Shown piece after piece: positions 1-64,000 of a stretch of DNA of 64,000 nt. The translations under genes and the position numbers were made by a program. Within the stretch, counting starts at the first letter, position 1; the number at the start of each line of letters is the position of its first letter. The DNA lies in the IMG/VR virus record IMGVR_UViG_3300013936_000026, positions 1,813-65,812 of that record; one strand, 5' to 3'. The stretch is from a virus (lineage: Duplodnaviria > Caudoviricetes). The notes under the pieces were generated by a model that worked only from the letters and a program-made list of their open reading frames with translations, was not told the DNA's origin and ran no database searches.

Positions 1-78
1 ACTTTATATGTCTCTTTCTACAGAACTTATCAAGAGCAACCAGTAGATTATATGCTTGATTTCTATTTAATGTCATAG

Positions 79-303
79 TCATGTGCTAAATAGGTCTAAA
101 ACATCTTGGGTAGAATACTCTACCATATTAAAAGTATTCCTAGATGCAGATGGAGTAGGAGATACCTTGTCTACAGAACGTAGATTAGTATGCTTATATT
201 CCAACTGCATCAAGGACAATATAGAGAATATATCAGTATCATCGCCTAGGTTATTGTTCAAGGCATACTGATTTACTTGTGACATGGTAATCATGAGTAC
301 CAA
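79..303 (-). CDS. Hypothetical protein (start possibly at 294)
   Basis: ORF track; co-oriented with neighbouring small minus-strand genes; no motif recognised. Confidence 0.35.
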   Translation of the reverse strand: MVLMITMSQVNQYALNNNLGDDTDIFSILSLMQLEYKHTNLRSVDKVSPTPSASRNTFNMVEYSTQDVLDLFST

Positions 304-449
304 TGATGACTACCATTCCACATAGTTCTTCTAGATGCAATAGACCAGTCTGGTCTATTGTTCATCATTCTGAACTGATTAGCTTGCTTATAGTTATCAA
401 ACTCTCTGATAACATGGTCTGTCTTGTCTAATAAAAGTATTGGCTTCAT
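291..449 (-). CDS. Small hypothetical protein, 52 aa (MKPILLLDKTDHVIREFDNY...)
   Basis: Translated by hand; ATG at 449, TGA at 291-293; fills the gap between adjacent minus-strand ORFs. Confidence 0.4.
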   Translation of the reverse strand: MKPILLLDKTDHVIREFDNYKQANQFRMMNNRPDWSIASRRTMWNGSHHWYS

Positions 450-464
450 ATTGCTTAATTTAAA

Positions 465-758
465 TTATTCAATATAATCATCATAGATGAGGAGGTAGGT
501 AGGAAATACAACTATATTCCCTATAAGCTTGCAGAATTGGTTGAACTCCTCAAGAGTGTTTATTATTACAATGCAGTTACTATAATACTTGATTGTAGTC
601 TTTACATCTTTCTGTTTTTTCCAATCCCATTTGCTTTGTGATTTCCTGTGAATTTCCTTGTTATGTTCAACAGTAACCCCATTCTTCTTTAGTAGCATTA
701 TTATATCTATAGATACACCTTCATACCAGTTTGATGCTTGTTGTAATTTGTACTTCAT
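465..758 (-). CDS. Hypothetical phage protein
   Basis: 97-aa ORF tightly packed in the minus-strand gene string. Confidence 0.6.
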   Translation of the reverse strand: MKYKLQQASNWYEGVSIDIIMLLKKNGVTVEHNKEIHRKSQSKWDWKKQKDVKTTIKYYSNCIVIINTLEEFNQFCKLIGNIVVFPTYLLIYDDYIE

Positions 759-764
759 AATTAT

Positions 765-1097
765 TTATTCATTAATATCATTAGCTAGATTATCCAACAA
801 TGCATTATAATGGAAACCATGATAGAATGTAGTGTCCATATTAGCTCTTAGATTGAGATAGTCTGACATAACATCAGAGCCATCCCTATCCCACAAGTCA
901 TTATTGTCCATGATGGCATCAGAAAGTCTAAGGGCTTCCTTGTACTCATTAAGCATTGCCTTGTTGCTCTGTAGGGAAGAAATAATTCTTCTCTGGGAAT
1001 TTGCAAGAGTAATGAACTTGAAGTTAAAGACCATTGATGTAAGGAGTAGGACAAAAAATATGCTTGCCACTACCCAAGGTGAATTATATTTCTTCAT
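765..1097 (-). CDS. Hypothetical protein with N-terminal transmembrane helix
   Basis: Hydrophobic WVVASIFFVLLLTSMVF followed by a coiled-coil-like stretch. Confidence 0.6.
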   Translation of the reverse strand: MKKYNSPWVVASIFFVLLLTSMVFNFKFITLANSQRRIISSLQSNKAMLNEYKEALRLSDAIMDNNDLWDRDGSDVMSDYLNLRANMDTTFYHGFHYNALLDNLANDINE

Positions 1098-1099
1098 TG

Positions 1100-1618
1100 C
1101 TATTTATTTAAATTTACTTGTAGTTCTTTTAATTCATTTAAAGCATCATCAAGAGCATTATGATTATTAGTTTTGAATGTTTTCCAATCTTTTACAGACT
1201 CCTTGATAGTTCTTATATCTCTCGGTTGCCAGAATTTCCAAGGAGTTTCTTTATTAAAGAACTCATATAAGTCTTTAAGACAAAATAAATCCATAGCTCC
1301 TTTAGTCCATACCAAGGTGTCCTCATTACTGTGAACTCTGAATATTGTATCTAATATATCTAAAGCTTGATTATAATTTGTACAATAATAAGAATGATAA
1401 TTACTCAATGGAGTATTTTCTTGATTCATCCACCAAAGTAGTGTTTCACCTGTAAAGGTTCTATTACAAGTATTCCAAGCTTCAGGAGCTATTTGTATTA
1501 GTTCCTTTCTCTCTACATTATAGTTTGAATTTGCTACAACAATACCTATTTGGGTAATAGCAGCATTATTTCTTCTACCTAAGGTTTCTATATCTATAAT
1601 TATATTATTCATTGTCAT
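1100..1618 (-). CDS. DEDD-type 3'-5' exo(ribo)nuclease (Rv2179c/DUF5051-like)
   Basis: Motifs IDIETLG, QIG, WQPRDIRT, HNALDDA. Confidence 0.8.
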   Translation of the reverse strand: MTMNNIIIDIETLGRRNNAAITQIGIVVANSNYNVERKELIQIAPEAWNTCNRTFTGETLLWWMNQENTPLSNYHSYYCTNYNQALDILDTIFRVHSNEDTLVWTKGAMDLFCLKDLYEFFNKETPWKFWQPRDIRTIKESVKDWKTFKTNNHNALDDALNELKELQVNLNK

Positions 1619-1695
1619 TTGTTTAAAGGGTTATGTTATAAAAATAATGATTAAAAGCTGACCTAGTATAGGTAAGTCAGCTATAATCTTATATG

Positions 1696-1947
1696 TTAAT
1701 ATTTCCATCCATCTCTAGTGTATATCTCTGTGCTATTTTCTCTATAAGTATAATCTATACCACCTGTAACTTTTTCATCCTTAGAAGATGATTTTGAGGT
1801 AATATTGGGATTCATATTGAAGAAGAACAATTTAATATCTTCCTCACTCATGTGTCCCTTGAACTCTACAGCACACTCTTTGTCAGGGTCAATATATACC
1901 TTTATCAGTAAGGGTTGTAATAAGAATAGCATCATGTAGAGTTGCAT
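1696..1947 (-). CDS. Hypothetical protein, possibly the frameshifted 3' part of a gene starting at 1978
   Basis: An upstream ATG at 1978 gives MILYKLEKVKNATLHDAILITTLTDKGIY then stops at a TATATA run, where this frame continues. Confidence 0.4.
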   Translation of the reverse strand: MQLYMMLFLLQPLLIKVYIDPDKECAVEFKGHMSEEDIKLFFFNMNPNITSKSSSKDEKVTGGIDYTYRENSTEIYTRDGWKY

Positions 1948-2141
1948 TCTTTACTTTTTCTAGCTTATATAGTATCATAATTGTAATATTTGATTAAAAA
2001 TGTTGTGAAAATTGTAATATTATTGAGTTGTTTGTACAAAAAGATTAGGTAGTGGAGTATATGAACTCTTGAAACCTAATCTCTTTGTGTGGGTAAAAAG
2101 TGTCAACTAATTACTTTATTATGGTAAATAGCATAGTTTCG

Positions 2142-2194
2142 ATAGATAGTAAAGATGGGGGAGAGGGTATAGCTCACCATCTTTAACTATCTGT
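2142..2194. terminator. Long stem-loop downstream of the 2206-2556 gene
   Basis: atagatagt-aaagatgg pairs with ccatcttt-aactatctgt. Confidence 0.5.
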
Positions 2195-2205
2195 CTATCT
2201 GCTAC

Positions 2206-2556
2206 TTAAAAGCCTAAGTCAACATCCTGCCAAGCATTCTGACCAGCTTTGCATAAAGCATACATATCCTTGCCATCAGCAGTGGTGCACTCAACCACCT
2301 GAAGCTCATCCTTCTGTTCAGCTATCTCTTGAGGGCTAAGCTCACCAAGGTTCCTTGAGAAGGCAACAAAAGTCTTGTTGGTCTTGTTGTCAGGATTGCT
2401 AGGGTCAGTGAATACACAGGATTTCCAAGAGTCACCAGTCTCACTGTTGGTAAACTGACCTACCTGCATTCTACCTTTCATCTTGGCAAAGGAAACCAAT
2501 GACCATGAGTTCTTGATACCATTTGAACTAACACTAGCTGCATTATTGTTCTGCAT
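2206..2556 (-). CDS. Conserved hypothetical protein, paralog A (WSL..FAK / MQVG.F.N.ETG / FVAFSRNLGEL family)
   Basis: Clear similarity to 4883-5203 and to the C-terminus of 36379-37395; likely start MQNNN at 2556. Confidence 0.75.
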   Translation of the reverse strand: MQNNNAASVSSNGIKNSWSLVSFAKMKGRMQVGQFTNSETGDSWKSCVFTDPSNPDNKTNKTFVAFSRNLGELSPQEIAEQKDELQVVECTTADGKDMYALCKAGQNAWQDVDLGF

Positions 2557-2843
2557 AATATTTCTCCATCTCAGAAGCACTGTCATTTGTAGTGAATGAC
2601 TAACTGACTGCAATACACAAACAATCTCTCAAGGACAGTCAACCCTATCAAGATAACTAAATTCTCTAGGCTTCCATAGTTTTATGAAACTACTTCCACC
2701 ATCAAGATATAGGGGTGGTGATGTGTCCCTTAAAATTTTATGGACTTAGTAAAGTATATACATTATTATATTATATAGTTATTTATTAAATATGTACGCA
2801 TGTATATAATAAGGTGTAGTGCTGAAGCTTTACTTTAGCAAAT

Positions 2844-2959
2844 GACTAGTGTGATGTGTTGATTTGAAGTATTACTTTAAGGTGTGTTATGCTCATGAGG
2901 ACTTTATGCTTATGAAGATAAAAGACTAATGTGATGTGTTTATTTAAAGTAAAACTTTA
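2844..2959 (+). repeat. Two 36-bp imperfect direct repeats (31/36 identical) with core GTGATGTGTT
   Basis: 2844-2879 vs 2924-2959, 80-bp period; a partial third core at 2718-2726. Confidence 0.7.
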
Positions 2960-3031
2960 GATAAAATGTTAAACTTAAATAAAAACTACAACTAAAAGCT
3001 GTAATATTTTGGTTGTTAATATAATAATGTG

Positions 3032-3039
3032 TACCTTTG
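3032..3039 (+). promoter_or_regulatory. Bacteroidetes primary-sigma -7 promoter element TAnnTTTG
   Basis: tacctttg followed by c; the same motif precedes many plus-strand units. Confidence 0.6.
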
Positions 3040-3044
3040 CAAAT

Positions 3045-3339
3045 GGCCCTAGGCAGTGGCAGTGCCTAGATTCACCCTATTAAGGTCCAGTGGATATATA
3101 GAGGGTTAGACATCAGATTGTAGGTTCAATATAGAGCTGAGGTTTTTCTGGTAGGTCAAAAATGGTTCTTGATATAAGCTAAGTGTCCACCAAGCTGCTA
3201 TGGAAAAAAGGTTGAGGGTAAACGGACTATAGGGAGTTAAAAAGCTTACGAGTTAAGTGAATACTGACCGCCTTAGTGAAGTTCTTGAATTAAAAACCAC
3301 AAAACAAGTCTTATTTATTTTTTTTTTTTGTTTTGTGGT
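3045..3339 (+). ncRNA. Candidate non-coding RNA between a promoter and a terminator-like hairpin
   Basis: No ORF in the track; 5' hairpin ctaggca-gtggcag-tgcctag; 3' hairpin accacaaaacaa/ttgttttgtggt at 3296-3339. Confidence 0.35.
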
Positions 3340-3488
3340 GATTTTGTGGGAATAACTATATCATTACGATATTTAAATATTAAAATATATTAAATTCAAA
3401 ACTTAAAGTTAAAGATATGATAGATGAAAAATCCTACAAACAAACTTCAAAAGTAGTATTTTAAGAAGGAAAGAGTGTTGCATCACTT

Positions 3489-3818
3489 ATGGCTCACTTT
3501 CCTACAGATAATGAGTTGAAGTTTAAAGACATTCTAGATAGTAAACATATTAAGTACAGATTTCAGAAAGTCTTCTTTAAGACTATAGCAGGAGTTAGAC
3601 ATACTGCTGAATGCTACTATGTTGCACAGTTTTGGCTACCAAGAAAAAGATTATTTATTGAGATTCCTTATGGTCATAGGTATAAGAAACCTAAGACTGA
3701 GGATTTTAGAAACTATGATGCTTTGGATGTTGTCAAAAGAGTACAATGTGTAAAACTATCTATGGAGGAACTCAATAATGAAGAGTTCATCAATAATTTT
3801 ATTCAACTAATTAAGTAA
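3489..3818 (+). CDS. DUF559/Vsr-like endonuclease-fold protein, active site apparently degenerate
   Basis: PT.NELKF..L, YRFQKVF, YVAQFW, LFIEI resemble this family; the canonical DF and IEIDG residues are altered. Confidence 0.5.
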   Translation: MAHFPTDNELKFKDILDSKHIKYRFQKVFFKTIAGVRHTAECYYVAQFWLPRKRLFIEIPYGHRYKKPKTEDFRNYDALDVVKRVQCVKLSMEELNNEEFINNFIQLIK

Positions 3819-3822
3819 TAAT

Positions 3823-4116
3823 ATGGAGAAATGGATTAACTTGAATATATTTAGTACATTACCAATATTTAATTCAACAACTAGAGTAATGCACAAGTTA
3901 CTTATGTTAGCTGTAAGAGAAGAGAATCAATGGAAAGTATATCTCAATACCAATATTAGAGAACAGATAATGAAGGACTGCAATGTTCCTAAGGCTTCGT
4001 ACTGTAGAGCAATAAAGGAATTGGAAGATTGTAATTTTCTTGCAAGGGATAAAGATATTTGCATCCTGAATTTACTAAGTGACTATGATAAGATGTCTAT
4101 TATCTTCAAGAGGTAA
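3823..4116 (+). CDS. Small helix-turn-helix DNA-binding protein
   Basis: IMKDCNVPKASYCRAIKELEDCNFL resembles a winged HTH. Confidence 0.5.
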   Translation: MEKWINLNIFSTLPIFNSTTRVMHKLLMLAVREENQWKVYLNTNIREQIMKDCNVPKASYCRAIKELEDCNFLARDKDICILNLLSDYDKMSIIFKR

Positions 4117-4142
4117 AGAAAAAATAAGCTAGCCCAACAGGA

Positions 4143-4322
4143 CTAGCTTTCTTTATCTCTTGTTTTGTACCAGATAACTCCTATCCAGAACAGTGTCCCC
4201 AATATCCATGAGAATACTGTATGTGCATTTAGAAAGTCAGTAGTCATTGCAATAACCAGCATGACTGTCTCATAGAGCAATAACATTCCAACTACATATA
4301 TAATTGCCTTGATATTCTTCAT
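4143..4322 (-). CDS. Small membrane protein, 59 aa (MKNIKAIIYVVGMLLL...)
   Basis: Translated by hand; two hydrophobic segments; ATG at 4322, TAG at 4143-4145. Confidence 0.55.
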   Translation of the reverse strand: MKNIKAIIYVVGMLLLYETVMLVIAMTTDFLNAHTVFSWILGTLFWIGVIWYKTRDKES

Positions 4323-4324
4323 AA

Positions 4325-4516
4325 CTAATCTCTTAAGAGTTTATACCAATGTTTGTAACCACTATACTTAATAAACTCATGAAGAGTGATATTATTGTAT
4401 AGCCAAGAGATTAAAACTATGTCTAGGACTAGCATGACTAGCCAGACTAGGCTAATTTCACTGCAAAGTAATATTGCAGAGAGTATTGCTGTGATATATA
4501 GGACTAATGCTTTCAT
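4325..4516 (-). CDS. Small membrane protein
   Basis: Two hydrophobic helices; tightly packed with neighbours. Confidence 0.6.
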   Translation of the reverse strand: MKALVLYITAILSAILLCSEISLVWLVMLVLDIVLISWLYNNITLHEFIKYSGYKHWYKLLRD

Positions 4517-4558
4517 AATTTAAAAAGGTTAAGGCTGCCCATTACAGACAGCCCTATG

Positions 4559-4819
4559 TTATACTTCCAGTGACTTGCAATGAGTGTTATACTCATCAAT
4601 GCTTACCTTCATGTTTCTTCCAAAGACTCTAATGGTCTTGAATCTATTAGATACTCTGTTTTTCTTGATGACAGGAACATCTATGCTTATGTCACCATTG
4701 ACTACCATCTCATTGAAATGAGAATGTCTCTCCTCAAGGAATATCTGGTGTATTCTTCTTGATTTCTTGTAGTCATCCGAGCTACAGATGGCTACTCTGT
4801 TGAATCTTTTTCTTGCCAT
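4559..4819 (-). CDS. Hypothetical basic protein
   Basis: 86-aa ORF in the minus-strand string. Confidence 0.6.
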   Translation of the reverse strand: MARKRFNRVAICSSDDYKKSRRIHQIFLEERHSHFNEMVVNGDISIDVPVIKKNRVSNRFKTIRVFGRNMKVSIDEYNTHCKSLEV

Positions 4820-4882
4820 AGTTGCTTGCTTTTGGGGTTGATGAAAAAGGGAAGCAGGTATCCCTGCCTCCCATAGTTACTC

Positions 4883-5203
4883 TTACAATCCAAGGTCAAC
4901 ATCCTCCCATGTGTTTTGACCTTTCTTGCAGAGGGAATACATGTCTCTGCCATCAGATGTCTCGCATTGCACAACCTGCAAGTCATCCTTCTGCTGGGCA
5001 ATCTCCTGAGGTGTTAATTCACCCAAGTTTCTTGAGAATGCCACGAAGGTTCTGGTATCACCATTGGTGAAGATGGTAGAGTGGAACATTTCTCCAGTCT
5101 CCTTGTTGGCAAACTCACCAACCTGCATCTTAGGACCAAACTGCTTTGCAAATGCAATGAGTGACCATGAGTTCTTGATGTTGTTAACTGCTGTGTTAGC
5201 CAT
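4883..5203 (-). CDS. Conserved hypothetical protein, paralog B
   Basis: Shares IKNSWSL, MQVG.F, FVAFSRNLGEL.PQEIA and C-terminal W.DVDLG[FL] with 2206-2556. Confidence 0.75.
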   Translation of the reverse strand: MANTAVNNIKNSWSLIAFAKQFGPKMQVGEFANKETGEMFHSTIFTNGDTRTFVAFSRNLGELTPQEIAQQKDDLQVVQCETSDGRDMYSLCKKGQNTWEDVDLGL

Positions 5204-5649
5204 AAAGCTTTGCCTCCTAGCAGGACTTATTTAGTGCTAGGCATTGATTCCTCAGGTGCTTTCCCTAGAGGCATGTGTGCAGATGGCTATTCCCACTAGA
5301 ACTCCATGGGAATGGAAGGCTACTATGCTTCACCCTCAACCATCATGGATTGAAAGACCCCAGGGGGTATATCCCAATCCAAGATATGGTGGGGGTGGTG
5401 TGTTGTATTATCCTCACCTTTTACACACACTTTTCAAATTTCAAAAAATCGTCCTCTATGCACATTCAAAATTTTCTCTAAAATGGAGTAGGGAATACTT
5501 TCATTATAGAATTACGTCCTAAATTAATACAAAAGCATCCTGCCTTTATACTCTCACCACCTAACAATTATAGTTAGATTTTGCTCATAATTCTTTGTAG
5601 TTTAGATAATTAATCGTATCTTTGCAGCATAAACTTAAAGTAATAAAGT

Positions 5650-5961
5650 ATGAAGGGATTAAGAAGATACATAGCAAAGCATGGAAGACATTTCACTGTA
5701 GAGTTAGCTATGAAGGTTATTGATTGCAAATGGGGCTCATCAGAGGTAGAGAATGCTTCTGATAGGGCAGTATACTATAATGTATCAGAAGCTACAATAG
5801 GAGATATAGTGTTCTTAACTAACTTGTTCTCTGAGAGCTTTTCCAAGAGAAGATGTATAAAGTATGCTCTCGAAATAGTAGGAAATGTTGATAGAAATGG
5901 CTATGCCTTTGATGCTTGGTTATCTTCTCATGAAGATATTGATCTAACTGAGTATATATAA
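5650..5961 (+). CDS. Hypothetical protein, distant homolog of 50673-51095
   Basis: YIAKHGRHFT vs YLRHNGWHFN; DRNGYAFDAW vs DQQDGFIFNRF; promoter motif tatctttg at 5617-5624. Confidence 0.6.
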   Translation: MKGLRRYIAKHGRHFTVELAMKVIDCKWGSSEVENASDRAVYYNVSEATIGDIVFLTNLFSESFSKRRCIKYALEIVGNVDRNGYAFDAWLSSHEDIDLTEYI

Positions 5962-6041
5962 ATGAAAAGGGGAAGCATTGCTGCCTCCCCTAAACAACTA
6001 ACTTAAAAACCTATAAACGTATGAAAAAAGAAATTATATAT

Positions 6042-6413
6042 CTAAACTCCTCCTAACCTATCAGCTGATGCTTCAGTATAAAACCAATTATATGGTTTGC
6101 TTGGAGCTACCTTCTTATGGGTAGCCGCCCAAATAATACTAGGAATACCTATTACTAGAAGATATAAAGGACCTAGCATCAAGCTCTGTCTAGTATGTCC
6201 ATACTCATGCTTCACAGTACTGTCTGTTGCTCTTGGTGAGAGAAAGATATGATTGCCAAGAGTGACACTTCTACATGATGTTCTTTTGATAAATACTATG
6301 GCATCTTGATAAGTGCAAGTATCTAGAATCTCACCTTTATTACTAAGATATGTGAAATATATGTAGGCAGCTATTGTTTGTGGAAGCTGCCAAATGTATT
6401 TTAGTATTTCCAT
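6042..6413 (-). CDS. Membrane-associated HExxH protein (putative metallopeptidase)
   Basis: KHEYGH motif followed by a hydrophobic helix; minus-strand promoter motif at 6441-6448 suggests start MEILK at 6413. Confidence 0.6.
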   Translation of the reverse strand: MEILKYIWQLPQTIAAYIYFTYLSNKGEILDTCTYQDAIVFIKRTSCRSVTLGNHIFLSPRATDSTVKHEYGHTRQSLMLGPLYLLVIGIPSIIWAATHKKVAPSKPYNWFYTEASADRLGGV

Positions 6414-6569
6414 AATGTATATACTTAATGATTCACATTGCAAAGATAGTAATAGATGAGGTACTATGGTAGTATCTAGCCCTTGTTGTTAAGTAATATA
6501 AGAATGATTATTAGATATTTGCTTTTATAGTTAGATTTAAGTATCTTTGCATCACATAAGAAAGGTAAT

Positions 6570-7184
6570 ATGAAAACATATACATATATAGCAGGTGTAT
6601 TGGTAGTAGTCATGGGATTCATCATAGCAATTCTCTGGGATAGCAAGGATAAAGCAGAGAAGAAATGGAAGGATGCTATGGAGAATGTCAAGTCCTATGA
6701 ACAGCAATTCAGTTCCTCGAAAGATAAGAATAGAGCATTCAAGCTGACTATAGATCAACTAAAGAATAGTAATGACTCTATCTTTGCTAAGTTGAATGCT
6801 ACTAGGAAAGAGTTGAAGATAAAAGACTCAAAGCTAAAGAGTTTACAGTACATAGGTTCGGACTTTTCCAAAGTAGATACCATTAGGATACCTGGGGACA
6901 CTATATTCAAGGATACTAATCTAAACATAGATACACTACTCTCAGATGAATGGTATTCTGTTAAGGTCGGGTTGAAATACCCATCAACAGTAGTGGTACA
7001 ACCTAAATTTAAAAGTGAAAAACACATTGTGGTATCTGCCAAGAGGGAGACTGTGAAGCCCCCAAAGAAATTCTTCTTGTGTCGATGGCTACAAAAGCAT
7101 CATTGGGTGGTGAATGTTGATGTAGTTGAGGAGAATCCTTATGTGCAGAACCAGACAAATAGGTATGTGGAAATAGTTAGGTAA
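6570..7184 (+). CDS. Rz/spanin-like protein (N-terminal TM, coiled coil, beta-rich C-terminus)
   Basis: IAGVLVVVMGFIIAILW, heptad-rich region, KKFFLCRWLQK near the C-terminus; promoter motif at 6542-6549. Confidence 0.5.
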   Translation: MKTYTYIAGVLVVVMGFIIAILWDSKDKAEKKWKDAMENVKSYEQQFSSSKDKNRAFKLTIDQLKNSNDSIFAKLNATRKELKIKDSKLKSLQYIGSDFSKVDTIRIPGDTIFKDTNLNIDTLLSDEWYSVKVGLKYPSTVVVQPKFKSEKHIVVSAKRETVKPPKKFFLCRWLQKHHWVVNVDVVEENPYVQNQTNRYVEIVR

Positions 7185-7239
7185 AAGGATTGTTTTAGGA
7201 TTTTGTTTTTAGGTTGAATTTTTGTTTTTTTTTCATTTT

Positions 7240-7270
7240 CTCCCTCTGTCAGTGGACAGGGGGAGTTTTT
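7240..7270. terminator. Hairpin terminator between convergent genes
   Basis: ctccctctgtc-agtg-gacagggggag followed by a T run. Confidence 0.7.
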
Positions 7271-7278
7271 GTTTTATA

Positions 7279-8499
7279 TCATTCTTTGTTATTGTCTTCT
7301 GTATAGATGTCAGTGATATTATCCATTTGTTCTCCTATGTACTTATCAAGCAGCTTTGCATAATGAGTAGTCATTCTTGTGTTGGTGTGTCCTAGCATCT
7401 TTGATACTACCTCAAGAGATACATTGTTCGCCAAGGTGACAGTGCTGGCAAAGGTATGTCTTGAGGTGTGGAAGGTTATGTGTTTGTCTATGTGACAATA
7501 TAGGGCAATATCCTTGAGATATTTATTAATGTCCGAAGCATCCTGTATAGGGATTAATTTATCACAATCTCTATACTTTTCTAGTATCATCTTAGCCATT
7601 GGAAGCAGAGGTATCCTAGATAGTACACCTGTCTTTACTCTTTTCTTCTTTATCCAGATTCTACCTTCATCATCTTTCTCAAAGTGTTCAAGTTTGAGGG
7701 TCTTGATGTCAATGTAAGCTAGACCTGTGAAGCAGCCAAAGAGAAAGAAGTCTCTTGCCTTCTCTAGTCTAGGAATAGGAGTATCAAAGTTGATGATTCT
7801 TCTTAGTTCTTCCTCTGTAAGGAAATCTATATCCACAGGTTTTCTTTCTATCTTATAGTTTGCAAGCATATTATATGATATATAGTTGTTGGAGACAGCT
7901 AGGGTAACAATGCTCTTCAAATACTTCAGATGCTTGGTACAAGTATTCTGTGCCATGCCTTTGTCTGATAGAAGAAATGTATGGAATAATTGCATAAATC
8001 CTATGTTTATTTCATTAAGAAGAATATCATCTCTATCATATTCTTTTTGCATAAACTCTAGCAGTAGATTCCTACTATGCTCAAAGCTATATAAGGAAGC
8101 TTTAGATATACCTTTTCCTAATAGCTTGTTCTTGTTTTCATTATACTCTGAGATTACTTGCATGAGAGTCTTGTCTTTTAATGATTCCACCTTATTATAT
8201 ATAGCATCCTTCAGGAGATGTACTGTAACCATATAGCCCCTTTTCATGAGTTCAACCTCCTTCTCATAGATTTTATTTCTTAGCTCTATGAGATAGTCAT
8301 TGATGAGTTGAGCTTCCTGAGTGCTACCTTTCATCGTTTGCTTTTGTTTGTTCCAATCTGATGCTTTGGCAAACTTGCCTGTACTGAAATAAATTCTCTC
8401 TCCATTATAGGAGATAGATGCTTCAATAGGTGATAGTCCCTTCTTGTTTTTCTTACTTGCTCTGATGGAGAAGTAAACCATGATGCAATGATTTTCCAT
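7279..8499 (-). CDS. int: Tyrosine integrase, Bacteroidetes type (arm-binding, SAM-like and catalytic domains)
   Basis: GCFTGLAYID (Arg-I replaced, as in Bacteroidetes integrases), FHTSRHTFA, SKMLGH...TTHYA; N-terminal SISYNGERIYFSTG arm-binding-like segment. Confidence 0.95.
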   Translation of the reverse strand: MENHCIMVYFSIRASKKNKKGLSPIEASISYNGERIYFSTGKFAKASDWNKQKQTMKGSTQEAQLINDYLIELRNKIYEKEVELMKRGYMVTVHLLKDAIYNKVESLKDKTLMQVISEYNENKNKLLGKGISKASLYSFEHSRNLLLEFMQKEYDRDDILLNEINIGFMQLFHTFLLSDKGMAQNTCTKHLKYLKSIVTLAVSNNYISYNMLANYKIERKPVDIDFLTEEELRRIINFDTPIPRLEKARDFFLFGCFTGLAYIDIKTLKLEHFEKDDEGRIWIKKKRVKTGVLSRIPLLPMAKMILEKYRDCDKLIPIQDASDINKYLKDIALYCHIDKHITFHTSRHTFASTVTLANNVSLEVVSKMLGHTNTRMTTHYAKLLDKYIGEQMDNITDIYTEDNNKE

Positions 8500-8621
8500 T
8501 TACTTATCTTTAATTTAAGGTAAGCAAGTGAGTATTATTGACTTAGTGTAAAATTGCAGCCCATTTACATAAATTAGCTTTTGGGCTGCAAATGGGCTGC
8601 AAAAATAGTCTGAAATAGGCA

Positions 8622-8656
8622 TAAAAAATCCCCACAGCCTTATGACCATGGGGATT
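8622..8656 (-). terminator. Rho-independent terminator after the GGGtGRT fragment
   Basis: Minus-strand aatccc-c-atggtc-ataa-ggctgt-gggatt (G-U pairs) followed by a T run. Confidence 0.6.
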
Positions 8657-8687
8657 ACATTTACTTATATCCTGTATGCTCTTTACC

Positions 8688-8858
8688 TTACTTCTTGTTC
8701 AAAGCGAGGTCTACAGCTACGGCGATAGCTACAGTAGCACCAACCATAGGGTTGTTACCCATACCGAGGTAACCCATCATCTCTACGTGAGCAGGAACTG
8801 AAGAAGAACCTGCGAACTGAGCGTCAGAGTGCATACGACCCATAGTATCGGTCATACC
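8688..8858 (-). pseudogene. 3' end (56 codons plus stop) of a bacterial GGGtGRT-family gene; att core / replacement sequence
   Basis: Hand translation GMTDTMGRMHSDAQFAGSSSVPAHVEMMGYLGMGNNPMVGATVAIAVAVDLALNKK*, recognised as the conserved C-terminus of GGGtGRT proteins; GC-richer than its flanks; upstream codons missing. Confidence 0.85.
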
Positions 8859-8982
8859 ATGGGAATAGTATTATTCCTTGGTTGTTATTTACTTATAAGT
8901 CAAATACTTATATCTTGCTTACCTTGTTCAACATGTTAATGAACTCTTGAGTAGGCTGCAACTAAGACAAATAATATCCTGT

Positions 8983-10301
8983 CACTAGTGTCCCGTTTAA
9001 CTGGGGCAATTATTATATAAGTTATTTATTTTCAATATTTTATATTCTATAAGTCGTGTATTCGATTTGATTTTGTACTTTTGTACTCATAATTAATTTA
9101 TGCGTACAATGAACAAAGGCAAAACTATATTTTCCCAGATTATGTCACTTATACCAGAACGTGATTTCAAGGCTTGCGTTGACCGTTATAAAGGTAACTA
9201 TAGAGCAAGAAACTTTACCTGTAGGGATCAGTTCTTGGTAATGAGTTATGCACAATTGACAGGTCGTGATAGTCTCCGAGACATAGAAAATTGTCTTATG
9301 GCACTCTCAACAAAACTTTACCATTGCGGTATTAGTTATGCTGTTCCTCGTAATACGTTAGCTAAAGCCAACGAGAATAGAGACTGGCACATCTATAAAG
9401 ACTTCGCAGAGGTACTATTAAAAAAAGTACGTCCACTTTACGCTAAGGAACATTTTAGACTTGAGCTTGACAACATGGTCTATGCCTTTGACAGTAGCAC
9501 CATAAGTTTATGTCTTAAACTCTGCCCTTGGGCTAAGTTCCGTAAGACTAAGGGAGGCATAAAAATGCATACATTGTTAGACTTACGTGGTAATCTACCA
9601 GTGTCTGTCTATCTGACTACAGCATCCGTAAATGACGTGAAGGGATTGGATGAGCTTTATATAGAACCAGCTGCTATATACTTGATGGACAAAGGGTATG
9701 TTGACTTTAATCGTCTCTTCAAATTGATAAATAAGAAGAATGCATACTTTGTCACCAGGGCTAAAGATAACATGCTTTTCGATGTAGTATCAGTAAGTCC
9801 TGTTGATCAAAGCACTGGAGTCATTGCCGATGAACATATCAAATTAACAGGACAGCGCACCTCCAAATGGTATCCTGAAGAACTAAGGATGGTAACGTAT
9901 GAAGACTATGCAACAAATAATGTGTATAGATTCCTCACAAACAACACGGAATTTGAAGCCATTACCATTTCTGAGTTATATAGAGAAAGATGGAACGTGG
10001 AGCTGTTCTTTAAATGGATTAAGCAACATCTTCACATCAAATCATTTTATGGAACTTCAGAAAATGCCATATATTTACAAATTTGGATTGCCATTTGTAC
10101 CTATTTACTTCTTGCTTATGCAAAGAAGGTGATGCACATTGAACAATCGTTACACACTATTTCAAAGAACGTGGGTCTATTCCTTACGGATAAGACTCCT
10201 TTAAACGAATTATTCTACAAAGCTGTTCCTAAAGAAGAGCCGGAGGATTTATGGTATCCTAGTCTTTTTAAGCCCGACGATTTCTAAACGGGACAGCAGT
10301 G
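8983..10301 (+). mobile_element. IS4-family insertion sequence, 1319 bp
   Basis: 16-bp terminal inverted repeats, 14/16 match (cactagtgtcccgttt 8983-8998; aaacgggacagcagtg 10286-10301); 9-bp target duplication atatcctgt at 8974-8982 and 10302-10310. Confidence 0.95.
9100..10287 (+). CDS. IS4-family DDE transposase (start possibly 9109)
   Basis: N-terminal GKTIFSQ..DUF4372-like region; AFDSSTI, LMDKGY, LYRERWNVELFFKWIK (YREK motif). Confidence 0.95.
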   Translation: MRTMNKGKTIFSQIMSLIPERDFKACVDRYKGNYRARNFTCRDQFLVMSYAQLTGRDSLRDIENCLMALSTKLYHCGISYAVPRNTLAKANENRDWHIYKDFAEVLLKKVRPLYAKEHFRLELDNMVYAFDSSTISLCLKLCPWAKFRKTKGGIKMHTLLDLRGNLPVSVYLTTASVNDVKGLDELYIEPAAIYLMDKGYVDFNRLFKLINKKNAYFVTRAKDNMLFDVVSVSPVDQSTGVIADEHIKLTGQRTSKWYPEELRMVTYEDYATNNVYRFLTNNTEFEAITISELYRERWNVELFFKWIKQHLHIKSFYGTSENAIYLQIWIAICTYLLLAYAKKVMHIEQSLHTISKNVGLFLTDKTPLNELFYKAVPKEEPEDLWYPSLFKPDDF

Positions 10302-10348
10302 ATATCCTGTTTTAGCCTTTCTCTGATTGAAATGTTTTGTTTCTGATG

Positions 10349-10356
10349 CAAAGGTA
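10349..10356 (-). promoter_or_regulatory. Minus-strand TAnnTTTG promoter facing the att site
   Basis: Reverse complement tacctttg followed by c; divergent from the plus-strand motif at 10465-10472. Confidence 0.5.
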
Positions 10357-10464
10357 CTAACTTTATTTGAAATAAAGAAGAGTCCTATAGTACTTGCTGT
10401 ATTAAATATAGTTAAGAGAATAAAGATTTAAGATGTTTACTAAGACTTTTTAAAAAGAAAAGTG

Positions 10465-10472
10465 TATCTTTG
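10465..10472 (+). promoter_or_regulatory. TAnnTTTG promoter upstream of the packaging-gene unit
   Basis: tatctttg followed by c in an AT-rich intergenic region. Confidence 0.55.
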
Positions 10473-10587
10473 CAACAGAAAATACTTAGATGTATAACAA
10501 GCTACAAGACAGTATAAAAGAACGCTTTGTTAAAGTGATACTTTAAGTAAATATGTAAGGAAAAGAAACTTTAAAAACAAGAATATT

Positions 10588-10809
10588 ATGGTATCAAAAA
10601 TTAAATCCACATCCATCAGTAGGGATGAACAGAGATGGCAAGCTGAGAGTGATGCTGACACCATGGCAAGGTATCAAGAGATAATGAATGATAGTGCCAG
10701 GAGAAACAGAGCTATCAAGGTCGCTAAGACAAAGGCTGCTGAACTCTCCAAGAGAGCAAGTGCAATGCAGAATGTTGCAAAGGTTAAGTCACCCTCTAAA
10801 AGAAAGTAA
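10588..10809 (+). CDS. Small basic hypothetical protein
   Basis: K/R/A-rich 73-aa ORF after the promoter. Confidence 0.7.
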   Translation: MVSKIKSTSISRDEQRWQAESDADTMARYQEIMNDSARRNRAIKVAKTKAAELSKRASAMQNVAKVKSPSKRK

Positions 10810-10812
10810 CCT

Positions 10813-10974
10813 ATGAAGACTCATATAGATTATTTTGTAGCTAGGTCACTTAGGCTACTGATAGATGCTGTTAATCAGTATAATGAAAACAATCCAGATA
10901 CCCCTGTCTTGAAGGAGGACATTGTAGAGGTCAAGGAAACAGGAGAGGGTTATATTCTCTTGTATTATAGATAA
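10813..10974 (+). CDS. Small hypothetical protein, 53 aa (MKTHIDYFVARSLRLL...)
   Basis: Translated by hand; fills the gap between adjacent genes. Confidence 0.55.
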   Translation: MKTHIDYFVARSLRLLIDAVNQYNENNPDTPVLKEDIVEVKETGEGYILLYYR

Positions 10975-10998
10975 GGTGTAACGTTCAATTCTATTGTT

Positions 10999-11430
10999 AT
11001 GACAAAATCAAAGAAGATAATGAAAGAGGAGGAAGATCCTTGGACATTCTGTCCTAAGTGTTACTCCATAAGGTTCAAGTATGAGGATTCACTTGGAACT
11101 GAATGCTGTGAGGACTGTGGTTGCACAGACCTAAAGACCTCTACCTTTGAGGAATGGGATAAGCTATATAGAAATAGATATGGGCATCCTTATTTGGAAG
11201 ATGCAGGTCTTGTCAAGAAATCACCTATATTCCTATTGACAGATGAGCAATTGAAGACTAGGTTATTCAAGCATCCTGATTGTATGAGGATTTGCAAGGA
11301 ACTATACCCTGCATTCCCAGGAGGACTTAGCAAAGAGGATGCTGTGTTGTTGTTATTCTCAAAACTTGTCAATGACAATAGGTTGGATGCACTTAGAATG
11401 AATTTATATAACAGAACTAAAAATAAGTAA
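10999..11430 (+). CDS. Zinc-ribbon protein
   Basis: CPKC...CEDC pair. Confidence 0.7.
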   Translation: MTKSKKIMKEEEDPWTFCPKCYSIRFKYEDSLGTECCEDCGCTDLKTSTFEEWDKLYRNRYGHPYLEDAGLVKKSPIFLLTDEQLKTRLFKHPDCMRICKELYPAFPGGLSKEDAVLLLFSKLVNDNRLDALRMNLYNRTKNK

Positions 11431-11434
11431 AAGT

Positions 11435-11740
11435 ATGGAAGAGCAGAATAAATCAAAGGTAGTGAAGATGAATGCAGGCAATAATAAGTCTGAGGAAAAG
11501 AAAAAACTTAGTTATGAACAACTTAATGATGCTTGCAATCAGTTGTTTCAGCAAAATCAGCAACTTGCTAGAAGAAACAGGGAGCTTGAGGGATTTGCAA
11601 TGAATAAGAGACTTGATTATCTCTTTAAGGTATTGGAGTTCAGTAATAATTTCTCAAGTGATTTTGTAGGCAATTGTGCCAGTGAGATTGAGGAAGCAAT
11701 GACTATTCCTCAGGAAGTAGAAGAACATAAAGGCAAATAG
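11435..11740 (+). CDS. Coiled-coil hypothetical protein
   Basis: ORF track; operon packing. Confidence 0.7.
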   Translation: MEEQNKSKVVKMNAGNNKSEEKKKLSYEQLNDACNQLFQQNQQLARRNRELEGFAMNKRLDYLFKVLEFSNNFSSDFVGNCASEIEEAMTIPQEVEEHKGK

Positions 11741-11741
11741 T

Positions 11742-12176
11742 ATGGAAGAGTCAACAAACAATAAAAACAATGGTTTCCACTTGCCAAAGCCTAACAATGT
11801 GATACCTATCAAGGTAACAATGGGCTTGGACTTCTTCAAGTGGTGGTGCCTGTTCCTAAAGCCATTCATCAATCTTACTCCTAGGGAGAGAGATGTTATA
11901 GCAAGTTTTCTCAATCAGAGATGGGAACTTTCTAAGAAGACAAGTGATCCTGCCATCCTTGATACCATGGTGATGAGTAATGATACAAAGAGTAAGGTTA
12001 TTGCTGAGTGTGGAATTACACAGGCACATTTCTATGTAGTGATGAGCAATCTCAGAAAGAACAAAATTATTGTGAATAATGTTATTAATCCAAGGTTGAT
12101 TCCTAACATTAGGAAGGATGACAATGGTTACTTTCAGTTGCTGGTATTGTTTAAAGATAGTCAGTTGAGTGCATGA
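11742..12176 (+). CDS. Hypothetical protein (possible winged-helix DNA binder)
   Basis: LTPRERDVIA and CGITQAHFYVVMSNLRKNKII resemble HTH elements. Confidence 0.6.
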   Translation: MEESTNNKNNGFHLPKPNNVIPIKVTMGLDFFKWWCLFLKPFINLTPRERDVIASFLNQRWELSKKTSDPAILDTMVMSNDTKSKVIAECGITQAHFYVVMSNLRKNKIIVNNVINPRLIPNIRKDDNGYFQLLVLFKDSQLSA

Positions 12177-12442
12177 CCTATAAAGATATTATAGTAAAGG
12201 TAGCTGGTGACTTAGGTCTTTCCAAGAGACTTGTAGATAAGACTTACAGGGCTTATTGGAAAGCTGTGAGGGAGCATATTTCCTCATTGCCTTTGAAGGA
12301 AGACCTGACTGATGAGGAGTTTATGAAACTGCAACCTAATGTGAACATTCCTTCCATAGGCAAGCTTTATGTTACTCTTAACAGATACCACAGGATAAAT
12401 GAATCATATAATAATTATTTACAAAAACAAAATAAAAAGTAG
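12173..12442 (+). CDS. HU/IHF-like small DNA-binding protein
   Basis: MTYKDIIVKVAGDLGLSKRLVDK...VNIPSIGKLYV follows the HU pattern. Confidence 0.6.
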   Translation: MTYKDIIVKVAGDLGLSKRLVDKTYRAYWKAVREHISSLPLKEDLTDEEFMKLQPNVNIPSIGKLYVTLNRYHRINESYNNYLQKQNKK

Positions 12443-12446
12443 AATT

Positions 12447-12860
12447 ATGTTACATATTACATCTATAAAGCCCTTGTTTAATCACTTATTGATTACCGCT
12501 GATAAGTTTGAGAAGGATATGATTAGCAATGGAGTCATTGTTGCTGGCAAAGGAGATTTAAAGTTATGGCAGACTGTTATTGCCATTGGTTTTACAGTCA
12601 GAGACATTAAGGTAGGAGACAAGGTAATGATTATTCCTGACCATTTTGCCGTAAAGAAGTACAATAAGAACTCTGTTCAGAATGACTTGGACAATAATCC
12701 TGTCCTCACCTATAATTTCCCAATTGAAACAATAGATGACAAGGATGGTAATCCACAGGAATATCTTTACATCTCAGACAATGATGTAAGATATGTCTTT
12801 TATGGAGAGGAGAAGGACGAAGCTCTCATTACCCCTGGTAAGGCTAAATTAATAGTATAA
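12447..12860 (+). CDS. GroES-like co-chaperonin
   Basis: IKPLFNHLLI...VIAIG..VRDIKVGDKV matches the GroES signature; likely start at 12447. Confidence 0.65.
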   Translation: MLHITSIKPLFNHLLITADKFEKDMISNGVIVAGKGDLKLWQTVIAIGFTVRDIKVGDKVMIIPDHFAVKKYNKNSVQNDLDNNPVLTYNFPIETIDDKDGNPQEYLYISDNDVRYVFYGEEKDEALITPGKAKLIV

Positions 12861-12985
12861 GGTGAATTTGAATTTTTCATGATTTTTTCTAAATGAGACA
12901 ATAGCTCTAGCCTGTGAAGGTTGGGGCTATTTTTATGTTATCTAAGCATTAGTCTTAGATACTTGCCTATACCTTATTATATATA

Positions 12986-12993
12986 TACTTTTG
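12986..12993 (+). promoter_or_regulatory. TAnnTTTG promoter upstream of terminase
   Basis: tacttttg followed by c, 22 bp before the ATG. Confidence 0.6.
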
Positions 12994-13015
12994 CAGGAAT
13001 AAAGAGTAGAAGTAT

Positions 13016-15289
13016 ATGGAGAATATAAGGTTTAATAAATGTCAGACACCTCTTGAAGACTTACATCTAGAGAACTATCCTACGGAAGTGCAAGAACAAT
13101 TTTGGGATTTCCTTAACAATGTTCCCCTTATCAAGTGGATGGTGTCTCCTGATAGACCTCTTGTGTCAGAACTTCCTAGAAATAAGGAAGGCAGGGCTAT
13201 CATAGATATTACACATCCTCCTATTTTGGAAGGAAGTGATTATTTCAGACCATCAGCATTAGCTTTTGAAAAAAACAAAGGAAGATATTCCTTGCTAAGA
13301 CCTAATGCCAATCCTAACAGTGACTATGGCAGATGGCTATATGGTGAGAGGAGCAGGGGATGGAATGGCTATTGTAATCCTCAGACAGGCATGTGGGTTA
13401 CAGGAGATTACTATTGGATGCTTAATTTCTGTCCTATGCACCTTGTCAAGAAAAATGAGAAAGGAGTATCCATGAGAACTGTAGCCCATCCTAGATTTTG
13501 GGATGGTCAGTTCCTAATGTCTCATTACTTGCATCAAGGTAGAGTTCATGGACATCATGCTTCTGCATTGGCTAGTCGTGGTAGGGGTAAGACTAGCTTT
13601 GGAGCTGGACTTCTTGCTAGGAGATGTATAATAGGAGAAACAGAAGATAATAGGAAGGAAGTACAGTGTATGGTTACTGCTGTAGATAGAACCAAACTTA
13701 TGGATACTAATATGATTCTCAAGGTATTCAAGGATAACCTAGACCATTGTGCAAAGTATACTCAGTTTGCATCAAGGAGATTAAAGTCATCAGACCAAGA
13801 GATGGAATGGAAGATGGGATTCAAAAAGGCAGGTAGTGAGGTGGAATATGGCAGTAAGAACTCTGTGTCAGGTATTATCTCAGGTGTTAACCAAGATAAG
13901 TTGAATGGTTCTCGTGGAGTATTATATCTTATTGAGGAGGCAGGTATCTTCAAGAACTTGCTTAGTGTATTCAATATGATTAGACCTTCTGTAGAGCAGG
14001 GTAATGATACCTTTGGTGAAATTTTTGCTTATGGGACTGCTGGAGATGATCAATCTGACTTTACAGCCTTTGCTGAGATGTTCTATTCTCCTGAAGGATA
14101 TAACATGGAACCTTTAGAGAATGTCTTTGATAAGGAAGGGCAGGGAAGGAAGCATTGTTGCTTCTTCTATGGTGCCTATATGAACTATGGTAATGACTAT
14201 ATTGATGAGAACGGTAACTCTGATGTTACCAAGGCTTTGCTTGCCATACTATATGATAGATACAAAGTAAAGTATGGTTCCACTGATGTCAATACCATTG
14301 TAAAACGTATATCCCAATATCCTATAGTTCCACAGGAAGCCATGATGAGAAGTCATGGTAACGTCTTTCCAGTGACAGAACTTAATGAGAGATTAAATCA
14401 GATAGATAACAATCCTAATGAGTATGATGATACTTATGTAGGAGAGTTGGTACAAGATAATAAAACAGGAGAGATTAAGTTCAATCCTACGGCAGATTTA
14501 CCTATCAGAGATTTCCCTACTAAAGATAATAAAGTGAAGGGTGCTCTTGAGATATTTGAGATGCCTAAGAAGGGAAGTGATGGCAAGGTTCCTGCTGGCA
14601 GATATATTCAGAGTGCTGACCCATTTGATAGTGATTGCTCTAATACTATGTCATTAGGTTCTTTGTTTATACTTGACTTATGGACGGATATGATAGTTGC
14701 AGAGTATACAGGAAGACCTCCTTTTGCTGAAGATTTCTATGAGATGGCAAGAAAACTATGTCTGTTCTATAACTGCAAGTGTATGTATGAACAGAACATC
14801 ATGGGTATGTTCTCTTACTTTAGTTCCCATAATTCTGTTCATCTGCTGGCAGAGACTCCAGAGTATCTTGTACAGAGAAACATGATAAGTAGTATAGGCT
14901 ATGGCAATAAGTCTGTAGGTATCAGAGCTATCACTCCTATTATCAATGGTGCATTCAAGATGATACAGACTTGGCTTAGGAAACCTATAGTAACCATTGA
15001 GACAGATGAGAATGGGGAGAATAGGGAAGTACAGATAGCTAATCTATACAGAATAAAGAATAGAGCCTTGCTAAAGGAACTTGTGTTATGGAATCCACAG
15101 GGTAACTTTGATAGGGTGATGAGCTTGGTTCAACTTATGCTCTATAGGGAGGAGAAAATGGTTCTTTACCATGGAGACTTAAAGCATACTGAAGAGGTAG
15201 GCTCTGGCATGGAGAAAGATGATTATTGGGATAAGAACTATCCAGGAAAGAAGGACTATGGTATAGCAGTAAAAAGTTGGTATGAGTAA
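13016..15289 (+). CDS. terL: Terminase large subunit, crAss-like
   Basis: Walker A ASRGRGKTS, Walker B YLIEEAG, nuclease SADPFD...FDRVMSL; 757 aa, uninterrupted. Confidence 0.9.
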   Translation: MENIRFNKCQTPLEDLHLENYPTEVQEQFWDFLNNVPLIKWMVSPDRPLVSELPRNKEGRAIIDITHPPILEGSDYFRPSALAFEKNKGRYSLLRPNANPNSDYGRWLYGERSRGWNGYCNPQTGMWVTGDYYWMLNFCPMHLVKKNEKGVSMRTVAHPRFWDGQFLMSHYLHQGRVHGHHASALASRGRGKTSFGAGLLARRCIIGETEDNRKEVQCMVTAVDRTKLMDTNMILKVFKDNLDHCAKYTQFASRRLKSSDQEMEWKMGFKKAGSEVEYGSKNSVSGIISGVNQDKLNGSRGVLYLIEEAGIFKNLLSVFNMIRPSVEQGNDTFGEIFAYGTAGDDQSDFTAFAEMFYSPEGYNMEPLENVFDKEGQGRKHCCFFYGAYMNYGNDYIDENGNSDVTKALLAILYDRYKVKYGSTDVNTIVKRISQYPIVPQEAMMRSHGNVFPVTELNERLNQIDNNPNEYDDTYVGELVQDNKTGEIKFNPTADLPIRDFPTKDNKVKGALEIFEMPKKGSDGKVPAGRYIQSADPFDSDCSNTMSLGSLFILDLWTDMIVAEYTGRPPFAEDFYEMARKLCLFYNCKCMYEQNIMGMFSYFSSHNSVHLLAETPEYLVQRNMISSIGYGNKSVGIRAITPIINGAFKMIQTWLRKPIVTIETDENGENREVQIANLYRIKNRALLKELVLWNPQGNFDRVMSLVQLMLYREEKMVLYHGDLKHTEEVGSGMEKDDYWDKNYPGKKDYGIAVKSWYE

Positions 15290-15374
15290 ACTAAGAAAGG
15301 TGCTTGTTTTAAGTATCTTTTTAAGTATTTCTTAGGTAATAAATAAGAACAAAGATAATATACTTATATTTCTA

Positions 15375-15382
15375 TACTTTTG
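15375..15382 (+). promoter_or_regulatory. TAnnTTTG promoter upstream of the scaffold/MCP unit
   Basis: tacttttg followed by c; implies the true start is the ATG at 15422. Confidence 0.6.
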
Positions 15383-15421
15383 CAGCAAAAGAAGAATGTA
15401 GAACTAAAGAGAAGAAAAAGT

Positions 15422-16603
15422 ATGGAAGAATTGAGTTTTGACAATATCTTGGGTGAGCAGGAGATTGAGAATCTCTTCATGGAACCTAAAGATACTGATG
15501 TGCAAGAAGAGCACAATGAGACAGAGGAGGAAGACAAGGATACTCCTCCTGAGAAAAAGAAAGAAAAAGATAAAACTACTGAGGATGTAAATCCTGAGAC
15601 TTTGTTTGAGGAAAATCCAGAGAGCGTAGGTAGTGGTGATGATAAAGAAGGTAAGGGTGAAGATACTGATGCTGATGAGGATTCAGATGGCACTTCTCCA
15701 AATGACAACTTCTACTCTTCCATTGCCAATGCCTTGGCAGTAGATGGTATCTTCCCTAACCTTGATGATGAGACTGTAAAGAAAGCTGTAGATGCAGAAT
15801 CCTTTAGTGACTTAATTGAAGCAGAAATTAATGCAAGGCTTGATGAGAAACAGCAGAGGATTTCAAAGGCTCTTGATAATGGAGTGGAGCCTACTGACAT
15901 CAGAAAGTATGAAGGTGTGCTTAACCAAATCAATACTATCACTGATGCAGCCATTGCTGAGGAAAGTGAGAAAGGTGAGAGATTGAGATATAACCTTATC
16001 TATCAAGACTTTCTTAACAAGGGTATGTCACAGGAGAAAGCCAAAAAGCTTACAGACAGAAGTGTAGATAATGGTACTGATGTTGAAGATGCTAAGGATG
16101 CTTTGCAGAGTAACAAGGAGTTCTTTAGCAATGCTTATAACAAGTTGTTGCAGGAGGCACAGGAGGAAGCTGATGAGGAGAAAGCAAACAGAGACAAGAG
16201 AGCAAAACAGTTGGAAACTTCCCTCATGAAAGACAAGCAGTTGCTTGGTGACATGGAGATTGGCAAGGATATTCGTAAGAAGGCATTTGAAACAATTTCC
16301 AAACCTATTTACAAAGACCCAGATACTGGTCAGTATATGACTGCTATCCAAAAGTATGAGAAGGAGCATGGAGCAGATTTCCTCAAGTATACAGGTCTCA
16401 TGTATGTAATGACCAATGGCTTTAAGGATTTTGACTCCTTTGCCAAAGGTAAGGTAAAGAAAGAGATGAAGAAAGGTCTTAGGGATTTGGAGAAAACCTT
16501 GAATAATACTAGGAGAAACAGTGACGGTAGCCTAAATATGGTAACTAGCCAAAAGGATGATCCTAACTCATTTATCAATGGAAATTTGAAACTTGACCTT
16601 TAA
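15422..16603 (+). CDS. Acidic protein preceding MCP (putative scaffold)
   Basis: Very D/E-rich N-terminal half, helical C-terminal half, immediately upstream of MCP as in crAss-like phages. Confidence 0.7.
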   Translation: MEELSFDNILGEQEIENLFMEPKDTDVQEEHNETEEEDKDTPPEKKKEKDKTTEDVNPETLFEENPESVGSGDDKEGKGEDTDADEDSDGTSPNDNFYSSIANALAVDGIFPNLDDETVKKAVDAESFSDLIEAEINARLDEKQQRISKALDNGVEPTDIRKYEGVLNQINTITDAAIAEESEKGERLRYNLIYQDFLNKGMSQEKAKKLTDRSVDNGTDVEDAKDALQSNKEFFSNAYNKLLQEAQEEADEEKANRDKRAKQLETSLMKDKQLLGDMEIGKDIRKKAFETISKPIYKDPDTGQYMTAIQKYEKEHGADFLKYTGLMYVMTNGFKDFDSFAKGKVKKEMKKGLRDLEKTLNNTRRNSDGSLNMVTSQKDDPNSFINGNLKLDL

Positions 16604-16652
16604 GACCTAAAGTATAAGTAAAAGATAAATTAATGTTTAACTATTTTATAAA

Positions 16653-19240
16653 ATGGCTGGAAAATTAAGTAGATTTCAGAAGCAGACCTTTAGTCATTGG
16701 AAGGGTTTAACTAAGAGTAATCATCTTGGCAGTATCTTTCAGATGCAGCCTCAAAAGGCTACATCATTGATGGTTCAGCTTCTTGCATGGTATAGGGGTA
16801 AGACCCTTGATACTTTCCTTTCACAATTTCCTGTTAAAACTTTTGACTCGGATGATGAGTACACATGGGATATTATTGGTAGTGCCATGAGGAACATTCC
16901 TCTTGTAGAGGCTCGTGATACTGATGGTAAGATTGTTACTTCTGCAAGTACTAATGTAGGTGTAAATGGTGAACCTTTTTATTTGGTATTCGCTGAGGAT
17001 TGGTTTGCAGATGGTGAAGTAATTACTGGTGAGCGTAATGAAATTTATCCTATTAGGGTTCTTGCCAATGGTAGGAATGAGGGTACAAACACCGTAGATT
17101 TGTATGCGGCTTAGTTGAGTAATCAACTTTGAAAATTGGGCAAAATCGGTGAAACCATCCAATAATGTAGTTTACTACAAATGGTAATACCGAGCTAACC
17201 TAAGGAATTAAAGGACTTTAGGTAGTGTAGAGAGTAGAATTTGAAAACTATGATAGGAAGAATTTACAAGATTGTCAATGACATCAATGATAAAGTTTAT
17301 GTAGGTCAAACTATAAGAACTTTAGTTCAAAGGTTCCAGAAGCATTGTAGTTATTCTGATGATGTAAATCATACAATGGCTATCAAGAAAGCTATTCATA
17401 AATATGGTAGAGACCATTTTAAGATAGTATTGCTAGAAGAACTATCAAATTGTAATCAAGAACTTCTTAATGAAAGAGAAATATTTTGGATAGCATATTA
17501 CAATGCTTATACAAAGGGTTACAATTTGACAAAAGGAGGTCAGTTTTGTGGTCACTCACAGAAACTTTCCATTGAAGAAGAAAACAAACTTGTAAAATTA
17601 TATGAAGAAGGCTATGGTTCTATAAAATTAGCTAAGATGTTTAATGTGGATAAAACCACAGTTCTAAACTATGCTAAAAGACATAACTTGGAAAGAAAAG
17701 ATACCTTAGATAAAATTGTAGACATAGAGGCTGTAAAAGAGTATATCAGGAAGAATAAACCTACTGTGAAGGATGTTGCTGAGAAATATCATATCAGTAA
17801 ATGCTCTGTTTATAATATAATAAAGAGAGCTAATGACAATACTCTGATATTAAACTCATATAATCCTAGAAAGAGCAATGCGGTCATAAAAGCTAAGGAG
17901 ATTTGTGATAAGTATAAAGAAGGGTATAATATTCAAGATTTGACAAAGATGTTTCATACCAACAAAAGATACATATCAAAAACTCTTAAGGAAAATGGAA
18001 TTGAAATCCAAAGAGGTCGTAAAACCTTAATATAGAATATAATAATTCCAAGAGTGTCCAGACCCTACTATACTTTAAGTATGTATGAGGGTTAAAATGT
18101 ACTCCGAACTAACACAATGGTAAAGTGTTAGAACTAGGGAATAAAGAGTTCCTAGGATAACAAATTTGGTACAAAGTAGAATTGATGGGAGCAGTTACTG
18201 CTGGAATTCCTGCTGAGGAATTGCTTGCAGGCAAGCGTTTCTCTGTAGAGTATGCTCCAGTAGAGCGTGACCTCAGTAGAAAAGTTGGAGATGTACGATT
18301 TGCAAGTCCTATTGCCATGAGAAATGAGTTCTCTACAATTAGGATTCAGCATAAGGTCCCTGGTTCAATGCTTGGTAAAAAGGTTGCCTTTGGTATTCCT
18401 GTAACTAGGGAAACTAATGGTCGCTATGTCAAGGATACTGTAAACATGTGGATGCATGAGGTTCAGTGGCAGTTAGAGCAGCAGTGGAGTGAGTACAAGA
18501 ACAATGTTCTTGCTTTTGGTCGCTCTAACAGAAATAACAATGGTGAGTATCTTAACATTGGAAAGTCTGGTGAAGCCATTAGACTTGGTGCAGGACTCTA
18601 TCAACAGATGGAGGTATCCAACACTATGTTCTACAACAAATTCTCACTGAAGCTCATAGAGGATGCACTTTATGAATTGTCTGCTGCAAAGCTTGACATG
18701 AATGACAGAACATTCATTATTAAAACTGGTGAAAGAGGTGCTATTCAGTTCCATAAGGCAGTACTTGATACTGTAAGTGGTTGGACTGCATTCCAGATTA
18801 ATGGTGATGCTATTGGCATGGTAAAGAAGACAAACTCTCCTTTGCATGAAAATGCGCTCTCAGCTGGCTTCCAGTTTGTTGAGTTCCAAGCTCCTAATGG
18901 TGTCAAAGTTAAGGTAGATGTGGATCCATATTACGATGATATGGTAAGAAATAAGATTATGCATCCTAATGGTGGCCCTGCATTCTCTTATAGGTATGAC
19001 ATCTTTGACATTGGTACAATGGATCAGCCTAACATCTTCAAGTGTGCTGTCAAAGGTATGGAAGGTGATATGACCTCTTATGAATGGGGTATGCGTAATC
19101 CATTTACAGGTCAGATGGGTAATCCAAATATGTCACATGATGAGGATTCAGCAACCATTCACAAGATGACAACCACTGGTGTATGTGTACTTGACCCTAC
19201 AAGGACAATGAGTTTGATTCCTGCAATCTTGGCAGGCTAA
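16653..19240 (+). CDS. Major capsid protein, spliced: exon 1 16653-17095, exon 2 18169-19240 (504 aa)
   Basis: Joining GT|G restores ...GTNTVYKVELMG...; 443+1072 nt = 505 codons; N-terminus MAGKLSRFQ..HWKGLT recognised as crAss-like MCP. Confidence 0.9.
17096..18168 (+). ncRNA. Group I self-splicing intron in MCP
   Basis: 5' exon ends in U, intron ends in G; P1 ccgu/gcgg; P10 tttgtat with gtacaaa; P3 tgggca 17137-17142 / tgtcca 18055-18060; P7 gagta 17232-17236 / tactc 18100-18104. Confidence 0.9.
17250..18035 (+). CDS. Intron-encoded GIY-YIG homing endonuclease with C-terminal HTH-like repeats
   Basis: GRIYKIVN...VYVGQT, LNERE..WI, GYNLTKGG; repeated helical segments in the C-terminal half. 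Confidence 0.9.
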   Translation: MIGRIYKIVNDINDKVYVGQTIRTLVQRFQKHCSYSDDVNHTMAIKKAIHKYGRDHFKIVLLEELSNCNQELLNEREIFWIAYYNAYTKGYNLTKGGQFCGHSQKLSIEEENKLVKLYEEGYGSIKLAKMFNVDKTTVLNYAKRHNLERKDTLDKIVDIEAVKEYIRKNKPTVKDVAEKYHISKCSVYNIIKRANDNTLILNSYNPRKSNAVIKAKEICDKYKEGYNIQDLTKMFHTNKRYISKTLKENGIEIQRGRKTLI

Positions 19241-19337
19241 AAATGATAGTAGGCAGTGAGGGGGATTATAATTCCTTCTCCTGCTTTCTTTAAAGGTTAT
19301 AGGAGTAGAAGATATAATAAATAAGGAGAAGTTAAGA

Positions 19338-20366
19338 ATGGCAAGACCAAAGAAAGAAGATAATCCAGAGTTGATGGAAAGCATTAATATTGATGTGACA
19401 TCACAGGAAGAAACTAAGCAGGAGATTCCAACACCAAAGACAGAACCTAAGGTAGTGGAAAAAACAGTATCTCCTAAGCAATATAGTAGTGAACCAGTAA
19501 ATTGCTTGAGAAATGAACGTGTTATTGTAAGGTTTGTACCTAGTCCATCAGCAATGGTTCAAAGAAAAGGTCATATCCTTAATGGAGGTATGGCAGAGAA
19601 TGCAACAAGAAGTTTTGTAGTTCCTAGACTTAACAGGACTGGAGTGTACAAAAATGTGCTTACTAATGCAGAAAAGGATTTCTTGGAGCAAGCAATGGGA
19701 TTGGAAATCAATGCTCTTAGTATCCATAATCAGGTAAATAACTTCTGGGATGATAGTAATCCTAATGGTATTGGTAGAGTAACACTGCATAAGCAGGATA
19801 ACTATCTTGACCTTAGTATTCCAGAGCAATATATCCAGTATAAGATTTTGCTTGCTAACAAGGATTATATTGCACCATCCATGGAAGAGCTTGAGGAGAG
19901 ACCAAAGGCTACTTATCAGTTTGTTATCATCTCTGAAGGAGATGAGACAAAGAGTAATCTCAGTAAGATGGATATTACCATGGAATGCTACACTGAATAT
20001 GGTGCTATCAGGGATAACAAGGATATGCTCAAGACAATTATTGAGCTTCTTGAAAAGAGACCTATCAGTCCAGATGTCAAGCTTGATTACTTGCAAGGCA
20101 AGATTAATCAGTATATTCAGGCAGACCCTCGTAAGTTCTATTCAGTAATCAAGGATGAATACCTTCCTATGAAGATACTTATCAAGAAGGCTGTGGAGGC
20201 AGGATTGATTGGTATGAAGAATAATACCTATTACTTACGCAAGGATGGTTCTCCACTTTGTGAGATGAATGAGGAAAGTACTTTGAACAATGCAGCTAAG
20301 TACATTGGTTCTATTAAGCATCAAGAACTCAAGTTTCTTCTTGAGGCACAACTTAAAGAAAAATAA
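19338..20366 (+). CDS. Conserved crAss-like protein following MCP
   Basis: Position directly after MCP; 342 aa; no catalytic motif seen. Confidence 0.6.
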   Translation: MARPKKEDNPELMESINIDVTSQEETKQEIPTPKTEPKVVEKTVSPKQYSSEPVNCLRNERVIVRFVPSPSAMVQRKGHILNGGMAENATRSFVVPRLNRTGVYKNVLTNAEKDFLEQAMGLEINALSIHNQVNNFWDDSNPNGIGRVTLHKQDNYLDLSIPEQYIQYKILLANKDYIAPSMEELEERPKATYQFVIISEGDETKSNLSKMDITMECYTEYGAIRDNKDMLKTIIELLEKRPISPDVKLDYLQGKINQYIQADPRKFYSVIKDEYLPMKILIKKAVEAGLIGMKNNTYYLRKDGSPLCEMNEESTLNNAAKYIGSIKHQELKFLLEAQLKEK

Positions 20367-20443
20367 TATTTGCAATTAATCATATTGGAGTATAGGGGAG
20401 GAGGTGAAAGCCCTTCCCACTCCTTTTTAAAATATAATAAGGT

Positions 20444-21175
20444 ATGTCAATAGAAGAGATGGATAATATGTTTGATGTGTTATATAACAATATAACCTCA
20501 AACCAAGCACCAGGCTTAAATGCTTATGAGAAGAGTGTCTTCCTTACAAAGGGACAGGATGAAATTTTGAAAAACTACTTTAATCCTAAGAGTAAGGGAA
20601 ATAATGTTCAGGAAGGCTTTGATGGTAGTGCTAAGAGACAGGTGGATTTCTCTATGCTTACATCTGTAAGCACCATTTCTTCTGGGTTTAGCTCTCCTTT
20701 ATTTGATAATAGAAGTAATTCTAAATGTATTAGTCTTCCTGAGAAGCTAATGATAGCTATCAATGAAACAGTTACAGTTACTAGAGGAGAAAACACAGAG
20801 CTTCTTCAAGTAGTGCCTATTAAGTTTGATGAATACTTTAGACTGATGAGCAAGCCTTATAAGAGACCATTGAAATATCAAGCATGGAGGCTTATCAATA
20901 GTGACACAGCTAACAAGGCTGATATTGTTGTAGGTCCTAAGGACGTCATTACTAAATATGTCATTAGATATATCAGAAGGCCTAATCCTATTATAGTGTC
21001 AGACTTGGATGGATTAACTATTGAAGGTAAGAACTCCTCTTCAAAATGTGAACTAGACCCTATTTTGCATGAGGAAATTCTTCAAAGGGCAGTAGAGCTT
21101 GCTAAGATAGCATGGACTAATACAGGGCAGGATAACCTACAGGCAGTGATGCAAGCAGGACAAAGAAGTGAATAA
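20444..21175 (+). CDS. Tail ring (connector) protein
   Basis: Paralogous to 21191-21916 (YEKSVFLT, YI, LHxxILxxAV); crAss-like synteny. Confidence 0.65.
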   Translation: MSIEEMDNMFDVLYNNITSNQAPGLNAYEKSVFLTKGQDEILKNYFNPKSKGNNVQEGFDGSAKRQVDFSMLTSVSTISSGFSSPLFDNRSNSKCISLPEKLMIAINETVTVTRGENTELLQVVPIKFDEYFRLMSKPYKRPLKYQAWRLINSDTANKADIVVGPKDVITKYVIRYIRRPNPIIVSDLDGLTIEGKNSSSKCELDPILHEEILQRAVELAKIAWTNTGQDNLQAVMQAGQRSE

Positions 21176-21190
21176 CTAAAGGATTAAGCT

Positions 21191-21916
21191 ATGAATATCA
21201 AAGAGTTTTCTGATGGCTTTGACACTATGCTCAATAGCTATAATGTAAGTGCTAACTTTGGTGAGGAATCTTCTAAGCAGACAATAACTCTCGATGAATA
21301 TGAGAAATCAGTATTTCTTACCAACGCACAAAAAGAGTTGGTCACTAGTCTTTACAATGGCAAGAATCCTTATGGAGAGTCCTTTGAGAGTACTGAGGAG
21401 ATGAGGAGATACCTAGCTAACTTAGTAAAGGAGAAAAATCTAAAGCCTATTACCAATACTAGTGGTACTCCTTTAGGTATATCCAGCAACTCTAGTTTCT
21501 TCACTCTTCCAGATGACCTTTGGTTCATAACAATGGAATCAGTGATAGTAGACAAAGGCAAGTGTGGGGAAACTCATATCAACGTTTATCCTACAAAGCA
21601 AGATGAATATCAAGTCATAAGGAAAAATCCTTTCAGGGGAGCCAATGACAGGAGAGCATTGAGGTTAGACTTATCAGAAGATAATGTAGAAATAATCTGC
21701 AAGTTTAATATCAATGCTTACTATATAAGATATATCAAGAAACTTAGTCCAATTGTTCTTGAAGACTTACCAGACACTCTATCCATAGATAATGTAAGCA
21801 AGACTACCGAATGTCAACTGCATGAAGGTCTTCATCAAAGGATATTGGAACTTGCAGTAAGAATGGCTCTTCAAAGTAAGGGCTATAATCTAAATAATCA
21901 GAATAGAGATAATTAA
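21191..21916 (+). CDS. Tail ring (connector) protein, paralog
   Basis: Shared motifs with 20444-21175. Confidence 0.65.
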   Translation: MNIKEFSDGFDTMLNSYNVSANFGEESSKQTITLDEYEKSVFLTNAQKELVTSLYNGKNPYGESFESTEEMRRYLANLVKEKNLKPITNTSGTPLGISSNSSFFTLPDDLWFITMESVIVDKGKCGETHINVYPTKQDEYQVIRKNPFRGANDRRALRLDLSEDNVEIICKFNINAYYIRYIKKLSPIVLEDLPDTLSIDNVSKTTECQLHEGLHQRILELAVRMALQSKGYNLNNQNRDN

Positions 21917-21960
21917 TACCTATCAGCAGATAGGAAAGTTTAACTTAATACAATAATAAA

Positions 21961-22974
21961 ATGGCAGTATTTTCAGTTAATCAAAATCGTCAGTTATATG
22001 TAGCTAACAAGGTTGTAGAGGCAGCTATAGCATTGACTGGCAAAGGTGACATCAAGGTAAAGACTTTTGGTGACTTTGACAAGGAAGTTTACTTTGAGGT
22101 GTTGGGTCCAGACACAGTACTTAGGAGTGATAGGATTCCTGTGAAGAACATTAGCTATGTAAAGGCAGTGAAGGCTGTTGACATGGCAACTCCTATGAAG
22201 AAGGTTACTGTAACCTTGGATACTAATGTAAATGGTGGTACTCCTGTAGTTGGTCAGGATTATATTCTTAGGATTAATCTTCGTCAGTTCTATGGCATGA
22301 GTGACCAAGACCAGTATTTTAAGGACGCAGCAGTTCATGTTACTAAGGGTATGGACGCTACTAAGTTTTATGAAGCAATGAAGGATTCCTTGAATCTTTG
22401 CTTCTCTAGGGAGGTGAATGCTACTAAGGATAGTAACCCATACTTGAAATTTACTTCTAGTGCATCAGGTCTTGTCATTGAGGAGCTTCCTCAGCCTTGG
22501 CATCTTGGTACAGAAGCACAGGAGAGAGTACTCTTTGATGTAGTTCCTACTACTATCTATGTAGATAGTGCAGACCTTATTTGGGGTACACAGAAGGTAG
22601 AGAACTCTGATACTAAGATTGGTAATGGCAAGAAGATTGCAGACCTTGAGTATTTCTGCCTTGGTGAAAGAGGTGACCAGTATAGAAAGATTGGTTTCCC
22701 TAATGACATTGAGACTGTAGGCATGGTTGATCCTGCCAAGGACTATGACATCTTGGAAATCCATTATGCTTTCACTGATGAGGGTGTAAGTAGCTATAGG
22801 TCTGAGAAGGACATTACCATTGCAGTGCCTACCGATGGAGCAGAGGCTTATACTCTTATCAATAGTCTTATCACTAAGTTTAATGCTGCTACAGGTCTTA
22901 ATGTAGCTTCACTTGCAAAAGCTGAAAGTAAAGAGTTGAATACAGCATCTGGCAGTAAGTCAGTGAAGGCATAA
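21961..22974 (+). CDS. Auxiliary capsid protein (by synteny)
   Basis: MAVFSVNQNRQLYV start; 337 aa; followed by a terminator; position in the crAss-like virion module. Confidence 0.55.
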   Translation: MAVFSVNQNRQLYVANKVVEAAIALTGKGDIKVKTFGDFDKEVYFEVLGPDTVLRSDRIPVKNISYVKAVKAVDMATPMKKVTVTLDTNVNGGTPVVGQDYILRINLRQFYGMSDQDQYFKDAAVHVTKGMDATKFYEAMKDSLNLCFSREVNATKDSNPYLKFTSSASGLVIEELPQPWHLGTEAQERVLFDVVPTTIYVDSADLIWGTQKVENSDTKIGNGKKIADLEYFCLGERGDQYRKIGFPNDIETVGMVDPAKDYDILEIHYAFTDEGVSSYRSEKDITIAVPTDGAEAYTLINSLITKFNAATGLNVASLAKAESKELNTASGSKSVKA

Positions 22975-23071
22975 AGATACTTTTGAGTTATCTTTCATAA
23001 TGAACTATTAAGTGAGGGATTTGGGAGTATATCCCTTATCCCTCTTTTTATTTAATTAAAATACAATAGTT

Positions 23072-23686
23072 ATGATTATATTTGACCAATTAAGGATTTC
23101 TGATGGTGGAGATAAGATGTACATAAATGCTCATGTAAATGAAGCTGAGTATTTTGATAATATCTATATAGAATCTGTCACCATTATGACTTCAGATAAA
23201 GTATCAGAAACTTCTTCCAGCACTCCTAATTCAGATTATATATATACAAAAACAATAGAAGGAGACACAAAGGAGCTAAATCTAGTACTGACTGCTTTTG
23301 ACTTTGTAAAGACTTGGGAAACAGACCCTAAAGCAATGGCATTTAAACAAAGTGAAATGAGTACAACCTTGTTTTTTGTATATATAAAATGTAAGGGTAC
23401 TGTTGATGCTAATGTCCCTTGTACCTTGGATGAGAATATAGTGCTTGGAGTAGTATTTGATGAAACAATGTTTTATCAAAAGGTGATGAATCATACAAAA
23501 GATTTATTAGCTACTTGTTGCGTTCCAAAACTCTTCATTGACTTTATTCTTCTTTGGAATGCCTTCAAAGCCTCTGTTGAAACAGAACATTATATCTCTG
23601 CCATTAAATTTTATAACTTATTGTTTGATGTCAGAGATAGCAAGAGTTATATTGAAACTATAAAAGGATGTGGATGTCATGGATGA
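23072..23686 (+). CDS. Tail hub-like protein with C-terminal GCGCHG
   Basis: Synteny; Cys-rich C-terminus. Confidence 0.5.
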   Translation: MIIFDQLRISDGGDKMYINAHVNEAEYFDNIYIESVTIMTSDKVSETSSSTPNSDYIYTKTIEGDTKELNLVLTAFDFVKTWETDPKAMAFKQSEMSTTLFFVYIKCKGTVDANVPCTLDENIVLGVVFDETMFYQKVMNHTKDLLATCCVPKLFIDFILLWNAFKASVETEHYISAIKFYNLLFDVRDSKSYIETIKGCGCHG

Positions 23687-24056
23687 AATAGTATATGAAG
23701 CTTTATATAAATATTATCATGCCTTGGAATTGAAAGGATATATGTCAAATATTCAAAGCTATAAGCTGCTAATATTGTCATTTTATATGAATTTCATTTC
23801 TAATGATTATAGAGGCATAATAAGTAAGGAAGACTATTCTCTTATAGAGAAAGCCTTGAATTGTCTTTATGGAACAAGTTGTTTAATACCTTATCCAGAT
23901 TATTTGAAAATGGGAAAATTACGTTTAGGTGAATTAACTGAGTTAGTGCAAAGGGTAAAGGCTCTTGAAGACACAAATGTAGTCAAGGTTATTCATGATC
24001 TTGATAGTGTGAAGGATGATGTAAAGTCTGATATTATGATTACTGAGGTTGAGTAA
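23670..24056 (+). CDS. Tail hub-like protein
   Basis: Synteny; overlaps the previous gene; NCLYGTSCLIPYP motif. Confidence 0.5.
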   Translation: MDVMDEIVYEALYKYYHALELKGYMSNIQSYKLLILSFYMNFISNDYRGIISKEDYSLIEKALNCLYGTSCLIPYPDYLKMGKLRLGELTELVQRVKALEDTNVVKVIHDLDSVKDDVKSDIMITEVE

Positions 24057-24154
24057 TAAAAGATTTACTTAAATCAGTAAATAGTTTCTATAATATGGCT
24101 CATTGGTATTGGTTTATTCAGTACCTTTGAGCCATAATTAATAATAGGAAATTT

Positions 24155-24862
24155 ATGTTAGTTAAAGAAATCATTTATATGTGCTTAGATTTAGCCAAGG
24201 CACAGACTTCTGATGATAGTTTTTGGACAGAAGAACATGTTCTGTTCTTACTAAAGAAATACAGGAGTTTCCTTATCAAGAAGGAGCAGGAGAAGCAAAG
24301 GACTACCACTGACATAGCATCTGAGTTTGAGTATCAACAGATATGCTTGGACTTGGAGAAAGTTGCTGCTATTGATGGTAGTCCATGTTCAGGAGGCTAT
24401 TATCTTAGGACCACTAAGAAGATACCTAAGATATTGGAAGGAAATGAGCCTAGGGTATATCCTATAGATTTTTATCAAGGTATCAATATTAGTTATATAC
24501 CTAGGGATAGAATGAGATACATAGGCACCAACAAGTTCTTGCAGAATATCATCTATGTATCACTCGGACCTGACCTTCATCTATATCTCAACAGTGGTAA
24601 TCCTCAGTTCCTCTATCTCAAGAAACTTAGGATGAGTGCAGTATTTGAGGACTTTGATGATGTTTCTGATTATCTTTGTGATGATGATGGTGACTCTACT
24701 GCATGTGATGTACTTGATGAAGTATTTCCAATAAGGGAGTACCTAGTACCTACATTAATAGAACTGGTGGTAAAGGAACTTGTAGGAAGTGAGTATAAAC
24801 CATCTGATGAGAAAAACAATTCAGCGGATGACTTATCAAAGGTAGCAATTAAACAGGGCTAA
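24155..24862 (+). CDS. Tail ring protein
   Basis: Synteny within the crAss-like tail module. Confidence 0.55.
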   Translation: MLVKEIIYMCLDLAKAQTSDDSFWTEEHVLFLLKKYRSFLIKKEQEKQRTTTDIASEFEYQQICLDLEKVAAIDGSPCSGGYYLRTTKKIPKILEGNEPRVYPIDFYQGINISYIPRDRMRYIGTNKFLQNIIYVSLGPDLHLYLNSGNPQFLYLKKLRMSAVFEDFDDVSDYLCDDDGDSTACDVLDEVFPIREYLVPTLIELVVKELVGSEYKPSDEKNNSADDLSKVAIKQG

Positions 24863-24864
24863 GT

Positions 24865-25431
24865 ATGGATTACAAGGAATTTAATACAAAAGTAAAGAAG
24901 GCTAATCAGAAGAAACAATTTAAGGTAAGAGGCTCATGGGGTATATATCAAGCTTACAAACTTATAAGAAAGAATGGATGGTATGACATTGGGAGACCTT
25001 TGAAAGAGCATGAGTTTTATAGTATCATAAGGAATGTCAATAAGTTGTTTGCTAATGAGGTAGCCAATGGAAATGAGTTTACTTTCCCCTGTAAAATGGG
25101 TAATTTGGAAATAAGGAAATCCACTAGGGGAGTATATCTTATAGATGGTAAGCTGATTAATACCTATCCCATAGATTGGAATGGTACCTTGAAGCTATGG
25201 TATGAGGATGAGGAATCTAGAAGAAATAAGACGAAGCTTAGGTATGAAAATAAGTATGTTTATTCCATAAAATACAATAAATTCCATGCTACTTTCGAGA
25301 ATAAAAGCTTCTATGCCTTTGATACCAATAGATTTCTCAAGATAGCTTTGCAAGAGAATGTTAAACAAGGAAAAATAGATACATTATATGATACCAAACG
25401 TACAATATACAAACATAAGAAGGGTGCTTGA
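24865..25431 (+). CDS. IHF/HU-like basic protein of the tail module
   Basis: EFTFPCKMGNLEIRK resembles the IHF arm; synteny. Confidence 0.55.
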   Translation: MDYKEFNTKVKKANQKKQFKVRGSWGIYQAYKLIRKNGWYDIGRPLKEHEFYSIIRNVNKLFANEVANGNEFTFPCKMGNLEIRKSTRGVYLIDGKLINTYPIDWNGTLKLWYEDEESRRNKTKLRYENKYVYSIKYNKFHATFENKSFYAFDTNRFLKIALQENVKQGKIDTLYDTKRTIYKHKKGA

Positions 25432-26149
25432 TGATATTACTGAGCATCCTTTGCTGAGGGATGTAACTTTGGAACAGGTGGTAAGACATACTATTAGGTT
25501 TATATCACTTCATGGTTATCCTCAGCTATATCAGGATAAGATAGAGAAAATACCTATCAAGGACTTCAGGGGATTATTACCATGTGATTTAATCTCTGTA
25601 ATACAGGTAAGGGATGTAGAAACTAATCTTTGTCTAAGGTCAATGACAGATACTTTCACTCCTGCGTTGAGACCCAAGCCAATGGATATTCCACAGCATA
25701 AGGACTTGCTAAATAATGTACAAGGAGGGTATATACCACCTAGGAAAGAAGAAATTGAGGAAGGCACTTTCAAGACTCAAGGTAGGATTATCTTTACATC
25801 ATTTCCACAAGGTGAAGTAGAGGTATCTTACAAGGCTATACCTGTTGATGAGGATAGATTTCCTCTTCTTATTGACGATGAAACTTATCTCAATGCCTTG
25901 GAAGCATATATAAAGGTAAAGGTATTCACTGTTAAGTTTGACACTGGAAAGATACAGGCAGGAGTACTCAGCAATGCCCAGACTGACTATGCTTGGGCTA
26001 GCCATTTGCTTCAGTCAGAGATGACAATGCCATCCATGGATGAAATGCAATCTATGACTCGTTACTTAAATACAATGATTAAACCAACAAGACAATTCTC
26101 CCAAGGTTTCAAGCACTTAGGAGACCAAGAGTTCATAAGGAGGCACTAA
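25388..26149 (+). CDS. Tail ring / tubular protein
   Basis: Directly precedes the muzzle gene; VEVSYKAIPVDEDRFPLL motif. Confidence 0.55.
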   Translation: MIPNVQYTNIRRVLDDITEHPLLRDVTLEQVVRHTIRFISLHGYPQLYQDKIEKIPIKDFRGLLPCDLISVIQVRDVETNLCLRSMTDTFTPALRPKPMDIPQHKDLLNNVQGGYIPPRKEEIEEGTFKTQGRIIFTSFPQGEVEVSYKAIPVDEDRFPLLIDDETYLNALEAYIKVKVFTVKFDTGKIQAGVLSNAQTDYAWASHLLQSEMTMPSMDEMQSMTRYLNTMIKPTRQFSQGFKHLGDQEFIRRH

Positions 26150-26150
26150 T

Positions 26151-29100
26151 ATGGCAAAGAAATATATTAATTGGAAGACAAAAGGAATGAACAGAGATAT
26201 GTCTGTCTCTGCATTTAACCCTGAATTTGCCTTTGAGAATGTCAATCTTAGATTGGCTACCAATGAAGGTAATACTATGATGTCATGGGTGAATGAGAGA
26301 GGAACCAAAAAACTTAAGTTACATATAGATACAGAACCATGGTCTGATACAGAGACTATAGATAAATATGTAAATGAACTAAATGGTAATCCTCTTGGTG
26401 CAGCAGTTCTTAATCATAAGTTAGTTATATTTACAACAGGCAGTGGCTATGATTGTATCTATGTCTTGGAGAAATCAAATGTTACTGACTGGGATTTTAT
26501 AGGAAAGCAATTATATAAAGGGCATCTTGGATTTAATCTAGGTTATCCTATAGAGACATTAGTCTCCTATGAATCTGAGAATATACAAAAAGTTTATTGG
26601 ACAGATAATTATAATCAGCCTAGAATGATAAATATTGCTTCATATATGGATGCTAAGGCTGAACATTATAATGATATATCCTTTGACTTTGTACAGGAAC
26701 TTGCCTTAAAGGAAGAGATAAAAGTAACCAAGATATATGGTTCTGGAGAGTTTCCTCCTGGGGTTATTCAGTATGCTTTTACTTATTATAATAAGTATGG
26801 TCAAGAGAGTAATATCTTCTATACAACTCCTTTGCAATATATAACTTATGTAAATAGAGGAGGGGCTCCTGACGGAAAGATTGCTAATTCCTTTAGGCTA
26901 AGCATATCTAATATAGACAAGAACTTTCAATATATAAGGATATACTCAATACTCAGGACATCAAAAGATGCAGTTCCTTTGGTGAAGAGAATACAAGATA
27001 TTGAGGTAACTGGAGATGCAGCATCTTTCATTGATAATGGCTTGCAGGGAGAGACTGTGGATCCAACAGAACTCCTATATAAAGGAGGTGATGATATTAG
27101 AGTCAAAACCTTTGAGCAGAAAGATGGTACATTGTTTTTAGGAAATGTATTCTTAACAAGACCTTCACTGGATATAAAGACTACTCTTCTAAGTGACAAT
27201 GGTGTAACTAAAGATAATCCTTTGGCTAATGACAACATTGTTGCAAGAGGGGGAGTAAGAACTTATAATCTTACTACTGCTTATCCCTTTGAGTATGTAA
27301 ATACCCTAGATAGTTCCGAGGATAATTATGAAGGAGCTGCTTGCTTTAAATCTAGAGAATACTATAGATTGGGAGTACAGTTTCAGTATAAGAATGGTAA
27401 ATGGTCAGAACCTTGTTGGATAGGTGATAAGCAATGTAATAAAGCACCAGATACAAGTAGTATGGTTCTTACTGTACCTGAGTTTAGATATTCTATGAAT
27501 AATGTATTCAAGACTCTCTATAAGCAAGGATACAGAAAAGTAAGACCTTTGTTTGCTGTTCCTAATTTACAGGATAGAACAGTACTCTGTCAAGGAATAG
27601 GTGCTCCTACCATGTATAGAAATGTAGATAGGGAAGGTTCTCTCTATGCTTCTGCCTCATGGCTGTTTAGAACTCCTAGAGGTAATGGTTCTGATTTCAA
27701 TGTGCCAAATGATTATTATACAGAATCCGATGGTTATAATGGTGGAGGATATGTTACCCCATCAGGAAAGTTGGAGTCTCAGTATGAATTTGATTGGTAT
27801 AAAAAGTCTGATGGTACTCCTGATGTTGTCTCACCCAACTTATCAAGTACTGAGGTAATGGGTAAGTATGATGAAGACAATAGCTATCGCATAGACTTAA
27901 ATTTCTTAACTATTAATTCTCCAGATGTAGAGTTTGATGATTTCTTTGTACATACAGATTTCAAGGGATATAAACTCCGTACAGTAGGATATACTCAATT
28001 TGATAAGACCTTTGGAGACATTGATATACAGGTATCAACTCCTGCCATTGGTTCTGATGCAGGAGGATTTACACATAGAAGTGTAGTAGCCCCTGGGTGT
28101 GGTGCCCTTATCTCAGGTCTATTCTTTAATGATTATTTAGTAGATGACGAGAATGATACTCCTAAATATGGAGCCTACCATACTAGTAGTCCAGCAGTGG
28201 ATTTCCCTGTCTATATGTGGCATAAGAATGGCTCATTGAACAATGATGTTCCTAGAGACAATAGAAGTGCAAACTTATTGAAGAAAAGAATTAGTAACTA
28301 TAGACTAGGATGGAAAACTAACTATGCAGATATAGATAATGATACAGAATTATCCACACTAGACTTGCAGTTATTCAGAAATGACCAACTTTCTGTAATC
28401 AAGGTAAATAGTCATACTTATGAAGGAAACATAGATACTATGCTTACCCCTAGTGAACCTTCTTGCTTTTATTTTGTAGGTGATCCATGGAGAGACAAAG
28501 TAAATACAAATTATAAATCAAAAAGTTACTATAAGTTGGGTCTTAAAGATCCAAGTAATACAGATTCTAGAAATGGAGTATGGATATTAGAAAAACAAGA
28601 CTATTGGTCTTGGTGGTCTACAAAGGGGGATAGAACTAATATAGGAGATTATGTTAAAGGCTTATGTCAATGGAGAGAAGGTGTTAGCATCAAATATAAG
28701 TCTACTCCACACTTAGTAGGACAGATAAGGGAAGATTCCAATGGATTATATTCATGGAATGGTTCATCATTAGGTGCTGGACAGGCTCCAATAATAGAGG
28801 TTTACAAACCTTATGAGAAAGATATTATCTTTGGTGGAACATCTGATGAGGCACTGCAAGCTGCTACATGGATACCTTGTGGACCACCTGTAGCCTTTGA
28901 TGCTGATACTGTATTCTTGAATGTTGACTTCAAATGGGGAGATTCATATTTCCAAAGGTATGAATGTCTCAAGACTTACCCATTCACTCCCGAGGATAAA
29001 AATCAAGTAGTAGAGATAGCATCATTCATGGTGGAGACTAGAGTTAACATTGATGGTAGATATGATAGGAATAGAGGTCAGATTAGTAATCTTAACATGA

Positions 29101-30347
29101 CTCCTCAGAACTTTAATCTTATCAACCCTGTATATTCTCAAATGGATAATTTCTTCTCATATAAGATGCTTAGTGAGAAAGATTATAAGAACACATTATA
29201 TCCAAATACAGTGACATGGACTAAGACCAAGCAAAATGGTGCTGATGTAGACTTATGGACAAACATTACTATGGCAAGCACATTAGAAATGGATGGTGAT
29301 AAAGGCACAGTAAATAAACTTATAAGACTTAATAACCAATTGCTATCATTTCAAGATAGTGGTATCTCACAGATACTTTATAATGAGAATACTCAAATAA
29401 GTACTACTGAGGGTGTTCCTATTGAGATAGCTAACTCTGAGAAAGTTCAAGGTAAGAGGTATCTCTCAGATACTGTAGGTTGTTCTAACAAATGGTCTAT
29501 ATCCCAAACACCTAGTGGTATTTACTTCATGGATAGCAATGACAAGAGCATCTATCTCTTTAATGGTCAGTTAAATAACCTCAGTACAGCAGGAGGTTTC
29601 AATTCATGGGCAAAGCAGAATATTCCTTCGGCAGATACTTTATGGACTCCTAAGGATGGATTTGATAACTTTGTTGCTTACTATGATAAGCTAAATCAAG
29701 ATGTATTATTTATCAACAAAGATACAGCATTGACTTACTCAGAGAAATTCAATTGCTTTACTTCCTTCTATGATTATGGTGATACTCCTTATTTTGAGAG
29801 TCTTGATGATGTAGGTATTTGGATAAAAGGCAACAACCTTTGGCAACATCAAGCAGGAAAGTACTGTAGTTTCTTTGATGAGAATAAACCTTTCTCCATG
29901 ACATTGATTGCCAACCAAGAACCTCAGATGGATAAGATATTCACTAATTTGGAGTTTAGAGCTTGTGTGGATGGTGAGGGTACTTATGATACTACAAGGG
30001 ATAAGTTTGTTCCTAGTTTGCCTTTTGATTCTCTTGAGGTATGGAATGAGTATCAGCATGGTGTTCTTACTCTTAGTAATAGGAATGCCAATGACAGGTT
30101 TACTCATGGTAAGGATAATGGTATATTAGCTAGGAAATTTAGAATGTGGGCTTGTGACATTCCTAGGGACAATGCAAGAGTAGATGCTACTACAGAGTCT
30201 CCTATGGGAATCAAGAGATTCAAGGCTAGACTTCTTGATAGAATTAGGAATCCTTGGGCTTATATCAAGTTAAAGAAGGATGCAGCAACTACTAGTTTCC
30301 TAAATAAGACAGAGATACATGATATTATGGCAACATACTTTGGTTAA
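26151..30347 (+). CDS. Tail stabilization / muzzle protein, 1398 aa
   Basis: GMNRDMS, VYWTDN.NQPR.INI, IQYAFTYY, YFQRYECLKTY, KFR.W...IPR motifs recognised from crAss-like muzzle proteins. Confidence 0.8.
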   Translation: MAKKYINWKTKGMNRDMSVSAFNPEFAFENVNLRLATNEGNTMMSWVNERGTKKLKLHIDTEPWSDTETIDKYVNELNGNPLGAAVLNHKLVIFTTGSGYDCIYVLEKSNVTDWDFIGKQLYKGHLGFNLGYPIETLVSYESENIQKVYWTDNYNQPRMINIASYMDAKAEHYNDISFDFVQELALKEEIKVTKIYGSGEFPPGVIQYAFTYYNKYGQESNIFYTTPLQYITYVNRGGAPDGKIANSFRLSISNIDKNFQYIRIYSILRTSKDAVPLVKRIQDIEVTGDAASFIDNGLQGETVDPTELLYKGGDDIRVKTFEQKDGTLFLGNVFLTRPSLDIKTTLLSDNGVTKDNPLANDNIVARGGVRTYNLTTAYPFEYVNTLDSSEDNYEGAACFKSREYYRLGVQFQYKNGKWSEPCWIGDKQCNKAPDTSSMVLTVPEFRYSMNNVFKTLYKQGYRKVRPLFAVPNLQDRTVLCQGIGAPTMYRNVDREGSLYASASWLFRTPRGNGSDFNVPNDYYTESDGYNGGGYVTPSGKLESQYEFDWYKKSDGTPDVVSPNLSSTEVMGKYDEDNSYRIDLNFLTINSPDVEFDDFFVHTDFKGYKLRTVGYTQFDKTFGDIDIQVSTPAIGSDAGGFTHRSVVAPGCGALISGLFFNDYLVDDENDTPKYGAYHTSSPAVDFPVYMWHKNGSLNNDVPRDNRSANLLKKRISNYRLGWKTNYADIDNDTELSTLDLQLFRNDQLSVIKVNSHTYEGNIDTMLTPSEPSCFYFVGDPWRDKVNTNYKSKSYYKLGLKDPSNTDSRNGVWILEKQDYWSWWSTKGDRTNIGDYVKGLCQWREGVSIKYKSTPHLVGQIREDSNGLYSWNGSSLGAGQAPIIEVYKPYEKDIIFGGTSDEALQAATWIPCGPPVAFDADTVFLNVDFKWGDSYFQRYECLKTYPFTPEDKNQVVEIASFMVETRVNIDGRYDRNRGQISNLNMTPQNFNLINPVYSQMDNFFSYKMLSEKDYKNTLYPNTVTWTKTKQNGADVDLWTNITMASTLEMDGDKGTVNKLIRLNNQLLSFQDSGISQILYNENTQISTTEGVPIEIANSEKVQGKRYLSDTVGCSNKWSISQTPSGIYFMDSNDKSIYLFNGQLNNLSTAGGFNSWAKQNIPSADTLWTPKDGFDNFVAYYDKLNQDVLFINKDTALTYSEKFNCFTSFYDYGDTPYFESLDDVGIWIKGNNLWQHQAGKYCSFFDENKPFSMTLIANQEPQMDKIFTNLEFRACVDGEGTYDTTRDKFVPSLPFDSLEVWNEYQHGVLTLSNRNANDRFTHGKDNGILARKFRMWACDIPRDNARVDATTESPMGIKRFKARLLDRIRNPWAYIKLKKDAATTSFLNKTEIHDIMATYFG

Positions 30348-30457
30348 TATAGATAGGTAAGGGAGTCTTAGGGATTCTCTTACCTATTTTTATTATATAA
30401 GTAAGACCATAACATAGTCAGTAATAAAGCATTATCTTTGCAATAAATTGTACAGCA

Positions 30458-33400
30458 ATGAGAAAGAAAAATAAATTATATACAGTCAATAAATGGAATC
30501 AACCATTGTTCATGCAAGATAATATCTTTGCAGATGGTGGTGGTATCAATATTGCAGGCATTGATACTACAGGTGGTGGTATCAGTGGCTTGGGTAATGT
30601 TCTAAAAGATTCTACTAAGATAAACATGGGTCAGATAAAATCCATGAAGCTTCCTAGTCAAGGCTTAGGCTTAGGGATTGGAAATATTGCTAAGAGTGGC
30701 ATAGGTGCCTTAGGAAATACTGTAGGTGCAGTAGGAAATAAACTTATCAGTGGAGGATTGCAATCTGGTGCTGGCAATGCCATTAGTTCTATAGGAGGTA
30801 CTGTAGGAGGAGCTATCAGTACTGTTAACCCAGTGGTAGGAGGTATTGTATCAGCTGCATCAGGTATTATTGGGGGAGGTGTGAATGCTCTCTTTGGTTC
30901 TAAAGTCAATCAAGCAAAGCTTAATGCAGCAAACCAAGGTACTGATTATCTTAATAACTTTAGTTCCAATGCATCTTCCTTTGAGGATATACAGGGTCCT
31001 AATGCTGTTGCAGCAGTACAGAATGCTTATAAGGGAGGTCTCTTCAGTAAAGGCAAGGCTAGAAGAAAGAATAATGCACTTAAAGCTGAGAGAGCTACTG
31101 CACAATCATGGGCAGATAGGAGTGTGGATAATAACATTGATAATATAGCAGATACACAGATGGGTAACTTATTGGGTGATTATTATGCTTTTGGTGGTTC
31201 ACTGGGAAACCCTACAGGAGGAGCAATAGATTATGGCTTTATGTCTGACTATCTGACTATGAAGAATAAGTCAGCAGAAGCCAAGAATAAAATATCAACA
31301 AATCCTTTTGGAAACTTAGCAGTAACACCATTGGAATCCTTTGCAGCAGGTGGTCCTATACATATCAAGAAGAGTCATAGGGGATTGTTTACAGAGGAAG
31401 CACAAGCTCATGGTATGGGAGTACAGGAGTTTGCATCCCATGTATTAGCCAACAAGGATAAGTACTCTCCAGAGGTGGTAAAAAGAGCCAACTTTGCTAG
31501 GAATGCTACTAAGTTTGCTTTAGGTGGTGACCTGCAAACAAATGGCTCAGATTTCACTGATGGTCTTTCTAGTATAGATGCTGGTGGTAGTCACTCAGAA
31601 AATCCTTATGGTGGAGTACAAGTAGGTATCAATAGGGACAATGGCTCTCCTAATCTTGTTGAGGAAGGAGAGACAATTTTTGATGATTATGTTTTCTCCA
31701 AGAGAATTAAGGCAGACCAACAAACCAAGGCTAAGTTCCATGTAGGAAAGAACACAGATATTAGTTTTGCTGACTTATCAAAAAAACTAGAGAAGGAGAG
31801 TGAAGAAAGACCAAATGATCCAATTAGTCAGGCAGGACTTAAAAAGCAGATGCATGACTTGACAGATGAGCAGGAAAGACAAAAGGAGGAACAACAACAA
31901 AGAGAAGCTGAAGAGACATTCAATATGCTTCCACCAGAGCAACAACAAGCTATCATGCAACAAGTAGCTATGGAGGAACAACAGGCAGAGCAGCAACAAA
32001 TGCAAGAGGAACAACCTACAGAGGAGGAAGAGAATAATACTCAGCAAGAACCTCAACAGCAAGTTGATGAGCAGATGCAACAACAAGCAGTAGAGCAGCC
32101 TCAGATGGAAGGAAATGAAGAACAGATTAATGCATGTGGTGGTAAAATGAATAGATTTGATAAAGGTGGAGACTTGAAGAAAGCCATTTATAAGGCTCTC
32201 AATATCCATACAGATAGTGACTTTGACAAGTGGGCTTTAAGTCAGAAGCTTGACAAGATAACAGATTGGGAGAATATACTACAGAACAAACCTTTTATGA
32301 ATGCTTTGACAGGAGTTAACCCTGCACTCAGTGATGCCATAGAAAGAGGTTATGACTTTGGTACTTATGTACCACCAAAGAACAATAAGCTAACCTTTGA
32401 CTTCACTCATGGGGGTTGGGGTAGAGAAGATTATAATGCTTGGAATGGTAGTACTGATGCTGTATGGAAGGAAGCAGTAAAGAAAGGTCTTGTGAAGAAA
32501 GGTATGAACTCTGAGGAAATAGGCAAGGCTCTCTCCCAGACAGATGCCTACAAGAGAGGCTCTGACTGGCTAAAGGCTGACGAAGGAAATAGACTTACAT
32601 ACTTGCAATCCATTCTTAATAGTCAAGACGCACCACAAGCAGCAAGGGATTATGCTGCCAAGTATGTAGATGCCAATGGTTGGCTGAAGGATGCAAAGAG
32701 AGATTATCAGACTATCTTTGAAGACCCTAATGGCACTGGTGTAAGGAATACTCACCCTGGTACTTATTGGAAGACTCCTGATGAGATGTTGAGGAACAAG
32801 CAGACAGGTAACTATGTAATCAATAATGACGGTACTGTAGAGCAGATATATGGTGATGTTCCTAAGGAATGGTCTAGTGCAGGTAATTATAGTTGGGCAG
32901 ATGCTGACAATGATTATACTTACAGCTACTATAAGAGACCCACTGCAACTGATGCAAAAGACAGTCCTAAGCAAGGGGAAACAGAGTTAGTTCCTGTGCA
33001 TAAGCCTACATGGGGTAGGTATGCAGGATTGTTTGGTCCTGCTGTGGGTCTTGGTATGCAAGCATTGGGCATAGGTAAACCAGACTATTCCAAGATGGAT
33101 GTAGCAGTGGAAGCTGCTAGTGGTGCTCCTGCATTGGCTACCTACAAACCTATAGGTGATTACATAGGATATAGACCTATGGACATTTGGTATGAACAGA
33201 ATAGAATGAATGCCAATAGTAGGGCTACAGACAGGGCTATCCTTAACAATAACTCTACATTAGGTACTAAGACAGCAGGACTTCTTGCAAATGGTTACAA
33301 TAGTCAGATAGCTAGTGGTAATCTGTATAGGCAAGCTCTTGAATATAATGATGCTCAGAGACAGAAAACCGCTGAATTTAATCGTGGTACCAATATCCAA

Positions 33401-33748
33401 AATGCTAATGCATTTAACCAGACTTCTGCTACCAATGCACAGATACAGAATAACCAAAGAAACTTCAAGGCTCAGATGCAGATGGATGCTGCAAGGCAGA
33501 GAATGGCTGCTGATGCTGCATGGAACCAAGGTATCTATGGCAATGTCAATGGTCTTTTTGCTGGCTTGGGGGCTTGGGGAAAGGAAAATGCCCAGCATAA
33601 TATGATTGCTGATATGGCTGCTGATGGAATCTTTGGCAATATGAGTGATAAACAACATATAGGTAATGATTATGTGATTAAGAGAGTACCTAAGAAGAAT
33701 GCCTGTGGTGGTAGAATTAATAGGAGAAAAAGAGGTTTAACATTTTAA
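30458..33748 (+). CDS. Internal virion cargo protein with Gly-rich hydrophobic N-terminal region, Q/E-rich linker and recurrent xxxGG motifs
   Basis: Position after muzzle; IHIKKSHRGLFT and GGSHSENPYGGV motifs. Confidence 0.65.
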   Translation: MRKKNKLYTVNKWNQPLFMQDNIFADGGGINIAGIDTTGGGISGLGNVLKDSTKINMGQIKSMKLPSQGLGLGIGNIAKSGIGALGNTVGAVGNKLISGGLQSGAGNAISSIGGTVGGAISTVNPVVGGIVSAASGIIGGGVNALFGSKVNQAKLNAANQGTDYLNNFSSNASSFEDIQGPNAVAAVQNAYKGGLFSKGKARRKNNALKAERATAQSWADRSVDNNIDNIADTQMGNLLGDYYAFGGSLGNPTGGAIDYGFMSDYLTMKNKSAEAKNKISTNPFGNLAVTPLESFAAGGPIHIKKSHRGLFTEEAQAHGMGVQEFASHVLANKDKYSPEVVKRANFARNATKFALGGDLQTNGSDFTDGLSSIDAGGSHSENPYGGVQVGINRDNGSPNLVEEGETIFDDYVFSKRIKADQQTKAKFHVGKNTDISFADLSKKLEKESEERPNDPISQAGLKKQMHDLTDEQERQKEEQQQREAEETFNMLPPEQQQAIMQQVAMEEQQAEQQQMQEEQPTEEEENNTQQEPQQQVDEQMQQQAVEQPQMEGNEEQINACGGKMNRFDKGGDLKKAIYKALNIHTDSDFDKWALSQKLDKITDWENILQNKPFMNALTGVNPALSDAIERGYDFGTYVPPKNNKLTFDFTHGGWGREDYNAWNGSTDAVWKEAVKKGLVKKGMNSEEIGKALSQTDAYKRGSDWLKADEGNRLTYLQSILNSQDAPQAARDYAAKYVDANGWLKDAKRDYQTIFEDPNGTGVRNTHPGTYWKTPDEMLRNKQTGNYVINNDGTVEQIYGDVPKEWSSAGNYSWADADNDYTYSYYKRPTATDAKDSPKQGETELVPVHKPTWGRYAGLFGPAVGLGMQALGIGKPDYSKMDVAVEAASGAPALATYKPIGDYIGYRPMDIWYEQNRMNANSRATDRAILNNNSTLGTKTAGLLANGYNSQIASGNLYRQALEYNDAQRQKTAEFNRGTNIQNANAFNQTSATNAQIQNNQRNFKAQMQMDAARQRMAADAAWNQGIYGNVNGLFAGLGAWGKENAQHNMIADMAADGIFGNMSDKQHIGNDYVIKRVPKKNACGGRINRRKRGLTF

Positions 33749-33760
33749 AGAGTAGAAGAT

Positions 33761-35020
33761 ATGGCTGGTGGATACCAATTTGTAGTAGATAGTTCTTTTC
33801 AACCCTTTAGTATGCAGGAGATGCTAGTACCATTTACTGCATACAAGGATGCCTATGAGAAGAGTGAGGAACAGTATGATACATTGTCACAAAATGCAGA
33901 CAAGTTTAAGTATCTCAGTGATACACTTCCTGAGGGAAGTAAGGCTAGACAGATATATGAAGGTTATGCCAATGACCTTAGAACCCAAGCAGAAGACTTG
34001 GCACACAATGGTCTTACCATGGGCAATAGAAGAGCCTTGACTTCCTTGAAAAGAAGATACCAAGGTGAGATAGGTAGGTTGTTACAGGCTGATGAAGCCA
34101 TGAGGGAAGAGAAGAAACTCAGAAGGAGTCTTAATGCTCAAGACCACTCAATGCTATATGCAGATGATAACCTTAACATAGATAACTTCCTTGATGGTAA
34201 TACTCCTAACTTATATAGTGTTAGTGGTAATGAGTTATATGCTAGGGGAGCAGAGGCTGGGAAGGCTGCTTCTGCAAGAGTGTTCAATGTAGGAGATAGA
34301 GGTGCTACCCTTGGTGGTATGTTTAGAGATTGGGTTCAGCAAGTAGGGTATAGTCCAGAGACTATAGCAGCATTTCAACAAAATGTTGCCAGCCTTCCTG
34401 AACTTAATGAGATGATAGATAACATAATGAATGCTAGTGGGGCTGCACAGAATCTTACAGGATATAATAGAGGTGCTGCAAGGCAACAGATTATCAATGG
34501 TATGATTAATGGTGCTATCTATCAAGAAAGTCACAATCCTATCAGAGACCCTAATGTTCTTAGTGCTGCTGAAAAGGCACAGCTTGATATGCAAAAAGAA
34601 CAACTTGGTTTAGAGAAGCAAAAACTGCAACTATCATTGTTAAATACTCAAGCTAAAGCTAATAAAAATAATTCTAAAGCAGCAGGAGGGTCTAATGAAG
34701 ATGCTGTAGCTAAAGATGCAGTAACTATTACTTGGAAAGGAAATCCTAAAATGGGAGCTGAAGAAATTAAGACTACTCGTTTTAAAGATGATGATGATAT
34801 TAAGGGAACCCCAATTGCTTATAAAGATTTACCACAGCATGTAAAGGATAAAATTGATGCTTATACAAATGATGGAAATGAAATGGATTATACTTATTAT
34901 TATCAACCTTTTAAAGGGGGATTTTGGAGTAATGATGATGAGGCAATAACCATTGTTCCAACTACAAGAAGAACAAAAAATAATGATCCAAGCTTAAATT
35001 GGGGAGAAACTGGAAATTAA
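33761..35020 (+). CDS. Virion cargo / ejection protein
   Basis: Synteny; FQPFSMQEML N-terminus; 3' part visibly more AT-rich. Confidence 0.55.
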   Translation: MAGGYQFVVDSSFQPFSMQEMLVPFTAYKDAYEKSEEQYDTLSQNADKFKYLSDTLPEGSKARQIYEGYANDLRTQAEDLAHNGLTMGNRRALTSLKRRYQGEIGRLLQADEAMREEKKLRRSLNAQDHSMLYADDNLNIDNFLDGNTPNLYSVSGNELYARGAEAGKAASARVFNVGDRGATLGGMFRDWVQQVGYSPETIAAFQQNVASLPELNEMIDNIMNASGAAQNLTGYNRGAARQQIINGMINGAIYQESHNPIRDPNVLSAAEKAQLDMQKEQLGLEKQKLQLSLLNTQAKANKNNSKAAGGSNEDAVAKDAVTITWKGNPKMGAEEIKTTRFKDDDDIKGTPIAYKDLPQHVKDKIDAYTNDGNEMDYTYYYQPFKGGFWSNDDEAITIVPTTRRTKNNDPSLNWGETGN

Positions 35021-35024
35021 ATAT

Positions 35025-35068
35025 AAAAAGAGAATGCACCATGAATTTATAATGCATTCTCTTTTTAT
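35025..35068. terminator. Bidirectional hairpin terminator
   Basis: aaaaagagaatgca...tgcattctcttttt between convergent genes. Confidence 0.65.
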
Positions 35069-35851
35069 TTATTCGTAAACTTTTTCTAAAGCATTTTTTG
35101 CTAATTTACATCCTTGGTTAGCTGATAGTTCCCAATAGTATCTTGCTTTCTGTATATTTGAAATAAGATATATACTATCTGGACAATTAAGAATATTTTT
35201 AACCTCACTATCATTAGTGCTATATTCATTATCTAAAGATACAAAAGTTCTATTACCATCATAAATATAATAATCTGTTCTCCCTAAATAATGAATAGAA
35301 TAATAAGCGAGTCCATTTAAATATATGTTCCCTAAATTATACTGTGCTAAGGTATCCCCTTTTTCAGCCCCATTTTTTAGCCAGAATATAGCTTTTGAAA
35401 AATCTTGATTTACTCCTTTACCATATTTATATGCTAAACCTATTTTACCCTGAGCTTCTGCATTTCCTGCTTTTGCTGCTTGCATATACCAATATGCTGC
35501 TTTGTCTTTATATTCATTTGCCTTATCTCTCATAAGATAATAACTATCTTTTGACAAAAGATCTCCTAACTCTATCTGAAATTTTATATTCCCCTTTTCT
35601 GCATAAAAAGTTAATAACTCTATAGCTTTATTATGAGCTAAGTCATCATTTATTTTTAAAAGTTTTGCAATATTTATTTCTGCCAAGTTACTATTAGCTG
35701 TACCCTCTTGATAAAGAGAATTACATTTGTAAGGTGTATACCAATAGAAATTAATATAAGCAAAAACTACATAAAGTAGGAATATAGCTATTGTAGAACC
35801 AATAGCTATACCTATTCTCTTAGTCCATTTTTTGATAAGTTCTTTATTCAT
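35069..35851 (-). CDS. Membrane-anchored Sel1-like repeat protein
   Basis: N-terminal TM; AAYWYMQAAKAGNAEAQGKIGLAYKYGKGV and AIFWLKNGAEKGDTLAQYNLGNIYLNG are SEL1 repeats. Confidence 0.85.
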   Translation of the reverse strand: MNKELIKKWTKRIGIAIGSTIAIFLLYVVFAYINFYWYTPYKCNSLYQEGTANSNLAEINIAKLLKINDDLAHNKAIELLTFYAEKGNIKFQIELGDLLSKDSYYLMRDKANEYKDKAAYWYMQAAKAGNAEAQGKIGLAYKYGKGVNQDFSKAIFWLKNGAEKGDTLAQYNLGNIYLNGLAYYSIHYLGRTDYYIYDGNRTFVSLDNEYSTNDSEVKNILNCPDSIYLISNIQKARYYWELSANQGCKLAKNALEKVYE

Positions 35852-35852
35852 A

Positions 35853-36386
35853 CTACTTATCCCCTATTTTAAGATTAATACTCACTTTACTTAACTCCTC
35901 ATTGATTACTTTTCTAAACTCTTCTAGAGAAAGATGGTTTTGAAGTTTGACCTTCTCTTCTGTAACAGTTTGTTCCTCTTTTGCCTTAAGCCAATTGTTC
36001 ATAACTTCATACATGAAAATATTGCTATCATCAATATTAGCTTCACCTAATTTTTCTATTTTCCACTTTATAATATCAAACAGCAATGTATTGTATATAA
36101 CCATTTGGTCAGTATCTTCATCAAACCAATGGTCATTTCCTAGATAACTGTTAGGAAAGACTCTCCAATTTATTCTCAATTTCTTAAAATGATATGCATC
36201 TTTATTGTCTAATGGTTGAAAAAGATGTACTTCCATAAATTGCTTTTTACAATAGTCTGAAAGAACTATGAAAACTTCTATTTGACTTTCATATCTAATA
36301 TAAGCTTTATATCCTATTTGAGAGATATATTTAATTAACTCAGAATATTTCTCTTTAATTGTATTTTGTTCCATATTTTTATTCAT
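35853..36386 (-). CDS. Hypothetical AT-rich accessory protein
   Basis: Start moved to MNKNMEQ (36386), which overlaps the upstream stop. Confidence 0.55.
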   Translation of the reverse strand: MNKNMEQNTIKEKYSELIKYISQIGYKAYIRYESQIEVFIVLSDYCKKQFMEVHLFQPLDNKDAYHFKKLRINWRVFPNSYLGNDHWFDEDTDQMVIYNTLLFDIIKWKIEKLGEANIDDSNIFMYEVMNNWLKAKEEQTVTEEKVKLQNHLSLEEFRKVINEELSKVSINLKIGDK

Positions 36387-37395
36387 AAAGTATATAACCT
36401 TCTTTACCTTCTTTAATCCACTTTGCAACTTTAAGTTGATTCTTTCTTTCTGCAATCTCTTTAGGAGTGAGTTCTCCAAGTTTAGAAGAAAATGCTACAA
36501 AAGTTTTGACATCATTTAATGTAAAGATACAAGACTTCCATGTTTCTTGTGTCTCTTTATTTATAAATGAGCCTACTTGCATTTTACCATGCTCTCTTGC
36601 AAAGTCTAGTAAAGACCATATTTGAACTGTTGTAAATGATTTAGATAAATCTTTTTTCTTTTTTAGAGTATTTGGTATAGATATTTCTCCTTCCTTATAA
36701 TAAAGAGAAGGAATTTTATCTTCATATTTACCTTTCATTTTATCTATATACCATCCTTCTTTACCATATTTAATGGTGTCAATATGATGCCATTTTATAG
36801 AGTTAATTAAATCTTCTACTACTTCTTTTATAAAAGAATTATAATTTTTTATAATCATTTCCTTTGTTATACCATATTCTATGTATGTTTTCATTCCACC
36901 AGTAGAAAATGAACTATTTATATGCATCCTACCATCCCTAAAAAAGGGCAAGCACCATTCATCTCCAAATCCAAAAACTAAAGAAGCATTATAGTTCTTA
37001 TTATAGCCTGAATAATTTCTCCATCCATAAATAACTATATATTGAAATTGTTCCATTTCTGATGGCATAAATAAAGTTAATCCAGTTGCTGTTTTAAATT
37101 GTCTACAAACAGCAACTAAATCTGCATTCTTTCTATATACAAGCATAAACCTTACTACTTTACCATAATTATAAGTAAGATTACAATTTGAATTTATACT
37201 TCTAGAAGTTAGAAATTTATCTTCAATCCAGATGTTACTATCTGCCATACATACATATCCATAATCTTTCAAGAAGTTAAAGAATTTTGGATAAGCTTTC
37301 TCTATTTCCTTAACTTCATTCTTATACATGAATGCTGCTTTTATAATATTAAATAATCCCATAACGATTGAAATGTTTGTTTCTGTCCAAGACAT
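36379..37395 (-). CDS. AT-rich accessory protein with C-terminal copy of the paralog A/B domain
   Basis: IWSLLDFAREHGKMQVGSFINKETQETWKSCIFT...FVAFSSKLGELTPKEIA at the C-terminus. Confidence 0.7.
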   Translation of the reverse strand: MSWTETNISIVMGLFNIIKAAFMYKNEVKEIEKAYPKFFNFLKDYGYVCMADSNIWIEDKFLTSRSINSNCNLTYNYGKVVRFMLVYRKNADLVAVCRQFKTATGLTLFMPSEMEQFQYIVIYGWRNYSGYNKNYNASLVFGFGDEWCLPFFRDGRMHINSSFSTGGMKTYIEYGITKEMIIKNYNSFIKEVVEDLINSIKWHHIDTIKYGKEGWYIDKMKGKYEDKIPSLYYKEGEISIPNTLKKKKDLSKSFTTVQIWSLLDFAREHGKMQVGSFINKETQETWKSCIFTLNDVKTFVAFSSKLGELTPKEIAERKNQLKVAKWIKEGKEGYILYE

Positions 37396-37622
37396 TAAGC
37401 CTCAGTATCTATATTATTATATATTTTGATAACGGACTATATTATTTTATATTGTACTATAGGAAAAATATTTTTCAGCAAGTAGTTCTGCTTTAAAATT
37501 TGAGATGCAAATTTCATATAGGCTTACTTAATTATCTACTTAACTCCAATAACATTAACCCTAAATCTCTCTTATATATCTAAGCAAATCATTAAATTTG
37601 CAGAAATTAAAAATGAATAGAT

Positions 37623-40600
37623 ATGCAAAGAAGAGGATTACAAGGGTTGAGAGGACTAAAAGGTTTAAATACATTGTCTCCAGAGGAAAGAGATGCTTTC
37701 ATGGAAGCTAATGCTAGTAAGCTTGATATGTATCATAGTGCTAGAAATAGAAACCAGGCAGCCAACATATTATATATGAACCAGAAGTATATCAATACTT
37801 TTGGATTAAATGACTTTAACCTCAACAATGATGGTACAGAGGATTCCTTTAACTTCAGAAATAAGAAGACAGAGTTTAAACTTGTTACTGATGCTTTCAA
37901 AAATATCTTTGGTAAGGATGATAACTTTAATGAGTTAGCTACTTATCTTGATGTTGATGGTATGTATGACTTACTTAACAATCAGGAGTATCTTACCTCT
38001 GGTGAGTTGAAGCATAAACTAGCTTCTAATATACAGACTTATAAGAATAACCAAAGGAAGTATAACAACTACCAAAGTGGTTATTATGGTCAAGGTGCCA
38101 TGGGTATAGGACTTATGCAGATGGGGGAGGCAGTGGCTCCTTATGAAGAAGATAAAAAGGACAGGCAAAGAAACAAGGAAATCCTTGATAAGTTGAAGGC
38201 TGAGTCCCAGAAAAGAAGGGAAGAGGAAATACAGGATGATGCTGACATCATATACTCCAATCTCCTTCAAGCAGATGATAGTGGCAAACAAAGCTTGGCA
38301 AGATCTCTCAAGGACTTTGAGAAGATAGCTAATGCCTATGGTCATTACTCACAATTCAAGAACTCCAAGTGGTTGAGGGACTATAGTGAGGAGGATAAGT
38401 TGAAGGATTACTCCAAGTATCTTGCCTTGAGGCAGAAGTATGGTAGTGTTGTTGCACAGAACTATCTTGAAAGAGACATACAGAATAGAGTTGCTGATGC
38501 ACAGGATGGTAAGTTTACAGGCAATACCTTGAAGGGAGTGCTCACTACTGTTTGGTCAGACCTTGGTTCTAACATTGCTCTGTTTGCCAATGCAAAGAAT
38601 ATGCTTGATGCCAACAGGATGGCTATAGTTAACCAAGGTAAAGACCCTGACCAACCTATCTATGACAAGAAGGGCAATATCATTGACTATAAAGATAATG
38701 ATAATATATGGACTAACCCTGCCTATTGGAACAATGTATATAAGTACAATACCTTCTCTCCTACAAACATCAAGGCTATTGAAGAGAAGGGAGGTATATC
38801 TCCTGATGTAAATGTCAGAGCTTATGGATATACTCCAGACTTCTTCTCATGGGACACTGTAGAGGAAGGATTCAAGCAGAGTGGTCATGTCATAGCAGGT
38901 ATTATAGAGACAGGGCTTACAGGTAGTATTGGAAAGGCTGTAGGATTGGGAGGCAAGGCTGCACTCAAAGGTTTAGGTCTCTCGGCAAAGGCTATGCAGA
39001 CAGCATCAAAGGTAGGAGCTGTAACCAATGACATTCTTGTAGGTGCTACCACAGGTCTTGAGGGTTCTCAGCTTGAGGCAATGGGTACATTTGATGACCA
39101 ACTGCAAAGTGCCAAGGAGAAAATCAATGCAGAGATTGAAAGAGATCTTGCTAACTATCAACAGTCAATCAATTACAATAGTAAGGAGGCTAAGGCAGGT
39201 ATCAATGCTTTCTATAACCAGTTAAAGGCTAAGGACAATAGGAGAGTGGCATTAGGTAATACTAGGGAGGGAGCAAAGGCATTTCCTCTTAGTGATGCTA
39301 CCTTGAAGGCACAGGCAAAGCAACTATATACCAATCAACTCTTAGGTGCAAAGCAAAAGGAACTCCAAGAAATACATAAGAAAGATGAGATGGAGGCTGC
39401 CAGGACTGCAACCAAGGCTTACATGACTAATTTTCTTATGGACTATGTGAAGAACATTCCTCTTACTACTGCCATTCAGAAATTTAAGATCGCCAAAGGT
39501 TCCATGAGAGGTGCCTTTGACAATACCATAGACAAGAACATTATAGCTGATGCTGAGAGTGGTGGGGTGAAGAGAATACTTGATAAGAAGGGTAATGCCA
39601 TTAAGTTTACTTCTAGCAAGAAGTTGGCAAAGGAAATAGGCAAGCAGTTTGCTGGAGGTTTCATGGATGAGTATCTTGATGGTATCAATGCTTCCTTTGC
39701 AGGAGGTGTAGGCAATAATGTCTTTGATAACTACATCAGGAAGAACTATGACCCTAAGGCTTATGATTCCACTATGGACTCTGTATTAGGTAATCTTGTG
39801 AGTGGTATGTCTGAGGGTGTGGATGGTCTTACTGACAGGGAGAATCTCTATGAGGGTTTCATAGGTATGATTTCACCTGCTGCCACAACCACAGTGAATG
39901 TCAATGCTATTCCCCATCTTAAGTCAACATGGAATGCAGTACTTAGTGGTAAGGATGAGTCTGGCAATAAAATTAACTATGCTGAGAGAGTCAACAAGTT
40001 ATTGATGAATCCTTTGCTTAATACCTATGTAGAAGCCAAGGAGAAAGACAGAAGGGTTGATGATACAGTGAATGCCATCAATACCATTATCTCTGCAAAT
40101 AAGGATAAGCTAAATACTGCTGCAAAGATAGTGTCAGTGCTTGACAACTACAATACTCCTCTTGATGGAACTAACTCTATGAACATCCTTGACTCAAAGG
40201 ACAACAAACTCTACAATGCCTTTACCTTGATAAATGCCTTGAATGGCTTGGAGAACATTGGTGGAAACAAGAGTCAACTTTACAAGGATGCCATGAAGAC
40301 TATCCAGGGTCTTGCTGATGGTTCTCTTACCAAGGATGAGATGGATGCAGAGGTGGATAGATTTCTTGCAGATCCTGACAACAAGTCTATTCTTGATGAG
40401 AGTGACAAAGGTAAGGAGACTGCTGCCAAGAAGTTACAGGAGAATGCCAAGTACTTCATGCACTTGAAGGACAGGATGGATGAGATTTCATCTCTATTTG
40501 CAAGCAGTCCTAGCCTAAAGAATGATTCTCCTGCTGTCAAGTCTTTCCTTATGTACAATACTGTAGCCAGTGAGGACTATCAAAGAAGGTTGGAATCAAT

Positions 40601-43600
40601 AGAGAATGAACTTGGTCTTAGTCACTCAGACACTGATACTCCATTTATTCCTGATTATAATCTTAGGTATGGCACAGACCAAGCTAAGAAAAAGGCTATC
40701 ACTGCTAGAGAAAGAGAGATAGCCAAGCTGGATGATGAGTTGGAGAAACTCAAGAACAGCAACTCCTATAATGAGAAGAAGATAAAGTTATGGAAGGGAC
40801 AATCAAACATAGCTTATGATGACAAAGTAGAAGCAGAACTGAAAGATAAGATAAAGAAGAGTAAGACACTCATTGACTCTCAGAAATTTCAAATGAAAAC
40901 ACTGGAGGAGGAGAAGAGAAAGCTTCAAGATGAGAAGGATGAGATTGAGAAAGTTGAGACTCATAAAGGCATTACTAAGTTATTCCTTGATAACAAGGAC
41001 TTGGTAAATTATGATGTAAGAGATATTGCTTATGTCTTTGACAAGGATAACCAAGGTAATTTCTCCAAAGGTAGGAAGGCTGTCATTGACAGCATCAAGG
41101 CTTCTCTTGAACAGAAAGACCCTGAGGCTATGAGGAAGATAAAGGATGCTGCCACTCTTGCCAATAGAATAGAGGACTTAAAGACTACCTATAATAGAAT
41201 AAATGCAAATAGTGACCTTGCATCAAGATACTTTGAGGCTGCTGAGGAAGCTAGAAACAGGGCTGCATTTGGTGAGGCAATACAAAGAGAGATAAAAGAG
41301 AGGTATGGAAGATTGGAAAGTGCATACCTTGACAGGGAAGAACATCCTGAATCACTTAAGAATGAAGCCTTGAATGTTCATGCGGAAACCCTAGCATCAT
41401 ACATGGAAGACCATCCTCAGCAGAAGGATACACTCAAACCTTACTATGATATGGTTAAGTATGGTGAGGATATAGCTTCTTTTATGAGATTAGAGGACTA
41501 TCCAGATGATTTGAGAAATAACTTAGCTAGAGGTCTTGGCTTGACTCAGATGGCTTCTGACAATCTCAAGGAATGGAAAAATAAACTTGAGGAACTTATA
41601 GATGACCCTAAGACTGACCCTAAGATTGTCAATGCCTTGGAGAATATCCTCAGTAATATGGAGAGAGTAGGCTACTCCAGGGATGCAACCATCATTGAGA
41701 ATAGAAAACAAAGGCTCAAGAGGGAAGCAGAGGAAACTAAGAAGAGAGAGGAAGAACAGAAGAAAAAGGAAGAAGAGGCTAAGAAGGCTGCTGAGAAGAA
41801 AGTAGAGGAATCTACTGACAGTTCTACACAAAAGAATACAGAAGGTGTTGAAGTAACAGGGGTTCCAACTAATGAAAATCTTAGTAAACAGAGTTTGGAG
41901 GATGTACCTTGGAATGTGGAAGAAAACACTACTACAAATGAAGCAAAATCCCAACCAAATACTATAGATAATGAAGACTTGCATCAAATACCTGATGGAC
42001 AATGGAATGCCAAGAAACTTCTTGATGATGACTATAAGGGTGGTGCTGTTGACATGGGTGAGATGTACTATGGTTCTGCTGAGAATCTTAAGAAGGGTAG
42101 GTTCATTGTAACAAGGGTAGATGACAATAGTGACAATGAAGGAAGGAATACTACTGAGACTGGAGATAAGATTACTTTCTCCATTGATAATAACAAGGAA
42201 TCACTTTACATCTCCCCAGAAGACTATGAAACTGTCACTGATGAACAGAAAAACAAGAAAAATGAGTTGTTTATTGCAGATTCTCTACAGAAAATAGATG
42301 GAGATTGGTATTTTAATGGTACCTTTGCAAATGACAAACAACAAACACAAGTGAAGGTAAGTAAGAACTTTGACATAGACAAGGCTATAGAGGAACAGCA
42401 GGAAGCTAGAAAGGTAGCTCTTGCTGACATTTCCATAATGACTAATGACAAGCACATCCTTGATGAAGGTGATCATGTCATTGTGAAATCTGAGAGCATT
42501 GATGAACAGATGGAAGGCCTCCCTACTACTGATAGGGAAGTACATACATCTGATGTCAATGAGGATGTTGACAATCTCAATAGCTTAGGCGAGGAGAACA
42601 TAGAATCCAGCAGTACCCTCAGTGGTAATGCCATGAGTAGATACAAGATGGAACCTTTGGTAAGTAAAGGTAGAATAGAGTTAAAGAAGGGTGTCAAGGC
42701 TAATGATGAAATGAATAAGTTCTATGCTTGGATGAAAGCAGAGGGAATCAATCTACAGAACATCATTGACCATGAGCTTGCAAGAATCATTCAGAACAAT
42801 CCTCATGCAAAGGTGAAGTTCTTGGTAGTTAATCCTAAGGATAATGCTACCCATGACAATGTTATGAAAAATCATTTGTTGTTGGTTCTTGACTATGACA
42901 ACAAGATAAACAAGGGTATCACAGGCATCCACAATGATGCCAATGGTGGAGTCATAGACTTCAATGGTAAGAAGTATCTCACAATAGGTGTAGCAGGATA
43001 TGGTGCCAATAATCCTGACATGAGGGTTTCTTGGTATAGAATATGGAATAGAAATACTTCTGAAAGTACACCTAGCCCTATAAGAGGCTTAGGATTGATT
43101 ATACCAGAGAGAACCAAGTATCTAAGGAAGCATCCTAATGACAGGTTCTATGTTGCTGAGGACTATACTACTGAAATTGTTCCTAAGTCACAGATTCCTG
43201 GATATATAGTAAGACAGGGAGTGAATGACGAAGGTACTCCATATAGAAGTGTAAAGGAACTTCTGTCTGACAAGGAAAGGAATCCTATGAATTATAGGTT
43301 TGAAGACCTTGCATGGGGCATACAGGAGTTAAGTCAGTTCTTGGTGGTAGGTACTTCCATTGACAATGTGATGGTTCCTAGGAATGTTGCAGGTAACTTA
43401 GGTAGTGCTTTTGTGCTTATGCCAGCAAGCAATGGCAGGATGGTTCCATCATACTTGAAGGTATTGAAATATGCTGAGATGAATGATGGAACATTGAAGA
43501 ATAGAATCAATGACTTGCTTCAACAGGTTGTTGCTCCAGACTATCAGACCAGGTTAAAGGCTGCCATTGAACTCAGTACTATCTTCCACATGAATAAGGA

Positions 43601-44732
43601 TGGTGATTTCCTATTGTTCAGAAAGCATAAGAATGAGGTATCTCTTACCCATGATGGAAAAATAGAGAAGACCTTTGTCTTGGATAGTAACTTTGACAGA
43701 GGAGAGTTCATGAGAGCCTTTGAGGACATGAACCCTAGAATCAATATCACTGCTAGGGTACTTGGTAGCCAAGATTTACTCAATGAGTATGATGAGGCAG
43801 GTGCCTTGCAGACTGATGCAGCCATGTTTGGTACAGCAGGAAGTTCCTATAGTATTTATGCCCTTGATAAGGATGGTAAGATGATTATCCCTGCAACTCC
43901 TGTAAACACTGTCACTACTACTGATGAAAATAGTGAGTGGAGAAATACCAACAGAAGACAGCTTATCTTCAATCAAAGGTACTATACCTATAGTCCAGAT
44001 AATGCTGATATATTCTATCTTGATGGTACCATGGTCACTGATGATAAGAAAGTAAGTCAGCTAAAGCGCATTAGGCAGATACTTGATGGTGACTTTCTTC
44101 CTGCAACTAGCAAAGATGTATGGGATTACTATGTATTGGATTCCTCGGAGAAACCTGTAGCCATCAAGGTAAACAGAAATACCAAGGAAGTGAAGGAGGC
44201 TACTGAGGAACAGGCAAAGGCTCTCATTAAGAAACTTGCAGAGGAAGAAGCCAAGAAACAAAGGGAAGAAGCAGCACAGAACTCTGTCAAGAAAGAAAGT
44301 AAAGTAAAGTCCAATGATGTAGAGGAAGTAACCTTGGAGGATATTAATGATACAGGTGTTACAATAGATCCTAATACTGGAGAGACAATCACTGTAGATT
44401 CTGAGACTTCTGGGGAAGCTAAACCTAAGGAAGAAAGTACTGTTGTGTTTGGAGGTTATAGTAACTCTAAGGAGGAAGATACTAAGGAAATAACAACTGT
44501 TCCCAAGAGTAAGGAAACTATGGAATCCTCACAGACATTCAATAAGATTATTGGTAATAAGAAATATAGACTGTCATTGCAGAAACTTATCAAGAACAAG
44601 TGGAAAGATGCTCCTTCAGATTCTAAGGAATGGGAGAAGTTCCTAAGAGATAAGAATGTAGAGATTGACAATATAGGTTCCACAAAGGAAGAGATTGAGA
44701 CTTGGATAAAGACTATAGAAGATTGTAGGTAA
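37623..44732 (+). CDS. Giant virion-associated (ejected) protein, 2369 aa
   Basis: Size, coiled-coil and low-complexity tracts, position after cargo genes; promoter motif taaatttg at 37593-37600; no convincing RNA polymerase motif. Confidence 0.65.
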   Translation: MQRRGLQGLRGLKGLNTLSPEERDAFMEANASKLDMYHSARNRNQAANILYMNQKYINTFGLNDFNLNNDGTEDSFNFRNKKTEFKLVTDAFKNIFGKDDNFNELATYLDVDGMYDLLNNQEYLTSGELKHKLASNIQTYKNNQRKYNNYQSGYYGQGAMGIGLMQMGEAVAPYEEDKKDRQRNKEILDKLKAESQKRREEEIQDDADIIYSNLLQADDSGKQSLARSLKDFEKIANAYGHYSQFKNSKWLRDYSEEDKLKDYSKYLALRQKYGSVVAQNYLERDIQNRVADAQDGKFTGNTLKGVLTTVWSDLGSNIALFANAKNMLDANRMAIVNQGKDPDQPIYDKKGNIIDYKDNDNIWTNPAYWNNVYKYNTFSPTNIKAIEEKGGISPDVNVRAYGYTPDFFSWDTVEEGFKQSGHVIAGIIETGLTGSIGKAVGLGGKAALKGLGLSAKAMQTASKVGAVTNDILVGATTGLEGSQLEAMGTFDDQLQSAKEKINAEIERDLANYQQSINYNSKEAKAGINAFYNQLKAKDNRRVALGNTREGAKAFPLSDATLKAQAKQLYTNQLLGAKQKELQEIHKKDEMEAARTATKAYMTNFLMDYVKNIPLTTAIQKFKIAKGSMRGAFDNTIDKNIIADAESGGVKRILDKKGNAIKFTSSKKLAKEIGKQFAGGFMDEYLDGINASFAGGVGNNVFDNYIRKNYDPKAYDSTMDSVLGNLVSGMSEGVDGLTDRENLYEGFIGMISPAATTTVNVNAIPHLKSTWNAVLSGKDESGNKINYAERVNKLLMNPLLNTYVEAKEKDRRVDDTVNAINTIISANKDKLNTAAKIVSVLDNYNTPLDGTNSMNILDSKDNKLYNAFTLINALNGLENIGGNKSQLYKDAMKTIQGLADGSLTKDEMDAEVDRFLADPDNKSILDESDKGKETAAKKLQENAKYFMHLKDRMDEISSLFASSPSLKNDSPAVKSFLMYNTVASEDYQRRLESIENELGLSHSDTDTPFIPDYNLRYGTDQAKKKAITAREREIAKLDDELEKLKNSNSYNEKKIKLWKGQSNIAYDDKVEAELKDKIKKSKTLIDSQKFQMKTLEEEKRKLQDEKDEIEKVETHKGITKLFLDNKDLVNYDVRDIAYVFDKDNQGNFSKGRKAVIDSIKASLEQKDPEAMRKIKDAATLANRIEDLKTTYNRINANSDLASRYFEAAEEARNRAAFGEAIQREIKERYGRLESAYLDREEHPESLKNEALNVHAETLASYMEDHPQQKDTLKPYYDMVKYGEDIASFMRLEDYPDDLRNNLARGLGLTQMASDNLKEWKNKLEELIDDPKTDPKIVNALENILSNMERVGYSRDATIIENRKQRLKREAEETKKREEEQKKKEEEAKKAAEKKVEESTDSSTQKNTEGVEVTGVPTNENLSKQSLEDVPWNVEENTTTNEAKSQPNTIDNEDLHQIPDGQWNAKKLLDDDYKGGAVDMGEMYYGSAENLKKGRFIVTRVDDNSDNEGRNTTETGDKITFSIDNNKESLYISPEDYETVTDEQKNKKNELFIADSLQKIDGDWYFNGTFANDKQQTQVKVSKNFDIDKAIEEQQEARKVALADISIMTNDKHILDEGDHVIVKSESIDEQMEGLPTTDREVHTSDVNEDVDNLNSLGEENIESSSTLSGNAMSRYKMEPLVSKGRIELKKGVKANDEMNKFYAWMKAEGINLQNIIDHELARIIQNNPHAKVKFLVVNPKDNATHDNVMKNHLLLVLDYDNKINKGITGIHNDANGGVIDFNGKKYLTIGVAGYGANNPDMRVSWYRIWNRNTSESTPSPIRGLGLIIPERTKYLRKHPNDRFYVAEDYTTEIVPKSQIPGYIVRQGVNDEGTPYRSVKELLSDKERNPMNYRFEDLAWGIQELSQFLVVGTSIDNVMVPRNVAGNLGSAFVLMPASNGRMVPSYLKVLKYAEMNDGTLKNRINDLLQQVVAPDYQTRLKAAIELSTIFHMNKDGDFLLFRKHKNEVSLTHDGKIEKTFVLDSNFDRGEFMRAFEDMNPRINITARVLGSQDLLNEYDEAGALQTDAAMFGTAGSSYSIYALDKDGKMIIPATPVNTVTTTDENSEWRNTNRRQLIFNQRYYTYSPDNADIFYLDGTMVTDDKKVSQLKRIRQILDGDFLPATSKDVWDYYVLDSSEKPVAIKVNRNTKEVKEATEEQAKALIKKLAEEEAKKQREEAAQNSVKKESKVKSNDVEEVTLEDINDTGVTIDPNTGETITVDSETSGEAKPKEESTVVFGGYSNSKEEDTKEITTVPKSKETMESSQTFNKIIGNKKYRLSLQKLIKNKWKDAPSDSKEWEKFLRDKNVEIDNIGSTKEEIETWIKTIEDCR

Positions 44733-44763
44733 TTGTAGATTTAACTGTTTAATAATTAAGATT

Positions 44764-44802
44764 ATGGCATGTAAGAAAGGTGGAGGCAGAAAGAAAAAAT
44801 AA
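44764..44802 (+). CDS. 12-aa basic micro-ORF MACKKGGGRKKK
   Basis: ATG after an AT-rich leader, TAA at 44800-44802, followed by a terminator. Confidence 0.4.
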   Translation: MACKKGGGRKKK

Positions 44803-44818
44803 GCCTCAGAGATTGGTT

Positions 44819-44850
44819 AAGGAGTAATCAGAAATGGTTACTCCTTTTTA
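44819..44850 (+). terminator. Rho-independent terminator ending the crAss-like structural unit
   Basis: aaggagtaat-cagaa-atggttactcctt followed by a T run. Confidence 0.7.
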
Positions 44851-44933
44851 TTTGTTTTAACTTGTATAAGTACTTTTTTAAGTTAAAGACCTTTTATTAT
44901 TAATGTTATTACTTTTGCAAAAAAGTAATAATT

Positions 44934-45629
44934 ATGAGTACAGAAAAAAAATACTTAGGAGAATCTGCTCTTATAGACAAGCCAAAGAAGAAACTTAATT
45001 TTCAACTTGTAGATAAAGCTGTGACTAAGGATAAACTAGCAGATAATTCTGTTTCTACAGATAAGATTGTTGACAAGGCAGTATCAAAGGAAAAGCTTGC
45101 TGATACTATTGCAGAAACATTAGATTCTGTTGATTCAAAGTTCAACAAGAGCAATGTTGTCCAAGAAACAGGCTATTCAGAGGAGGATGTAATGAGCCAA
45201 AAGGCTGTTACAGAAGAGCTAGACAGTATCCATGATACTACAGACAACATAATTTCTGTACTGGTAAAGAATGGTTTTATCGTTGATATTAACTCCTCTA
45301 GAGGTTGGACTTTCAAGTTGTCAAACATTACCCAGACAAGAGCTGATGGAACTTATGCTGCATTCACAACATTGTCAGTTGGAGCCAAATGGTATGTGAA
45401 CAATGTAACAGATAAAATCACTAATATCAAATGGACTCGTGATAGTGGCAACAAAGAGGCAGATGAGTTATGGAATAAGGCTCATGAGAATAGTAAGCTT
45501 TCCATACCAATATCTTTTGAGGACCTTGGAGAGGAATGCTATCAAATAGGTCATGTTAACTTTACTTGTGAAGCTGAATATGACGCAAATGGTGAATGGC
45601 AGAAGACTCAGAAAACTGTAACTTTTTAA
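44934..45629 (+). CDS. Tail-fibre-associated protein, possibly chimeric
   Basis: N-terminal 10-aa repeats (DKAVTKDKLA, DNSVSTDKIV, DKAVSKEKLA) and VMSQKAVT motif; C-terminal KWTRDSGN..AD..W motif; promoter tacttttg at 44910-44917. Confidence 0.55.
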   Translation: MSTEKKYLGESALIDKPKKKLNFQLVDKAVTKDKLADNSVSTDKIVDKAVSKEKLADTIAETLDSVDSKFNKSNVVQETGYSEEDVMSQKAVTEELDSIHDTTDNIISVLVKNGFIVDINSSRGWTFKLSNITQTRADGTYAAFTTLSVGAKWYVNNVTDKITNIKWTRDSGNKEADELWNKAHENSKLSIPISFEDLGEECYQIGHVNFTCEAEYDANGEWQKTQKTVTF

Positions 45630-45640
45630 GCTTAGTAGAT

Positions 45641-46858
45641 ATGGCAAACAATATATTAGCACAAACAGACTTACGTCAGATAGACATTCAGCCGATTGGT
45701 TATCATCAGTGTTGTAACATGATAGTGAGAACCAACACGGTGAATCGTCAAACTTATGACGCAGTCACAAATCTCTTCACGCCAGACTATAGCAAGTCTA
45801 ACTTGGTGGTGTTCCCAGAATGCCAGCTCATAGACCCTGATAGCCCGGTGTCTTCTATCATGGTGAATGCAACATTGGCTTCATTCAGATGGTTGGAGGT
45901 TACATCCTCAGGACAGACGGAGATCGCTACACAGAATGGTAGCACCAAGGAAGGCTATCAAGTTGTGGTGTCTGGTGATAGCAAGGGACAGATAACGGTC
46001 AGTTCCAATGCTGTCATTGGTATTAGGCGAACCCTTCGCTTTATTGGTGTGTGGAAAGAGGCAGTGAGTGGTTACACTTATCGTTTCCTCAAAGACATTC
46101 CTTTGGTATTGGAGGATGTGACTGATGCCAGGGCTTCGATTACCTTGGATATGCCTAACACTGACAGGTGGAATCCCTTCCGTCAGCAGTCTAGCAGAAC
46201 TATCAATGCTCTTGTGATGGTTGGCTCATACAAGATGACGGAGGACAGTAAGGTGAAGCTTTTCTGGTACCGTGTGATGAATGACAAAACCAAGACTCTT
46301 ATTAATGGTGAGGACGATGAGGAGAACTGGGAAATTAGTTCTGTCACAAAGGGCAAGAATGGACAAATAACATCAATCACTGTTGACCGAGACAAAATGG
46401 GTGATGGCATTTCCTATGAGGTAAGATGCGCCTATAGAATTGATGGGAAATTACCTTCTGAGCCTGAGGCTGGTGACCCTATAGCAACCACTAGTTTGGT
46501 GAGATGCTTCCCTGCCATCAAGGCAATGTTCACCAACTCCAATGCAAGGGTGTCAGGTAAGACAAATGTATTTCTGAAAGCTATTGTTTCTGATACGCAA
46601 GGCGAGATACCTAACTGGGAAAACATTGCTTTTGCACAATGGTATTTATGTACATCTGCAAAGAATGATGATGGTACAGTATCTACCAACAGAACATTAC
46701 TGGGAACTGGCAAGGAAATATCCGTTGAGGCTGATGCCGTGAAGTTCATACAGCTTGATATTTGTGACCGTGGTGCAACTACAGCCATGGTGGATGACGA
46801 GGGTAGCTATCTTGTGGATGATGATGCTCGCCTCATTGAGAAACCTGTGATTGTTTAA
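45641..46858 (+). CDS. Tail-module protein of Bacteroidales phage type
   Basis: Beta-rich; QTYDA..FTPDY motif; start MANN at 45641. Confidence 0.55.
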   Translation: MANNILAQTDLRQIDIQPIGYHQCCNMIVRTNTVNRQTYDAVTNLFTPDYSKSNLVVFPECQLIDPDSPVSSIMVNATLASFRWLEVTSSGQTEIATQNGSTKEGYQVVVSGDSKGQITVSSNAVIGIRRTLRFIGVWKEAVSGYTYRFLKDIPLVLEDVTDARASITLDMPNTDRWNPFRQQSSRTINALVMVGSYKMTEDSKVKLFWYRVMNDKTKTLINGEDDEENWEISSVTKGKNGQITSITVDRDKMGDGISYEVRCAYRIDGKLPSEPEAGDPIATTSLVRCFPAIKAMFTNSNARVSGKTNVFLKAIVSDTQGEIPNWENIAFAQWYLCTSAKNDDGTVSTNRTLLGTGKEISVEADAVKFIQLDICDRGATTAMVDDEGSYLVDDDARLIEKPVIV

Positions 46859-46876
46859 TCTATAAAATATTCGAAT

Positions 46877-47179
46877 ATGGCATATTATGTAAAAGTGAAA
46901 CCAGAGGTGAAGGATAGAATCCTTCCCTCTTTTGTTACTGGCACCAAGAGTGCCGACGGAAACATCATCTTGTTTCAGAGTGATTTGAATGGTGTTGCAG
47001 GGCTTACCCTCAGCGACAGGGCAAAGGCTGTAGGTGGTGCTCTCCTTACTCCAGAGCAAACACGCATGGAGATTGATGGAACTATAGAAAATCCTGCCAA
47101 GTGCTATGACCCTGATGAGAAGGAGGAAGCAGCTATTGGAAGTGATGAAAACAAAGAAAGTGAGGTGAACAATGGCTAA
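46877..47179 (+). CDS. Small tail-module protein
   Basis: Operon packing; 8-bp overlap with the next gene. Confidence 0.55.
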   Translation: MAYYVKVKPEVKDRILPSFVTGTKSADGNIILFQSDLNGVAGLTLSDRAKAVGGALLTPEQTRMEIDGTIENPAKCYDPDEKEEAAIGSDENKESEVNNG

Positions 47180-48269
47180 AGCGTCTACTACAGGTCAGAT
47201 TACCGTTGTAAGCAATGGTACTACCTTCTATACCGTCATTCAGTGCCAACTGGGTGACTTGTATCAAACTTATCTTGGTGATGTTGATGCTCCTGCCAAT
47301 ATCACTCCAGATTTCGAGGCTAGTGGAGCAACTAAACCTATCTTGGTGTTCTTAGCTTACTCCTCAGAGGTAGGCAGTGGCAATGGCTTGGCTTCCATCT
47401 CTGATGCCAACATGCACTGGTTCATTGGCACAACAGAGCTTACCTTTGACTCACAGGGTGTTTCAACAAACACATTTGGTGGTGAGACTGGTCATTTCAC
47501 CAAGACCACACAGCAGATTGGTGACGCTGAGAGTGGATATGTGAAGGTACAGGCTTTGCAGGTAAATAAGAACCTTGTGAAGGTGAACAGCTGCAACTCC
47601 TTCCTTATCAGGGGCGAGGCTGATGTATCAGTAGTTAACTCTTCCGTAAAGCTTTCTTCTGCTTATCAGGTATCAATTACCTTGGGCACTGAGAACACCA
47701 AGAGAGTAACCATCGTGGCTGGCGACACCAACTATTTCACCATTCGTTCAAAGGGTGGCACTTGCAAGTTGAAGGCAATGGTGGACAACAAGTCCGCTGC
47801 TGGTCTTGGCTACACTTTTAAGTGGTACATTGAAGTAGGTGGAGAATGGAAAGTCCAGACTGAGACATCTGATGTTATAAGCATCTTGGAGTCACAAGTT
47901 AACTCTTCTGCACTTGTCAAGCTGGAAGTATACAAGGGTGATGATTTGTATGGGCAGGATGTGCAGACAGTGAATGATGCCTCAGACCCTTACAATATTC
48001 ATGCAAATCCATGTGATGACAAGGGCTTCCCTACCGTGGAACAGTTCACTAGAGGTGATGGCAAGACTATCTATTACAAGCCTATCCTTTGGTACAATGA
48101 CAATGGTGTGCGTAATACCGTCAAGAATCAAAAGTTCAAGATGTGGATTTACGACAATGCAGGTGTTTCCTTGCAAAAGTTTGAGACTGCTGCCGATACT
48201 TTCGAGGTGACTAGTGAAATGATTGTGGGACATGGTGGTGCAACATACATCATCCAAACAGCAGATTAG
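47172..48269 (+). CDS. Tail-module protein with Ig-like character
   Basis: Beta-strand rich; YTFKWY motif. Confidence 0.55.
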   Translation: MAKASTTGQITVVSNGTTFYTVIQCQLGDLYQTYLGDVDAPANITPDFEASGATKPILVFLAYSSEVGSGNGLASISDANMHWFIGTTELTFDSQGVSTNTFGGETGHFTKTTQQIGDAESGYVKVQALQVNKNLVKVNSCNSFLIRGEADVSVVNSSVKLSSAYQVSITLGTENTKRVTIVAGDTNYFTIRSKGGTCKLKAMVDNKSAAGLGYTFKWYIEVGGEWKVQTETSDVISILESQVNSSALVKLEVYKGDDLYGQDVQTVNDASDPYNIHANPCDDKGFPTVEQFTRGDGKTIYYKPILWYNDNGVRNTVKNQKFKMWIYDNAGVSLQKFETAADTFEVTSEMIVGHGGATYIIQTAD

Positions 48270-48272
48270 CCT

Positions 48273-49304
48273 ATGGGTAGTAATATCTTAGCATCAGCCA
48301 CAGGCACCATCACTGAGGTTGAGAAGGGTGAGAAAGGTGCAGTAGAACGTCCTAGAAGCTGGGATGATATTGCAGATGGCTCGTCTATAGAATCTGGCTC
48401 TGATGGCGAGAAGTGGCTAGACATCGTGTTATATGGTGATAACTGGTATCAGTGCATCAAGTCTTTCACAAAAGGTAATGGTGTTGTTCCAAGCAACACC
48501 ATCTACTTTAAGAACATCACCGACTACAAGAGGTTAGCCACAGGACTTTTCCTTGCCAGCAAGGCTTATATCCATAACCTCGGAGTTGACAATATCCTCA
48601 TCACCGACCAAGGCGAAGGCAAAGGCAACGTGCTGCTGAAGGCTGACAAGGATGGAATTGAGTGCAAAAGTGGTAAATTCGAGAATGTGACGGTTAGTGG
48701 GGAAGTAAACGCTACAAGTGGCAGTATTGGCAACATGACAATCTCAGGTGCGCTTGGTGTATCTGAAAACAAAAATGGTGTTGTAATAACGAAGAATTCT
48801 TTCAATTATTACCGATATGATAGTATATGGACTGGAGCATCTATTGTTTCAATTGACGGTAAGGAAGATAATCTCGTCTACATTAGGGGAACTAGTGATA
48901 CGAACACGAAGCCAGTAGTTAAAATATCGAAGAAAAGCATTTTTGGCATTATAAATGGAACAGCTTTGGAGGTTGAAGGAGATCTGGAAATGGATGGCCA
49001 AATTCTTAATTTTAAACATCATGTCCAACATACAGATGGTAGTATTAACGTCACTTCTGGGTGTTATGTTTATGGCGGAAGTTCAGGTAAAGATACATTT
49101 TACCTTCCTAATGATGTATACTTAGGAACTGTATGTGTAATATGTAACGAGGGAACTAGTACTCTTACTATATGTGTAGGTAGTTCTTCCGATAAAAAAT
49201 ATTTTTGGGCAAAAGGATATACCGACAAGATTCAATCTAAGACATTAGCAACTGGCGATATTGCATACGCCATTAAGACAGGAAATTATTGGCACGTATT
49301 ATAA
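48273..49304 (+). CDS. Tail fibre / receptor-binding-like protein
   Basis: GEKGEKG, LATGLFLA..A.I.NL, G.V.ATSG.IG motifs; AT-rich variable C-terminal half. Confidence 0.6.
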   Translation: MGSNILASATGTITEVEKGEKGAVERPRSWDDIADGSSIESGSDGEKWLDIVLYGDNWYQCIKSFTKGNGVVPSNTIYFKNITDYKRLATGLFLASKAYIHNLGVDNILITDQGEGKGNVLLKADKDGIECKSGKFENVTVSGEVNATSGSIGNMTISGALGVSENKNGVVITKNSFNYYRYDSIWTGASIVSIDGKEDNLVYIRGTSDTNTKPVVKISKKSIFGIINGTALEVEGDLEMDGQILNFKHHVQHTDGSINVTSGCYVYGGSSGKDTFYLPNDVYLGTVCVICNEGTSTLTICVGSSSDKKYFWAKGYTDKIQSKTLATGDIAYAIKTGNYWHVL

Positions 49305-49329
49305 TATGTTAAATCAAAGATAAAGTATT

Positions 49330-50103
49330 ATGGCAATAAAGACAAAGAGAATGAGTGACTGGCTCTCGCAGAATGGCGAGGCAATCACCAACGCAAGCAA
49401 GGCTTCGATGATAAAGTGTCTCAACCAAGACCTTCGCCCCTTGCAGGATGGAGTATACATCGGCAAGATGCAGAACGATGGTTGGGGAACACAGAGTGGC
49501 GATGACTATGCTAACATCGGCTCATACATGCGATGTGAGCCTTGGCAGACAACGGGTATCGGCATATCCTCTGGAGATGCTGATGCCATCGTCATCCAGT
49601 TTGGGGGCTACAGGCTTGGAATCGCATTGACGGAGCCTAGCGCAGCAATGAGTTGGGGTAGCAGTCAGAGTGCTGTGGGCTACCAGACAACTGGAGATTT
49701 GAATACCTTTGATGGTAAGACTCGCACGGCAGGTGTGATGGCAAGCAGCACCTTCAAGAACGATGATCCAGCCACCTATGCCGTGGCTTACTGCTACAAC
49801 TATATGACCAAGCGCACGGAAGGCAGCAAGATTTGCCAGATAGGCAAGCACAACTGGTGGCTGCCTACCATGGGCGACCTGTCGCTGATACACCAGCACT
49901 TCGAGACCATCAACCTAGCCCTACAGCGTATCAAGGACGCAGGAAAGCAATCTGTAGACCTGTTGCAGCGCACGAACTACTGGTCTTGTTGTGAGTATTC
50001 GGGCAACTACGCCTGGTATCTGAATTTCAGCACTGGCAATCGGTACTACTTCAACCTTAAGGTTGACTACAAGTTTCGGGTTCGCCCTGTTACAGCATTT
50101 TAA
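49330..50103 (+). CDS. DGR target protein (C-type-lectin / DUF1566-like fold) with C-terminal variable region
   Basis: WWLPTMGDL, YWSCCEYSGNYAWYLNF..G...RVRPVTAF; variable positions use NNC/NNT codons. Confidence 0.85.
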   Translation: MAIKTKRMSDWLSQNGEAITNASKASMIKCLNQDLRPLQDGVYIGKMQNDGWGTQSGDDYANIGSYMRCEPWQTTGIGISSGDADAIVIQFGGYRLGIALTEPSAAMSWGSSQSAVGYQTTGDLNTFDGKTRTAGVMASSTFKNDDPATYAVAYCYNYMTKRTEGSKICQIGKHNWWLPTMGDLSLIHQHFETINLALQRIKDAGKQSVDLLQRTNYWSCCEYSGNYAWYLNFSTGNRYYFNLKVDYKFRVRPVTAF

Positions 50104-50241
50104 TCATTTTACCTCTTCACCTCTTTATCTCTTTCATCCGTAGGACGGCAAGCAAGACTGTAGGAGGGTGGAGAGGTAGCGAACAAATCGAGTAATAATA
50201 AAACAAATAGTTTCTTAATTAGGCAAAACAGCAAATATCAA

Positions 50242-50289
50242 ATGGCACTGGCAAAGGATTTAAACAAAAAGGGAAAGGTAAGTTTATAG
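50242..50289 (+). pseudogene. Possible 5' stub of a DGR accessory (avd-like) gene: MALAKDL then into the opposite-strand terminator
   Basis: Position just after the variable region; N-terminus recalled from Prevotella avd-like four-helix-bundle proteins; only 7 codons match. Confidence 0.4.
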
Positions 50290-50301
50290 CTTACCTTTCC
50301 T
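50263..50301 (-). terminator. Terminator of the minus-strand cassette
   Basis: Minus-strand ggaaaggtaag-ctataaa-cttacctttcc followed by a T run. Confidence 0.7.
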
Positions 50302-50667
50302 TATACTTGCTTGCATCAACCCACCCATCAAATAGCAAGCCTCCTCACCATACATATCTATCAAATCATATTCAGCTATATGCTGAACCACATGCAGCAT
50401 TTCGTGGCTGAGGCTATTGGCATATTCTCCAGATGAAGTAGTCCAACCAATAGCCACAACCGACTTTCGCAAAGAAACATTCGAGTAGGTGAGTCCCTTG
50501 TTAGCCTCACCTCTGAGCACGAGATTAGAGGCATCTTCGAGAGGAACGCCCTTGCATCCCAAATCCCGAAGACACCTTCTCACATACATGGCATCCCTAG
50601 ACCTTACATCATAAAGCACATGCACTGTCCAGTCATACCTCTCCAGATAAATCTCCTGCTCTGTCAT
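50284..50667 (-). CDS. HExxH metallopeptidase-like protein
   Basis: SLSHEMLHVVQH...EEACY. Confidence 0.65.
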   Translation of the reverse strand: MTEQEIYLERYDWTVHVLYDVRSRDAMYVRRCLRDLGCKGVPLEDASNLVLRGEANKGLTYSNVSLRKSVVAIGWTTSSGEYANSLSHEMLHVVQHIAEYDLIDMYGEEACYLMGGLMQASIRKGKL

Positions 50668-50672
50668 ATATC

Positions 50673-51095
50673 CTACAATATTTCATCCCATGGAATGCCC
50701 ACACCATTCAGCGAGCAATCCGCATAGAAGCGGTTGAAGATGAAACCATCCTGTTGATCCTCGTCGTCCACATAGTCTTTTACAAACTGAGCTAGCGTTT
50801 TCTCGTCCATGATGGATGAGGCGTAGAAATCAGCAAGAGCCATGTGGTACACATACACGAAATCCCAACCGGTGTTGTTCTCCAGCTCGATACTCTCCTT
50901 CTTCAAGAGCTCCTCAATATCCTCACGCTTCATCACACGGATAGGCTTCCCATTCTTCCGCATCTGCTTTACCGCCCACTCGCACATCTTTTTGTTAAAG
51001 TGCCAGCCATTGTGCCTCAGATAAGCTTTCATCTCCTCTGGCTGATAATCGTAGGCATTCAAAGATATTCTTTGTTTTCTCATAATCGTAATCAA
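50673..51095 (-). CDS. Conserved phage protein (cassette member)
   Basis: YLRHNGWHFNKK, DFVYVYHM, FYAD motifs. Confidence 0.7.
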   Translation of the reverse strand: MITIMRKQRISLNAYDYQPEEMKAYLRHNGWHFNKKMCEWAVKQMRKNGKPIRVMKREDIEELLKKESIELENNTGWDFVYVYHMALADFYASSIMDEKTLAQFVKDYVDDEDQQDGFIFNRFYADCSLNGVGIPWDEIL

Positions 51096-51147
51096 TTAAA
51101 AGAAAGGTTTGGTAGCGAAAATGATTTCGTCACCAAACCCCACTTAG

Positions 51148-51423
51148 TTAATACTCCTCGCCGTAGCCTCGGTAGTCACGTCCCATGCGCTCACGCTCCT
51201 CACGATGGCGCATGTCCTCGTAGTCCTCATGCTCTCGCATACCGTGTCTGCCTACACCGTAACCTCGGTAGTCGGGCATACGGTTCCGCTCGCCGTATCG
51301 GTCTTCATTCTCATGTTTCATCTTGTCAAGGCAAGTCATAGCCTTGCCACCGAAGCGAAGCATACTCTCGATGTTCTCGTACAAGTCATCAAACTTGTCT
51401 TCCGTAATCTCAATCATAACCAT
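51148..51423 (-). CDS. Charged low-complexity protein (R/E/D/Y/G-rich)
   Basis: ORF track; cassette packing. Confidence 0.65.
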   Translation of the reverse strand: MVMIEITEDKFDDLYENIESMLRFGGKAMTCLDKMKHENEDRYGERNRMPDYRGYGVGRHGMREHEDYEDMRHREERERMGRDYRGYGEEY

Positions 51424-51461
51424 AATTCAAAGATTCTTTAGTGAATGGATAGAGTAGGAGA

Positions 51462-51962
51462 TTACTTGTTGACAGCCTTTTCGAGCAAGCCCATCATGCG
51501 GTCAAGCTTTCCTTCCATGCCAGAAACCTTGCCCTCCAGCTTCGAAATCTTCTCAGCCTGTTCCTTCTCCTTGGCTATCTGGGGGTTGAGTTGCAGTAGC
51601 ATTCCCTCACAAGACTTTACAACCTTCTCGTGGTAATCTACGCTCTCCAGTATCGCCCTCGAAGTCCTCAGCATCGCATCCACCTCCGCACTCATCGCAT
51701 CCTTGCTTTCACTCACCACAAGGTTCTTGTCGTTGGCTATCTGACCGTTGGCTGGCAACTGCTTGAAGTCCACCTCCTCATCGCCAATTTTCACTTTCAC
51801 ATCTACCACAGATTCCATAGGCTGCGGCGTGAAGCCATTGTTAAACGATGGGTACTTGGTCTGCGGATTGCTTACCGAAACAACCTGTCCGATTCTCAAA
51901 GTCGGGTTCTCGCCTTTATCCAAGACATAGAACAATGAATTTTGTCTTAGTCCAGAAAACAT
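51462..51962 (-). CDS. Conserved cassette protein with C-terminal coiled coil
   Basis: MFSGLRQNSLFYVLDK N-terminus; heptad repeats. Confidence 0.7.
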   Translation of the reverse strand: MFSGLRQNSLFYVLDKGENPTLRIGQVVSVSNPQTKYPSFNNGFTPQPMESVVDVKVKIGDEEVDFKQLPANGQIANDKNLVVSESKDAMSAEVDAMLRTSRAILESVDYHEKVVKSCEGMLLQLNPQIAKEKEQAEKISKLEGKVSGMEGKLDRMMGLLEKAVNK

Positions 51963-51990
51963 AATGTAATCTCCTATCTATTCAATCTTG

Positions 51991-52335
51991 TTAAACAATA
52001 CCCGTCATCAGTTGAAGGGTGTTAGTGTCTCTCTCAAACCAGAACTGTAACACGCCAGTACCAGGAATATCAGCCACCGTAAGAGCCTCACCATTGTACT
52101 TAGTCACAGCCTGAGTTACGCCGTTGGTCTCGAAAAGGATAGGCAGCGTTGTTGTGGTGCCAGTCGGAATCGACTGCATCAGGTTCACGAAAATCGTTCC
52201 CCTGTAGTTCGCATTCACGAAGGCGTGATTTCTGAACGAGAAGACAACATTGTCCGTGTTCACCGTCACGCCCTGTGAAGCGATAGCCGCCGAGCCTCTA
52301 CGGTTCACCCATGCAAATGGATTCATCCATACCAT
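51991..52335 (-). CDS. Conserved cassette protein, beta-rich
   Basis: ORF track; cassette packing. Confidence 0.7.
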   Translation of the reverse strand: MVWMNPFAWVNRRGSAAIASQGVTVNTDNVVFSFRNHAFVNANYRGTIFVNLMQSIPTGTTTTLPILFETNGVTQAVTKYNGEALTVADIPGTGVLQFWFERDTNTLQLMTGIV

Positions 52336-52354
52336 AGTAGCCTCCTTTCTTAGT

Positions 52355-53347
52355 TTAACCCCAGAAACCAGCGTTGTTCAAACCATTCAAGCCGTAAAGC
52401 CCATACTGTGCAGCGATACAATTAGGCACCGCCGTGAATGGGCTATAAGGAGTTGTCACAGTCTCTGGCAACTTGCACTTGATGCCAGCCACCTCGCTCT
52501 GCAATCCTGCGAGCACTTGGTTAACAGGAGCCAATGCCTGACCCACAATCTGAGAGGTCATTGCACTAGACTTGAAGGTGCTGTTCTCCTCACGCAAGTG
52601 GTCGAGCTTGTCTTGCATCTCTCTGAGTTCAGCCTGACGCTGACCGTCAACGATGGTCTGAGTGCTGTCCTTGATGGCGTTCTGAATGTCGCAAGTCTGT
52701 CTCTGTGTCTCGTAAGCTACGCTAGAGAAACCACGCTCCTGACCTACAGCCACGTTGTTGATGGCGTTGTTCAAGGTGCCAGTCTGCTGACACATCGCCA
52801 ACTTGATGTTACCATCCATTGCCGTGATGTTGTTGTTCACCTTGCAGCAGCAGTCTGCGAGCTGAGAAGCAATCTGCATATTGCCTTGCTGCAAAGCGTT
52901 GATAGTCTGCATACCGCTCATACCCACCTGATTGCCCACGTTCTGAACCTGAGAGGTAAGGTTGCTAATGGCGTTCTGAATCTGTCCTTCGGTGCAATTC
53001 AGCTGAGTAGCCAAGTTGCTGATGGCATTGCGATTTCCACCAATGGCATCCATCAAGAGAGAGCGACCGTAGTCGTTGTTGATTTCGTTGGCGAGACCTG
53101 CACCACGACCACCGCCGAAGCCATTGCCACCCCAACCGTTGTTACCCCATCCCATCAAGAAGAACAGGAAGATAACCCAGATAAACATACCACCGCAATC
53201 TCCCCAGCCACCATTGCCTTTGCTGTTCATGGCGAGAAGCACGTTTGGGTCAACGCCCTGCTTCTGGAGCAGTGGCGCAAGAAGTCCTAGCATACCATTG
53301 TTGCCGCTAGTACCTTCATTTCCGAAAACATAAGTTTTGCTTTCCAT
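52355..53347 (-). CDS. Gly/Asn-rich membrane protein with long coiled coil (first gene of cassette)
   Basis: TM FIWVIFLFFLMGW flanked by G/N-rich tracts; start MESK at 53347; minus-strand promoter at 53392-53399. Confidence 0.75.
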   Translation of the reverse strand: MESKTYVFGNEGTSGNNGMLGLLAPLLQKQGVDPNVLLAMNSKGNGGWGDCGGMFIWVIFLFFLMGWGNNGWGGNGFGGGRGAGLANEINNDYGRSLLMDAIGGNRNAISNLATQLNCTEGQIQNAISNLTSQVQNVGNQVGMSGMQTINALQQGNMQIASQLADCCCKVNNNITAMDGNIKLAMCQQTGTLNNAINNVAVGQERGFSSVAYETQRQTCDIQNAIKDSTQTIVDGQRQAELREMQDKLDHLREENSTFKSSAMTSQIVGQALAPVNQVLAGLQSEVAGIKCKLPETVTTPYSPFTAVPNCIAAQYGLYGLNGLNNAGFWG

Positions 53348-53605
53348 AAAAAATGATAGATTAATCGTTTCGTCCACTATTGAACTTGTTGCAAAGGTAC
53401 TCCAAATCCTCGGCGTGACCTAACTATGCTCAAAAATAAATTTGTAAGCAAATATCTATTGAAAATCAATGATTTACGATGAGCAAGAAACTGCTCACTT
53501 ATTTAGTATTATTCTAAATTTTAAAGAAACCCCGGCATGACCGATACAACTTACCGATATTTTTACTACTTTTGCCAGAAAATAACGCTTATAACATTTA
53601 TCAAT

Positions 53606-54052
53606 ATGAAGAAAATTATAACACTTTTACTTTTCTGTATAGTGGCAATAAATAACTATGCGCAGTATATTTCACCAAAAGAAAAGAATACTTTAAAAAA
53701 TTACTTTATGAGTATGTGTAGGGAAATGAATCAACAAACACCGATTCGTGTGGATGATACTACAACTCTTATGTATGTAACATTTACAGGGTGGACGCTC
53801 TCTTATCATTACAAAATGGCGGACAGATATAATGATTTTACTGATTCTCAGAGAAATTATATATTGTCTGAAATTAAGAAAAATGTCATTACTGGTTGGA
53901 AGAGGGAAATAAGAACTTGGGACAATTCTGTAACATATTCTCAATATGTCTCATACTTAGCAAAACTTGGAATTAAATTTAATTATACTTATGTAGATTG
54001 TAATAGCATGCCTTTTGGAAATATTACAATAACATGTCGTGATTTAAAATAA
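53606..54052 (+). CDS. Secreted accessory protein
   Basis: Signal peptide MKKIITLLLFCIVAINNYA; promoter tacttttg at 53567-53574; AT-rich. Confidence 0.65.
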   Translation: MKKIITLLLFCIVAINNYAQYISPKEKNTLKNYFMSMCREMNQQTPIRVDDTTTLMYVTFTGWTLSYHYKMADRYNDFTDSQRNYILSEIKKNVITGWKREIRTWDNSVTYSQYVSYLAKLGIKFNYTYVDCNSMPFGNITITCRDLK

Positions 54053-54063
54053 AAATTATAAAT

Positions 54064-54372
54064 ATGAAGAAATTACTATTATCAATTTATGTCTTTCTAG
54101 GATGCTTTATCTTAAGATTAGTCAGCGATTATAAAGCTGTATTTGGTTGGGATGAAGGTGTGGCTGATGATTTGTACCACCCAACGCCTATTGTAAAATT
54201 AATCTCAGAAGCAGGAATAGTTTTGCTTGATATGATAATCATCATACCAGTAGCCTTACTTATTAATCGCTGCATAAGTGAGAAGAACGAGTATAAAACA
54301 TTAATTTCGCTATTAGGTTCTTGTGCGATATATGATATTTTATTTCATATAATCAAACATATTTTTGCTTAG
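54064..54372 (+). CDS. Accessory membrane protein
   Basis: Three hydrophobic segments. Confidence 0.6.
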   Translation: MKKLLLSIYVFLGCFILRLVSDYKAVFGWDEGVADDLYHPTPIVKLISEAGIVLLDMIIIIPVALLINRCISEKNEYKTLISLLGSCAIYDILFHIIKHIFA

Positions 54373-54373
54373 T

Positions 54374-54610
54374 ATGAAGAAAATATTGATTGCAATAATG
54401 CTCTGTTTGTTGGCATCTTGTACAGATACTGTTTATATATGTACTGGTTCTTATTCAAGAAGATACCATAAAACAGAGTATTGTAAAGGTTTAAGAAATT
54501 GCGGAGGGGCTATTGTAGAGATTAGTAAAAAGGAAGCCGACAGCTCCTTTCGAACTCCTTGCCACATTTGCTATAGTAAAAAGTATAGGATGCAGCATAA
54601 TAATAAATAA
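54374..54610 (+). CDS. Lipoprotein with small Cys/His metal-binding domain
   Basis: Lipobox LASC; VYIC...YH...C..L..C...RTPCHIC. Confidence 0.65.
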   Translation: MKKILIAIMLCLLASCTDTVYICTGSYSRRYHKTEYCKGLRNCGGAIVEISKKEADSSFRTPCHICYSKKYRMQHNNK

Positions 54611-54613
54611 TGT

Positions 54614-55267
54614 ATGGAACAGAAATCTGGTATCAAGAGATTTTTATTAAATAGGTATATAAGATATATGGTATGGGCTTTAATGCTAGTGCCAGAATTG
54701 TATATGTTTTTCAAAAATGGGAGAGATTTAATTTATCAACAAGCTTTCCCTATCATAGCTATACTAATTCCTTTTATGCTTTCTAAAGGTCTAGGAAGCG
54801 AAAAACATGGTTACCATCGAATAAAATATAGATATTTGTATTGGGCATTATCGAATATTGTTTGCTGCTCAATGATGGCTCTTTTGGATTATTATTTTTT
54901 TGGAGAGGACTATTTAAGCGAGATGATAACCATCTCTTTGTTCTACCCAGTCGTTTGCTCTCCTTTTATAGTTGCACGAACGTATTATACCAAAGAATTG
55001 AATTTGCTTGATTATATTTACCGAAAATATGATGAGCATTTTTTGACTTTTGTCGTATCTATTGTTGTTGGATTCTACGTAGTTACGTTTTTAGTGTTAT
55101 GGATTAGTGTCCAATTAAAATTTAACTACATATTTTTCCCTTCCAATCATAACGAGGCTTGGATGTTTATTCTCTTGACGATGATAGAAGCAGTATTATA
55201 TACAATTATTTATTATATCTATTTTTGCTATAAAAAGAAGAACCAAGATTATATATATTATAGATAA
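54614..55267 (+). CDS. Polytopic accessory membrane protein
   Basis: About six hydrophobic helices; AT-rich. Confidence 0.65.
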   Translation: MEQKSGIKRFLLNRYIRYMVWALMLVPELYMFFKNGRDLIYQQAFPIIAILIPFMLSKGLGSEKHGYHRIKYRYLYWALSNIVCCSMMALLDYYFFGEDYLSEMITISLFYPVVCSPFIVARTYYTKELNLLDYIYRKYDEHFLTFVVSIVVGFYVVTFLVLWISVQLKFNYIFFPSNHNEAWMFILLTMIEAVLYTIIYYIYFCYKKKNQDYIYYR

Positions 55268-55303
55268 AAATAAGGAGTGAGCCTTGCGCCCACTCCTTTT
55301 ATT

Positions 55304-58300
55304 TTAGTTCAGCTTATCCAGCTGTTCCACCGCATCCATCATGATCCTGTCAATATTCTCATTAGCAAACTTGATGCTCTCGGTATCAGAGGATTTGTCT
55401 CTCAGCTTCTTCCATTGCTCCATCTGTTTTTCGGCAAGCTCAATCACTCTTACCTTCACAGCATCCTTCGAGTTCTGGAAGTGGTAATACTCCCCGATGT
55501 TCGATAGTCTCTTGTCAATCGGAACGTTCTTCGCTTTCAGTCTATCCACGTTCGCCATGGTAACCTCCATTTCGTCCTTGTAGTTATACCACTTGCTCTT
55601 CGTCCTCTGCAAGCTAGTCTGCTCGCTCGGCGTATAGAAGAGAGAACGGACGAAAGGAACATCCTTGGTCTCGGTATCTTTGCCATGCTTGATAAGCCCA
55701 AGCGTGCGCTCCGCAAAGGTAGCCGCACCACCGAGATAACTACTATAGAAGTGTTGCAATCCCGAAGGATTAGTAACCGCATCCAAGAAGCTGTTTCCAA
55801 GCATATCCTCATTACCTGGGGCTACATCGTTAGTCCACGCATTAACCTTCTTGTTTAAGTCCAATAACACGTCAGGAGTACCCTTGTAAGCGAGCATCCA
55901 AGCTGGCTGATTCTCGTCAAACTTGTTGTCTCGTTCGATAGGAGCACCCTTCCAGTCGCTGTTGTATGCCCATTCGATGAAAGGTGAAGTAGCCGAAGGC
56001 ATCACAGCCTTCACGGTTTCCTGTATCGGATGCTTGCCAAATGAAGCATTACCAAGGTAATCTGCTACAGGAACCAACTGCGACATACAGCCTACTGCAT
56101 CCAAGAAAGGGTTCTTCTGTCCGCTAATGTTAGGCGAGAATGTAAGTCCTGCCACCAAGTCTCCAAGTCCATAGAAGGCTCTTTCCTCAATGGCAAGCGG
56201 AATGGTAACAAACTCGCCGCCGCCCACATATACACATAAGTTGTTTCTTCTGATGTAATCTGGCAACTCGCCGTATGGGTCTTTCACTCCCTTGCGGTCT
56301 TTCTCATCCTCGTTGGCGATAAGAAAGTTGTTGAGCAGGGCAATAGCCATACCGCTAATCATAGGACCACTTGCTATATATCCCAAAGTACCAGCCGTAT
56401 TGTTCTTCAAGTTCTTTGCAAGCAAGTTCGTACTCTGAATACCTGCGTTGAAGAACATCGAAGTATTGCGGAACCAAGCAGAAGTGAAGCGATAGGTTTG
56501 CTTTCTGAAATTCTGGAAGCTACCCATTTCTCCATTCTTGAAGCTCTTGATTTCACTACCAGAACCATGTCGGTTGAAGTTGGTAGAAACCTCTTTCGCA
56601 TCGTAAGCACTACGTACTACCGAACGATTACTATCTCTGCTGGCACAATAGGTAGCGAAACGAGCCATGTTCTCGGCAATCTCGTTCACATTCTCCAAGT
56701 TCTTGAATATGGCATTATAGAAGCCTTTTCCTACCTTGACAGCTTTGTTGCGCTCTGCCTTGATGTCACGCTTATACTCTTCCGTCCATTCCTTCATGCT
56801 CTTAATCTGTACCCAACCTGTTTCGCCGCCGTTCTCCATGAACTCCTTGAAATATCTCTGAATCTTGTCGGAAGTATCAAGCGTTCCGTTACGGTACTTG
56901 ACAAACAAGCCGAAACCGCCTGTGTCCTTGAAGTCGCTCAGTTTAGAATTTCTGATACCCTCTATGATACCCACCTTCGCATAGTACTTTTCAAAGATAC
57001 CAGTATATCTTGCACCTTCCTTAGCCAAGAGGTTAGAGGAAGCAAACTCGAAGTCACGAATCATGTTTCTCATCACAAACTCTGGGTTATAAGACGTGCA
57101 GGTCTGAGCCATAAATCTAGAAATCTTACCAGCAATCTTACCGATGCCAGTCTCATTCTTATGCTCCAGTAATCCATTCAACGCCTGTGCCGCTCTAGGG
57201 TTTCCGTTCACGATGAAGGAGTGCTTCTTTCCTGCAATCATCACATCCACGATATGCTGAGATTTATTCTCCGCTCTCTGGAACTTATACCCGATTCTTC
57301 CTCTGCGATACACCTTCGTAGCCAAGCCCTTCGATGCCAAGTCATTCATTTCCATATTGAAGTCGCTCACAATCTGGCTGATTTCGTCAGCGGTCGCATC
57401 GTCAGGAATATCTGGGTAACGCTCCACGGTGGTCTGAGTGATAGGGTCGCTTACATACCAAACGCTAGTTTCCGTCACAAGATTATTGTTCGAGTTGTTT
57501 CTGATGAATCTAGCGAACGCCTGTTTGATGGCATTCTGTCCGCCGTTCTTGATGGCACGGTTGCCCATCGCTCCAATCTGAGCCAAGATGTTCGTTTCAC
57601 TCAGATACTTGTGACCCCTTGCCCTCATGATCGTCTTGCCGATGTAAGATTTAGGGTCGCCCTTCTCGGTGATATATCCGTATGTATCTTCCGCCGTAGC
57701 CTCGTCATACTTTCTCAGAGGCACATACCAGTTGAACATCTCCGAAACATGACCATACAGCTCCCTGCTTATCAGTCCGTTCCTATAGTCACAGTCGATG
57801 GAATACTGGGTTGCAGTCTTCACCTTATCCCAATAGTCCTTCACTGCGCCCTTCTTGATGTCCTCCATTCTGCCCTCAGAGTCCATCACGCTCTGTATAG
57901 CCTCCGCATCATCGTAAGGGTCGGAACTTTTCTCCACCTTCTGAATGGCGTGAATGCCCGAATAGTCGTGTTCGCCGGCATCAAACTTATTCGTTTCATC
58001 CACGTAAGTACGGATGAAGTCATCCATCTGCTTGTAATACTCCTTCAAGTCGATGTCGCCACGCTCCAACTTCTCGTCAAGTGTCGCCTTCTCGTTGCCC
58101 CAATCATTCTCAATGGTATCGGCAAGCTTCTTCTTTTTCTCGTCCATGCGCATGTCCTTCAAGGCATCACGCACATACAAGATACGGTTGCGCTCCAAAC
58201 CATGCTTGGTAATCATGTAGAGGTTGAAGTTACGAATCTTCTCATCGTCATTCTTGCCCTCGAAGGCATCAAGCACCCCTGCCATCGCCTTGTCGAGAGG

Positions 58301-61300
58301 CTTCATCACGTTGCGCTCAAACATTCTTGCCGCATCGCTCATCGCTCCCTGCATCGTGTTCTGCAAGATATAAGGATTCTCCGAAGAGGCAATATCCTCA
58401 ATCTTCTTGCCAGGCGCAATCGCCGTCATCAAGTTCTTAAGCGAAAGCATATTGTCCATATAACTCTCAGTGAACATATAGCCGTGCTCATCAAGCGAAC
58501 GATGGTATCTATCAAGAGCCGTGCCAGCCGATGGGGTAGTGCGGAAATGAATCTTTCCGTCAGTTGCCTCTTGGTACTCAGCCTTAGGCAAGTCGCCCAA
58601 GTCCCGAGCCTTGCCATCATTACTCTGAAACATACCATCCTTGGCGATAACGTCAGGCACATCCTCATGGTCGAGACGGTATTTCACCGCCTCGGCTCTC
58701 ATCTTCCAGTAAGGATCGTTAGGATTCTTCTGCAAGTTCTTGCTCAACCAGAGCAGATACTTCACATCCTTGGTGTTAGGAGCCATGCGATAACCGATTT
58801 CGTGCAAGAAGTCAGAAACCTTATTTTTTAAGTTTCTCCAGAAACCAGCCTCGCCTCTTCCTTCCTCGGCAAGTCGGGCGATACCCTCCTCAATGGCATT
58901 ATACACATTGAACGGATTGTACTTCATTTCCTCCATCACCAACTTCTTCAAGTCGGCGTTCTCAGGCTTATCCAAGTCATACCACACATCACGCAGGAAC
59001 CTGTTGAATCTGTCTTCGCCAAACAACTCTCTCATTCCCTTGTGTCCCACAACCTCATGCCAGATAGTCTTCTCGGCAGTATAGCGGTCGTGGATGTTAG
59101 GCATGTACAAGTGTACCTCGCCAGTCTTCTCGTCATACCAGCCAGTTACATTCTTACCTGCTTCGATGTCAGCCTTCACCCTAGGGTTCGTAATCTCGTC
59201 CGCCGAATTAACCTCGTTCGCTTTCACGCCCACCTTCTCACTCACGTTGGCGATATGGTTAGCCACGATGCTCTGTGCATCATTACCCTGCTCACCATTG
59301 GTAGTACGATAGTGTGCTCTACTCTCCTCGAAGTCATTAGGTGTCTTAACCTTCACATCCATACTATTCAAGACATGAAGCACATCATGCAATTTGTCGG
59401 CATCGAACGTAGCCCAAAAGTTGTTGCCTTTGGATTGGAAGTTGTGACCATGTACCAAGCCTAGCAGCTCTTGGTTCAAATAATACTTACCGCCTTCCTT
59501 TCTGCTAGCAGGAACATAGATGGTGTACATAGAGCCAAAGTTCTTAGCTATTCTCAACTTGCCGTCAGTTGATTTCAATTCCGTTCCGCCTTCTTTCTTG
59601 GTAAACCAATTATATGCCTTCGCAATAGGCATATTACCTGTAATTTCCTCCGTGCTCACGCTGTCTGGCACCAAGATACCTTGCTTAACCTTACCGTCAT
59701 CGGTAGTGTATGAAATCAAGTGCCCGATGCTATTGTTGTCAGCCAAAGCCTCCAACATATTACCTGTAATGATACGTCCTGTTGTTCTGTCTTTCTTAGG
59801 AATCATTCTATCCCAAGAATCCATAGTGATAACCTTACACTCCTTGGCGAATCTTTCTGTGTCTGTATCAATTCTTTCAAGTACCTTTGGTCTGGTCAGT
59901 GGTATTTCCACACGCTTTCTTGAATCGGTGGTAGCAAAGACGATGGAAGATGAACCTAAGTTGTAGTTCTTGTCGTACTTGAAACCGATAACTCTAGCAA
60001 ACTCAGGATATGATGAAGTGGCATTGTCTTCCATATACCAATCCGATGGAACACTAACAGTTTTGTTTGGGTCGCAAACATAGAGCGGACCAATAAACAT
60101 TTCATATTTAGTGTTTATGTTTGCGATAGCTTCTGATTGTTTCTCCAAAAGTTTCTTTTTGACATCAGCGACAACATCAGATATTCTAGTCTTTATCTCT
60201 TCTTCTGTCAAAATATGTTCGCCCGGTGCGAGCTGGGTTCCCTTGTCGATTTTCTTTTGAACCTTGTCGTTCTGTTTCTCTAAAGACTTGCGAGTATTTT
60301 CCTCCGCTTTGGCAACTTTCTTTTCCATCTGCTCTGCCATTTTAGCCTTGGTTTCCTCAATCTTGGCAGCTTGTGCTTCCTTGATTTCAGCAATCTTATC
60401 GCTTCTCCAAGTTTCATAGTCCTTGCCGCCGAACATCTTCTTTTGTGCTTCCTGCACCTCCTCAGCCTTCATAGGCTTCTTCAAAACATTCATTTCCACA
60501 GTTTCGATATAGGTGTTGTCGGCAAAGGCGTTGTCGCCGTTAGGGTCTGAGCCTTCCTTCCAAACCTCACGCTTCAAGGTCTTAGCCTCCAGTGGCATGT
60601 CTGTTATTTCGAGGTCGTTCATACCCATATCGTTCAACTGCTTAATCTTTTGCGCGTAGGCATCCGAAATGTCTTTTAGTACCACTTCCTGCTCCTTCAC
60701 TGGTAACAAAGTCAGTCGCTTCATTACCTCGTAAGCAGGAGAGGAAACCGTGTCCTTTGTGTTCTTTCTTAACTCTCCAAGCGACAAACCATCCTTGGCG
60801 TACTCCATGAATCCCCAACCCAGAGGGTCGGCGAGTTTGTTGTAATACTCTGGGTGTTGCGCCATATACTGCAAGACTATCTCATCACCATACTTGTTGG
60901 TGAAGTCTTGCACATCTACCTCGTTGAATTTACTCTTTTGAGAAGAAGTCGTGTTGGCATCCAATGATTTCAGTTTGTTCTTGAACATCATCATCAGTCG
61001 TTGTTCGGCTGGGATGGATGAAACTAAGTAAACGTACTTTCCTCGTCTTACCTGTCCTGTGCGGTCGATACGACCACGCATTTGCACCTCCTCGTTGATA
61101 TTCCCTTGCATCTGAGCGAATATCATGGTGCGCTGTCTTTGGTCTTTAAACTTAGTAGAGGCATGAAGAGAAATACCAGTTGAGGCAGAACGGTTCAAGA
61201 TAAGCACGTCAAGATCACCATTGTTGAATCGGTCTGCCAAGGCATTCTTGTTGGTATCGGTGCGCTTTTGTCTTACCACTTTTCCATCCTCATTATATAC

Positions 61301-64000
61301 GAACTCGGTGTTTCTACCAGTCAGCTCTCCCACACGATAGCCAGCTTGCTCCAACCTGTGTTTGATTACATCAATAGGGCTGATGCTCAGTCCGCTTGTG
61401 GCAGATGCTATCTTTTCCTTGATTTCGTTATATCGTGCCACTGCTTCTTCGCCAAGTTCCTCAAGTCTCAATACCTTATTGTCTCGGTCTCCATATTCAT
61501 TCTTCTCGGTGTATCTCAATATACCTTCCAAACCTTTCATAAGGGTAGTGTTAAGGTCTGGCATATCCATCACTTCTCCCATCGGGTACTCGTCTGTCAT
61601 ACCCTCCATGGTGTTGTTTACTGCGATAACAGGTTTCTCTCCGTTCTTGATGGCTTCGATGGCATAGTCTGCCACCTTCTCAGCTTTGATGGAGAAGAGT
61701 GCTTGCTGTACTACATTGTAAGCTTTGCTTGCAAATGTAACGTTGCCGATACCCATATCCTTTGTTCCAGGTGTGTGGTCCACGCTACCTTGGATTAATG
61801 CGGCATCATCGCTCATTTCCCCCAACTTGGCATCCACGTAAGTACGTTGGAAGTTCAATATGTCGTTGAATATACCAAAGATATTGTCAAACTTGTCTCG
61901 TTGTGCTTGAATCTCTGTTTCGTCCTCGGTAAGTGGATTCCAGTCGATGGTTACGCCAGTCATATCTCGCTCACGGCGAATCATCTGACCGCTTCGTGTC
62001 AAGGCTTGGCTCATAATCTCTTGGAACACGGTACCACCTTTCTTGATGGCATTCAGAATTTTCCAAGAAGCATCATCCTTTTCGTCCTTTTCGTCCTTGC
62101 TCTTACTGCCCAAGTCTGTCTTCAAGGCATACAGTTTCATCGCATCAGGAGTTTTTGCATAGGTAGCACTAAGGAATGTTACGCCCTTAGCCTTTGGCAA
62201 AACCTTCTGAATGAATGCACTTCCGCTTCCTTCACCTGCGGCATCATGACTTTCGTCAAGTATAAAGATACTGTTCTCTGCGAGTTTTTCAATAGCATCA
62301 CGCTTCAACTGTCCGTTGCGGTCAGCTGCATTAATCTTTTTCTTATCTTTCCACTTGCCACCCTTATATTCCTGCAAACCCGTTCTGATTTGCGAATAAG
62401 TGGTGAGGATATAATCATATCCCTCTGGCAATTTTCCGTTTTCTGCGATATATTTTAATACTCGTTGTGTTTCTGTAGTGCTTGGCACATTATATATAAT
62501 GCGCTGTTTTCTTACCTTGGTAACCCTTCCGTCAAGTCCTTTCACCTCTTCATCGTAGTTCTCCTTAATGTTGCCATCCTTGCTGGAGGCTAGGATAAAT
62601 GGACGCAATTCAGGACTACCAATGTCTGTCAAGTCACGATAGGTGTCAGAGAAAAGGTTAGGCTTGATGGTGAACGATACTGGAATCCTACCTTGCTTAA
62701 CCGCATAACGAATGATGGCAGCAGCTTGTCTTCCCTTACCTATACCAGTCTGGTCTCCAATAATGAAGCCATTGCCTTTCTCCATCTGTTTTAATCCCAA
62801 GGCAACAGCATCCACTTGCTCGGCGGCGAGATGTGCGTACAAATCTTCCTTGTCATTATAGCCAAGGTTATCTACCAAGTATTGGTCGGCATCGCCAAGC
62901 TTATTCAATACCGTTTCAAGTGCCTCTTTTTGTCTAGCTGGTACCACGGCACCGAGCGACATGGAATGACTGTTAGGGGTATATGCAACCTTCTCTGTAG
63001 TCAAAGTTTGTTTCTTCTCTTCCTTTGGTTGGGTAGGAGTGTTGCTTACTGATTGAACATCTGAGGACTGTAGTCGTACTCCACGCTCTCGTCCATCTGT
63101 TCCGTTATCAGTTGCGCTAGTGTTGCTTCCTCCAGAGATAGAGTTGTCTCCTCGTCCGCTACTTCCATCGGTTCGTTCAGATTGTGGTACAGAAGTTTGT
63201 CCCCCTCTTGTGTCTGGGTTACTATTTCCATCGCTAGCACTCTCAGTTGTTCCTCCGTTGGCATCTTCTCGTTGCTCCACAGGTCGGGTGCTTGTGTCCA
63301 GTTCAGTCTGTTTAGGATTTGCAGGAGTTCTGTCAGAAACTCCTTCGTCTCCCATTCGTCCGACTCGTCCACCATTCTCTTTAGTAGAATCAGAAACGTT
63401 TGTTCTATCACCTGCATTGTCACCTTTTCGCTTTTCTTCTCCGTGAATATCCACGGATTTGTCTTTGCTACGTAGTATGTCATCGTTTATTCTTTTATAA
63501 AGTTCGTCATAATCTTTCACGGATTCTGCTCTAGCGTTCTTCTCCACTGGTGGGTACACCTTGTTTTCTGGGTCGAACTTGCGTCTTCCGTTTATTAATA
63601 TAATACGTGTAGGGTAGGTAGTTCCCTGCTTTGCATAGAGACTGCCATCCACATTTATCACGTCCTCCACATTATAGTGGCTGTAGAGATAACCAAGGAA
63701 AGCCTTATCCTTCGGGTTCAGACTTCCGTTCTTGGCGTATTCCGTCTTGCCGCCGATGATGATGGCAGCACGACCATCGTTCTTCATGCTCTCCAAGGCA
63801 TTGATAGCCATCTGACCCTCCAGAGAGGAAATCTTGTAGCCGTCATACTCCTTTGGCGTTGCACTACCGAATGGTGGGTTAGTTACCACCACGTCAACAT
63901 CTTTGTCGGCGAAAGGCTGCGTGCCGTCTTGGCTCGTCACGTTCTTGAAGCCCTGTCTTCTCAGGTTCGCCAAACGTTGAGCGTCAATGTCGTTCACATG
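55304..64000 (-). CDS. Giant polyvalent DarB-like protein, 5'-truncated by the window: amino-methyltransferase, strawberry-notch-type SF2 helicase, HExxH peptidase-like, LPD38-like C-terminus
   Basis: NPPF (~63870), GDQTGIGKG (~62740), DESH (~62310), QMQGN..QMRGRIDRTGQ (~61070), HEVVGH (~59050); the frame is open at 64000. Confidence 0.85.
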   Translation of the reverse strand, partial: HVNDIDAQRLANLRRQGFKNVTSQDGTQPFADKDVDVVVTNPPFGSATPKEYDGYKISSLEGQMAINALESMKNDGRAAIIIGGKTEYAKNGSLNPKDKAFLGYLYSHYNVEDVINVDGSLYAKQGTTYPTRIILINGRRKFDPENKVYPPVEKNARAESVKDYDELYKRINDDILRSKDKSVDIHGEEKRKGDNAGDRTNVSDSTKENGGRVGRMGDEGVSDRTPANPKQTELDTSTRPVEQREDANGGTTESASDGNSNPDTRGGQTSVPQSERTDGSSGRGDNSISGGSNTSATDNGTDGRERGVRLQSSDVQSVSNTPTQPKEEKKQTLTTEKVAYTPNSHSMSLGAVVPARQKEALETVLNKLGDADQYLVDNLGYNDKEDLYAHLAAEQVDAVALGLKQMEKGNGFIIGDQTGIGKGRQAAAIIRYAVKQGRIPVSFTIKPNLFSDTYRDLTDIGSPELRPFILASSKDGNIKENYDEEVKGLDGRVTKVRKQRIIYNVPSTTETQRVLKYIAENGKLPEGYDYILTTYSQIRTGLQEYKGGKWKDKKKINAADRNGQLKRDAIEKLAENSIFILDESHDAAGEGSGSAFIQKVLPKAKGVTFLSATYAKTPDAMKLYALKTDLGSKSKDEKDEKDDASWKILNAIKKGGTVFQEIMSQALTRSGQMIRRERDMTGVTIDWNPLTEDETEIQAQRDKFDNIFGIFNDILNFQRTYVDAKLGEMSDDAALIQGSVDHTPGTKDMGIGNVTFASKAYNVVQQALFSIKAEKVADYAIEAIKNGEKPVIAVNNTMEGMTDEYPMGEVMDMPDLNTTLMKGLEGILRYTEKNEYGDRDNKVLRLEELGEEAVARYNEIKEKIASATSGLSISPIDVIKHRLEQAGYRVGELTGRNTEFVYNEDGKVVRQKRTDTNKNALADRFNNGDLDVLILNRSASTGISLHASTKFKDQRQRTMIFAQMQGNINEEVQMRGRIDRTGQVRRGKYVYLVSSIPAEQRLMMMFKNKLKSLDANTTSSQKSKFNEVDVQDFTNKYGDEIVLQYMAQHPEYYNKLADPLGWGFMEYAKDGLSLGELRKNTKDTVSSPAYEVMKRLTLLPVKEQEVVLKDISDAYAQKIKQLNDMGMNDLEITDMPLEAKTLKREVWKEGSDPNGDNAFADNTYIETVEMNVLKKPMKAEEVQEAQKKMFGGKDYETWRSDKIAEIKEAQAAKIEETKAKMAEQMEKKVAKAEENTRKSLEKQNDKVQKKIDKGTQLAPGEHILTEEEIKTRISDVVADVKKKLLEKQSEAIANINTKYEMFIGPLYVCDPNKTVSVPSDWYMEDNATSSYPEFARVIGFKYDKNYNLGSSSIVFATTDSRKRVEIPLTRPKVLERIDTDTERFAKECKVITMDSWDRMIPKKDRTTGRIITGNMLEALADNNSIGHLISYTTDDGKVKQGILVPDSVSTEEITGNMPIAKAYNWFTKKEGGTELKSTDGKLRIAKNFGSMYTIYVPASRKEGGKYYLNQELLGLVHGHNFQSKGNNFWATFDADKLHDVLHVLNSMDVKVKTPNDFEESRAHYRTTNGEQGNDAQSIVANHIANVSEKVGVKANEVNSADEITNPRVKADIEAGKNVTGWYDEKTGEVHLYMPNIHDRYTAEKTIWHEVVGHKGMRELFGEDRFNRFLRDVWYDLDKPENADLKKLVMEEMKYNPFNVYNAIEEGIARLAEEGRGEAGFWRNLKNKVSDFLHEIGYRMAPNTKDVKYLLWLSKNLQKNPNDPYWKMRAEAVKYRLDHEDVPDVIAKDGMFQSNDGKARDLGDLPKAEYQEATDGKIHFRTTPSAGTALDRYHRSLDEHGYMFTESYMDNMLSLKNLMTAIAPGKKIEDIASSENPYILQNTMQGAMSDAARMFERNVMKPLDKAMAGVLDAFEGKNDDEKIRNFNLYMITKHGLERNRILYVRDALKDMRMDEKKKKLADTIENDWGNEKATLDEKLERGDIDLKEYYKQMDDFIRTYVDETNKFDAGEHDYSGIHAIQKVEKSSDPYDDAEAIQSVMDSEGRMEDIKKGAVKDYWDKVKTATQYSIDCDYRNGLISRELYGHVSEMFNWYVPLRKYDEATAEDTYGYITEKGDPKSYIGKTIMRARGHKYLSETNILAQIGAMGNRAIKNGGQNAIKQAFARFIRNNSNNNLVTETSVWYVSDPITQTTVERYPDIPDDATADEISQIVSDFNMEMNDLASKGLATKVYRRGRIGYKFQRAENKSQHIVDVMIAGKKHSFIVNGNPRAAQALNGLLEHKNETGIGKIAGKISRFMAQTCTSYNPEFVMRNMIRDFEFASSNLLAKEGARYTGIFEKYYAKVGIIEGIRNSKLSDFKDTGGFGLFVKYRNGTLDTSDKIQRYFKEFMENGGETGWVQIKSMKEWTEEYKRDIKAERNKAVKVGKGFYNAIFKNLENVNEIAENMARFATYCASRDSNRSVVRSAYDAKEVSTNFNRHGSGSEIKSFKNGEMGSFQNFRKQTYRFTSAWFRNTSMFFNAGIQSTNLLAKNLKNNTAGTLGYIASGPMISGMAIALLNNFLIANEDEKDRKGVKDPYGELPDYIRRNNLCVYVGGGEFVTIPLAIEERAFYGLGDLVAGLTFSPNISGQKNPFLDAVGCMSQLVPVADYLGNASFGKHPIQETVKAVMPSATSPFIEWAYNSDWKGAPIERDNKFDENQPAWMLAYKGTPDVLLDLNKKVNAWTNDVAPGNEDMLGNSFLDAVTNPSGLQHFYSSYLGGAATFAERTLGLIKHGKDTETKDVPFVRSLFYTPSEQTSLQRTKSKWYNYKDEMEVTMANVDRLKAKNVPIDKRLSNIGEYYHFQNSKDAVKVRVIELAEKQMEQWKKLRDKSSDTESIKFANENIDRIMMDAVEQLDKLN

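Follow-up and report, generated by a model that had tools for sequence, protein, structure and literature searches.

Does a crAss-like phage insert its genome into a protein-coding gene of its host? The question is raised by a 64,000-nucleotide stretch of phage DNA (here called the window), in which a tyrosine integrase gene lies beside a copy of the 3ʹ end of a bacterial gene, GGGtGRT. The window corresponds to bases 1813–65812 of a linear 65.8-kb IMG/VR virus record with a CheckV completeness of 57%. Cultured crAss-like phages have been reported to be unable to enter lysogeny, or to be phage-plasmids that do not integrate (PMC8375218, PMC10983915), and as late as 2026 a preprint has the order without stable integration (bioRxiv 10.64898/2026.08.21.746148). 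The first-pass annotation of the window likewise called Crassvirales generally non-integrating. This holds for the way the order is still described, but not for all of its members: catalogue papers report 12 crAss-like prophages from pigs and, from mice, Crassvirales lineages rich in integrases, and find integrases to be rare in Steigviridae (PMC12454387, PMC13503771). In the literature that we found, no att site is given for any crAss-like phage, and GGGtGRT is not mentioned as a target. We conclude that the window very probably shows a temperate, crAss-like gut phage of Prevotella in its free (attP) form, with a genome of ~115–120 kb.

A crAss-like genome with an integration module

The integration module has phage genes on both sides, as had been claimed from the first reading. 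To the left are a phage exonuclease gene and a spanin-like gene (6570–7184, plus strand; PHROG 739, 8.5e-5), which borders the integrase. Spanin homologues also adjoin the integrase in the related loci L075–L096 and in the attL contig described below, where the spanin gene follows the integrase. To the right are the gene for the large terminase subunit (TerL), a crAss-type capsid gene, tail genes, and an open reading frame (ORF) of more than 2,897 aa (55304–64000) that matches phrog_14770 (E 1e-245), a family without stated function. The genome unit is ~119.8 kb, which is the distance between two arm copies on one 240,419-bp metagenome contig; genomes of relatives are 108–128 kb long.

TerL (13016–15289, plus strand; phrog_6681, 8e-98) has its nearest named genome in Pamirivirus faecium cr116_1 (Steigviridae), at 52% identity. 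The best matches listed, among 159 records, are crAss-like phages (crAssphage, Bacteroides crAss isolates, IAS virus, and Cellulophaga and Flavobacterium phages), and a search with TerL recovered 38 related viral loci. The crAss-type major capsid gene (PF23898/phrog_11589) is in two pieces, both on the plus strand: 16653–17114, which matches positions 1–148 of phrog_11589, and 18182–19240, which matches positions 157–495 of PF23898 (E 1e-146). The insertion between the two pieces is missing in relatives. It encodes a GIY-YIG homing endonuclease (17241–18035; homing endonuclease PHROGs) and gave no Rfam match to an intron. Recoding of stop codons as the cause of the split was rejected, as the frames are no longer when TAG is read as Q or TGA as W. 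The first-pass annotation had allowed that TerL and the capsid might fall outside Crassvirales, but both are crAss-type. Placement in the order rests on profile and best-match comparison of these two proteins, with the family Steigviridae given as nearest match only.

Several comparisons help to situate this phage. The window resembles cr116_1 in its crAss-type TerL, and also has the PF23898 capsid; cr116_1 differs in having no integrase in the 16-kb stretch examined, and its gene order after TerL is unlike that of the window. crAss001 and Carjivirus communis belong to the same order by capsid and terminase and also have Bacteroidales hosts, but the descriptions have them as unable to lysogenize, or as phage-plasmids that do not integrate (PMC8375218, PMC10983915), whereas attP, attL and attR are all found in the lineage of the window. 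No similar integrase was found in the crAss-like records of the phage collection; the best match there was 36% identical, in unannotated “Bacteriophage sp.” records. The temperate Bacteroides phages LoVEphage, BS-TP2 and BI-TP1 have integrases of the same broad family (29–30% identical), but these are unrelated 57–72-kb phages that are not crAss-like.

The integrase gene (7279–8499, minus strand) encodes 406 aa without stops and matches PHROG 1 integrases (2e-43); it is intact, as annotated. An N-terminal arm-binding domain (Arm-DNA-bind_5, PF17293; E 2e-12) is followed by a SAM-like core-binding domain (Phage_int_SAM_5; 1e-13) and the catalytic domain (Phage_integrase; 4e-15). H344, R347, H371 and the nucleophile, Y380, align with catalytic residues of XerA (5hxy) and the XerC-like protein 4a8e. 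In the same alignment, the canonical Arg-I position falls on Ala261. A residue other than arginine at the Arg-I position is usual for CTnDOT-type integrases, and we take the positions of the other four residues to be close to those of IntDOT. With these features, and with a domain set typical of Bacteroidota, the integrase looks like a candidate member of the CTnDOT/NBU group (IntDOT, IntN1, IntN2). Integrases of the CTnDOT/NBU type act on conjugative or mobilizable elements, for which tRNA genes or loosely defined sites are the usual targets. The window integrase, in contrast, would serve a ~120-kb phage and a protein-coding target.

The gene-end copy (8688–8860, minus strand) comprises the last 56 codons of GGGtGRT and the stop codon. 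DNA homology to bacterial genes spans these 173 bp, which form the block common to attP and attB, and the 55-aa frame at 8688–8855 (minus strand) matches positions 277–325 of the 327-position GGGtGRT profile (Pfam, E 9e-29). A terminator, consisting of a 13-pair hairpin and a T tail, lies on the minus strand at 8656–8627, 32 bp past the stop codon of the fragment. The G+C content of the fragment is 48.6%, compared to 31–36% in its flanks. Hence, the reading of this segment as a GGGtGRT C-terminus of 56 aa with a terminator was correct; the G+C content of the fragment is host-like, and the terminator is supplied by the phage.

The fragment is flanked by two attP arms. The integrase-proximal arm (8500–8687) contains the terminator and three GGCTGCAA-type putative arm sites, at 8554–8561 (minus strand), 8584–8591 and 8595–8602 (both plus strand). 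The terminase-proximal arm (8861–8982) contains a 40-nt stretch (8927–8966) that is kept in all relatives and includes a fourth GGCTGCAA at 8954–8961. There are thus four copies in the 64-kb window, all within 8554–8961, three on the integrase side and one on the terminase side. Their layout is alike in the loci L004, L047 and L101, and the arm pattern recurs in 9 viral contigs and in 24 from metagenomes. Since the integrase has an arm-binding domain, we read the GGCTGCAA copies as putative arm-type sites of a lambda-like POPʹ attP. An N-terminal arm-binding domain, together with putative arm repeats that flank the core on both sides, would liken this system to those of heterobivalent (lambda- or CTnDOT-type) integrases. 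An alignment of attP, attL, attR and attB has one common break, host ...TCTTAY/GGTATGAC versus phage ...TTCCCAT/RGTATGAC (the slash marks the break), and homology between phage and host breaks exactly at 8858–8860 of the window.

Next to attP, and outside it, is an insertion sequence (IS) of 1,319 bp (8983–10301, plus strand). Its ends are inverted repeats, CACTRSTGTCCCGTTTA, and its transposase (9100–10287) has DUF4372 and DDE_Tnp_1 domains (Pfam). A 9-bp target duplication, ATATCCTGT, is found at 8974–8982 and 10302–10310. The IS is missing in two near-identical relatives, L003 (where 8982 is joined straight to 10302) and L085, and genomes of the host genus contain full-length copies that are 82% identical. 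The insertion is recent. The IS starts just past 8961, the end coordinate of the first-pass annotation, which had missed it. Its distance from the core edge is 122 bp, and the outermost recognized arm motif ends 21 bp before it.

Free and host-joined forms

The arrangement seen in the window recurs in independent assemblies. L003, from another sample, is 99.3–99.7% identical over 18.5 kb and has the same join between integrase and att site; its IS-free join further indicates real contiguity of the integrase/att region with the virion genes. In the relative G402, a genome of 122,866 bp with a CheckV completeness of 100%, the fragment lies inside the genome, at 90174–90329. We also scanned metagenome contigs with the conserved arm pattern, which yielded 24 stretches, 18 of which run past the fragment. 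Eleven of the 24 have the attP order of arm, fragment, integrase and spanin, with coverage of up to 4949×. A possible mis-join of the integrase and att site to the virion genes had been raised at the outset; the same join in L003, G402 and the 11 metagenome contigs argues against it, and the view of the window as an unintegrated form stands.

The fragment points to the host. Its best DNA matches in a 401-genome sample from one GTDB family are G345 (94%; a 3.86-Mb contig) and G152 (93%). Its identity to MT837192, a bacterial contig with the full 337-aa gene despite being filed as a phage, is 93.6%; proteins 95% identical to the product of that gene are labeled Prevotella sp. by their sources. 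The genomes G001, G345, G152, G397 and G329 have 12–34 SusD genes each, which marks them as Bacteroidota. The exact fragment allele of the window is found in none of the sampled species. The host is, judging by these matches, Prevotella sensu lato, in agreement with the Prevotella-like host first proposed. No related prophage was found in the 401 sampled species genomes of the host family. A search of the same genomes for the crAss capsid gave one match, in G329, on a 115.5-kb contig without a related TerL or integrase; this is an unrelated case.

Junctions with the host chromosome were found in contigs of the lineage. Seven of the 24 arm-bearing metagenome contigs are attR, with the arm leading through the fragment into bacterial chromosome, and there are at least six different host flanks among them. 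Together with one IMG/VR record (L043), this makes eight attR contigs (the metagenome contigs being L082, L083, L085, L086, L089, L090 and L095). In L086, the fragment is followed by 1,505 bp that have 96.3% identity to the stretch of the G345 chromosome immediately after GGGtGRT; the genes there encode DUF4293, ribosomal protein S16 and a flippase. L085 is on a 131,152-bp contig (ERZ808270.6 NODE_6; 8× coverage), and its phage part is 99.6–99.7% identical to 8688–8982 and 10302–12283 of the window. Its flank also carries DUF4293, ribosomal protein S16 and flippase genes, from a species other than that in L086, and is syntenic with the region 1.7–3.4 kb downstream of GGGtGRT in G345 and ~30 other genomes. 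Given this near-identity and the host flank, the window’s own phage type has been assembled joined to a chromosome.

The other attR contigs have further flanks. L090, a 140,307-bp contig (UEOZ01000013.1), has 19 kb of host flank, which, like that of L089, includes glycosyltransferase and flippase genes. The flank of L082 matches G437, whereas those of L043, L083 and L095 correspond to intergenic DNA behind carB in G539. The first base of L043 adjoins the carB stop codon, as trimming of a provirus at a gene edge predicts. Unoccupied attB sites are present in G345 and G539.

The opposite junction, attL, is found in L101, a 78.7-kb record with a CheckV completeness of 67%. It contains GGGtGRT residues 233–337 in frame, followed by the integrase and the spanin gene. 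The GGGtGRT part, which runs off the contig end, includes the stretch that encodes GGGTGRT. Homology of L101 to the attP genome L100 (89.6–93% identical) starts exactly at the fragment edge, equivalent to 8858 of the window, and the reading frame stays open from host residue 233 into the phage-borne end, up to residue 337. The attR and attL junctions come from separate contigs, and attL is from a related phage; no attL of the window’s own allele was found in the scanned viral contigs. The search for junctions suggested by the first-pass annotation thus returned eight attR contigs and one attL. With attP, attR and attL all assembled in the lineage, its central claim, a temperate crAss-like phage that targets the 3ʹ end of GGGtGRT, is well supported.

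The junctions also bear on where strands are exchanged. Position 3 of the fragment (common type) is A in attP and attR, and G in attB and attL; as read from the sequences, the crossover lies after this position. A host-type base at position 113 in L090 suggests that it lies before that point. Phage fragment alleles track host alleles. L003 and the window, which are 99.7% alike elsewhere, have four differences in the fragment, three of them in its last 30 bases, a pattern consistent with exchange between phage and host copies.

Integrases in the same slot and in small host elements

Related integrases also occur in small elements that target the same gene. One of these, L002, combines a full 337-aa GGGtGRT gene and an integrase of 79% identity with cargo genes for a helicase and SocA; its gene end has two conservative residue differences from that of the window. 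Several host genomes contain two gene-end copies 1.3–8.7 kb apart, and many viral contigs of 4–24 kb have 60–72%-identical integrases beside GGGtGRT sequence. There are two further cases: a 651-kb ENA contig carries a 91%-identical integrase (P0013), and a 21,962-bp NCBI contig appears to hold an 84%-identical integrase together with a full GGGtGRT gene (P0018, P0131).

Within the phage lineage, relatives with 87%-identical TerL have other, very divergent integrases in the same slot. The idea that these relatives lack an integrase was therefore rejected. In L034 the integrase is beside a tRNA-Arg gene, and in L049 it is beside a tRNA-Val gene; some relatives keep only a C-terminal remnant of the window-type integrase. 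The slot, which lies between the lysis and packaging genes, appears to hold an integration cassette that can be exchanged.

Integration model, alternatives and significance

How would this phage integrate? We propose a model that builds on the parts described above, on attP in independent assemblies, and on the two kinds of junction seen in related phages, among them the attR of a phage with 99.6% identity to the window. The integrase would bind the putative GGCTGCAA-type sites in both arms through its N-terminal domain, and recombine attP (~8517–8982) with the 3ʹ end of the host GGGtGRT gene. The crossover would occur inside the 173-bp common block, probably near its 5ʹ edge at 8858–8860. The attL product would run from the host gene body into the phage-borne last 56 codons and the phage terminator, and on to the integrase; the phage-borne end would replace the host end, so that the GGGtGRT gene stays whole. 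The attR product would run from the terminase-side arm into the displaced host gene end and the host chromosome. Control of lysogeny, and excision, are presumed. No Pfam or PHROG match to a repressor, antirepressor or excisionase was found in the ORFs of 1–7200 and 10588–12860, which counts against the model, but weakly; small phage regulators often escape profile searches. Ala261 at the Arg-I position and the negative search for related prophages in the 401 host-family genomes also speak against it.

There is precedent for such a site. In phage 21 and the element e14, a tyrosine integrase targets the 3ʹ end of the E. coli icd gene, and the element carries a spare gene end. By analogy, the phage described here would also keep a protein-coding target intact with its own copy of the gene end. 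The differences lie in the type of phage, the phylum of the host, the target (GGGtGRT) and the integrase subfamily; a further contrast is the common block, which is 173 bp here and up to ~270 bp in some relatives. The mechanism is ordinary for phages that insert at gene ends, and it is the carrier, a crAss-like phage, that is unusual.

Could the junctions be artifacts? Phage and host copies are 90–100% identical over the common block (173 bp, up to ~270 bp), and any single junction contig could be an assembler mis-join. Furthermore, at least nine contigs break in or beside the fragment (L021, L024, L037, L045, L076, L087, L092, L094, L097 and L098), indicating that the assembly graph branches there. 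It would, however, branch there just as well in a mixture of integrated and free phage. Chimeric assembly through the common block, in a phage that never integrates, also sits poorly with the number and nature of the junctions: attR accounts for 7 of the 18 metagenome contigs that continue beyond the fragment, with at least six host flanks and from different assemblies, and an attL contig, L101, exists as well. Two junction contigs, of 131 and 140 kb, exceed the ~120-kb genome, and L043 is trimmed at the carB stop codon like a provirus. We therefore regard a purely chimeric origin of the junctions as very improbable. We give just as little credence to the integrase and attP being a selfish cassette, derived from small Prevotella integrative elements and idle in the phage life cycle. 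The small elements do use the same integrase family and target, and the slot holds other integrases in relatives, or just a C-terminal remnant in some. However, the phage has a single att site and lacks a second copy that would delimit cargo, so the cassette would be immobile by itself. At the junctions, moreover, host DNA meets phage structural genes on one side, and the integrase and spanin genes on the other; with junctions on both sides of the phage, the integrated unit is the whole phage.

A different possibility is that the lineage integrates but the copy in the window is crippled, because the IS at 8982/8983 cuts the terminase-side arm of attP. The IS does lie as close as 122 bp to the core edge, which is within the reach of attP arms for heterobivalent integrases, as in lambda attP. 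Against this, the four arm motifs and the 40-nt stretch at 8927–8966 are whole on the core side of the IS, the integrase is intact, and no needed site is recognized beyond 8982. We consider such damage unlikely, although it is a more serious prospect than either of the two preceding alternatives. We thus favor the reading of the window as the free form of a phage that integrates at GGGtGRT. Together, these observations support the conclusion that a branch of an order usually called non-integrating forms true prophages.

What is the significance of integration by a crAss-like phage? The description given here resolves the site, the two kinds of junction and the unoccupied host site to the base, which makes lysogeny in this lineage directly testable. 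One possible use would be to obtain crAss-like phages by induction, and the integrase/att pair is a candidate tool for inserting single copies into Prevotella. In the gut, few phages are as abundant as Crassvirales, and their persistence without lysogeny is a standing puzzle. We lean, with some reserve, towards a broader view, in which the whole 110–130-kb lineage of Prevotella crAss-like phages is temperate, and a fixed slot between lysis and terminase genes swaps integrase/att cassettes (the GGGtGRT one in the window and, in relatives, ones with other integrases, two of which have a tRNA gene beside them, Arg and Val) that are shared with small host elements. Such swaps would each retarget the phage to another chromosomal site, and lysogeny would help to explain why crAss-like phages persist for long in Prevotella-rich guts.

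The GGGtGRT gene end in bacteria and phages

In several genomes of the host family the GGGtGRT 3' end is present twice, with the copies 1.3–8.7 kb apart (G397, contig C16, 19142–20612; G106, contig C14; G171, contig C13; G306, contig C1, 401267–410138), and it is also used as a site by small integrative elements.

Public labels of two bacterial GGGtGRT loci look wrong. One is MT837192.1, listed as "Bacteriophage sp.": it showed no sign of phage and contains a complete bacterial GGGtGRT gene of 337 aa, with 95% identity to proteins of Prevotella. The other is the MAG to which CAVCSC010000015.1 belongs, named "Lachnospiraceae bacterium"; 12 SusD genes occur in this MAG, and it is Bacteroidota. 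The 115.5-kb contig C3 of the Bacteroidota genome assembly G329 includes a crAss-type capsid gene (108706–110097; locus L018). No TerL or integrase related to those of the window phage was found on this contig, which is probably a different crAss-like genome that was binned with its host.

Among the phages, the gene fragment itself varies. The window phage and the phage of loci L003/L071 are 99.7% alike, and differ at four positions of the fragment (8688–8742); three of the four lie in its last 30 bases. At several of these positions L003 has the host-type base, as would be expected from exchange with host copies. In the related phage IMGVR_UViG_3300001528_000107 (loci L004 and L022), the counterpart of window 6663–12936 is inverted relative to its own flanks; the fragment is just 88 bp (29 codons), and the part with the usual breakpoint is missing.

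Insertions in the phage genomes

Beside the att site, the window phage carries a 1,319-bp insertion sequence (8983–10301; DUF4372 and DDE_Tnp_1) with a 9-bp target duplication. Near-identical phages lack this element, and genomes of the host genus hold copies at 82% identity.

The crAss capsid gene of the window (16653–19240) is in two pieces, with profile positions 1–148 at 16653–17114 and 157–495 at 18182–19240. The ~1.07-kb insertion that splits it (about 17094–18168) contains a GIY-YIG homing endonuclease gene (17241–18035), and is missing with precise ends in five related loci (L024, L043, L026, L033 and L037). The insertion is probably a mobile intron, although Rfam gave no match for it.

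Many relatives have a TerL gene broken by a ~1-kb insertion (L045, L046, L050, L051, L053, L055, L080, L084, and the attR junction contigs L043, at 3608–6907, and L089). The TerL match spans ~3.3 kb in these loci, as against 2.27 kb when uninterrupted, and the split point lies near residue 193, 340 or 532. This pattern suggests several independent introns or inteins.

Apparent turnover of integrases

Relatives whose TerL is 63–88% identical to that of the window have other integrases in or near the same slot, with less than 36% identity to the window integrase or none detectable by BLAST. Examples are found at L025 (5779–7005), L034 (5754–6938) and the phage relative G704 (114568–115038). In some cases a tRNA gene lies alongside: tRNA-Arg in L034 (7046–7121) and tRNA-Val in L049 (6616–6691). 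C-terminal remnants of the window's own integrase family, ~60 aa long and 74–88% identical, occur in the phage relative G703 (606–794; loci L073 and L143) and in loci L135–L144. These remnants adjoin other integrases or the spanin gene, and look like scars of cassette replacement.
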